Positions 1-32,000 of a stretch of DNA of 32,000 nucleotides are shown here, piece by piece. Below the pieces are notes generated by a model that saw only the letters and a program-made list of their open reading frames with translations, had not been told where the DNA came from and did no database searches. The position numbers and the translations under genes are program-made. The stretch comes from Cupriavidus necator (GTDB taxonomy: Bacteria > Pseudomonadota > Gammaproteobacteria > Burkholderiales > Burkholderiaceae): assembly GCF_016127575.1 (NCBI RefSeq), contig NZ_CP066019.1:480001-512000 (forward strand), in the 5' to 3' direction. Position 1 is the stretch's first letter, and the number at the start of each line of letters is the position of its first letter.

Positions 1-56
1 CTGTCGAGCACCTGCATGAAGTAACGCACGCGCCGCGTGTCCAGTTTGTCGTCCAT
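1..56 (-). CDS. LysR-type transcriptional regulator, N-terminal fragment (gene continues past the left edge)
   Basis: The reverse complement of 1-56 reads ATG GAC GAC AAA CTG GAC ACG CGG CGC GTG CGT TAC TTC ATG CAG GTG CTC GAC, giving MDDKLDTRRVRYFMQVLD. This resembles the usual LysR HTH opening (L..LRYF..V). It is divergent from the operon starting at 244, with a T-N11-A palindrome between them. Only 18 codons are visible. Confidence 0.4.
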   Translation of the reverse strand, partial: MDDKLDTRRVRYFMQVLD

Positions 57-83
57 CGAAAGCACGTGTCACTCCGGTTGAGC

Positions 84-100
84 GTTGCATTGAATGCAAC
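84..100. promoter_or_regulatory. Perfect palindrome gttgcat-tga-atgcaac containing a T-N11-A core (candidate LysR binding site)
   Basis: I read 7-bp arms and a 3-nt spacer directly. The inner tgcattgaatgca is T-N11-A. It sits in the divergent intergenic region between the LysR fragment and the 244 CDS. Confidence 0.4.
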
Positions 101-243
101 AAGTTTCCCATATCACGATCATTGATGAAACGCTCAGGCGCCGGAATACTAGCCCGATCCTTCGGTAAGCGGTCAAGATCGAACCGGAATGCCGAAGAGA
201 GCACGTTTGTGCGACATAAGCAGCCTTCCCGCGGAGACACCCG

Positions 244-1587
244 ATGACCAACCCCATTGCCCAGCCGGCGCTTGCGTCCGCTTCCCCGATTGCCGCCGTC
301 ACCGGCAGTGGCAAGGTACGACTGGCCGTTGTCACGCTGGTCGTGGTGGCGATTGCCGAAACCATTGGCGCGGTGCAGTTCAAGCTGGGGCCCGGCAAGG
401 TCGTGCTGATGCCGATGCTGTGGGCGCTGCTGATGGCCGCGGCGTGGGGCATCGCGGCCCGGAACGTGCCGCGCGCGGTGCGCATCGACGCGCCGCTGCA
501 ATCGCTTGCCACCGGGCTGCTCAATGCCGGGCTGCTGCTGTTCGTGGTGAAGCTCGGCCTGACCGTGGGCGGCGCGCTGCCGCAGCTCAAGGGCGCAGGC
601 TGGGCGCTGTTGTTCCAGGAGTTCGGGCACGCGCTCGGGACACTGGCGCTGGGCCTGCCGCTGGCCTTGCTGCTAGGCATCAAGCGCGAGGCCGTCGGCG
701 CGACCTTCTCGGTTGGGCGCGAGGGCAATATCGTCATCATCGGCGAGAAATACGGCATGGCGTCGCCGGAAGGCCGCGGCGTGCTGGCCGAGTACATCAC
801 CGGCACCGTGCTGGGCGCGCTCTTCATCGCGGTGCTGTCGGGGTTTGTCAGCAGCCTGGGCATCTTCGATCCGCGTTCGCTGGCCATGGGTGCCGGCGTG
901 GGCTCGGGCAGCCTGATGGCGGCGGCCGTCGGCGCCATCGTCGCGCAGCACCCCGGGCAGGCTTCCGAGATCATGGCGATTGCCGCGGCGTCGAACCTGC
1001 TGACCTCGGTGGCCGGCTTCTACTTCACGCTGTTCCTGTCGCTGCCGCTGTGCTCATGGCTGTACGGCAAGCTGGAGCCGGTACTGGGCCGCTTCTCGCG
1101 CCGTGACGCCATGCGCGAGGTGCAGGGCGTCAAGCTCGATGGCGCGCTGGCGCACGGCACCTCGGCGCGGGATGCCGCCCTGGGCTGGTTCCTGGTTGGT
1201 GCCGGCGTGCTGATCGGCAACAAGCTGTCATACAACGTGCCGCTGTCGGTATCGCTCAAGGGCATCCTGGTAGCCATTGCCATCGTGGTGGCCTGCGACA
1301 TGCTCAAGCGCGTGTTCCCGCGCGTGCCGCTGCTGCTGACGATGTCGGTGGCGGTCACGCTGATCGGCGTGCCGGGGATGTTCCCGTTCTCCGATGCCGT
1401 CATCGCCATGACGGAAAAACTCAACTTCATGACCTTCACCACGCCGGTGCTGGCGCTGGCGGGCTTCTCGGTGGCCAAGGACCTGCCGGTGTTCCGGCTG
1501 CTCGGCTGGCGCATCGTGGTGGTGTCGCTGACGGCCACGGCCGGCACCTTCCTCGGCGCCACGCTGATTGCCGAGTTCTTCCACTGA
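244..1587 (+). CDS. Polytopic inner-membrane protein, DUF3100-like (putative transporter partner of the downstream amidohydrolase)
   Basis: 447-aa ORF that is hydrophobic throughout, with a ggaga RBS before the ATG. The segment LGIKREAVGATFSVGREGNIVIIGEKYGMASPEGRGVLAEYITGTV resembles the conserved DUF3100 core as I recall it. The family name is unverified. DUF3100 genes often pair with M20 amidohydrolases. Confidence 0.8.
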   Translation: MTNPIAQPALASASPIAAVTGSGKVRLAVVTLVVVAIAETIGAVQFKLGPGKVVLMPMLWALLMAAAWGIAARNVPRAVRIDAPLQSLATGLLNAGLLLFVVKLGLTVGGALPQLKGAGWALLFQEFGHALGTLALGLPLALLLGIKREAVGATFSVGREGNIVIIGEKYGMASPEGRGVLAEYITGTVLGALFIAVLSGFVSSLGIFDPRSLAMGAGVGSGSLMAAAVGAIVAQHPGQASEIMAIAAASNLLTSVAGFYFTLFLSLPLCSWLYGKLEPVLGRFSRRDAMREVQGVKLDGALAHGTSARDAALGWFLVGAGVLIGNKLSYNVPLSVSLKGILVAIAIVVACDMLKRVFPRVPLLLTMSVAVTLIGVPGMFPFSDAVIAMTEKLNFMTFTTPVLALAGFSVAKDLPVFRLLGWRIVVVSLTATAGTFLGATLIAEFFH

Positions 1588-1612
1588 ATCCCACCCGTAG
1601 CAGAGATTACCC

Positions 1613-2785
1613 ATGTACCGCGACCCCGATATTGCCGACGACATCCGCCAGGACATGCTGGCCTGGCGCCGCGACATCCACGCTGTTCCGGAAACCGCAT
1701 TCGAAGAACACCGCACCGCTGGCATCGTGGCGCAGGCGCTGGGTTTGATGGACATCGAAGTGCAGCGGGGACTGGCGACGACGGGCGTGGTCGGCACGCT
1801 GCGCAACGGCGACGGCCCCAGCATCGCGCTGCGCGCGGACCTGGATGCGCTGAACATGCAGGAGCTGGGCAAGGCCGCCCACGCTTCCACCTGCGCGGGC
1901 AAGATGCACGCCTGTGGCCACGACGGCCATACCGCCATGCTGCTGGGTGCGGCCGCGCACCTGTCGCGCAACCGCGATGCCTTCCGCGGCACGGTGCATT
2001 TCGTGTTCCAGCCCGCCGAAGAGAATGAAGGCGGCGGCCGCGTGATGGTGGAAGAGGGCCTGTTCGACCAGTTCCCGGCCGATGCCGTCTATGGCATGCA
2101 CAACTTCCCCCAGTTGCCACGCGGCAAGTTCGCCATCCGCGCCGGCACCATGACCGCGTTCCTGGACAACTTCGAGATCGTCATCACCGGCAAGGGCGCG
2201 CATGGCGCCCAGCCGCACCACGGCATCGATTCCGTGGTCGTGTCCGCGCACCTGATCACCGCGCTGCAGACCATTGCCAGCCGCCGCACCGATCCCACCG
2301 ATTCGGTCGTGGTCAGCATCACGCAGATCCACGGCGGCGATACCTGGAACGTGCTGCCTGAGTCGGTGGTGCTGCGCGGCACCATCCGCACGCTGAACCC
2401 CGCCGTGCGGGATCGCACGCAGACGGCGATGCGGCAGATCTGCGAGGGCGTGGGCACGACCCACGAGGCGCGGATCGCGATTGACTACCGCCCCGGCTAC
2501 CCCGGCGTGGTCAACACCCCCGCCGAGACCGACGCCGCCATTGCCGCCGCCGCGCAACTGGTGGGCGCCGACAACGTGAAGACCGATATCAAGCCGGCAA
2601 TGGGATCGGAGGACTTCGCCTTCATGCTGGAAAAGCGCCCCGGCGCTTATATCGGCATCGGCGCCGGCGAGAGCGCGGAAGACCCGCCCCTGCACAATCC
2701 CTACTATGACTTCAACGACAGGATCCTGCCGCTGGGCGCGGCGTATTGGGTGGCGCTGGTCGCGCAGCAATTGCCGGCCAGATGA
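1613..2785 (+). CDS. M20D-family amidohydrolase (hippurate hydrolase / N-acyl-L-amino acid amidohydrolase-like)
   Basis: 390 aa with the motifs HACGHDGH, FQPAEE, ITGKGAHGAQPH and GSEDFAF, which are typical of the HipO/AmaA/IAA-amino-acid hydrolase group. Confidence 0.93.
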   Translation: MYRDPDIADDIRQDMLAWRRDIHAVPETAFEEHRTAGIVAQALGLMDIEVQRGLATTGVVGTLRNGDGPSIALRADLDALNMQELGKAAHASTCAGKMHACGHDGHTAMLLGAAAHLSRNRDAFRGTVHFVFQPAEENEGGGRVMVEEGLFDQFPADAVYGMHNFPQLPRGKFAIRAGTMTAFLDNFEIVITGKGAHGAQPHHGIDSVVVSAHLITALQTIASRRTDPTDSVVVSITQIHGGDTWNVLPESVVLRGTIRTLNPAVRDRTQTAMRQICEGVGTTHEARIAIDYRPGYPGVVNTPAETDAAIAAAAQLVGADNVKTDIKPAMGSEDFAFMLEKRPGAYIGIGAGESAEDPPLHNPYYDFNDRILPLGAAYWVALVAQQLPAR

Positions 2786-2795
2786 TCCGCGCCCG

Positions 2796-3377
2796 TCAGG
2801 ACCTGCGGGCTGCTTGCGCGAACACGTTCAGGAAGCCCAGCGCGGGCTGCGCGCCGGTGTGCGCTTCGATGGCGGCAGCCAGCACCGGCGCCGGCAGCCA
2901 GGGATAGGGCAGCGCCGCCTGCAGGGCCGCCAGCGTGACCGCGCCGGGATCGGCGATCGTGTCCATCCGTTCGATATGGATATGCAGGCTGGCGATACGG
3001 TACGTGCCGTCATCGCCGGCGGCAAAGCCCCAGCGGTAATGGCCCTTGCCGACGCGCAAGGCGCTGGCCGCGGTTTCCCGCATCACCACCAGCCAGGGGA
3101 TCGTCATGGCGTTGCCGTCCAGCGCGGCCGCAACGTCGCCGATGTAGTAGGTCCGGCAGCGGTCGAACGTCTTCGCAAACTCGCTGACCAGCGTCGAGGC
3201 AATGGCATCCGCGCCTTCGGCCTTGGGCGGAAAGCTGATGGAGTCGGTATCGATCGAGAAGGTCAGCGACGCATCCGGAGCAAAGGCTTCGTGGATCAGC
3301 GCCGGGCGGTTGTTGTCCTTGGCCTCGACGTATTGGGCCAGCCGGGCTTTGGCGGTGGCGAGCGGGATTGTGTTCAT
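2796..3377 (-). CDS. Hypothetical protein, 193 aa (fold unassigned)
   Basis: This is the C-terminal part of the 2796..4082 ORF. The internal ATG at 3377 begins MNTIPLATAKARLAQYVEAK. Sequence upstream of it is Arg/Gln-rich shadow sequence antisense to the MarR gene. It is divergent from the MarR gene. Confidence 0.65.
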   Translation of the reverse strand: MNTIPLATAKARLAQYVEAKDNNRPALIHEAFAPDASLTFSIDTDSISFPPKAEGADAIASTLVSEFAKTFDRCRTYYIGDVAAALDGNAMTIPWLVVMRETAASALRVGKGHYRWGFAAGDDGTYRIASLHIHIERMDTIADPGAVTLAALQAALPYPWLPAPVLAAAIEAHTGAQPALGFLNVFAQAARRS

Positions 3378-3470
3378 GCTGGACTCGGGGGTATGGGTTG
3401 AAAGGCGGGGCGGCCAGGGTGTTGCGGCGAGTTTGTTAGAATTTGGCACAAAGCTTGTATCAAAAGCTAA

Positions 3471-4028
3471 GTGGACATACCGCCGATGGCAACGACTCCT
3501 GCAAATAAGAACCTGACCGTAACGCATCCGGCGTGCCTGGTCGACGGCTCGGACCGTGAATTCCGGCACCTGGTGAATGGCCTGCTGCCGTTTGCCGCGC
3601 GCCTGCTGTCCGTGCGCGACGGCTTTGGCAGCCTGATCGGCCTGACGGGGGTCCAGTACTCGCTGATCCGCTCGATCCTGCACCTGTCGCAGCAAGGCGA
3701 GGTGACGGTCAACCAGCTCGCCGACCATCTGCACCTGAGCGGCCCGTTCATCACCATCGAGACCGGCAAGCTCAAGAAGCTGGGGCTGATCGACAAGAAG
3801 GCCCATCCCGAAGACAAGCGCAAGATGCGTCTGACCATCACCGCCGCCGGGACGCGTCTGCTCAATGAACTGCTGCCGGTGCAGCAGCAGATCAACGACG
3901 TATTGTTCGACGGCGTTTCCCGCACCGAATTCAAGGTGCTGTGTTCGGTGGTCGACCGGCTGGTCGCCAACGGCGATCGCGCCGCGCTGGATCTCGAACA
4001 CCTGCAGGCGCGCCGGCAGAAAGGCTAG
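3471..4028 (+). CDS. MarR-family transcriptional regulator
   Basis: 185 aa. A winged-helix signature is present: [70 protein letters not shown]. The start is GTG at 3471, with an alternative ATG at 3486. No clear SD precedes either. Confidence 0.85.
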
Positions 4029-5257
4029 TGCGCGGCCCACTGCACCGTGCCGACATCGATGCCCTCCTGGTGCATCTCCCATAGCGGGCTCAGTTCACGC
4101 AGGCGGGTAACGGTCTCGCTGACCTGCCGGATGACCTCGTCCACCTCTGCCTCGGTGGTGTAGCGCCCAAGCGTAAAGCGGATCGAGCTATGTGCCAGCT
4201 CGTCGCTGCGGCCCAGCGCCCGCAGCACGAACGAGGGCTCCAGTGAAGCCGAGGTGCAGGCCGAGCCCGACGACACCGCCACGTCCTTGATGCCCATGAT
4301 CAGCGATTCGCCTTCGACATAGTTGAAGCTGATGTTCAGGTTGTGCGGGATACGGTGCGCCAGGCTGCCGTTGACGTAGACCTCGTCCAGCCGCGACAGC
4401 CCCGCCAGCAACCGGTCGCGCAACGCGCCCACGCGGCGCGCTTCCTCCGCAAGTTCCAGCTTTGCCAGCCTGAAGGCTTCGCCCATGCCCACGATCTGGT
4501 GCGTTGGCAGGGTGCCTGAGCGCATGCCGCGCTCATGCCCGCCGCCGTGGATCTGCGCCTCGATGCGGATGCGCGGCTTGCGCCGCACGTAGAGCGCGCC
4601 GATGCCTTTCGGGCCATAGACCTTGTGCGCCGTCACGGTGAGCAGGTCGATCTTCAGGGTATCCAGGTCGATGGCGATCTTGCCGGCGGCCTGCACCGCA
4701 TCGCAATGGAACACCACCCCCGTCGCGCGGCATAGCTCGCCGATCTGCGCAACTGGCTGGATCACGCCGATCTCATTGTTGACCATCATCACCGAAACCA
4801 GGATGGTGTCCGGCCGCATGGCCGCGCGCAGCGCGTCAAGGTCGACCAGGCCGTCGGTGCCGACGTCGAGATAGGTCACCTCAAAGCCCTGCCGCTCCAG
4901 TTCGCGGCAGGTATCGAGCACCGCCTTGTGCTCGGTCTTGACCGTGATGATGTGGTTGCCCTTGCCGCGATAGAAATGCGCCGCGCCCTTGATCGCCAGG
5001 TTGTTGCCCTCGGTCGCGCCGGAGGTCCAGATGATCTCGCGCGGGTCCGCATTCAGCAGCGCCGCCACATGCGCGCGTGCGGTCTCGACCGCCTCTTCCG
5101 CCTGCCAGCCGTAGTAGTGGCTGCGCGATGCGGGGTTGCCGAACTGCTGGTGCAGGTAGGGAACCATCTTCTCGACGACCCGGGTGTCGACCGGTGTCGT
5201 CGCGCTGTAGTCCATGTAGATCGGAAGGGTGTTCGGCTCGGATTGCATGGCGCTCAT
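4025..5257 (-). CDS. iscS: Cysteine desulfurase, IscS family (PLP-dependent), stand-alone paralog
   Basis: 410 aa, collinear with E. coli IscS as I recall it. It has the PLP-lysine region [43 protein letters not shown], the active-site loop [21 protein letters not shown] and the C-terminus LSPLWEM. No iscR, iscU, iscA, hscBA or fdx genes are adjacent. Confidence 0.93.
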
Positions 5258-5519
5258 TCCTGGAGGCGGATGTGGGGACGACCGTGGGCAAAGCGTACCC
5301 GCTGGTCAAGGAAAGTGGGGCCGAGTCTAGCACCGGGTAGCGGCCGTTCGCGGCAGCGCCATGCTGCCGGTAGGGTTGCTTGACGCGCGGACAGCTGCAG
5401 TTCAGGCCGCGTGGCGCCACCTGTCCGCTAGCCGGAAAAACTTGTCCAGCAACGGTTTCCGGATTTCATTGAGTCGCCTCGGGAGCTGTCCGGCTCCGCA
5501 CTCTAGGGTTTCCACCAAC

Positions 5520-5547
5520 TTGAATGCCGTTGTTTTATAGCATTCAA
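5520..5547. promoter_or_regulatory. Inverted repeat ttgaatgc-N12-gcattcaa at the head of an AT-rich promoter region (candidate operator)
   Basis: The 8-bp arms were read directly. The next ~50 nt (aaaacctaagttacaaaggtaaataaacaaaataacagg) are strikingly AT-rich for this genome. They lie just upstream of the 5618 operon and divergent from iscS. Confidence 0.35.
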
Positions 5548-5617
5548 TAAAACCTAAGTTACAAAGGTAAATAAACAAAATAACAGGTTTGGTGACAACA
5601 CTTGCGTAGGAGTCGTG

Positions 5618-6151
5618 ATGGCTGAGTCATCTGTCGGTCAGGGCGTCAATGTGGACGCCGAGGCGCAGCGCCGCTTCAGAAATGCGTTGGCGATGTTTGC
5701 AACAGGCGTCGCCGTGATTACCGCGCCGCGCGAAGAAGGGCTGCCGGTCGGCATCACGGTGGCGTCGTTCAACTCGGTATCGCTGGATCCGCCGCTGGTG
5801 CTGTTCTCGGTGGACCGCCGCTGCCTGAGCCTTGGCGACCTGCGCAGCGCGCGGCGCTATGCCGTCAACGTGCTGGGCGAGGCGCAGCAGGATATCTCGA
5901 ACCGCTTCGCCAGGGCCAATTCCGGCAAGTGGGAAGGCATCGGTTTCAGCAAGCGCAACGAGGACAGCCACGTGCTGCTGCCGGACGCGCTGGCCACCTT
6001 CGAGTGCGAGCCCTATGCCATGCACGACGGCGGCGACCACGTGATCTTTATCGGGCGGGTGGTCCGTCACCAGGCCCGCCAGGACGGCCGGCCACTCATC
6101 TTCTTTGGCGGCAAGTACCGGGCACTGGAAGACAGCCCGGCCGCCGCCTGA
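5618..6151 (+). CDS. Flavin reductase (HpaC-like, NAD(P)H:flavin oxidoreductase component)
   Basis: Contains FRNALAMFATGVAVITA...GITVASFNSVSLDPPLVLFSV, the flavin_reduct domain pattern. An aggag RBS at 5608-5612 favours ATG 5618 over GTG 5615. Confidence 0.9.
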   Translation: MAESSVGQGVNVDAEAQRRFRNALAMFATGVAVITAPREEGLPVGITVASFNSVSLDPPLVLFSVDRRCLSLGDLRSARRYAVNVLGEAQQDISNRFARANSGKWEGIGFSKRNEDSHVLLPDALATFECEPYAMHDGGDHVIFIGRVVRHQARQDGRPLIFFGGKYRALEDSPAAA

Positions 6152-6187
6152 ATCCACAAGAACAGACAGTCAGCACAGGAGAACGAC

Positions 6188-7672
6188 ATGATCAAGACCG
6201 GTAACCAGCACATCGCCATGCTGCGCGATGGCCGCGAGGTGTACCTGGACGGCAAGCGGGTGACAGATGTCACCAGCCACCCGGCCTTCCGCAATTCGAT
6301 CCGCAGCTACGCCAACCTCTACGACTTCCAGGCGCAGCCGGGCAATATCGACAAGATGACCTTCCAGCCGGCGGGCACCGACCGGCGCGTCAGCCGGATC
6401 TGGGAGCTGCCGGCCAGCTACAACGAACTGGTCGAACGCCGCCAGATGCTGGAAGCCTGGACCGAACTGCACTACGGCTTCATGGGCCGCTCGCCCGACC
6501 ACGTGGCTTCCTGCATCTCGGGCATGTACATGGGCATCGATGTCTTCGAGCAGGCCGATCCGGCACGTGCCGGCGCGCTGCGCGACTACTACCGCTATGC
6601 CCGCGACAACGACCTGTTCCTCACCTATGTGATCGTCAACCCGCAGGCCAACCAGTCCAAGTCCGCGCACGAGCAGGAAGACAAGTACCTGGCGGTGGGC
6701 ATCGTCGACCAGGACGCGGAGGGCATCACCGTGCGCGGCGCCAAGATGCTGGCGACCAGCGGCATCATGGCCAACGAGGTCTTCTGCAGCTGCATCCAGC
6801 CGCTGCGCGAGGGCGACGAGATGTATGCGCTGTCCTTCGCGGTGCCGATGAACACCAAGGGCCTGAAGGTGATGTCGCGCAAGTCGTATGAAGCCAATGC
6901 CACCTCGGTGTTCGACAACCCGCTGGCCAGCCGCTTTGACGAGAACGACGCGGTGCTCTATTTCGACGACGTCAAGGTGCCGTGGGAGCGCATCTTCGTC
7001 GCGGGCGACGTGGGCTTGTGCGCCAGGCAATTCCACGCCACGCCGGCGCACGTCTACCAGAACTACCAGTGCCAGGTGCGGCTGATGGTGAAGCTGCGTT
7101 TCCTGGTGGGCCTGGCGCACCGCATCACCGAGATCAACGGCACCAACAGCTTCCCGCAGGTCAGGGAAATGCTGGGCCAGCTCGCCGCCGAAGCAGGCAT
7201 GGTCGAGGCCTGGGTCTACGGCATGGAGGCCAAGGGCCAGGTCGGCAAGCATGGCTACTTCGTGCCGGACCGCAGCATGCTGTACGGCTCGCAGGTGGTG
7301 ACCCAGCAGCTCTACGGCAAGGTGCTGGCCACGCTGCGCGAGCTGGCCGGCGGCGGCATGATCATGCTGCCGTCGAGCATCGAGGATTTCGCCAATCCGT
7401 CGCTCGCCGGGATCATCGCCAAGACGCAGAAGTCGCCGGTGTGCAGCCCGGAAGAGCGCGTCAAGTTCTTCAAGCTCGCCTGGGACGCGGTCGGCTCCGA
7501 GTTTGCGTCGCGCCACAACCAGTACGAGATGTTCTATGCCGGCGCCACCTTTGTCACCAAGGGGCATGCCTATCGCACCTACGACTGGCAGAACGCATCC
7601 GGCCTGGTCGACAACATGCTCGGCAGCTATTCCCTTGAAAGCGAACTGGCCAAGCTGCCGCAGGCCGCCTGA
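6188..7672 (+). CDS. HpaB-family two-component flavin-dependent monooxygenase, oxygenase component
   Basis: 494 aa. The N-terminus LRDGREVYLDGKRVTDVTSHPAFRNSIRSYANLYD parallels E. coli HpaB [35 protein letters not shown] (recalled from memory). An aggag RBS is present and the gene follows a flavin reductase. Confidence 0.92.
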   Translation: MIKTGNQHIAMLRDGREVYLDGKRVTDVTSHPAFRNSIRSYANLYDFQAQPGNIDKMTFQPAGTDRRVSRIWELPASYNELVERRQMLEAWTELHYGFMGRSPDHVASCISGMYMGIDVFEQADPARAGALRDYYRYARDNDLFLTYVIVNPQANQSKSAHEQEDKYLAVGIVDQDAEGITVRGAKMLATSGIMANEVFCSCIQPLREGDEMYALSFAVPMNTKGLKVMSRKSYEANATSVFDNPLASRFDENDAVLYFDDVKVPWERIFVAGDVGLCARQFHATPAHVYQNYQCQVRLMVKLRFLVGLAHRITEINGTNSFPQVREMLGQLAAEAGMVEAWVYGMEAKGQVGKHGYFVPDRSMLYGSQVVTQQLYGKVLATLRELAGGGMIMLPSSIEDFANPSLAGIIAKTQKSPVCSPEERVKFFKLAWDAVGSEFASRHNQYEMFYAGATFVTKGHAYRTYDWQNASGLVDNMLGSYSLESELAKLPQAA

Positions 7673-7717
7673 CTTTCCGCACCTTTCCCAATTCCCGCAT
7701 CGAACACGGAGATCGAC

Positions 7718-8098
7718 ATGGCAATCACCAAACTTCACGACGAGTTCCACACCCTGGACCTGGAGTCCGGCTGGGAGGTCCCCCACGGCTATCCGTCGGG
7801 TATCCAGCAGAAGATCCTGTCCGGCTCGCTGGACGAGAACGGCCGCAGCGGCAGCCGTACGCGCCTGCTGCGTTTCCAGCCCGGCGTGTTCACCACCTCG
7901 CCCTTCGTGCATGAGTACTGGGAAGAGGTCTACCTGCTCAGCGGCGACCTGACCGTCGGCAACGACGCCAATGGCAAGGGCGGCGAGGCCTTCGTCCCCA
8001 ACACCTACGCCTGCCGCCCGCCCGGCGCCTTCCATGGCCCGTTCAAGTCAGACGGCGGCTGCATGCTGCTGGAGATCCACTACTACGACCCGGCCTGA
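7718..8098 (+). CDS. Cupin-domain protein
   Basis: 126 aa with a ggaga RBS. The segment HEYWEEVYLLSGDL...PPGAFHGPF fits the two cupin motifs. Confidence 0.75.
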   Translation: MAITKLHDEFHTLDLESGWEVPHGYPSGIQQKILSGSLDENGRSGSRTRLLRFQPGVFTTSPFVHEYWEEVYLLSGDLTVGNDANGKGGEAFVPNTYACRPPGAFHGPFKSDGGCMLLEIHYYDPA

Positions 8099-8100
8099 TC

Positions 8101-9444
8101 ATGGAAGCGACTATCGCAACCGCGCAGCGCCAGCTTGCCGCGGGCAGCGCCAACGCGCTGTCCCTGCTGGCGTCATGCGTCGAACGTATCTGCAATCCAG
8201 GCGGCGAGGGCGCGCGCGTATTCCCGCATGGCGTGAGCATGGCGGCGCGCAAGCAGGCCCAGGCCAGCGACATGCTGCGCGAGCAGGGCGTGGCCGGCCC
8301 GCTGGCGGGCGTGCCGGTGTCCGTGAAGGACCTGTTCGACGTGCAGGGCGACGTGACTCGCGCCGGCGCACGTGTGCTGCCGGAGCGTGCGGCCAGTGCC
8401 GACGCGCCGGTCATTGCGCGCTTGCGTGCGGCGGGGGCGGTGTTTGTCGGGCGTACCAATATGACCGAGTTCGCCTACTCGGGCGTCGGCATCAATCCGC
8501 ACTACGGCACGCCACGCAATCCCTACGACCGGCAGGCGGGCCGCATTCCCGGTGGCTCGTCGTCGGGGGCTGCGGTGTCGGTGACCGACGGCATGGCCCT
8601 GGCCGCGATCGGCTCCGACACCGGCGGTTCGTGCCGGATCCCGGCCGCGTTGTGCGGCATCGCCGGCTTCAAGCCCACGGCGCGGCGCGTGCCGCTGCAG
8701 GGCACGGTGCCGTTGTCGCCCAGCTATGACTCGGTGGGCTGCCTGGCCAACACTGTGGCGTGCTGCGCCGCAGTTGATGCCGTGATGGCGGGCGAGGTGC
8801 CGCCCGCGGGGCCGGCGCCGCTGGCAGGGCTGCGCCTGGCGGTGCCCACCGGCCTGGTGCTGGAAGGCATGTCGGACGAGGTGGCCGAGGTCTTCAGCCG
8901 CACGCTGCGCCGGCTGTCCGCGGCGGGCGCGCTGCTGCAGGACGTGAGCTTCGACAGCTGGGACCAGCTGGCCGGCATCGGCGCGAACGGCGGCCTGGTC
9001 GCAGCGGAAGCCAGTGCCTGGCACGGCAGCCTGCTGGCTGAGCAGGCCGATCGATATGACCCGCGCGTGCTGTCGCGCATCCGGCTGGCTGACGGGCAGC
9101 GTGCCGCCGACTACCTGCGCATGCTGCAGCGCCGGGGCGAGCTGTGCCGGCAGGCCGATGCCGAGCTGGCGGGATTCGATGCCGTGGTCCTGCCCACCGT
9201 GCCGGTCGTGGCGCCGCGCATCGCGGACCTGGACGACGACGAAGCCTTCTTCAGCACCAACCGGCTGCTGCTGCGCAACCCGGCCATCGCCAACATGCTC
9301 GACCTGTGCGCGCTGTCGGTCCCGTGCCATCGCCCGGGCGACGCACCGGTGGGGCTGATGCTGTTCGGGCGCCACCTGTCCGACCGCAGGCTGCTGGCCA
9401 TCGGCATGGGCATCGAGGGGGCATTACGGCACGAGCGGGGTTGA
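8101..9444 (+). CDS. Amidase-signature (AS) family amidase
   Basis: 447 aa with GVPVSVKDLFDV (catalytic Lys region) and GGSSSGAAVSV...GSDTGGSCRIPA (AS motif). It starts 2 nt after the cupin stop. Confidence 0.92.
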   Translation: MEATIATAQRQLAAGSANALSLLASCVERICNPGGEGARVFPHGVSMAARKQAQASDMLREQGVAGPLAGVPVSVKDLFDVQGDVTRAGARVLPERAASADAPVIARLRAAGAVFVGRTNMTEFAYSGVGINPHYGTPRNPYDRQAGRIPGGSSSGAAVSVTDGMALAAIGSDTGGSCRIPAALCGIAGFKPTARRVPLQGTVPLSPSYDSVGCLANTVACCAAVDAVMAGEVPPAGPAPLAGLRLAVPTGLVLEGMSDEVAEVFSRTLRRLSAAGALLQDVSFDSWDQLAGIGANGGLVAAEASAWHGSLLAEQADRYDPRVLSRIRLADGQRAADYLRMLQRRGELCRQADAELAGFDAVVLPTVPVVAPRIADLDDDEAFFSTNRLLLRNPAIANMLDLCALSVPCHRPGDAPVGLMLFGRHLSDRRLLAIGMGIEGALRHERG

Positions 9445-9491
9445 GCCCCCGCAGCAGTACAGAAGTACCCATAACTACAGTGGAGACAACA

Positions 9492-10718
9492 ATGCCTGAT
9501 ATCCGTACCGGCGCCGCCGTACTGGCCTGCGCCACCCTGTTCGCGGCGACTGCTTCCGCAGCCGACCCGGCCCCCATCAGCGACGGCGTGGTCAAGATCG
9601 GTGTGCTGACCGACATGTCGTCGATCTTTTCCGATATCGGAGGCAAGGGCTCGGTGGTGGCCGCGCAGATGGCCGTGGACGATTTCGGCGGCAAGGTGCT
9701 GGGCGCCCCCATCCAGGTGGTCAGCGCCGACCACCAGAACAAGACCGACGTCGCCGCCACGCTGGCGCGCGGCTGGTTCGACAACCAGAAGGTCGACGTG
9801 ATCCAGGACGCCCTGCCGTCCTCGGTCGCGCTGGCGGTATCCAACCTGGGCAAGCTCAAGCACAAGATCGTCATCGCCAGCGGTGCCGGCACCACGCGCC
9901 TGAGCAATGAAGACTGCTCGCCCTACACCATCCAGTATTCGTACGACACCTACGCCTTTGCCGCCAACACGGTCAAGGCGCTGGCCCGGCGCGGCGACCA
10001 CAGCTGGTACTTCCTGACGGTCGACTACGCCCTGGGCGCGTCGCTGGAGAAGGACGGCACCGAGGCGCTGTCCAGTGTCGGCGGTACCCTGAAGGGCAAG
10101 GCCAGGCATCCGATCAACTCCGCCGACCTGTCGTCCTACCTGCTGCAGGGACAGTCCTCGGGTGCGAAGGTGATCGGCCTGGCCAACGCTGGCGCCGACA
10201 CGGTCAATGCGATCAAGACCGCCGCGGATTTCGGCATCAACACCGCGGGCAAGCAGAAGCTGGCCGGGCTTCACATGTTTATCAGCGATATCCACAGCCT
10301 GGGGCTGCAAGCCGCGCAGGGCATGACGCTGACCACATCGTTCTACTGGGATCGCGACGACGCCACGCGCGCCTGGTCGCAACGCTTCTTCGACAAGACC
10401 GGGCGCATGCCGACCCTGGTGCATGCCGGCGTGTATTCGTCGACCACGCATTACCTGAAGGCGATCCAGGCCGCGCGAACCGACGACAGCGATGCCGTGC
10501 TGGCCCGCATGCGCGAGACCCCGGTCAATGACTTCTTTGCGAAGAACGGCACGATCCGCGCCGACGGCCTGATGGTGCACGACATGTACCTGGTCGAAGT
10601 GAAGCGGCCGCAGGAGTCCAAGCGTCCTTGGGACTACTACAAGATCAAGAGCGTGATTCCCGCGAGCGAAGCGTTCCGCCCGCTCAGCGCAAGCACTTGC
10701 CCGCTGGTCAGGAAGTAA
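9492..10718 (+). CDS. ABC transporter substrate-binding protein, LivJ/branched-chain amino acid-amide type
   Basis: Internal ATG of the 9144 ORF, preceded by a ggaga RBS. It has the signal peptide MPDIRTGAAVLACATLFAATASAA and a type-I periplasmic binding protein pattern (VKIGVLTDMSSIFSDIGG). Confidence 0.9.
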   Translation: MPDIRTGAAVLACATLFAATASAADPAPISDGVVKIGVLTDMSSIFSDIGGKGSVVAAQMAVDDFGGKVLGAPIQVVSADHQNKTDVAATLARGWFDNQKVDVIQDALPSSVALAVSNLGKLKHKIVIASGAGTTRLSNEDCSPYTIQYSYDTYAFAANTVKALARRGDHSWYFLTVDYALGASLEKDGTEALSSVGGTLKGKARHPINSADLSSYLLQGQSSGAKVIGLANAGADTVNAIKTAADFGINTAGKQKLAGLHMFISDIHSLGLQAAQGMTLTTSFYWDRDDATRAWSQRFFDKTGRMPTLVHAGVYSSTTHYLKAIQAARTDDSDAVLARMRETPVNDFFAKNGTIRADGLMVHDMYLVEVKRPQESKRPWDYYKIKSVIPASEAFRPLSASTCPLVRK

Positions 10719-10785
10719 GCCCACATCCCTCATCGAGGCCGGCATTCCAGCCGGCACTCCACCCCGTTGCAGAGAGCAACCGATC

Positions 10786-11475
10786 ATGCAGACCCTTACC
10801 TTTGAACTCGACAGCTGCCAGGGCAAGTCGCAGCGCACCGTCACCATCCATCAGCTCATCGTGGCGGGATGGACCGGGCGCGACGTCGAAGCCATGGAAG
10901 CCCATATCCGCGAACTGGAGGAGTTGGGCGTGAAGCGCCCGCCCTATACGCCGGTGTTCTATCGCGTCGCTGCGCAACGCCTGGGGCCGGCCCCGGAGAT
11001 CCAGGTCAGTGGCGAGGCCAGCAGCGGGGAAGCCGAGTTCCTGCTGGTCCGGGACGGCGATGAAATCCTGGTGGGCATTGCCTCGGACCATACCGACCGC
11101 GAAGCCGAGACCTACGGCATCACCGTGTCCAAGCAGATGTGCGAGAAGCCCTGTGCGTCGGCCTTGTGGCGCCTTTCTGAGGTGGAAGGCCACTGGGACC
11201 AGCTGATGCTGCGCTCCTACGCCACCATCGACGGCGAGCGCGTGCTGTACCAGGAAGGTCCGGTGACCGCCATGCGCTCCCCGGCGGACCTGCTGCAGCA
11301 CTTCAGCGGCCATGGCGGCGACTTTGGCGAAGGCTCGGCGATGCTGTGCGGCACGCTGCCCGCGATCGGCGGCATCCGCCCGGCCGAGCGCTTCGAGATC
11401 GAGCTGGAAGACCCGGTGCTGGGGCGCACGCTGCGCCACGCCTACGCGGTCGCTGCGCTGCCCGTGGCGGGCTGA
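10786..11475 (+). CDS. DUF2848-like protein (unknown function, embedded in the transporter block)
   Basis: 229-aa ORF with normal amino-acid composition. The segment HQLIVAGWTGRD...HIRELEELGVKRP resembles DUF2848 as I recall it. The family name is unverified. Confidence 0.7.
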   Translation: MQTLTFELDSCQGKSQRTVTIHQLIVAGWTGRDVEAMEAHIRELEELGVKRPPYTPVFYRVAAQRLGPAPEIQVSGEASSGEAEFLLVRDGDEILVGIASDHTDREAETYGITVSKQMCEKPCASALWRLSEVEGHWDQLMLRSYATIDGERVLYQEGPVTAMRSPADLLQHFSGHGGDFGEGSAMLCGTLPAIGGIRPAERFEIELEDPVLGRTLRHAYAVAALPVAG

Positions 11476-11524
11476 GCATGCCGCGTCATCCCCACAGACA
11501 CGGCAGCGCCACGGAGTCACCGCC

Positions 11525-12298
11525 ATGCACCAAGACCTGATACTAGAGACCCGCAACCTCGGCAAGGCCTTCCGCGGCTTTACCGCGGTGAGCGACGTCA
11601 ACCTGCGGGTACGCCGCGGGTCGATCCATGCCTTGATCGGGCCCAACGGCGCCGGCAAGACGACCTGCTTCAACCTGCTCACCAAGTTCCTGGAGCCGAC
11701 CACCGGCACCATCCTTTTCAACGGCATCGACATCACCCGTGAAAAGCCCGCGCAGATCGCGCGGCGCGGCGTGATCCGTTCGTTCCAGATATCGGCGGTA
11801 TTCCCGCACCTGACGGTGATGGAGAACGTGCGCATCGGGCTGCAGCGCCAGCTCGGCACGGCGTACCAGTTCTGGCGCAGCGAGCGCTCGCTGGACGTGC
11901 TCAATGACCGCGCCATGGAGCTGCTAGAGCAGGTCGGCCTGACCGAGTTCGCGCAGACGCTGACGGTGAACCTGCCGTACGGCCGCAAGCGCGCGCTGGA
12001 GATCGCCACCACGCTGGCGATGGAGCCCGAGCTGATGCTGCTCGACGAGCCCACGCAGGGCATGGGCCACGAAGACGTGGACCGCGTCACGCAGCTGATC
12101 AGGAAGGTCTCGGCGGGCCGCACCATCCTGATGGTGGAACACAACATGAGCGTGGTCTCGTCGATCGCTGACAAGATCACCGTGCTGCAGCGTGGCGCGA
12201 TCCTGGCCGAAGGCCCGTATGCCGAAGTGTCCAGGGATCCGCGCGTGATGGAGGCCTACATGGGCACCGTCGACGCGGAACTGCAGGGCGCGCACTGA
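11525..12298 (+). CDS. ABC transporter ATP-binding protein (LivG-like)
   Basis: Internal ATG of the 11312 ORF with a ggag RBS. Walker A GPNGAGKTT, signature LPYGRKRALE and Walker B LMLLDEP are present. Confidence 0.92.
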   Translation: MHQDLILETRNLGKAFRGFTAVSDVNLRVRRGSIHALIGPNGAGKTTCFNLLTKFLEPTTGTILFNGIDITREKPAQIARRGVIRSFQISAVFPHLTVMENVRIGLQRQLGTAYQFWRSERSLDVLNDRAMELLEQVGLTEFAQTLTVNLPYGRKRALEIATTLAMEPELMLLDEPTQGMGHEDVDRVTQLIRKVSAGRTILMVEHNMSVVSSIADKITVLQRGAILAEGPYAEVSRDPRVMEAYMGTVDAELQGAH

Positions 12299-12315
12299 GA
12301 GGGCCGGGGAACGAT

Positions 12316-13053
12316 ATGACTTCATTGAACACACCCGCCAACACACCCGCGCTCGAGATCAAGGACCTGCACGCCTGGTACGGCGAATCGCACATCCTTC
12401 ACGGCGTGGATTTGACCGTGAACCGCGGCGAAGTGGTCACGCTGCTGGGCCGCAACGGCGCTGGCCGCACCACCACGCTGCGCGCGATCATGGGACTGAC
12501 CGGCGCGCGCAAGGGCTCGATCAAGGTCAATGGCCACGAGACCATCAGCCTGCCCACGCACAAGATCGCGCACTACGGCATTGGCTATTGCCCCGAAGAG
12601 CGGGCGATCTTCTCCAGCCTCTCATGCGAAGAGAACCTGATGCTGCCGCCGGTGCTGAAGGGCGCCGACACCAGCAAGGGCATGAGCGAAACCGATATCT
12701 ACGAGATGTTCCCGAACCTGAAGGAGCGCCGCCAGAGCCAGGGCACGCGTCTTTCCGGCGGCGAGCAGCAGATGCTGGCGGTCGGGCGCATCCTGCGCAC
12801 CGGCGCCAACCTGCTGCTGCTCGATGAAATCTCGGAAGGGTTGGCACCGGTGATCGTGCAGGCGCTTGCGCGCATGATCCTGATGCTCAAGCAGAAGGGG
12901 TACACGGTGGTGATGGTGGAGCAGAACTTCCGCTTTGCCGCGCCGCTGGCGGACCGCTTCTACGTGATGGAGCACGGCAGCATCGTCGAGCGCTTCGCGG
13001 CCAATGAGCTGGAGGCCAGGATGCCGGTGCTGCATGAACTGCTGGGCGTATAA
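12316..13053 (+). CDS. ABC transporter ATP-binding protein (LivF-like)
   Basis: Walker A GRNGAGRTT, signature LSGGEQQML and Walker B LLLLDE are present. Confidence 0.92.
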   Translation: MTSLNTPANTPALEIKDLHAWYGESHILHGVDLTVNRGEVVTLLGRNGAGRTTTLRAIMGLTGARKGSIKVNGHETISLPTHKIAHYGIGYCPEERAIFSSLSCEENLMLPPVLKGADTSKGMSETDIYEMFPNLKERRQSQGTRLSGGEQQMLAVGRILRTGANLLLLDEISEGLAPVIVQALARMILMLKQKGYTVVMVEQNFRFAAPLADRFYVMEHGSIVERFAANELEARMPVLHELLGV

Positions 13054-13063
13054 GGAGCGACTC

Positions 13064-13948
13064 ATGAATCTGTTTGAAATCCCGCTCCCGGCGCTGCTGT
13101 CGCAGTTGTTGCTCGGGCTCGTCAACGGCGCCTTCTACGCCATGCTGAGCCTGGGGCTGGCGGTCATCTTCGGGCTGCTGAATGTCATCAACTTTGCGCA
13201 CGGCGCGCTCTTCATGCTGGGTGCGGTGCTGGCGTGGGCCGGCATGGCCTATGCCGGCCTCAGCTACTGGGTGATGCTGCTGTTGTCGCCGCTGGTGGTT
13301 GCCGCGCTGGGCGTGGGGATCGAGAAGACCATGCTGCGCTGGATCTACAAGCTCGACCATATCTACGGCCTGCTGCTGACGCTAGGCATCACGCTGGTGA
13401 TCGAAGGCATCTTCCGCTCGGTCTATGGCGTGTCCGGGCTGCCCTATGCACCGCCCGAGGCGCTGCAGGGCGCCTCCGACCTCGGCTTCATGCGCTTGCC
13501 CAACTACCGCGTGTGGGTGGTCGGGGCATCGCTGGCGGTCTGCCTGTCGACGTGGTACGTGATCGAGAAGACCAGGCTGGGCGCCTACCTGCGCGCCGGC
13601 ACCGAGAACGCCAAGGTGGTCGAGGCGTTCGGCGTCAACGTGCCGCGGATGGTGACGCTGACCTATGGCTTCGGCGTGGCGCTGGCCGCGTTTGCCGGGG
13701 TGCTGGCGGCGCCCGTCATGCAGGTATCGCCGCTGATGGGGCAGAACCTGATCATCGTCGTGTTCGCGGTGGTGGTGATCGGCGGCATGGGCTCGATCAT
13801 GGGCGCGATCCTGACCGGCCTGGGGCTGGGCGTGATCGAGGGGCTGGCCAAGGTGTTGTACCCGGAAGCATCTTCCACCGTTGTCTTCGTCATCATGGTG
13901 GTGGTGCTGTTGTTGCGCCCGGCAGGGCTGTTCGGAAAGGAGAAGTGA
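13064..13948 (+). CDS. Branched-chain amino acid ABC transporter permease (LivH-like)
   Basis: Internal ATG of the 13004 ORF after a taaggag RBS. The protein is 294 aa and hydrophobic, beginning LLGLVNGAFYAMLSLGLAVIFG. Confidence 0.9.
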   Translation: MNLFEIPLPALLSQLLLGLVNGAFYAMLSLGLAVIFGLLNVINFAHGALFMLGAVLAWAGMAYAGLSYWVMLLLSPLVVAALGVGIEKTMLRWIYKLDHIYGLLLTLGITLVIEGIFRSVYGVSGLPYAPPEALQGASDLGFMRLPNYRVWVVGASLAVCLSTWYVIEKTRLGAYLRAGTENAKVVEAFGVNVPRMVTLTYGFGVALAAFAGVLAAPVMQVSPLMGQNLIIVVFAVVVIGGMGSIMGAILTGLGLGVIEGLAKVLYPEASSTVVFVIMVVVLLLRPAGLFGKEK

Positions 13949-14964
13949 TGAGCGGACAATCTATCGCCGCAATCGGCATGCGGCAGCAGCAGGCGGCGGG
14001 GCGCCTGCCAAAGCAGGTGATGTACGGCGTGGTGCTGGCGTGCCTGCTGGCCGCGCCGCTGGCCGGTGCGTATCCGGTGTTCGTGCTCAAGGTGATGTGC
14101 TTTGCGCTGTTTGCGTGCGCCTTCAACCTGCTGATCGGTTATACCGGGCTGCTGTCGTTCGGCCATGCGGCCTTCTTCGGCGGCGCTGGCTACGCGGCCG
14201 GCCATGCCATGAAGGTCTGGGGCGTGACCCCGGAAATCGGCCTGATCCTGGGCACCGGTGCGGGCGCGCTGATCGGCTACGTGGTGGGCTCGCTGGCCAT
14301 CCGCCGGCAGGGCATCTACTTCTCGATGATCACGCTGGCGCTGGCGCAGATGCTGTTCTTTATCTGCCTGCAGGCGCCGTTCACCGGTGGCGAGGACGGC
14401 CTGCAGGGCATCCCGCGCGGCAAGCTGTTCGGTGTGCTGCCGCTGTCGGACGACCTGACGCTGTACTACGTCGCGCTGGCGATCATCGTGGCCGCCTTTG
14501 CGCTGATCGTGCGCACGGTGCATTCGCCGTTCGGCCAGATCCTGAAGGCGATCAAGGAGAACGAGCCGCGCGCGGTGTCGCTGGGCTATGACGTCGACCG
14601 CTTCAAGCTCACGGCCTTCGTGCTGTCGGCGGCGCTGTCGGGGCTGGCCGGCTCGATCAAGGCGCTGGTGCTGGGCTTCGAGACGCTGACCGACGTGCAC
14701 TGGTCGATGTCCGGCATGGTGATCCTGATGACCCTGCTGGGGGGGCTCGGCACACTCACCGGCCCGATCGTCGGCGCGTTTGTTGTGATCGCGCTGGAGA
14801 ACAAGCTGGGCGAACTGGGCAGCTACCTTGCGGCGGTGACGGACATCGACTGGTTCAACGGGCTCGGTGAATCGGTGTCGATGGTGACGGGCATCATCTT
14901 CATCGTATGTGTGCTGACCTTCCGCAAGGGGATTGTGGGGAGTTTGGGGCGCGGACCCGGATGA
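13948..14964 (+). CDS. Branched-chain amino acid ABC transporter permease (LivM-like)
   Basis: Internal ATG of the 13234 ORF, overlapping the LivH-like stop (gtgATGa). It contains GYTGLLSFGHAAFFGGAGYAAG, the typical LivM motif. Confidence 0.9.
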   Translation: MSGQSIAAIGMRQQQAAGRLPKQVMYGVVLACLLAAPLAGAYPVFVLKVMCFALFACAFNLLIGYTGLLSFGHAAFFGGAGYAAGHAMKVWGVTPEIGLILGTGAGALIGYVVGSLAIRRQGIYFSMITLALAQMLFFICLQAPFTGGEDGLQGIPRGKLFGVLPLSDDLTLYYVALAIIVAAFALIVRTVHSPFGQILKAIKENEPRAVSLGYDVDRFKLTAFVLSAALSGLAGSIKALVLGFETLTDVHWSMSGMVILMTLLGGLGTLTGPIVGAFVVIALENKLGELGSYLAAVTDIDWFNGLGESVSMVTGIIFIVCVLTFRKGIVGSLGRGPG

Positions 14965-14987
14965 GGTGAAAGCCGTCCAAGGAGTTT

Positions 14988-15035
14988 CTCCTCTCTCGCG
15001 CTTGCGGGAGAGGGGCCGGGGAGAGGGTATCCCTC
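14988..15035 (+). terminator. Double GC-rich hairpin (REP-like element or operon terminator) after the permease gene
   Basis: Positions 14988-14999 pair with 15004-15015, giving a 12-bp stem (two G-U pairs) and a gctt loop. This is followed by gaggg-tat-ccctc at 15023-15035. There is no T-tract, so the terminator call is tentative. The gcttgcgggagagg motif resembles REP elements common in this bacterial group. Confidence 0.35.
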
Positions 15036-15322
15036 ACGCAATGCGGCCTACAAGATGGGGCTGGGAGCCCACACGCGGCTCGCGCAGGCGATCGGGGAGC
15101 TGGTAGTGCGGGCGCAGGCCGAGCGTGCGGCTGCCGCACCGAGCGCCCCACAGCCAGGAGGCCGGTCGCGGTCGTCCCGCGAACAATAGGCTTCAAACCG
15201 CCCGGCCGTCATGCAAAGCCTTTGAAAAATCATCCCCAAATTTAGGCCATGTCTGATTGATCCCCACTGCCGATTTCGGCTCAATGGTATTCGGCAAACC
15301 AGCCGTTTCTAACCGAGGATCA

Positions 15323-15673
15323 ATGATGCAAGACAGGAAAACCAAGAAGATTTACGTTGCAGCATTCGAAGGTGCGAAGACCGCCAACGGCGGTGAAGTC
15401 GTGAAGGGTTCCGGCAATCAAAGCTACGATGGCCGTCCCATCGTCCGGGTTGGCGACGTGGCGACCTGCCAGGATGGCAGTACGGCGGTGATTATGGCGG
15501 GCGCAGGCAAGGCGTGCGAGTCAGCAGGCGTGCCGGTGGCCCTCATCGGCAGCCCCCTGAGCAATGGGGACACCATTGTGTTCAGTCCCGTGACGGCGCT
15601 GGAATTCCACGAATCGGCAGACAAGTCTATCCTTGGCCTGCTCGATCCCGCCTACTATTCCGTGCGTGCCTAA
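15323..15673 (+). CDS. PAAR-like domain protein (T6SS spike-tip family)
   Basis: Internal ATG after a gagga RBS. The sequence GAKTANGGEVVKGSGNQSYDGRPIVRVGDVATCQDGSTAVIMAGAGKACESAGVPVALIGSPLSNGDTIV fits the repeating G-x-P-x-x-R/L-x-GD/GS PAAR pattern. GC is reduced (35/60 by hand count at 15361-15420). Confidence 0.75.
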   Translation: MMQDRKTKKIYVAAFEGAKTANGGEVVKGSGNQSYDGRPIVRVGDVATCQDGSTAVIMAGAGKACESAGVPVALIGSPLSNGDTIVFSPVTALEFHESADKSILGLLDPAYYSVRA

Positions 15674-15682
15674 GAGGCCGTC

Positions 15683-16249
15683 ATGCCGGATATTCGCTAC
15701 GCACTCCGGAACGGAGACAAGACAAGCTCGGGCGGCATACTCTTCGCCACGGGCCGCAGCATATTCCATCATGACCTGATAGTCGGTGTCGAAGGCGACC
15801 ATGCAACCTGCCCCGCCTGCAAGGTGGGCGGGCCGGTGATGAATGACTGTTATCCGGCCGTCGATGTAGATGGCAAACAGATGTTGGTGACTGGTGCGCG
15901 AGTCAATTGCAAGTGCCCGACTCACCCGGTTGTCATCCACTCGCGGATGGATTTCATTATTGAGGTGAACCGGGGAGGCCGCAATGCGCCGCCGCCGCCA
16001 TCGTCCGCGTCCTTGGCCTCTTCGAACCTGACTTCGCCCGCGACAGGTGACTACGACGAGCAAGTCCGAGTCCGAGCGGGTAATACACCCTTGGAAGGCT
16101 ACCCCTACTTCATCGCGACGCCCGACGGGCGGGCATTCTCCGGGTGTATAGACGAAAGCCGCAAGTTACCCCGCATATATACAAAGAACCTCAACGAGTA
16201 CGCAATTTATTGGGGCGATGACGCTCTAGCAAAACAGATAGAGGTATGA
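15683..16249 (+). CDS. PAAR-domain protein with Pro/Ser linker and ~85-aa C-terminal extension
   Basis: The sequence ALRNGDKTSSGGILFATGRS...VGVEGDHATCPACKVGGPVMN...VTGARVNCKCPTHPVVIHS is a PAAR fold with Cys/His Zn-site residues. It is followed by GGRNAPPPPSSASLASSNLTSP and a distinct C-terminal module. Confidence 0.82.
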   Translation: MPDIRYALRNGDKTSSGGILFATGRSIFHHDLIVGVEGDHATCPACKVGGPVMNDCYPAVDVDGKQMLVTGARVNCKCPTHPVVIHSRMDFIIEVNRGGRNAPPPPSSASLASSNLTSPATGDYDEQVRVRAGNTPLEGYPYFIATPDGRAFSGCIDESRKLPRIYTKNLNEYAIYWGDDALAKQIEV

Positions 16250-16252
16250 GGT

Positions 16253-16846
16253 ATGCCCAATAAGAAAACGATCGTGACAACAAACGCGACACCGAACTCC
16301 ATTAAGGAAGTGCAGCTTAAGGTGGTAACGTTTCAGGAACTCTGGGAAAATTATCCGTCGGGTAATCCATACGACAATCCGGCCTATTCCGATCAGTGCG
16401 CGATCCGTATGAGTGTTACTCTTCATCGAGTCGGCATCGAGATGAAGTCCTTTTCATCGAAGCTTGTGAAGCCGCTGTCGGGGCAGCCGAGTATCGGGCG
16501 TATTATTCTTCCCGCAGACGGGAAGGTCACTGCCACGCGAGCAAACGAACTCGGGGAATGGTTGAAGTTGCAACCTTTTGCCGGCCTAGGGAAGGCGGAG
16601 AATATTACAGGGCGGGACTGGGTGGGCAAGGTAAAGGGGCGAACCGGAATAATAATGTTCGATGGCTATTGGACGCGTGACGGAGAGGTGGCAGGGAATG
16701 CTAGCGGAGGCCATATCGATTTATGGAATGGAGAAAAGCTCACAGGCTTTGGTACTGGTCTAAGAGTAAGTTTGAATATTGTGGTTCCGGGTATTTGGTC
16801 AGATTTTCGCAACTCGAAAACAATTCTTTTCTTCCCCGTAAAATGA
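16253..16846 (+). CDS. tae4: Tae4-family type VI secretion amidase effector (peptidoglycan gamma-D-glutamyl-mDAP endopeptidase family)
   Basis: Contains FQELWENYP...NPAYSDQCAIRMSVTLHRVG (catalytic Cys motif) and GGHIDLWNG (catalytic His motif). Salmonella Tae4, as recalled from memory, has NACPIRMSYVLN and GHVTLWNG. The gene starts 3 nt after the PAAR gene stop. GC is about 43% (26/60 at 16261-16320). Confidence 0.85.
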   Translation: MPNKKTIVTTNATPNSIKEVQLKVVTFQELWENYPSGNPYDNPAYSDQCAIRMSVTLHRVGIEMKSFSSKLVKPLSGQPSIGRIILPADGKVTATRANELGEWLKLQPFAGLGKAENITGRDWVGKVKGRTGIIMFDGYWTRDGEVAGNASGGHIDLWNGEKLTGFGTGLRVSLNIVVPGIWSDFRNSKTILFFPVK

Positions 16847-17070
16847 AGATACTGAGAGCAGTCATCGGCGCTATGACTGGTGCTGTCCTGGCTACGCTTG
16901 CTGCTTGGGGCGGGTTATATCTCTTCGGCGTTGTAGTTTTGCGCGGGACAGGAAGTTTGTTCGACACGAATCAGCATGCAGCGAATCTGTTCTTTGTTGG
17001 CTGGTTCGTGTCTATGGTCGCAGCCTCATTAATTGGTGGATGGCTTGGGTATTCATCCGGGCGAAAATAG
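16843..17070 (+). CDS. 75-aa two-TM membrane protein, candidate (non-canonical) cognate immunity protein
   Basis: Its ATG overlaps the tae4 stop (aATGa). It reads MKILRAVIGAMTGAVLATLAAWGGLYLFGVVVL, then a 16-aa loop, then FFVGWFVSMVAASLIGGWLGY. I recognise no similarity to Tai4. Confidence 0.55.
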   Translation: MKILRAVIGAMTGAVLATLAAWGGLYLFGVVVLRGTGSLFDTNQHAANLFFVGWFVSMVAASLIGGWLGYSSGRK

Positions 17071-17103
17071 GGCACAAATCCACTATTTTTCAAGCGTATA
17101 CAT

Positions 17104-17136
17104 GCGCCGCGCCATGATTCCATCATGGCGCGGCGC
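17104..17136. terminator. Perfect 15-bp stem / 3-nt loop hairpin between convergent genes (bidirectional terminator candidate)
   Basis: The sequence gcgccgcgccatgat-tcc-atcatggcgcggcgc was read directly. It lies between the island's last ORF (stop at 17070) and the dadA-like stop (17195). Flanking T-tracts are weak. Confidence 0.55.
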
Positions 17137-17194
17137 TGTTCGAGCACGGTGGCCCTATCTTACAAATGGGAGAGGGGAGAAAACACCCGCGAAC

Positions 17195-18463
17195 TCAAGC
17201 CTTGGCCAATGCCATCGGCGCACCCGCCGCGACTGCCACCTTCGCGCCGACATGCTGGTCGACAACCCCTGCCACCATATCCGCCGTCACCGCCGACAAA
17301 GTCCACCCCAGGTGCCCATGCCCGGTGTTGTAGAAGATGCAGGCCGCACGCCCGCGCCCCACGCGCGGCAGCATATCCGGCATCATCGGCCGCAGCCCGG
17401 CCCAAGGCACCACGCTGCGCGTGCTGACGCCGGGGAAGCACTGCTGCACCCATTCCACCAGCGGGCGGATGCGGTCGGCGCGGATATCGCGGTTGTAGCC
17501 GTTGAACTCGGCGGTGCCGGCCACGCGGAAGCGGTCGTCGCCCAGGCGGCTGGTGACCAGCTTGGTTTCGTCGTCGAGCAGGCTGACCACCGGTGCGGCG
17601 GCGCGGCTGGCCTCATCGGTCAGGTTGACCGTGATCGAATAGCCCTTGACCGGATAGATGTTGACGCGGTCGCCCAGCCCGGCGGCCAGTGCGCGGCTGG
17701 CGGTGCCGGCGCAGATCACGGCGCCGTCGAAGGTGGAGGTGGCCGTGTCGGCGCCGTCCTGCACGGTCACGGTGGCGCGCCTGCCGTCGGTCTTCACCGC
17801 CCGCACGTCCTGGCCGTACAGGCAGCGCACGCCCAGCCGATCGATGGCTGCGGCCAGGCCGCTGGTGAACTTGTGGATGTCGCCGGTGGAATCGCTCTCG
17901 GTGAAGTAGCCGCCGTAGTACGAGCCGGCCAGCGTCGGCTCGATCGCGCGCATCTCCTCGGGCGTCACGGCGCGCCGTTCCAGCCCGCCCTGCGCCAGCA
18001 GTGCCGAGACCCGGCCGGCATGCTCGAAGCCGGTCTTGTCGCGGTAGATATGGAGGATGCCTTCCTTCTTCAGGTCGAAATCGATGCCTTCCTGCGCCGC
18101 CCAGGCGAACAGGTGCTCACGCGCCGCGATGGCCAGGCGCGCGGTCTCGATGGTGTTGCGGCGGTAGTGGGGGATCGCGGCGATGAACTCGGCGAACCAG
18201 GACAGCTTGTGCCAGCTGGGCCGGGGATTGACCAACAACGGGGCGTCGTTGCGCAGCATCCATTTCATGCCCTTGACGAGGGTCGACCAGTGGGTCCAGA
18301 CCTCGGCGTTGGAGGCCGACAACTGGCCGCCGTTGGCGAACGAGGTCTCCATGGCGGCATAGCGGTGCCGTTCGAACAGCGTGACGGAGAATCCGCGCCG
18401 GGCCAGCGCGTAGGCCGTGGTGACACCCGTGATGCCACCGCCGATGACAGCGATTGATTTCAT
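17195..18463 (-). CDS. FAD-dependent oxidoreductase, D-amino-acid dehydrogenase (DadA) family
   Basis: The start is the internal ATG at 18463 (MKSIAVIGGGITGVTTAYALARRG, a GxGxxG motif). The protein is collinear with E. coli DadA as recalled (ALETSxANxGQ, YPxKGYS, GLRPMxPD, NTGHGxLGWT). The longer 18553 start would read through the riboswitch. Confidence 0.9.
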   Translation of the reverse strand: MKSIAVIGGGITGVTTAYALARRGFSVTLFERHRYAAMETSFANGGQLSASNAEVWTHWSTLVKGMKWMLRNDAPLLVNPRPSWHKLSWFAEFIAAIPHYRRNTIETARLAIAAREHLFAWAAQEGIDFDLKKEGILHIYRDKTGFEHAGRVSALLAQGGLERRAVTPEEMRAIEPTLAGSYYGGYFTESDSTGDIHKFTSGLAAAIDRLGVRCLYGQDVRAVKTDGRRATVTVQDGADTATSTFDGAVICAGTASRALAAGLGDRVNIYPVKGYSITVNLTDEASRAAAPVVSLLDDETKLVTSRLGDDRFRVAGTAEFNGYNRDIRADRIRPLVEWVQQCFPGVSTRSVVPWAGLRPMMPDMLPRVGRGRAACIFYNTGHGHLGWTLSAVTADMVAGVVDQHVGAKVAVAAGAPMALAKA

Positions 18464-18527
18464 GATCTGCAGGTTCCAGGAACGTCGATGGTGGGAGCCC
18501 GGACGCAATATGCGTGGCGGACGCCCC

Positions 18528-18729
18528 CTCTGTTCTGGACCTGAGAGATTCACGCCACCCGGCCGCGAGGGCGGGGCGCGCTTGCTCCTTCGGTATGCCG
18601 GCGGACGATAGCGTCCGGCATTCTTCAGAGTGCACTGACTGGTGATGCCGGTCCTTTTGCCTGAGAGTTTCCGGGGCGGTTGCTCCTTCGGCGCTGTCCG
18701 CGGCGGGCACCGCGACAGTCTCTCCCTGC
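18528..18729 (-). promoter_or_regulatory. Tandem glycine riboswitch (two aptamers) in the 5' leader of the dadA-like gene
   Basis: Minus-strand aptamer 1 reads GGGAGAG...GCGCCGAAGGAGCAAcc...CUCUCAGGCAAAAGGAC. Aptamer 2 reads CACUCUGAAGAA...ACCGAAGGAGCAAgc...CUCUCAGGUCCAGAACAGAG. These match the conserved glycine-riboswitch cores (GGAGAG / CCGAAGGxGCAA / CUCUCAGGCAAAAGGAC). Confidence 0.8.
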
Positions 18730-18944
18730 ATCACATTGGCTTGACGCCAATCCGGGCAATGTAGTGACAAGGCTCGACGTTGGATATGCGGGTTAACGCT
18801 TAGGCAGCCTGCCGCCCGCGTCGCTATGTCGCATCGGCCTGCGCCCCCGTGCCCCATAAAATGTCAGCGCTCGCTCTCGGGGAGAGGCGCCGTATGCTGC
18901 GCTCAGGTGGAGTGAGTCGAAAAAGACGACAACAAGGTTTTCCA

Positions 18945-21221
18945 GTGAAGAAGAATCGCATTGCACTGGCCGTTTCGGCGGTGCTGATGGGCCCCGCCGT
19001 CGCCGCCGCCCAGGTGGTGGACGCGCCCGAGCCGCTGCAGGAGGTGGTGGTCTCGGCCAAGTCGGAGCGCGCCGAGACGCCGGCCATACCGCCCAACACG
19101 CCCTCGCCGGCCTACGGCATCAGCCGCCGCCGCATGGCCGACTTCAATGTGGTGAACACGGAAGACGCCCTCAAGTACGCGCCCAACCTCGCCGTACGCA
19201 AGCGCTTCATCGGCGATATGAATTCGATCATCTCGGTGCGCAGCACCAGTTCGCGCCAGTCGGCGCGGGGGCTGGTCTATGCGGACGGCCTGCTGCTGTC
19301 CAACCTGCTGGGATCGGACTTCAGCTTCCCGCCGCGCTGGTCGCTGGTCAACAGCGCCGAGATCGAGCGCATGGATGTGCTGTACGGCCCGTATTCGGCG
19401 CTGTATCCCGGCAACTCGCTGGGCGCGACGGTGCTGATCACCACGCGCACGCCGGAGAAGTTCGAGGGCGATGCCAGCGTGCAGCTGTTCACGCAGCGCT
19501 TCAGCCTGTATGGCACGCACGACAACTTCAACGGGGTCCACGCCAACGCCTATGTGGGCGACCGCGTCGGCCCGTTCTCGTGGCTGGTCAGCGTGGACCG
19601 GCAGGACAGCAAGAGCCAGCCGCTGAGTTTCTATACCGCGGCGCGTTCCACGGCCCGTGCCACTTCCGCCGACAAGCCGGTCACCGGCGCGCACTTCGAC
19701 CAGGACCAGACCGGCCGCGAGCGCGTGGTGATGGGCGTGAACAGCGAGGGCGTCACGCATACCGTGCAGGACCAGCTCAAGCTCAAGCTCGGCTACGACA
19801 TCACCAATACCCTGCAGGCGCAGTTCACCGCGGCCTACTGGCAGCAGGACCGCTCCAGTGCCACCGGCAGCTACCTGCGCGATGCCGATGGCAATGTTGT
19901 GTCGAGCGGTCCCGTGAATATCGGCGGTTATCGCTATGTGATTCCCGCCAACGCCTTCGCCCCGAGCAATGGCGAGGACGCGCGCTGGCTCTATGGCCTG
20001 TCGCTGCGTACGCGCAATGAGACCGGCTGGAATTTCTCGGGCGTGGCGTCGCTGTTCGATGTCAGCAAGGACATCAGCCGCAGCGCCAACACCGTCGGCA
20101 GCGGGCCGGGCACGGTGACCTATGGCGACGGCACCGGCTGGCGCACGCTCGACCTGAAGGCCGACTACCGGCCGCGGCAGCTGCAGGGCGGGCACTGGGT
20201 CACGTTCGGCTACCACTATGACAATTACCGGCTGAGCAACACCACCTACAACACCTCGGACTGGCAGGCGGCCACCATCAGCGCCTTCAACAACGCCTTT
20301 GCCGGCAAGACCGAGACCCAGGCGCTGTATGCGCAAGACGCCTGGTACTTTGCCGAGGACTGGAAGCTGATCCCCGGCGTGCGCTACGAACACTGGCGCG
20401 CCTATGACGGCAGCCGCAGCCAGCCCGGCGTGGATATCGGCTACCCGGTGCGCAGCGAATCCAACTGGTCGCCCAAGCTGGCGCTGGAGAAGGCATTCGG
20501 GCAGGACTGGCTGGGCCGGTTGTCGCTGGGCCAGGCCTATCGCTATCCGACTGTCAGCGAGCTGTTCCAGGGCCGCATCACCGGGACCGCGTTGATCAAC
20601 AACGATCCCAACCTGCAGCCCGAGCGGTCGTTCTCGAAGGACCTGACCTTCGAGCGCACGCTGGATTCGTCGTACTTCCGGGTCTCGGTGTATGAGGACG
20701 ATATCCGCGATGCCCTGGTCAGCCAGACCAACACCACGGTATTCCCGACTGTCACCAGCTTTCAGAACGTCGACCGCGTGCGCACCCGCGGCATCGAGCT
20801 GGCCTATGACGCGCGCGATGTGTTCGTCAGCGGCTTCGACCTGTCGGCCAGCGGGGCCTACAACCATTCGAAGACGCTTGAGAACGCCAACAACCCGGCC
20901 TCGGTGGGCAAGTACTTCTACCGCATCCCCAAGTGGCGGGCCAACCTGATGGGCACCTATCGCATCACGCCGGCCTGGGCCGGCACGCTGGCCATGACCT
21001 ATTCGGGGCGGCAGTACAATACGCTCGACAATTCCGACGTCAACCCCGACACCTTCGGCGGCACCAGCAGCTTCCTGACCTTTGACGTCAAGCTGACGTA
21101 CCGGCCCGCGAAGAACGTGCGCCTCGGGCTTGGCATCGACAACCTCACCGACCAGCGCTACTACGTCTATCACCCGTATCCGGGCCGGACGTTCTACGCC
21201 GAGGCGAAACTCTCCTTCTGA
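18945..21221 (+). CDS. TonB-dependent outer-membrane receptor
   Basis: The GTG at 18945 gives the signal peptide VKKNRIALAVSAVLMGPAVAAAQ, with ATG 18894 as an alternative. It has a plug region (EVVVSA..., NTEDALKYAPNLAVR, IERMDVLYGPYSALYPGNSLGATV). The barrel ends ...GRTFYAEAKLSF with a terminal Phe. Confidence 0.9.
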   Translation: MKKNRIALAVSAVLMGPAVAAAQVVDAPEPLQEVVVSAKSERAETPAIPPNTPSPAYGISRRRMADFNVVNTEDALKYAPNLAVRKRFIGDMNSIISVRSTSSRQSARGLVYADGLLLSNLLGSDFSFPPRWSLVNSAEIERMDVLYGPYSALYPGNSLGATVLITTRTPEKFEGDASVQLFTQRFSLYGTHDNFNGVHANAYVGDRVGPFSWLVSVDRQDSKSQPLSFYTAARSTARATSADKPVTGAHFDQDQTGRERVVMGVNSEGVTHTVQDQLKLKLGYDITNTLQAQFTAAYWQQDRSSATGSYLRDADGNVVSSGPVNIGGYRYVIPANAFAPSNGEDARWLYGLSLRTRNETGWNFSGVASLFDVSKDISRSANTVGSGPGTVTYGDGTGWRTLDLKADYRPRQLQGGHWVTFGYHYDNYRLSNTTYNTSDWQAATISAFNNAFAGKTETQALYAQDAWYFAEDWKLIPGVRYEHWRAYDGSRSQPGVDIGYPVRSESNWSPKLALEKAFGQDWLGRLSLGQAYRYPTVSELFQGRITGTALINNDPNLQPERSFSKDLTFERTLDSSYFRVSVYEDDIRDALVSQTNTTVFPTVTSFQNVDRVRTRGIELAYDARDVFVSGFDLSASGAYNHSKTLENANNPASVGKYFYRIPKWRANLMGTYRITPAWAGTLAMTYSGRQYNTLDNSDVNPDTFGGTSSFLTFDVKLTYRPAKNVRLGLGIDNLTDQRYYVYHPYPGRTFYAEAKLSF

Positions 21222-21246
21222 GCACGTGAACAGGCTGACCACAACC

Positions 21247-22470
21247 ATGCAAGGCGTTCGCCCCGGTTTCCGCTTGATCGTTGCCGGGCTGATGATGGCC
21301 GGTGCCGCGCTGGCCGCGACCGCGCAAACGCACGGCGATCACAGCGGCCACGGCGCGCAGGCCAAGGCCGCGAAGATGAGCGAGCTGGGCACCGGCGCCG
21401 CGTTCGATCGAAACGGCAAGCTATGGGTCGCCTACAAGGACGGCCCTTACGTCGCGGTACGTGCATCGACCGATTACGGCCGCAGCTTCGGGCCGGCGCA
21501 GCATGTCAACAGCGTGCCGGAGCAGGCCGCCGCCGATCACGAAAGCCGGCCCAAGGTCGCCACCGGGCGCGACGGCGAGATCTTCGTCACCTGGACCCAG
21601 CCGCTGCCCAAGCCGTGGACCGGCTTTATCCGCTTTGCGCGTTCCACCGATGGCGGCAAGTCCTTCGCCGAACCGCTGACGGTGCATGCCAACCGCGACC
21701 AGATCGCCCACCGCTTCGACGCCATCGCGGTGGACAATGCCGGGCGCGTCTTCGTCAGCTGGATCGACAAGCGCGACGTGGTTGCCGCCGAGGCGCGCAA
21801 GCAGCCGTACGCCGGCGCCGCGGTCTACTACGCGGTCTCGGCCGATCACGGCAAGACCTTCCAGGGCGACTACAAGGTCGCCGACCAGTCGTGCGAATGC
21901 TGCCGCATCGCGCTGTCGCCCACGCCCGACGGCAAGATGCTGGCGCTGTGGCGCCATGTATTCCCGCCCAACGCGCGCGACCACGCGCTGGCGCTGCTGG
22001 GCACCGACGGCAAGGCCACGCCGGTGCAGCGCGCCACCTTCGACGACTGGCGCATCGATGCCTGTCCGCACCACGGCCCCGGCGCTTCGGTGGCGCCCGA
22101 TGGCACGGTGCACATGATCTGGTTCAACGTGCGCGAAGGCAAGCCCACGGTCTCGGTGGGGCGCTGGAAGGACGGCAAGCTGCAGGCACAGCGCCCGCTG
22201 GATGATCCGCGTGCGCAGCATGCCGACATCGTCGCGCTGAACGACAACGAGATCGCGGTGGCCTGGAAATCGTTCGACGGCCGGCAGACACGGCTGTCCG
22301 CCATGCTGTCGCACGATGGCGGCAAGACCTGGCAGACGCGCAAGCTGGCCGGCACGGAGCGCGACTCGGACCAGCCGCACCTGCTGCAGCACGCCGGCCG
22401 CGCCTACGTGCTGTGGCGTACCGATGCCGAGGGCTTCCAGGTGTTCCCGCTGGGCAAGGAGGGCGCATGA
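21247..22470 (+). CDS. Periplasmic BNR/Asp-box beta-propeller protein (sialidase-like fold) with Cys/His motifs
   Basis: Internal ATG with a signal peptide (MQGVRPGFRLIVAGLMMAGAALAATA). Four Asp-boxes are present: STDYGRSF, STDGGKSF, SADHGKTF and SHDGGKTW. There is an N-terminal HGDHSGHG, a CECC at 21892-21903 and a CPHH at 22063-22074. Confidence 0.85.
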   Translation: MQGVRPGFRLIVAGLMMAGAALAATAQTHGDHSGHGAQAKAAKMSELGTGAAFDRNGKLWVAYKDGPYVAVRASTDYGRSFGPAQHVNSVPEQAAADHESRPKVATGRDGEIFVTWTQPLPKPWTGFIRFARSTDGGKSFAEPLTVHANRDQIAHRFDAIAVDNAGRVFVSWIDKRDVVAAEARKQPYAGAAVYYAVSADHGKTFQGDYKVADQSCECCRIALSPTPDGKMLALWRHVFPPNARDHALALLGTDGKATPVQRATFDDWRIDACPHHGPGASVAPDGTVHMIWFNVREGKPTVSVGRWKDGKLQAQRPLDDPRAQHADIVALNDNEIAVAWKSFDGRQTRLSAMLSHDGGKTWQTRKLAGTERDSDQPHLLQHAGRAYVLWRTDAEGFQVFPLGKEGA

Positions 22471-22970
22471 TGCCATCCCGCCGCAAGCTGCTCGCCGCTG
22501 CAGTCCTGACCCTGGCGATGACTGCCGCCAATGCCGGCAGTCAACCGGCCGAGCGCGTTGCCGTGTTCGCATCGGCCAGCGCCGCCCAGCTCGCAGCCAG
22601 CCAGCAGGGCAAGCCCTTTGTGCTGGTGGTGTGGTCGCTCGACTGCGTCTATTGCAAGCGCAACTTCGACACCATCGGCAAGCTGCGCGCGCAGCATCCA
22701 AACCTGCGCGTCGTCACGCTGGCGACGGACAACCCCGACGCGCTGCCACAGGTGCAGCAACTGCTCCAGCGCGTCAGGCTCACGCGCAACGCGTGGGTGT
22801 TCGGGCACGAGCCGCAGGAGCGGCTGCGCTATGCGGTCGATCCGGACTGGATGGGCGAGATGCCGCGCACCTACTTCTATCGCGCCGATGGCCAGCGGCA
22901 GGGCGTGTCCGGCGTGATCAGCGACGCCGACTGGGACAAGCACCTGCGCTGGGCTGGCATCGCCGGCTAA
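22467..22970 (+). CDS. Thioredoxin-fold (TlpA/DsbE-like) periplasmic protein
   Basis: Its ATGATG overlaps the upstream stop. The signal peptide is MMPSRRKLLAAAVLTLAMTAANA. A CxxC motif, WSLDCVYC, lies at 22644-22655. Confidence 0.82.
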   Translation: MMPSRRKLLAAAVLTLAMTAANAGSQPAERVAVFASASAAQLAASQQGKPFVLVVWSLDCVYCKRNFDTIGKLRAQHPNLRVVTLATDNPDALPQVQQLLQRVRLTRNAWVFGHEPQERLRYAVDPDWMGEMPRTYFYRADGQRQGVSGVISDADWDKHLRWAGIAG

Positions 22971-22995
22971 GGCTGTGCCGGGAGCGGCTGTCCGC

Positions 22996-23985
22996 TCAAT
23001 CCGGCTTGATCCCGGCGCGCGCAATGATGGGCTTCCAGCGCTGCTGTTCCTGCGCGATAAAGCGCGAGAACTCGGCCGGCGTGCCGCCCACGACAATCGC
23101 CGCATCCGCGCTCAGGCGCTCGACCGAGGTCGGGCTTTTCACGGCTTTTGCGGTGACGTCCGCCAGCTTGTCGGCGGCCGCCTGCGGCAGCGATGCCGGC
23201 GCCAGCAGTCCGTACCACTGCGTCATTTCGAAGCCGGGATAGCCCTGTTCCGCGACCGTAGGCACGTCAGGCAGCTGGGCAATGCGCTGGGTCGTGCCGG
23301 TGGCGATGCAGCGCACCTTGCCGGCCTTGATGAACTGGATGATCGCCGGCGCGCCGACCGCGGCCGCATCCAGCCGTCCGGACAACAGGTCAGTGATCTG
23401 CGGGCCGCTGCCGCGATACGGCACATGGGTGATGAAGGTGCCGCTCGCGGCTTTCAGGTATTCAAAGGCCAGGTGGCCGGCGCTGCCGTTGCCGGCCGAA
23501 CCGTAGTTCAGCTTGCCAGGCTTGCTCTTGGCCAGCGCCACGAACTCCTTCAGGTTCTTCGCGGGCACGTCGGGGTGGACCACGTACAGGCTCGGCACCT
23601 TGGACAGCAGCGAGATCGCGCGGAAGTCCTTGACGGGGTCGTAGGGCAGCTTCGGGAAGATAAACGGATTGACCGCCAGCGTGCCGATATGGCCGAGGAT
23701 CAGCGTGTGGTTGTCATCGGCGCGCGCGACTTCGGCCATGGCGATATTGCCGGCCGCGCCGGGCTTGTTCTCGACGAAGACTGACACGCCTAGCAGCTTG
23801 GTCAGCTCCGCCGCGGTGGAGCGCGCCACGATCTCCGAGCTGCCGCCCGGCGCGAACGGCACCACCAGCCGGATCGGCTTGGCCGGCCAGGCCTGTGCGC
23901 GGGCCAGTGTTGGTGCCAGCGCGCACGCGCCCAGCGCGGCGGTGGTCTTGAGCAGATGGCGGCGAAGGGGATTTATCGGGGTCAT
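22996..23985 (-). CDS. Bug/TctC-family tripartite tricarboxylate transporter substrate-binding protein
   Basis: 329 aa with a Tat-like signal (RRHLLKTTAALGACALAP). The sequence WPAKPIRLVVPFAPGGSSEIVAR is the characteristic Bug N-terminal core. Confidence 0.92.
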   Translation of the reverse strand: MTPINPLRRHLLKTTAALGACALAPTLARAQAWPAKPIRLVVPFAPGGSSEIVARSTAAELTKLLGVSVFVENKPGAAGNIAMAEVARADDNHTLILGHIGTLAVNPFIFPKLPYDPVKDFRAISLLSKVPSLYVVHPDVPAKNLKEFVALAKSKPGKLNYGSAGNGSAGHLAFEYLKAASGTFITHVPYRGSGPQITDLLSGRLDAAAVGAPAIIQFIKAGKVRCIATGTTQRIAQLPDVPTVAEQGYPGFEMTQWYGLLAPASLPQAAADKLADVTAKAVKSPTSVERLSADAAIVVGGTPAEFSRFIAQEQQRWKPIIARAGIKPD

Positions 23986-24046
23986 GTATTTCTCCTCAAA
24001 GTTCTGTAGCTGGGCCGTGGTGGGGCAGAGTCGGTGCCAATTGGTG

Positions 24047-25027
24047 CTATTCGGGCTTGATGTTGCCGTCCCGGATGACCTTGGCCCATAGCCGGGCCTG
24101 CCCGTCGATGAATTGCCGTGCCTGTGCTGGCGGCGCAGCCACGACCTCGCCGCCCAGCTCGGCCACGCGTTGCCGGATCTCGGGGCTGGTCATGACTTTC
24201 CGCAGGGCGTCGGCGAGCTTCGCTGCGATCGGGTCCGGCGTTGCGGCGGGCAGGAAGGCCGCGTTCCATTCATAGACCTCGTAGCTCGCCACGCCGGCTT
24301 CCTGCATGGTGGGCACGGACGGCAATGCCTGGGTGCGGGCATGGCTGGTCACCGCCAGCGGCTTCAGCTTGCCGGCCTTGATGTGCTGCAGGCTCGAAGC
24401 GACGTTGGCAAAGAACAGCGGCACCTGGCCGGCGATGACATCGGTCATGGCGGGGCCGCCGCCCTTGTAGGGCACATGCAGTAGATCGACCCCCGCGCGC
24501 TGCTCGAACAGCACGCCGGCCAGATGCTGCGCCGAGCCATTGCCCGAGGACGCAAAGGCGACCGAGCCTGGCTTTTGCCTGGCCATGGCCAGGACGTCGC
24601 TGACCTTGCTGGCGGGGAAGCCCGCCGTGGCCACCAGCACGTTGGGATAGCGCGCCAGCACGCCGACCGGCCGGAAGGCCTTGTCCGGATCGTAGGGCAG
24701 GCGCGGATAGAGGCTGGGATTCACCGCATAAGAGGAGGCATCGACCATCATCGTGTAGCCGTCCGGTGCCGCCTTGGCGACATAGGCGGCACCGATCTGC
24801 CCGCCGGCACCCGGGCGGTTCTCGACGACGACGGTCTGGCCCAGCTCGCGCCCGAGGCCCGGCGCGATCAGCCGTGCCATCAGGTCCGCGCCGCCGCCCG
24901 GCGGATATGTCACCACGATCGTGATGGGCCGTGCCGGCCAGGCCGCGGCGGTGTCGGCGGCCTGCGCCAGCGTGGTGGTGGCGATCATGGCAGCGACCGT
25001 GGCGGCGATCGCGTGGCGTGCGTGCAT
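24047..25027 (-). CDS. Bug/TctC-family substrate-binding protein (second copy)
   Basis: Internal ATG at 25027 after a ggagaca RBS. The signal peptide is MHARHAIAATVAAMIATTTLAQA, followed by WPARPITIVVTYPPGGGADLMAR. Confidence 0.9.
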   Translation of the reverse strand: MHARHAIAATVAAMIATTTLAQAADTAAAWPARPITIVVTYPPGGGADLMARLIAPGLGRELGQTVVVENRPGAGGQIGAAYVAKAAPDGYTMMVDASSYAVNPSLYPRLPYDPDKAFRPVGVLARYPNVLVATAGFPASKVSDVLAMARQKPGSVAFASSGNGSAQHLAGVLFEQRAGVDLLHVPYKGGGPAMTDVIAGQVPLFFANVASSLQHIKAGKLKPLAVTSHARTQALPSVPTMQEAGVASYEVYEWNAAFLPAATPDPIAAKLADALRKVMTSPEIRQRVAELGGEVVAAPPAQARQFIDGQARLWAKVIRDGNIKPE

Positions 25028-25053
25028 GGGTCTGTCTCCTCGGGTGCGGTCCG

Positions 25054-25803
25054 TCAGCGGACGTCCGCGGTATAGCGAAAGGCAAAGGCGTCGCCCCGCG
25101 TCAGCCGGTATTCGATGCAGTTGCCGCCCAGGTCGAAGGCATGCCGGGTCACGACCGCGCACGGATGCGCATCCGGCAGGTCCAGCAAGGCCGCCTCGTC
25201 TGCTGCCAGCGTGCGGAAGGTCACTTCGTCAACGGCGCGATGGACCGTGATGCCGCAGGCGCTGCCCAGCAGCGGGTAGAGCAGGTCGCCCCATTGCGCC
25301 GGCGGGAGTTGCTGCAGGGCTTCGCAGCGCGGCAGCGGCAGCCAGATCGATTCCAGCAGCCGGGGCGTGTCCTCCAGCCAGCGGCGGCGCGAGATCGCCA
25401 GCCCGCGCGCGCCGGTCGGCAGCCCGAAGCGGGTTGCCATGGCCTTGTCCAGGCGCACGGCGCGGCACGACAGGATTTCCGAGCGCGGCACCGCCGGCGC
25501 GCCATCGACGCCGCCGAAGCGGAAAAACCGCATCAGGCTGGCCCCGCTCAGTCCCTTGCGCACAAAGGTGCCCTTGCCCTGCACGCGCTCCAGCAGGCCC
25601 TGCTGGACCAGCACGGCGATGGCCTGCCGGATGGTGCCCAGCGCAATGCCGAACTCCCTGGCCAGCGCGCCTTCCGCAGGGATGGCGCTGCCGGGCGTCC
25701 ACGCGCCCGAAACAATATTTGCCTGCAGTTCCGCCGCGATCTGGCCGTAGCGGCTCAGGCCAGCGGCGGTGGTTGTAGTCTGGAGCAGCGCGTTGTCTGG
25801 CAT
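25054..25803 (-). CDS. GntR-family transcriptional regulator (HutC/UTRA subtype)
   Basis: HTH segment IPAEGALAREFGIALGTIRQAIAVLVQQGLLERVQGKGTFV, followed by a ~150-aa effector domain. It heads the two bug genes. Confidence 0.9.
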   Translation of the reverse strand: MPDNALLQTTTTAAGLSRYGQIAAELQANIVSGAWTPGSAIPAEGALAREFGIALGTIRQAIAVLVQQGLLERVQGKGTFVRKGLSGASLMRFFRFGGVDGAPAVPRSEILSCRAVRLDKAMATRFGLPTGARGLAISRRRWLEDTPRLLESIWLPLPRCEALQQLPPAQWGDLLYPLLGSACGITVHRAVDEVTFRTLAADEAALLDLPDAHPCAVVTRHAFDLGGNCIEYRLTRGDAFAFRYTADVR

Positions 25804-25872
25804 GCCGAACCCGTGCTAAATTGATGTCGATGTCATCTAGAGGACTAGAATACTGACGCGGATACGGATGCC

Positions 25873-25884
25873 ATATCCGGATAT
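25873..25884. promoter_or_regulatory. Perfect 12-bp palindrome atatccggatat (candidate GntR operator); nearby tctag-agga-ctaga at ~25838-25851
   Basis: Both were read directly in the divergent intergenic region between the GntR gene and the amidohydrolase gene. Confidence 0.3.
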
Positions 25885-25922
25885 ACCCGCGCCACTGAGC
25901 CGCGCCACGGAGGGGCTGACTG

Positions 25923-26777
25923 ATGAGCAAGCGCGCTTTGCCGCTGGTGGATACCCACTTCCACGTCTTCGATGCCGGAGCGGCCGTGCCATCGGCCCGC
26001 TACCGGCCGCCCTATGCCGCTGACCTGAAGGACTGGCACGCCCGGCTTGCCGGATTGGGGGACATGTATGGGGTGGTGGTGCAGACCAGCTTTCTCGGCA
26101 CCGACAATGCGGCGCTGCTGGCCGCGCTGCAGGCCATGCCCGGGCGCTTGCGCGGCGTCGCGGTGGTCGGCCCTGAGGTAACGGATGCGGAACTGGCTAC
26201 GTTGCACGCGGCCGGCGTGCGGGGCATCCGCCTGAACCTGTACGGCGATCCGGACTGGCAGCGCATCGCCACCGTGCCGTGGCGCGGGCTGTTCTCCAGG
26301 ATCGCCGGGCTCGGCTGGCATGTCGAGCTCCATACCCGCAACGGCGATGGCGCCATGGTGCTGGCACAGCTTGACGCGGCCCTTGGCGATACCGGCGCGC
26401 CGGTCGTGCTTGACCACTTTGGCCGGCCCGGCCCCGCAGGAACCGCGGACGCGATCTTTGACGTGGCCTCTGCCGTGCGCGCGCGCCGCCAGGTCTGGGT
26501 GAAGATCAGCGCGCCGTACCGACTTGCATCCCCTCAGGACTGGCACGGGCTTGCGCAGAGATGGCGCGAAGTCGTGGGCGATGACCGCTTGCTGTGGGGC
26601 AGCGACTGGCCATGGACCAACCACGAGGCGCCGGCTCGGGTCGACGAGTGCCGGATGCTTGCCGCATGGCCGGGGCAAGGGGCGCCCGGTGACAGCGAAG
26701 CGGCCGGAGTGGCCTTGTCCGCTGCGCTCCGGTGGCGCAACGCCGCAGCGCTGTACGGGTTTGCGGTGAAGGGATAG
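25923..26777 (+). CDS. Amidohydrolase_2 family metal-dependent hydrolase (LigI/2-pyrone-4,6-dicarboxylate hydrolase-like)
   Basis: 284 aa with LVDTHFHVFD at the N-terminus, ...VVLDHFG... and ...LLWGSDWPW, matching the TIM-barrel amidohydrolase_2 pattern. Confidence 0.85.
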   Translation: MSKRALPLVDTHFHVFDAGAAVPSARYRPPYAADLKDWHARLAGLGDMYGVVVQTSFLGTDNAALLAALQAMPGRLRGVAVVGPEVTDAELATLHAAGVRGIRLNLYGDPDWQRIATVPWRGLFSRIAGLGWHVELHTRNGDGAMVLAQLDAALGDTGAPVVLDHFGRPGPAGTADAIFDVASAVRARRQVWVKISAPYRLASPQDWHGLAQRWREVVGDDRLLWGSDWPWTNHEAPARVDECRMLAAWPGQGAPGDSEAAGVALSAALRWRNAAALYGFAVKG

Positions 26778-26799
26778 CGGGCGGCTTGCGCCGCCGGCT

Positions 26800-27720
26800 T
26801 CAATCCAGCGCCAGCACCCCGGGAATCGCCTCCACCAGCAAATCGATCGTCACCCTCAGCTTGTGCGGCAGGAAACGGGTGCGCGGCCACACCAGGTGCA
26901 GCGGGGTCCGGATCACCGAGGCTTGCGGCAGCACGCGCACCAGCGTGCCCCGGTCCAGCGGCTCCCGCACCAGCCACAAGGGGACATTGACCAGGCCCGC
27001 GCCTCGTATGGCTGCCGCAGCGATGGTGTCGATATCGTCAAAGCCGAGACGGTGAGCCAGCTCAGGCCGCGCGATATTGCCGTCGGGCCCGGCCAGTGAC
27101 CAGGGCACGGACTGGCCGCCATGCATGTAGACGAGGCAGCGGTGCGAGGCCAGGTCGGCAATGCTGGCCGGCGTGCCATGCTTGCGCAGGTAGCCGGGCG
27201 CGGCACAGAGCACCATAGCCTGCATGCCCAGCGGACGTGCCACCAGCATGTCGCTGTCCGGCAGGCGCCCGCTGCGGATGGCCAGGTCGATGCCGTCGTC
27301 GGCGAAGTCGGCCAGCCGGTCGGTGAAATTCCCTTCCAGCCGCAATTGCGGATGACGGTCTGCCAGCTCCAGCAGCAGCGGCGCCACATGGTGGCGGCCG
27401 AACACTACCGGGGCACTCACGCGGACGCGGCCGGCCACTTCCCTGCGCCCGGCTTCCAGCATGTGCTGGGCGGCATCCAGGTCTTCCAGCGCCTGGGCAC
27501 AGCGTTCGTAGAAGGCCTGACCATCGTCGGTCAGCGCCAGGCTGCGCGTGGTGCGCACGAACAGGCGCGTGCCGACGCGAGCCTCAAGCCGGGCGATGGC
27601 CTTGCCGATGGCCGAGCGCGTCAGCCCAAGGCGCGCCGCGGCCTGGGCAAAGCTGCCGGCCTCCGCGGCGGCAACGAAGGCGGAGATCCCGGCCAGCCGG
27701 TCATGGGTAATTGGTTCCAT
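26800..27720 (-). CDS. LysR-family transcriptional regulator
   Basis: The start is the internal ATG at 27720. The HTH segment is ISAFVAAAEAGSFAQAAARLGLTRSAIGKAIARLEARVGTRLFVRTTRSLALTDDG. It is divergent from the oxidoreductase gene. Confidence 0.9.
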   Translation of the reverse strand: MEPITHDRLAGISAFVAAAEAGSFAQAAARLGLTRSAIGKAIARLEARVGTRLFVRTTRSLALTDDGQAFYERCAQALEDLDAAQHMLEAGRREVAGRVRVSAPVVFGRHHVAPLLLELADRHPQLRLEGNFTDRLADFADDGIDLAIRSGRLPDSDMLVARPLGMQAMVLCAAPGYLRKHGTPASIADLASHRCLVYMHGGQSVPWSLAGPDGNIARPELAHRLGFDDIDTIAAAAIRGAGLVNVPLWLVREPLDRGTLVRVLPQASVIRTPLHLVWPRTRFLPHKLRVTIDLLVEAIPGVLALD

Positions 27721-27812
27721 AAGATCTACATGAGAAGGACATCGATTGCCCAATGGCGCTGGCAGGGAATCAGTATAGTGGGTTCACCGTTTTCAACAGA
27801 CCGGAGTACCCC

Positions 27813-28826
27813 ATGACTTCCTCCATGCAGCGCTGGCAACTGTCCGCTTTCGGCCGCAACAACCTGCGTCGCGTCGACGCGCCCATTCCCGTGCCCGGTC
27901 CCGGCGAGGTGCTGGTGCGGGTCCATGCCGTGGCCTTGAACTACCGCGACCTGCTGATCATCCAGGACGGCATGGGCATGCCCGTGCAGCCGCCGCTGGT
28001 TCTCGGGTCGGACATGCGCGGCGAGGTGGTGGCGAGTGGCGATGGTGTAGCCGACTTTGCCCCTGGCGACGCCGTGATCAGCACCTTCTTCACCGGCTGG
28101 CTCGATGGCGTGCAGCCGCACCGCAGCATGCCGCTGGGCGTGCCGGGTCCCGGCATGCTGTCGGAGTACGTGGTATTGGCAGAGGACTCGCTGGTGTCGG
28201 CCCCGCGCACGCTGGACGCCGCGCAGGCCAGCACGCTGACCTGCGCCGGCCTGACGGCCTGGCAAGCCCTGGCTGAAGCGACGGTGACGCGGCCCGGCGA
28301 CACCGTCGTGGTGATCGGCACCGGCGGAGTGGCCCTGTTTGCGGTGCAGATCGCCCGCGCACAGGGGGCGCGCGTGATCGTGGTGTCAGGCAGCGACGAC
28401 AAGCTGGCGCGCGTGCAGGAGCTGGGCGCGGCGCATGGCGTCCATCGCGGCCGCACCGCTGACTGGCCGGCTGCCGTGCGCGAGCTGACCGGAGGCCGCG
28501 GTGCCGACCATGTGCTGGAACTGGCTGGCGGAGACAACTTCGGCCGGTCGCTTGCCGCGCTGGCGCAGGGCGGCCGGATCTCGGTGATCGGCAACCTTCA
28601 GGGGGATGAGCTGCGCGCCAGCGTCTATCCGGTGCTGCATGGCCGCGTGACCGTGCAGGGGATCGGCGTGTCGCACCGGCGCGCGCTGCAGGACCTGGTG
28701 CGTGCCGTGGACTGGTTGGGGCTGCGCCCGGTGATCGAGAGCGAGTACGGGTTCGGGGACTTGCCCGCGGCGCTCGACCACCTGGAACGCGGGGCCTTCG
28801 GCAAGGTGGTGGTGCGGCTGCGCTGA
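27813..28826 (+). CDS. Medium-chain dehydrogenase/reductase (NADPH:quinone oxidoreductase / Zn-ADH-like)
   Basis: Internal ATG after a ggag RBS. It contains PGPGEVLVRVHAVALNYRD and the Rossmann motif VVIGTGGVALFAVQIARAQGARVIV. Confidence 0.9.
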   Translation: MTSSMQRWQLSAFGRNNLRRVDAPIPVPGPGEVLVRVHAVALNYRDLLIIQDGMGMPVQPPLVLGSDMRGEVVASGDGVADFAPGDAVISTFFTGWLDGVQPHRSMPLGVPGPGMLSEYVVLAEDSLVSAPRTLDAAQASTLTCAGLTAWQALAEATVTRPGDTVVVIGTGGVALFAVQIARAQGARVIVVSGSDDKLARVQELGAAHGVHRGRTADWPAAVRELTGGRGADHVLELAGGDNFGRSLAALAQGGRISVIGNLQGDELRASVYPVLHGRVTVQGIGVSHRRALQDLVRAVDWLGLRPVIESEYGFGDLPAALDHLERGAFGKVVVRLR

Positions 28827-28842
28827 GGCGCGGGCCGGACTG

Positions 28843-29538
28843 CTATTTGCGAGCCTTGCCGCGCACGCTCTTCTTGGCCGCGGCGGCGCGCGCCGCTTCT
28901 TTTTCGGCCGCTGCCGCCGCGCCCAACTGCTCCAGCCAGGACATGCCCTCGACATAGGACAGGAAATGCCGCAGGTATTCCGGCGACGTCTCGCGCATCA
29001 GGGACAGCGAACGATGCACGAGATGGTCGGTATTGAGCGGCCCGGCATTCTCCGGCACGCGTTCCAGCGACAGGCGGAAGTGCTGCTCGACGCTGACCCT
29101 GGCCCAGGTCTCGCGGAAGTAGTCGGCCAGGGCGTCGACCAGCGGCGCGTCGGACTGGGGTGCGGTTGCCGGCACCGGCGTGGGCGATCGTGCATCGTTC
29201 GAGGCGATCGCGATGGCGGGCCTGGCGCGTGCGGTGATGTCGTGCACGAGTGCGCCAAGCGCGCTGGCTGTCGGGCCGGCTGTTGGCGCGGACGGCGCGG
29301 CACCATCGGCACCATCGCTATCCTGGCCTGTGTGCCGCTGCACGATGGCTGCATACGCGGCGGCCAGGCCACGCAGGCGCTCATCCAGCAAGCCCCGCAC
29401 CGCGCCACTGTGTGCGGCGGCGCGGCGGGCCAGTGCTTCCATCAGGCGGAAGCGCACGGGATCGGCCTGATCGGCGCCGCTGGCCTGCCAGGCGTCCAGT
29501 TGCGCGCGGATATCGGTTGCCACGTCGAGGCTAGCCAT
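28843..29538 (-). CDS. DUF2894-like protein (unknown function; third gene of the repeat-protein/MotB-like operon)
   Basis: 231 aa. Its start overlaps the upstream stop by 8 nt. It has an N-terminal helical region, an Ala/Pro/Ser-rich linker, a conserved-looking C-terminal region (FRLSLERVPENAGPLNTDHLVHRSL) and a basic tail. The family name comes from recalled gene context and is unverified. Confidence 0.7.
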   Translation of the reverse strand: MASLDVATDIRAQLDAWQASGADQADPVRFRLMEALARRAAAHSGAVRGLLDERLRGLAAAYAAIVQRHTGQDSDGADGAAPSAPTAGPTASALGALVHDITARARPAIAIASNDARSPTPVPATAPQSDAPLVDALADYFRETWARVSVEQHFRLSLERVPENAGPLNTDHLVHRSLSLMRETSPEYLRHFLSYVEGMSWLEQLGAAAAAEKEAARAAAAKKSVRGKARK

Positions 29539-30178
29539 GCGGCTTCACGGTGCCCGCGGTCACACGCGGCACCGGCGAGATCTCGACGCGCCGGTTCTTC
29601 GCGCGGCCCTCGGCATCGGCATTCGGTGTCACCGGCTGCTGCGAACCGAAGGCGGCCGAGAACACCGAGGTGGGCGGGATGCCGGCATCGATCAGGGTGC
29701 GGGTCACGGTCAGCGCGCGCTGCGCCGACAGCTCCCAGTTGTCGGCAAAGCGGCGGTTGCCTTCGCGCACCTGCTGGTCGTCGGTAAAGCCGCTCACCAT
29801 CAGGATCTCGTCGCGGCTGCGCAGGTAGGCCGACAACGGCTGCGCCAGGCTCTTCAGCAGATCGCGGCCTTCAGGTTGCAGCTGGTCTGAGTTGAGCGCA
29901 AACAGCACGTTGCCGCTGATGCCGATGCGGCCGTTCACCAGCGTCACGCGGCCGGCCGCCAGCGGCGCCGCCAGCGCCTTTTCCAGCGTCTCGCGGCGCT
30001 GTGCTTCCTCCTGCCGCTGCTTCACCTCGGCTTCCAGCCTGGCCGACAGTTCCATCTGCACGCCGATGACCCCCAGCAGGACGAGCACGAACGCGCCCAG
30101 CAGCACCGACATCAGGTCGCCGAAGACGGCCCAGGCCGGTACGGTCGGCTCGACGCCGGCGTCAAGGTCCTCTCTCAT
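29531..30178 (-). CDS. MotB-like OmpA-family protein (single TM with conserved Asp plus peptidoglycan-binding domain)
   Basis: The TM region AVFGDLMSVLLGAFVLVLLGV has the F-x-D-x-M-[ST] pattern of MotB. A coiled segment follows, then the OmpA-like domain (FALNSDQL...NWELSAQRALTVTRTLIDAGI...NRRVEI). Its ATG overlaps the upstream stop (ATGA). Confidence 0.9.
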   Translation of the reverse strand: MREDLDAGVEPTVPAWAVFGDLMSVLLGAFVLVLLGVIGVQMELSARLEAEVKQRQEEAQRRETLEKALAAPLAAGRVTLVNGRIGISGNVLFALNSDQLQPEGRDLLKSLAQPLSAYLRSRDEILMVSGFTDDQQVREGNRRFADNWELSAQRALTVTRTLIDAGIPPTSVFSAAFGSQQPVTPNADAEGRAKNRRVEISPVPRVTAGTVKPHG

Positions 30179-32000
30179 GCCGCCTCTGCGCTGGGCGCTT
30201 GCTGGCCGGCGCGCTGCTGCAGGTCCTCAAGGATCTGCTTTTGCGACAGCATGCTCAGGTCGACGACTTCGCGCGCCTGCGCCACGTAGTAGGCCAGTTG
30301 CTCGTCGCTGCGCGTCATCGACTTGTCCAGCGCGGCCTCGATGCGCTGCAGGTGGTCGATCAGCTTGCCGTTGGATTCGCTGAACAGCTGCACCGCCACG
30401 CCGAAGGCCTCGCCCAGGCTCGCGACTTCCACCGCACTGCCGGTGACCTGCGCGGCGATGTCGGTGAGCTTGCCGGTTTCGGCTTCGACCTTGTCGGTAA
30501 AGCGCGTGCCGACGCGGTCCAGCAGGTCCGCCGTGGTGGCGACCAGGGTGTCGACCGCGCTGCGCTGCTCAGTGGAGGCGCGGCTCACGGCATCGAGCAG
30601 CGTGCCCAGCGTTTCCAGCATGCGGCTGCGCTCTTCCAGCATGGCGTTGTCGCGCGCCATGCCGTCGGTGAGCTTCTCGCGCAGTTCTGCGATGACCTCC
30701 GCGGCGGCCTTGGGCGCTTCGGATGCGGCCTGCATCAGGTGGGCGACTTCGGCGATGGTGCCGGTGGCCTGGGCCTGCGCCTGGGCTGCCATGTCGCGCG
30801 CGGTGACGGCCAGCGTCTCGCAGATTTCCTGCTGGCGGCTGACGGTGTGCGCGCTGGCCTGTTCCCATTCCTGGCGCAGCGATGCGGCCATGGTGCCAAG
30901 CGTGTCAGTCCAGGCGGCCATGCGTTGCGCGTCCTGCGATGCCAGTTCCGCCTGCAATGTGGTGGCGGCCTTGGGTGCCTCGGCCGCGGCTTGCACCAGG
31001 CGGTCGATTTCGGCGAGTGTGGTGCTGGCATGCGCCTGCGTCTCGGTCGAGATCGCGCGCGCGGTCTGCGCCAGCGCCTCGCAGATCTCCTGCTGGCGCG
31101 TGGCGGCGTGCGTGCTGGCCTGTTCCCACTGCTGGCGCAGCGTGGCGGCGATGGTGCCGAGCGTATCGGTCCAGCCGGCAAAGCGCTGCTCATCGCGCGC
31201 AGCCAGCTCGGCCTGCAGCGCAACGGCCGCCTTTGGGGCATCCGTTGCGGCCTGCACCAGACGGTCGATCTCAGCGAGGGTGCGGCTGGCATGCGCCTGG
31301 GTCTGGGCCGAGATGTCGCGCACGCTCTGCGCCAGCGTCGTGCTGATCTCGTCCTGGCGGCTTACCGTGTGCGCGTTCAGCTGTTCCCATTCCTGGCGCA
31401 ACGCGGCTGTCATGGTGCCGAGCGTATCGGTCCAGGCGGCGAAGCGCTGTGCATCGCGCGCAGCCAGTTCCGCCTGCAGCGCGACGGCCGCCTTCGGCGC
31501 GTCCGACGCGGCTTGCACCAGGCGGTCGATTTCCGCGAGGGTCTGGCTGGCATGCGCCTGGGTCTGGGCCGAGATGTCGCGCACGCTCTGCGCCAGCGTT
31601 GTACTGATCTCGTCCTGGCGGCTTACCGTGTGGGTGTTCAGTTGCTCCCACTCCTGGCGCAGCGCTGCGGTCATGCTGTCGAGCGTATCGGCCCAGGTGG
31701 CAAAGCGCTGTTCGTCGCGCGAGGCCAGTTCCGCCTGCAGCGCAACGGCCGCCTTCGGGGCGTCCGAAGCGGCTTGCACAAGGCGGTCGATTTCCGCGAG
31801 GGTCTGGCTGGCATGCGCCTGGGTCTGGGCCGAGATGTCGCGCACGCTTTGCGCCAGCGTCGTGCTGATCTCGTCCTGGCGGCTTACCGTATGCGCGTTC
31901 AGCTGTTCCCACTCCTGGCGCAGGGCAGTCGTCATGGTGCCGAGCGTATCGGTCCAGGCCGACAGGCGCTGCGCGTCGTGCGCGGCCAGCTGCGTCTGCA
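30175..32000 (-). CDS. Large alpha-helical repeat protein (DUF802-type repeats), 5'-partial; N-terminus lies beyond the right edge
   Basis: The frame stays open to position 32000. The stretch before the tracked Met reads ...QTQLAAHDAQRLSAWTDTLGT, which is another repeat unit. At least 5 consecutive 87-aa units are present (consensus ALRQEWEQLNAHTVSRQDEISTTLAQSVRDISAQTQAHASQTLAEIDRLVQAASDAPKAAVALQAELAARDxQRFAxWTDTLGTM), plus a ~150-aa non-repeat C-terminus. Confidence 0.85.
   Translation of the reverse strand, partial: QTQLAAHDAQRLSAWTDTLGTMTTALRQEWEQLNAHTVSRQDEISTTLAQSVRDISAQTQAHASQTLAEIDRLVQAASDAPKAAVALQAELASRDEQRFATWADTLDSMTAALRQEWEQLNTHTVSRQDEISTTLAQSVRDISAQTQAHASQTLAEIDRLVQAASDAPKAAVALQAELAARDAQRFAAWTDTLGTMTAALRQEWEQLNAHTVSRQDEISTTLAQSVRDISAQTQAHASRTLAEIDRLVQAATDAPKAAVALQAELAARDEQRFAGWTDTLGTIAATLRQQWEQASTHAATRQQEICEALAQTARAISTETQAHASTTLAEIDRLVQAAAEAPKAATTLQAELASQDAQRMAAWTDTLGTMAASLRQEWEQASAHTVSRQQEICETLAVTARDMAAQAQAQATGTIAEVAHLMQAASEAPKAAAEVIAELREKLTDGMARDNAMLEERSRMLETLGTLLDAVSRASTEQRSAVDTLVATTADLLDRVGTRFTDKVEAETGKLTDIAAQVTGSAVEVASLGEAFGVAVQLFSESNGKLIDHLQRIEAALDKSMTRSDEQLAYYVAQAREVVDLSMLSQKQILEDLQQRAGQQAPSAEAA
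30631..32000 (-). repeat. In-frame tandem repeat, period exactly 261 bp (87 codons), at least 5.25 copies, continuing off the window
   Basis: The unit boundary motif (c/g)atggtgcc / catgctgtc recurs at 30889, 31150, 31411, 31672 and 31933, each exactly 261 bp apart. The three rightmost full units are near-identical at DNA level by eye. The units become more diverged toward 30631. Confidence 0.9.

What the first reader, a model, noticed from the sequence alone, without database searches (positions are those of the whole stretch)
17195..18729. Tandem glycine riboswitch controlling a DadA-family FAD oxidoreductase instead of the gcv operon
The minus-strand leader contains two aptamers with the canonical cores: GGGAGAG...GCGCCGAAGGAGCAA...CUCUCAGGCAAAAGGAC, then CUCUGAAGAA...ACCGAAGGAGCAA...CUCUCAGG...CAGAG. 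They end about 65 nt before the ATG at 18463. Glycine riboswitches classically switch on the glycine cleavage genes (gcvT/H/P). Here the regulated gene is a stand-alone D-amino-acid-dehydrogenase homolog. That suggests it acts on glycine in vivo (oxidative deamination to glyoxylate) as a glycine-detoxification or utilisation route. The second aptamer has GAAGAA where GGAGAG is usual, which may be a functional deviation.
Basis: partly seen in the sequence, partly recalled or inferred. Interest (0 to 1): 0.6.

Follow-up and report, generated by a model that had tools for sequence, protein, structure and literature searches.

The report
Known glycine riboswitch on dadA6
A genuine two-sensor glycine riboswitch sits in front of dadA6 of Cupriavidus necator H16, a gene already shown by experiment to oxidise glycine to glyoxylate, and this RNA-gene pairing has been listed in a public regulon catalogue since 2013, so the finding is correct but ordinary.

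Summary
Rfam RF00504 matches window 18737-18639(-) at 62.3 bits and 18638-18520(-) at 41.8 bits (threshold 32), directly upstream of a 422-aa DAO-family gene (18463-17195, minus strand).

Published dadA6 deletion-check primers match the window exactly on either side of this gene. It is therefore dadA6 of C. necator H16.

Claassens et al. 2020 showed three things. dadA6 is induced about 200-fold on glycine. It converts glycine to glyoxylate in an E. coli biosensor. Its deletion abolishes growth on glycine.

Sun et al. 2013 (RegPrecise) already list the H16 glycine-riboswitch regulon as "gcvTHP-sdaA; dadA". The switch acts in addition to the gcv operon, not instead of it. A second tandem switch precedes gcvTHP-sdaA on chromosome 1.

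The pairing is nearly universal. RF00504 lies upstream of 27 of 28 orthologues sampled in the family, and of all 16 further PRK12409 loci sampled across the phylum.

The leader has no terminator. In 28 leaders the 3' part of aptamer 2 is complementary to the SD-AUG region, so I infer a translational ON switch. GAAGAA is a clade-conserved variant in the helical junction, not in the ligand pocket.

This scan has found the same thing in at least 10 other genomes. Verdict: already known, low interest.

The parts
18758..18794 (-). Conserved upstream block AACCCGCATATCCA (18794-18781) followed by TACATT (18763-18758). This is a candidate -10 hexamer and promoter/operator region. The transcription start was not determined.
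   Evidence: The block is conserved in the four other Cupriavidus-type loci and, in part, in two genomes of another family. TACATT is also the -10 hexamer of the promoter-like site before the gcvT riboswitch in the same genome. The consensus promoter scan found no site on this strand upstream of the aptamers.
18639..18737 (-). Glycine riboswitch aptamer 1
   Evidence: RF00504, 62.3 bits against a gathering score of 32, full model 1-94.
18520..18638 (-). Glycine riboswitch aptamer 2. The junction reads GAAGAA instead of GGAGAG. The P3-bulge cores ACCGAAGGAGCAA and CUCUCAGG are intact.
   Evidence: RF00504, 41.8 bits against 32, full model 1-94. The variant is conserved in relatives.
18461..18543 (-). 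Expression platform. The 3' part of aptamer 2 (18543-18518, CAGGUCCAGAACAGAGGGGGCGUC) is complementary to the SD-AUG region (18489-18461) and encloses a small hairpin. This is an inferred SD-sequestering helix.
   Evidence: The MFE fold of 18545-18455 is -38 kcal/mol, z -3.5. In the full-leader fold the SD-AUG region is paired with P>=0.9, and pairing falls to 0.04-0.5 when both P1 helices are enforced. Equivalent complementarity occurs in 28 leaders, mean z -2.5. No terminator-like site lies on this strand.
18474..18477 (-). Weak Shine-Dalgarno-like GGAA inside the conserved YCUGGA motif
   Evidence: The CUGGA motif precedes the start codon in most orthologous leaders.
17195..18463 (-). dadA6: a 422-aa FAD-dependent glycine-oxidising enzyme of NCBIfam family PRK12409/NF009074
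   Evidence: Translation. Pfam DAO. NF009074 at 754 bits against a cut-off of 494. Published dadA6 check primers match at 16092(+) and 19634(-) with 0 mismatches. Function from Claassens 2020.
17100..17139 (.). GC-rich perfect hairpin after the stop codon, between convergent genes. It is probably a shared transcript end.
   Evidence: Fold of 17200-17090: -49.1 kcal/mol, z -4.2. No U-run follows it on the minus strand.

Best explanation
This is the tandem glycine riboswitch of dadA6 in Cupriavidus necator H16. When glycine is plentiful it binds the aptamers, which fold and dimerise. This locks the 3' strand of P1 and the adjoining junction of aptamer 2 into the aptamer. That segment can then no longer pair with the Shine-Dalgarno/start-codon region, so ribosomes load and DadA6 is made (an ON switch acting on translation). 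DadA6, an FAD enzyme of the PRK12409 branch of the DAO superfamily, oxidises glycine to glyoxylate, which enters the glycerate pathway. In parallel, a second tandem riboswitch with an intrinsic terminator switches on gcvTHP-sdaA. Shown here or in print: the two aptamers, the gene's identity, its induction by glycine, its glycine-to-glyoxylate activity in vivo, its necessity for growth on glycine, and the conservation of the RNA-gene pairing. Inferred: that the riboswitch is the cause of the induction, and that it works by SD sequestration.
For: Both aptamers exceed the Rfam gathering score. Published dadA6 primers flank the gene exactly. dadA6 is induced about 200-fold on glycine, rescues an E. 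coli glyoxylate auxotroph fed glycine, and its deletion abolishes growth on glycine. Sun 2013 lists 'gcvTHP-sdaA; dadA' for R. eutropha H16. RF00504 lies directly upstream of 27 of 28 orthologues (62% identity or more) in a sample of 150 genomes of the family. It also lies upstream of all 16 further NF009074 loci in a sample of 401 genomes of the phylum. All 27 orthologous leaders with a hit carry two CUCUCAGG cores. There is no terminator in the leader. The SD-AUG region pairs with the 3' part of aptamer 2 in unconstrained folds of 20 leaders. Duplex energies are -16 to -26 kcal/mol with mean z -2.5 in 28 leaders, and different clades use different sequences (CAGGUCC/GGAACCUG, ACAUGG/CCAUGU, AUGGGGUGA/UCACUCCAU). 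Enforcing both P1 helices frees the AUG: P(paired) falls from 0.95 to 0.08.
Against: No binding or reporter data exist for this RNA. The 200-fold change was measured at transcript level, which a purely translational switch explains only indirectly, through mRNA stabilisation or relief of Rho termination. The modelled free-energy gap between the SD-sequestered fold and the aptamer fold is large (-119.8 against -100.3 kcal/mol). It ignores tertiary contacts and co-transcriptional folding. The SD is weak (GGAA, 11-14 nt from the AUG). Shuffle z-scores for single leaders are modest (-0.5 to -4.2), and the leaders are related to one another. A conserved upstream block could be the site of an additional protein regulator.
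Confidence: 0.8

Rival explanations
1. The large glycine induction of dadA6 mRNA is driven mainly at transcription, and the riboswitch only fine-tunes it. The driver would be a glycine-responsive protein regulator acting on the conserved upstream block, or Rho-dependent termination in the leader.
For: Induction was measured as transcript abundance. No intrinsic terminator is present in the leader. A block AACCCGYATATCCA...CTACATTG upstream of the aptamers is conserved across genera.
Against: The riboswitch is kept upstream of 43 of 44 sampled family members across several classes, whereas the upstream block is conserved only among close relatives. Translational riboswitches commonly change mRNA levels secondarily (general knowledge). 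No regulator gene lies next to dadA6: the neighbours are a TonB-dependent receptor and a T6SS cassette.
Confidence: 0.2
2. Aptamer 2 no longer binds glycine and serves only as a structural partner and expression-platform carrier. The switch would then be functionally a singlet driven by aptamer 1.
For: Aptamer 2 scores much lower (41.8 against 62.3 bits). It reaches the Rfam threshold in only 9 of 27 family-level leaders and in 4 of 16 phylum-level leaders. Its junction deviates (GAAGAA). In ON switches the first aptamer is the better conserved one (Crum 2019). A pocket mutation in aptamer 2 of B. subtilis left regulation intact (Babina 2017).
Against: The P3-bulge pocket sequences ACCGAAGGAGCAA and CUCUCAGG are intact in aptamer 2 of every leader examined. 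Glycine binds in the P3 bulge, not in the three-helix junction where GAAGAA lies (Ruff and Strobel 2014). The low scores stem largely from long, variable insertions in the P3b region (alignment).
Confidence: 0.2
3. DadA6 is primarily a D-amino-acid dehydrogenase, as annotated, and glycine oxidation is a side activity. The riboswitch would then report glycine only as a proxy signal.
For: NCBIfam names the family 'D-amino acid dehydrogenase'. No kinetics with purified enzyme were found. The related B. subtilis glycine oxidase also accepts D-amino acids (cited).
Against: Deleting dadA6 abolishes growth on glycine, and heterologous expression supplies glyoxylate from glycine. The family is almost invariably under a glycine-specific riboswitch. 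The protein fails the canonical DadA model (339 bits against a cut-off of 383). Its nearest solved structures are glycine oxidases.
Confidence: 0.08

Closest known systems
Glycine-riboswitch regulon of Ralstonia eutropha H16 in RegPrecise (Sun et al. 2013, BMC Genomics 14:597, Additional file 1)
   Same: It is the same genome, the same RNA family and the same target. The entry reads 'gcvTHP-sdaA; dadA'. The same entry appears for C. taiwanensis, C. metallidurans CH34, JMP134, R. pickettii, B. xenovorans and B. vietnamiensis, and for Paracoccus, Loktanella and Oceanicola.
   Different: The catalogue entry is computational only. It gives no mechanism and does not link to the later DadA6 experiments.
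DadA6 glycine oxidation route of C. necator H16 (Claassens et al. 2020, bioRxiv 10.1101/2020.03.11.987487; Nat Microbiol 2025, PMC11879842)
   Same: It is the same gene, as shown by the primer matches. The work shows glycine-induced expression, glycine-to-glyoxylate activity and necessity for growth on glycine.
   Different: These papers never mention a riboswitch for dadA6. The cause of the induction was left open.
Tandem glycine ON riboswitch of the gcvT operon (B. subtilis; also the gcvTHP-sdaA leader of this genome)
   Same: Two RF00504 aptamers are followed by one expression platform, and the switch turns on glycine catabolism. The 3' strand of P1 of aptamer 2 is the switching element.
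   Different: The gcvT leader of this genome ends in a -59.9 kcal/mol hairpin followed by U6GU4, an intrinsic terminator. It also has the canonical GGAGAG in aptamer 2. The dadA6 leader has no terminator and appears to sequester the SD instead.
Glycine riboswitch on malate synthase glcB in 'Candidatus Pelagibacter ubique' (Kazanov et al. 2007)
   Same: It is another documented case of a glycine riboswitch controlling a gene of the glyoxylate branch rather than glycine cleavage.
   Different: The target enzyme is different (it consumes glyoxylate rather than producing it), and so is the lineage.

Membership tests
Glycine riboswitch, Rfam RF00504 (tandem architecture) | Each aptamer reaches the family's gathering score (32 bits) over the full model | tested here: met
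   62.3 and 41.8 bits, model positions 1-94 for both.
Glycine riboswitch, Rfam RF00504 (tandem architecture) | [quoted passage not shown] | tested here: met
   The aptamers abut at 18639/18638. One 56-nt platform then precedes the ATG at 18463.
Glycine riboswitch, Rfam RF00504 (tandem architecture) | Conserved P3-bulge ligand-pocket sequences in both aptamers | tested here: met
   CCGAAGGAGCAA and CUCUCAGG are present in both aptamers. The location of the pocket follows Ruff and Strobel 2014.
Glycine riboswitch, Rfam RF00504 (tandem architecture) | Leader-linker P0 helix with kink-turn, present in over 90% of tandem switches | not tested
   The transcription start is unknown. I saw a small 5' hairpin, UUGGC-GUCAA-GCCAA at 18750-18736, with compensatory changes in relatives. 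I did not analyse it as a kink-turn.
Glycine riboswitch, Rfam RF00504 (tandem architecture) | Glycine binding and glycine-dependent gene control | not testable with these tools
   The support is indirect only: about 200-fold induction of dadA6 on glycine.
NCBIfam NF009074 (PRK12409, named 'D-amino acid dehydrogenase') | Whole-protein score at or above the curated cut-off of 494 bits | tested here: met
   754 bits over residues 1-406. It is the only member above the cut-off in this genome.
Canonical DadA, NCBIfam NF001933 (PRK00711) | Score at or above the cut-off of 383 bits | tested here: not met
   338.9 bits.
Glycine oxidase ThiO, TIGR02352 | Score at or above the cut-off of 250.8 bits | tested here: not met
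   143.5 bits. The nearest PDB chains are nevertheless glycine oxidases, at E 1.6e-14 and weaker.
dadA6 of Cupriavidus necator H16 | Published dadA6 deletion-check primers flank the gene | tested here: met
   dadA6-for matches at 16092(+) and dadA6-rev at 19634(-). Both have 0 mismatches and 0 matches expected by chance.

The most novel reading that the evidence does not exclude
The whole NCBIfam 'equivalog' PRK12409, currently named D-amino acid dehydrogenase, may in fact be a family of glycine-oxidising enzymes. Across Pseudomonadota they are almost always expressed from their own class of tandem glycine riboswitch. In the Burkholderiaceae leaders this class acts by SD sequestration, and across the phylum it commonly has GAAGAR in the junction of aptamer 2. 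If so, the family name is wrong, and a riboswitch-gated 'glyoxylate route' for glycine runs beside glycine cleavage in many soil and water bacteria.
Probability: 0.55. Interest if true: 0.3.

Novelty: already known. Interest (0 to 1): 0.13.

Why it matters
The finding matters little as a discovery. The RNA-gene pairing has been in RegPrecise since 2013, and the enzyme's action on glycine was shown in 2020.

Two small practical points remain.

(1) The C. necator engineering papers that delete or rely on dadA6 do not mention that its roughly 200-fold induction by glycine is very probably riboswitch-driven. This is useful to anyone tuning the reductive glycine pathway or building glycine sensors in this host.

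(2) Nearly every PRK12409 gene sampled is coupled to a glycine riboswitch (43 of 44 sampled loci outside this genome). This argues that the family's database name, D-amino acid dehydrogenase, should be revised towards glycine oxidase or glycine dehydrogenase.

Tried and rejected
- **Intrinsic terminator in the dadA6 leader.** The scan found none on the minus strand, and no U-run is visible. I therefore dropped transcription attenuation by a terminator for this leader. The gcvT leader does have a terminator, although the simple scan missed it because its loop is long.
- **Sigma-70 consensus promoter upstream of the aptamers.** None was found on this strand. Only a conserved TACATT is seen.
- **Rfam E-value search for second aptamers.** In 16 loci that lacked a second hit above threshold, nothing was listed at E<=1. 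The sequences nevertheless carry a second ACCGAAGG...CUCUCAGG core. I therefore count tandem architecture there by motif, not by Rfam score.
- **Literature searches.** 'Glycine riboswitch' with 'D-amino acid dehydrogenase' gave 0 papers. With 'dadA' it gave 3 papers; the one I opened was irrelevant. With 'necator' it gave 1 paper, not opened; its title concerns a Gram-positive attenuator tool. With 'glycine oxidase' it gave 2 papers; in the one I opened the term refers to thiO under TPP control. One broad search was uninformative.
- **Crum 2019.** It analyses only GCV and transporter contexts and does not mention DadA.
- **Reading 'the switch replaces gcv control'.** Rejected, because the genome has both switches.
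- **Not used.** I did not use structure prediction, the large protein-database searches or complex prediction. The answer did not depend on them.

Full report
**Observation.** The minus strand of window 18737-18520 holds two adjacent matches to the Rfam glycine riboswitch aptamer RF00504. The first is at 18737-18639 (62.3 bits) and the second at 18638-18520 (41.8 bits). Both cover the full model and both exceed the gathering score of 32. The ORF that follows (ATG 18463 to stop 17195) encodes 422 aa beginning MKSIAVIGGGITG. It matches Pfam DAO at E 3e-69. The finding's own first refutation test, a cmsearch score below the gathering threshold, is therefore not met.

**What the gene is.**
- The protein matches the NCBIfam equivalog NF009074 (PRK12409, 'D-amino acid dehydrogenase') at 754 bits against a cut-off of 494.
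- It fails the canonical DadA model NF001933 (339 against 383) and the ThiO glycine oxidase model (143.5 against 250.8).
- Its nearest solved relatives are glycine oxidases, at E 1.6e-14 and weaker.
- The genome (7.416 Mb, 3 contigs; the window is contig 2, 480001-512000) has only this one PRK12409 member above the cut-off.
- A 2025 paper on Cupriavidus necator H16 gives the colony-PCR primers used to verify the dadA6 deletion. Both match the window with no mismatch, at 16092(+) and 19634(-), and they bracket this gene. The gene is therefore dadA6 of C. necator H16.

**What is already known about it.**
- Claassens et al. 2020 report that dadA6 is among the ten most induced genes on glycine (about 200-fold). 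They also show that expressing it lets an E. coli glyoxylate auxotroph grow on glycine. Deleting dadA6 or gcl-tsr abolishes growth on glycine, whereas deleting the glycine cleavage genes does not.
- None of the dadA6 papers mentions a riboswitch for dadA6.
- The RNA-gene link is nevertheless also in print. Additional file 1 of Sun et al. 2013 gives the glycine-riboswitch regulon of 'Ralstonia eutropha H16' as 'gcvTHP-sdaA; dadA'. It gives the same for C. taiwanensis, C. metallidurans, JMP134, R. pickettii, B. xenovorans and B. vietnamiensis. It also lists dadA for several alphaproteobacteria.

**'Instead of' or 'as well as'.** The genome holds exactly two pairs of RF00504 matches. The other pair precedes gcvT-gcvH-gcvP-sdaA on contig 1. 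That leader has a TTGACA-17-TACATT promoter-like site and the canonical CUCUGGAGAG in aptamer 2. It ends in a -59.9 kcal/mol hairpin (z -9) followed by U6GU4, which is an intrinsic terminator. Glycine therefore switches on both catabolic routes.

**Conservation.**
- In 150 sampled genomes of the same family, 29 besides the window's own have a match at E<=1e-80. Of these, 28 are at 62-95% identity and one is a 41% paralogue.
- RF00504 lies directly upstream in 27 of the 28 orthologous loci, and also upstream of the paralogue.
- The exception, L018, is an AT-rich 2.1-Mb genome in which the gene follows another ORF.
- All 27 leaders carry two CUCUCAGG cores. The second aptamer, however, passes the Rfam threshold in only 9 of them.
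- In 401 genomes sampled across the phylum, 19 have a PRK12409 member above the cut-off. All 16 loci not already counted have RF00504 directly upstream, and all have tandem cores.
- These genomes are related to one another, so the counts describe a pattern and are not a statistical test.

**The GAAGAA deviation.**
- The aptamer-2 junction reads GAAGAA in the window and in all nine Cupriavidus-type leaders L007-L015. It reads GAAGAG in L016 and the canonical GGAGAG in the Burkholderia-type leaders.
- Across the phylum, GAAGAA or GAAGAG is common in dadA-type leaders.
- Ruff and Strobel 2014 place glycine in the P3 bulge, not in the three-helix junction. The P3-bulge sequences are intact here.
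- Weaker conservation of aptamer 2 is the reported pattern for ON switches.
- I read GAAGAA as a tolerated, lineage-conserved variant. Whether it tunes affinity is untested.

**Mechanism (inferred).**
- No terminator-like site or U-run lies in the leader.
- Unconstrained folds of 20 leaders pair the SD-AUG region with the 3' part of aptamer 2.
- For the window, 18545-18455 folds at -38 kcal/mol, z -3.5.
- RNAduplex between the last 26 nt of aptamer 2 and the 29 nt ending at the AUG gives -16 to -26 kcal/mol in 28 leaders. The mean z is -2.5 against shuffles. Different clades use different complementary sequences, which I take as compensatory change.
- Enforcing both P1 helices yields the Rfam-like three-way junctions and frees the start codon: P(paired) of the A of the AUG falls from 0.95 to 0.08.
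- The most likely mechanism is therefore a translational ON switch. Glycine-stabilised aptamer 2 withholds the anti-SD strand.
- Caveats: the SD is weak, the modelled energy gap (19.5 kcal/mol) is large, and the published induction is at mRNA level. Rho termination, mRNA stabilisation or an extra regulator acting on the conserved upstream block may contribute.

**Verdict.** Both halves of the story are already published, and this scan has met the same configuration in at least ten other genomes. Novelty: already known. What my calls add is modest:
- the explicit link between the catalogued riboswitch and the DadA6 experiments;
- the near-universal coupling of PRK12409 genes to glycine riboswitches;
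- the contrast between a terminator platform on gcvT and an SD-sequestering platform on dadA6 in one genome.

Noticed in passing
L005:8052-8140 (-), = genome contig 1, about 1676051-1676139: The gcvTHP-sdaA tandem glycine riboswitch of the same genome ends in a very stable hairpin (-59.9 kcal/mol, z -9) followed by U6GU4. Its 5' arm starts in the P1 3' strand of aptamer 2. This is a transcriptional platform, unlike the dadA6 leader.
   Followed up: partly
window 18758-18794 (-): A block AACCCGYATATCCA, about 17 nt of spacer, then CTACATTG lies upstream of the riboswitch. It is conserved in five Cupriavidus-type loci and partly in two genomes of another family (L037, L038). It could be the promoter or the site of an additional regulator.
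   Followed up: partly
window 18736-18750 (-): A small hairpin UUGGC-GUCAA-GCCAA sits immediately 5' of P1 of aptamer 1. Relatives show compensatory changes (CUGGC...GCCAG in L007, L009 and L010). I did not examine its relation to the usual leader-linker P0/kink-turn.
   Followed up: no
L035:2772-2888 (-): A 41%-identical DadA paralogue in another Cupriavidus-genus genome is preceded by a single glycine aptamer (63.3 bits). This is followed by a GC-rich hairpin and a U-run, which looks like a singlet riboswitch with a terminator.
   Followed up: no
L018:1150-1560: This is the only sampled orthologue without RF00504 within 1.5 kb. It lies in an AT-rich 2.1-Mb genome, where the gene directly follows another ORF and is probably in an operon.
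   Followed up: no
L007:1145-1237 (-), L009:3024-3115 (+): Rfam C4 antisense RNA (RF01695, phage-type) matches lie just downstream of the dadA6 orthologue in two related genomes. The window carries the low-GC PAAR-Tae4 type VI cassette at the same position. The site downstream of dadA6 looks like a variable insertion spot.
   Followed up: no
L037:4059-4122 (+), L038:145-208 (-): An nhaA-I RNA (RF03057) lies a few kb from the dadA6 orthologue in two genomes of another family.
   Followed up: no
L031, L033, L038, L043: The genome search flags one in-frame TAG or TAA inside the match to the DadA6 orthologue in four genomes. I did not check whether these are real premature stops or matches running past the natural stop codon.
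   Followed up: no
window 17100-17139: A perfect 15-bp GC-rich inverted repeat lies between the convergent dadA6 and the small ORF that follows the Tae4 gene. It is probably a shared transcript end, although no U-run follows it on the dadA6 strand.
   Followed up: partly

Follow-up and report, generated by a model that had tools for sequence, protein, structure and literature searches.

A probable Zorya type III anti-phage operon with a repeat-built ZorA tail on chromosome 2 of Cupriavidus necator H16

The window analysed here, a 32,000-nucleotide stretch of Cupriavidus necator DNA, very probably contains the tail-encoding part of zorA together with zorB and zorF, as members of a complete zorG-zorA-zorB-zorF Zorya type III anti-phage operon on chromosome 2 of C. 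necator H16. The window is 100% identical to the H16 chromosome 2 sequence (AM260480.1), and the full operon could be read on the identical H16 contig. There it encodes, in order, a DUF3348 protein, a DUF802 protein of 1045 aa, an OmpA/MotB-like protein and a DUF2894 protein, with zorG directly 5′ of zorA, the DUF2894 gene directly 3′ of zorB and all genes on the same strand. This is the gene set, and the order, that a previous sequence-only reading of the window had named. Pfam analysis gave matches to DUF802, OmpA, DUF2894 and DUF3348 across the operon, and the PADLOC Zorya type III models matched all four proteins (ZorG3, E=1.1e-95; ZorA3, E=0; ZorB3, E=1.2e-116; ZorF3, E=7.2e-74). As judged by each sequence criterion tested, the locus is a full member of Zorya type III, and the ZorA/ZorB-like pair, offered earlier as a speculative comparison, had been correctly recognised from sequence alone.

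The DUF3348/ZorA/ZorB/DUF2894 set was named Zorya type III by Payne et al. in 2021, with 6,401 instances (PMC8565338). In E. coli, the cloned Stenotrophomonas nitritireducens Zorya III system reduced plaquing and kept cultures from collapsing at MOI<0.1 (PMC8565338). Zorya type III has also been described as common in Burkholderia, Ralstonia and Paraburkholderia (PMC11890865). Because Payne et al. named the exact gene set and reported phage protection, the earlier description of the operon as a possible uncharacterised machine with no assigned function fails. The system was already named and shown to work in 2021, making this a rediscovery and not an unknown machine, and the locus is a textbook match for existing defence-finder models, so there is no novelty to claim. 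The 2021 text calls the DUF3348 protein ZorF and the DUF2894 protein ZorG, whereas PADLOC-DB uses the reverse; the PADLOC-DB names are used here. The type III reference system from S. nitritireducens DSM 12575 has the same four families, order and strand as the H16 locus, but comes from a different genus.

Gene organisation and integrity of the operon

Three overlapping reading frames lie on the minus strand of the window: zorF (28843-29538, 231 aa), zorB (29531-30178, 215 aa) and a frame of 607 codons, without a stop, that is open from 30175 up to the edge of the window. The last of these is the C-terminal 607 of the 1045 codons of zorA (30175-32000, minus strand; PADLOC ZorA3 E=1.3e-256 for the window part). 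It encodes the cytoplasmic tail only, as the membrane motor domain and zorG lie past position 32000. Both gene overlaps described previously were confirmed base by base. The zorA stop and zorB start share the 4-nt ATGA at 30175-30178 (minus strand; ATG 30178-30176, TGA 30177-30175), and the zorB stop and zorF start share the 8-nt ATGGCTAG at 29531-29538 (minus strand; ATG 29538-29536, TAG 29533-29531). Among related loci, 78/82 retain the 4-nt overlap and 72/85 an 8-nt overlap, and these junctions are therefore not due to chance.

Functional tests of Zorya III in the searchable literature comprise one heterologous Stenotrophomonas system and none on the H16 copy, which leaves a slim chance that the H16 locus is structurally intact and yet silent, or ineffective against the phages that this strain meets. 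In keeping with this, a simple promoter scan 5′ of zorG returned no sigma-70-like promoter, and the tested homologue protected only at low MOI (PMC8565338). However, such a scan is ill-suited to a 66% GC organism and its promoter and terminator output is uninformative, none of the four ORFs is disrupted and their sequences are the same or almost the same across several C. necator genomes, and the catalytic Asp of ZorB, the gene overlaps and the ZorA tail tip are conserved. A working Zorya type III system remains the preferred reading. C. necator H16, an industrial organism amenable to genetics, carries an intact copy.

The predicted ZorAB motor and its repeat tail

ZorB (29531-30178, minus strand, 215 aa) is the predicted MotB-like subunit of the ZorAB motor, translationally coupled to the long-tailed A subunit, and matches the PADLOC ZorB3 model over its full length. 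It also matches the ZorB1 models (E=5e-18, residues 14/19-200) and scores 392 bits with NCBIfam PRK09040 (cutoff 194). The MotB-type character and membrane Asp claimed previously were borne out. An FGD21LMS motif and a single TM helix occupy residues 19-40 (30059-30124, minus strand; hydropathy peak at 22-40, the one hydrophobic segment), and FGDLMSVLLGAFVLVLL corresponds to residues 19-35. Asp21 (codon 30116-30118) is invariant in 85/85 orthologues, as are W16, F19, the D21-L-M motif and G28-A-F30. Asp21 is presumed to be the proton-carrying residue; its E. coli counterpart, ZorB Asp26, is needed for defence (PMC11946911). The OmpA-like peptidoglycan-binding domain that had also been proposed spans residues 92-196 (29591-29905, minus strand; PF00691 E=3.3e-18, 66.3 bits, cutoff 27.2), with NWELSAQRA at residue 147 and NRRVEI at residue 195. 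Its matches among PDB sequences were to MotB/PomB periplasmic domains (3khn, 4e-19; 6ysl, 1e-12).

Database names attached to the 215-aa protein include 'type VI secretion system peptidoglycan-associated domain protein' and 'Flagellar motor protein MotB', and a PAAR-Tae4 effector pair lies ~13 kb away, yet ZorB is most unlikely to be either the MotB of a flagellar stator or a peptidoglycan anchor for type VI secretion (T6SS). The best MotB equivalog score was 64.3 bits against a cutoff of 301, MotD reached 90.8 against 283 and all MotB/MotS/MotD models were far below threshold; for a TssL/TagL-type anchor, TIGR03350 (type_VI_ompA) scored 82.5 bits against a cutoff of 139.8. These equivalog matches span the OmpA domain only, the operon has no flagellar or T6SS core genes, and the partner of the protein is not MotA but a 1045-aa tailed protein.

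That partner, which we read as ZorA3, was recovered in full from the identical H16 contig (L001 6867-10004; PADLOC ZorA3, profile positions 1-461). It had been noted that no motA or exbB gene is adjacent. This holds by name, but the MotA/ExbB-type subunit is in fact the upstream repeat protein, whose membrane domain falls past the window end. The N-terminus outside the window, which the sequence-only reading had singled out for a check, has a MotA/ExbB-like TM region, with four hydrophobic segments at residues 8-26, 30-48, 109-127 and 162-180. ZorA3 residues 108-195 match the ZorA1 models at 2e-10 and the ZorA2 models at 4e-9, and an N-terminal profile built from 43 orthologues reached chain C of PDB 8VVN, the Shewanella type I ZorA (E=9.9e-6). 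Of the Pfam families named in the sequence-only reading, DUF802, OmpA and DUF2894 were matched, whereas MotA_ExbB (PF01618) gave no match to the ZorA3 head at E<=1. A phmmer search of PDB with the single ZorA3 sequence found no relative, only a chance apolipoprotein match, and a profile was needed to reach 8VVN. Because Pfam MotA_ExbB and single-sequence phmmer found nothing, the tie between ZorA3 and the motor family rests on profile-level matches, by which the ZorA3 head is homologous to the MotA/ExbB-like head of the solved ZorA.

The ZorA tail comprises ~845 residues after the last membrane segment. It is acidic, rich in Ala, Gln, Leu and Glu (21% Ala) and contains only 9 Pro residues, a composition from which we infer that it is helical. 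Weak hits from families of helical repeats (Apolipoprotein, 3e-7; Phasin_2, 22.3 bits against a cutoff of 24.9) were considered as a link to PHB granules and rejected, being below threshold and read as generic amphipathic-helix similarity. Residues 437-871 form five tandem repeats of 87 residues (261 bp; 30700-32000, minus strand; TRF period 261, 5.0 copies, 83% matches), where units 2-5 are complete in the window and unit 1 overruns its end by 4 nt. Units 1-3 share 84-90% protein identity, compared with 63-71% to units 4 and 5, and recent within-gene duplications have occurred among the ZorA3 tail repeats. Across species, tail length changes in increments of a single 87-residue repeat, with between 1 and 6 units, and the H16 protein, with 5 units and 1045 aa, has one of the longer type III tails. 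No description of this quantised tail was found in the searchable literature; the natural occurrence of 1 to 6 repeats among close relatives provides a ready test of the importance of tail length.

Beyond the repeats, the non-repeat tail tip (residues 872-1045; 30175-30699, minus strand) is acidic, with a net charge of -12, and highly conserved. Its median identity to orthologues is 79%, similar to the motor domain (80%), against 63% for the proximal tail. In type I systems, the tail tip is required to recruit the effector (PMC11946911).

Among the other Zorya types, type I, represented by E. coli NCTC9026 ZorABCD and Shewanella ANA-3 ZorAB (8VVN), shares a homologous ZorA head, adjacent zorA and zorB genes, a ZorB with a TM Asp and a peptidoglycan-binding domain, and a ZorA with a long cytoplasmic tail. 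The type I tail is ~500 residues long, whereas that of ZorA3 is ~845 residues and contains the 87-residue repeats, and type III has an extra gene, zorG, before zorA. The E. coli type I ZorB domain has two disulfides (PMC11946911), which are impossible in ZorB3 as it contains no cysteines. For Zorya type II (ZorABE; Sulfuricurvum kujiense ZorAB, PDB 8VVI), similarity was detected between the ZorA2 models and the ZorA3 head (4e-9) and, for ZorB2, at 6e-5; the type II tail is much shorter than that of ZorA3 and its effector is the HNH nickase ZorE (PMC11890865).

Zorya III also resembles the 5:2 motors MotAB/PomAB and ExbBD/TolQR in having a B subunit with a single TM helix and an essential Asp within F/Y-x-D-[LF]-M-[ST], and an A subunit with LGxxGTxxGM and TSxxG helices like those of the stator/ExbB family; the OmpA-like cell-wall anchor of ZorB is shared with MotB/PomB. 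Unlike stators, ExbBD and TolQR, Zorya III has no rotor, TonB or TolA partner, and its A subunit has the ~845-residue cytoplasmic tail. The outputs also differ, being phage defence for Zorya III, flagellar torque for the stators and energy transfer to the outer membrane for ExbBD/TolQR. Pfam MotA_ExbB and all MotB equivalog models miss their thresholds on the Zorya III proteins.

Soluble partners and a possible mechanism

The protein previously called DUF2894-like, encoded by zorF (28843-29538, minus strand, 231 aa), indeed matches PF11445 (E=2.5e-70, 237 bits) in addition to PADLOC ZorF3 (7.2e-74). Alignment of 75 homologues showed that an N-terminal domain of three helices is followed by a variable linker rich in Pro and Ala, then by a conserved, helical C-terminal domain and a tail rich in Lys and Arg. 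AlphaFold2 modelled residues 1-73 with a pLDDT of ~90 and the remainder with low confidence (pTM 0.35). Linker length showed no correlation with the number of ZorA tail repeats (rho=0.05), and longer members among 2,166 DUF2894 representatives carried no extra Pfam domain as a fusion partner. The DUF3348-like gene that had been expected before the repeat protein is zorG, which lies beyond the window (L001 6116-6856; PF11828 (DUF3348), 334 bits). No hydrophobic segments were found in either protein, and ZorF and ZorG are small soluble all-helical proteins. Pfam, Foldseek and PDB profile searches gave no significant fold match for either and revealed neither a nuclease domain nor that of any other enzyme; profile searches against PDB sequences returned nothing. 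A resemblance of ZorG (AlphaFold2 pTM 0.71) to long-helix pore-forming toxins was not significant (Foldseek best E=0.2, TM<=0.28), nor was that of ZorF to PspA/Vipp1 (Foldseek best E=2).

To our knowledge, Zorya type III is the sole Zorya type without a structure or known effector activity. Type I uses the DNA-binding protein ZorC and the nuclease ZorD as effectors, whereas type III has two small helical proteins without an enzyme domain.

By analogy with the type I and type II structures (PMC11946911, PMC11890865), five ZorA subunits around two ZorB subunits would form a proton-driven rotary unit, and the tail, probably via its conserved tip, would relay a signal to the soluble partners. Type I systems cannot do without ZorB Asp26, the ZorA tail or its tip (PMC11946911). 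Least certain is the last step, in which ZorG and ZorF would stand in for ZorC/ZorD or ZorE; their role may be that of adaptors or regulators, or of triggers of a membrane-level or abortive outcome. This effector half of the mechanism is conjecture because neither protein has a recognisable activity, and their lack of a nuclease or other enzyme domain suggests that the output is probably not direct DNA cutting by ZorG or ZorF. A bolder proposal, which we regard as tentative and somewhat doubtful, is that type III differs in mechanism from the DNA-degrading types I and II, with the tail as an adjustable ruler or scaffold and a non-nucleolytic output that could, for example, be membrane-directed or abortive. 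It draws on the all-helical partners without a fold match or enzyme domain, the protection at low MOI only and the exact 87-residue quanta of the tail.

Conservation and genomic setting

Co-occurrence of the genes across genomes, an expectation of the sequence-only reading, was evident: zorG-A-B-F order and strand were the same in 78/78 loci for which sufficient upstream sequence was available. The flanking genes vary widely from one species to another (479 flank ORFs fell into 317 clusters), which is in line with a self-contained mobile cassette. An association with defence islands, also raised previously, did not hold, as the operon lies outside any such island, among metabolic genes and regulators. 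Identity between genera is ~80% for ZorB and the ZorA head, which is unusually high for a defence gene; between Cupriavidus and Paraburkholderia, ZorB, the ZorA head and the tail tip are 76-81% identical. ZorF relatives are present in 409 species genomes (strict patterns). No ZorF homologues were found in phage genomes, and plasmid matches were to megaplasmids or chromids in every case, with none on small mobile plasmids.

This conservation, wide distribution, metabolic neighbourhood and choice of replicon would also suit a housekeeping envelope machine of the Burkholderiaceae, Tol-Pal-like or stator-like, with the published protection arising as a side effect of E. coli overexpression. We consider this improbable, as the context that varies by species points to a mobile cassette rather than to a core locus held in synteny, and genomes named C. 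necator carry divergent alleles (54-57% ZorF identity) at other loci. Furthermore, the proteins have significant homology to ZorA1/2 and ZorB1, a representative system protected against phage (PMC8565338), and phage-responsive transcripts exist in Stenotrophomonas and Burkholderia. An anti-phage Zorya type III operon is thus the reading that we retain.

The only nearby PADLOC match (DndA/SspA, 1e-181) is to a gene at 4025-5257 (minus strand). Dnd/Ssp defence was rejected for this gene, which is IscS (733 bits, cutoff 548; DndA 441, below its cutoff of 480) and is neighboured by MarR, a flavin reductase and an HpaB-like gene, with no DndB-E or SspB-D partners. The PAAR-Tae4 effector pair is likewise located inside the window.

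A Zorya type III operon in Cupriavidus necator

Three minus-strand reading frames occupy the end of the window: zorF (28843-29538, 231 aa), zorB (29531-30178, 215 aa) and zorA, whose frame meets no stop between 30175 and the end of the window (607 codons). Read base by base, the zorA/zorB junction is ATGA (30175-30178) and the zorB/zorF junction is ATGGCTAG (29531-29538). The sequence-only reading had described these three ORFs, both overlaps, a membrane Asp motif and an OmpA domain, all accurately on re-reading. Searching for exact copies of the 215-aa protein led to chromosome 2 of C. necator H16 (AM260480.1), which is 100% identical to the final 12 kb of the window and carries a four-gene operon (H16 locus L001): zorG (Pfam DUF3348; 6116-6856, 246 aa), zorA (DUF802; 6867-10004, 1045 aa), zorB (OmpA; 10001-10648, 215 aa) and zorF (DUF2894, E = 2.5e-70; 10641-11336, 231 aa). 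The window end interrupts zorA, the second gene, and leaves its first 438 codons outside. The gene set named in the sequence-only reading (DUF3348, DUF802, OmpA-like, DUF2894) was therefore correct, as all four lie on the H16 contig, with the DUF3348-like gene ahead of the repeat protein.

To assign the family, all four proteins were compared with PADLOC-DB models, which gave full-length Zorya type III matches for ZorG (ZorG3, 1.1e-95), ZorA (ZorA3, E = 0), ZorB (ZorB3, 1.2e-116) and ZorF (ZorF3, 7.2e-74). The likeness to ZorA/ZorB, offered only as speculation, is thus borne out, whereas the proposal of an uncharacterised machine with no assigned function does not hold: the name Zorya type III has been given to 6,401 ZorAB pairs with DUF3348 and DUF2894 genes on either side, and the Stenotrophomonas nitritireducens system was cloned into Escherichia coli (Payne et al. 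2021, PMC8565338). The finding is real and the sequence was read well, but the locus is a member of a defence family that has been named and functionally tested; defence-finder models already available detect it at E = 0. Its interest lies only in how type III exerts its effect and in the tail that varies by whole repeats, described below. Names here follow PADLOC-DB, in which DUF3348 is ZorG; the naming is reversed in the text of three papers (PMC8565338, PMC11890865, PMC11946911), where DUF3348 is ZorF, and one of them writes both zorFABG and zorGABF.

The ZorAB motor and its conservation

Structures of type I and II ZorAB have been solved (Mariano et al. 2025, PMC11890865). In type I, ZorA5B2 works as a 5:2 motor driven by protons and bears a pentameric tail of ~70 nm; ZorB Asp26, the tail and the tail tip are all needed, and phage DNA is degraded by recruited ZorC/ZorD (Hu et al. 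2024, PMC11946911). For type III, the literature searched yielded neither a structure nor an effector mechanism.

In the H16 operon, residues 19-35 of ZorB hold the membrane motif FGDLMSVLLGAFVLVLL, and an OmpA domain (Pfam, E = 3.3e-18) spans residues 92-196; type I ZorB models match this protein too (5e-18), from residue 14/19 on, transmembrane helix included. Models of type I (2e-10) and type II (4e-9) ZorA pick up the ZorA3 head (residues 108-195), and a profile of 43 orthologous heads retrieved the type I ZorA of Shewanella, whose structure is solved (PDB 8VVN chain C, E = 9.9e-6), with the LGxxGTxxGM and TSxxGVAxS helices aligned. The Pfam MotA_ExbB search proposed for the N-terminus of the repeat protein gave no match at E ≤ 1, so ZorA3 is tied to the wider motor family indirectly, via the Zorya profiles. 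The proposal had been staked beforehand on a transmembrane region in this protein, and hydropathy gave four membrane segments for ZorA3, one for ZorB3 and none for ZorF or ZorG.

Two DUF2894 peptide patterns, run against one genome per species, picked out relatives in 409 species, and 80 loci were fetched for comparison. The proposal had also required the genes to co-occur: zorG-zorA-zorB-zorF lie in this order on one strand in all 78 loci with enough upstream DNA. Of 82 loci, 78 retain the 4-nt overlap of zorA with zorB; for the 8-nt overlap of zorB with zorF the count is 72/85. The MotB-like Asp is likewise conserved, ZorB Asp21 and the nearby W16, F19, D-L-M and G-A-F being invariant (85/85). 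Median identity to orthologues is 80% for the motor and 79% for the ZorA tail tip (872-1045), and much lower for the proximal tail, ZorG and ZorF (58-63%). Two loci from genomes named C. necator (L016 and L018) encode a ZorF just 54-57% identical to that of H16, in genomic contexts unlike L001; the operons may have been acquired independently, or the species name may be loosely applied.

A quantised ZorA tail and two soluble partners

The window portion of zorA contains a tandem array (30700-32000, minus strand) of 5.0 copies that repeats every 261 bp. Measured from the aligned first residue across 80 loci, ZorA lengths fall into classes one unit (87 residues) apart: about 698, 785, 872, 959 and 1045 aa for one to five units, and 1132 aa for six. 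Copy counts from a unit HMM (1, 2, 3, 4, 5 or 6) match these classes. Copy number varies among close relatives, with 3, 4 or 5 units in Cupriavidus species whose heads are at least 92% identical. Units 1-3 of H16 share 84-90% identity with each other but just 63-71% with units 4 and 5; these three upstream units are recent duplicates. Overall, for 42 of 181 units the closest relative lies within the same protein. Each unit has a single Pro at a constant position and a weak hydrophobic periodicity of ~11 residues. No correlation was seen between the number of units and the length of the ZorF linker. In one genome (L004, GCA_000389805.1, 6428-10004), zorA is split into ORFs of 598 and 557 aa by a break within the array, probably an assembly problem in the repeats rather than a true disruption.

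Published analyses describe long tails in all types and loss of type I defence on truncation; no description of stepwise 87-residue variation in ZorA3, from 1 to 6 units, was found in the literature searched. Natural variation of this kind in type III would offer a practical way to test the tail requirement.

At the sequence level, the operon encodes a motor head, the Asp, a cell-wall anchor, a tail and two soluble partners. Judged from its type I and II homologues, type III would form a 5:2 proton-driven unit, activated by envelope disturbance and signalling via its rotating tail. The ZorA tail is acidic (net about -40), ZorG is basic (pI 9.3) and the ZorF C-terminus is a +6 Lys/Arg tail, charges that would favour ZorG and ZorF binding to the ZorA tail, although this is only a suggestion. 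The Ala/Lys/Arg-rich ZorF tail is encoded by a 29-bp tandem repeat of 2.3 copies (window 28858-28923, minus strand; L001 11256-11321).

The AlphaFold2 model of ZorG is a fair-quality helical bundle (pLDDT 78.8, pTM 0.71), and that of ZorF is confident only in the fold of three N-terminal helices. Neither matched a PDB structure significantly (best E = 0.2 for ZorG and E = 2 for ZorF), profiles of both retrieved nothing from PDB sequences, and in a set of 2,166 representative DUF2894 proteins no fused domains were found among those longer members that were checked. Direct DNA cutting by ZorF or ZorG seems unlikely because neither has a nuclease or other enzyme domain; an adaptor, regulatory or membrane-level output appears more likely.

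Genomic neighbourhood

The flanks of zorGABF are highly diverse (317 clusters among 479 flank ORFs), with a few contexts that recur among related species. Every ZorF relative in PLSDB sits on a megaplasmid or chromid, mostly of Ralstonia, and none occur in the phage collection. The suggested defence-island association was not seen in the window, where the operon neighbours are metabolic and regulatory: a quinone-oxidoreductase-type dehydrogenase, LysR, an amidohydrolase, transporters and aromatic-catabolism genes. The single nearby PADLOC match, a cysteine desulfurase (4025-5257, minus strand; DndA/SspA models, 1e-181), was rejected as DndA/SspA: NCBIfam identifies it as IscS (733 bits, cutoff 548), with DndA below its cutoff. 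Defence scans are likely to report this gene as a false positive.

Some close C. necator relatives (L002, L003 and L005, ~11353-12090) have a ~1.3 kb deletion directly downstream of zorF, in the region of window ~26800-28826, which shortens a zinc-dehydrogenase gene and a LysR regulator gene. Elsewhere, at 15683-16846 (plus strand), a Tae4 type VI amidase effector (PF14113, 1e-28) comes immediately after a PAAR-domain protein (PF05488, 8.5e-8). Both lie where the GC content drops (0.516 at 16001-17000, against ~0.66 elsewhere), the one such stretch in the window; the pair looks like an orphan T6SS effector islet. At ~21247-22470 (plus strand; L001 17709-18932), a 407-aa BNR-repeat protein adjoining a TonB-dependent receptor has a faint precomputed match to Tli3, a T6SS lipase immunity family.
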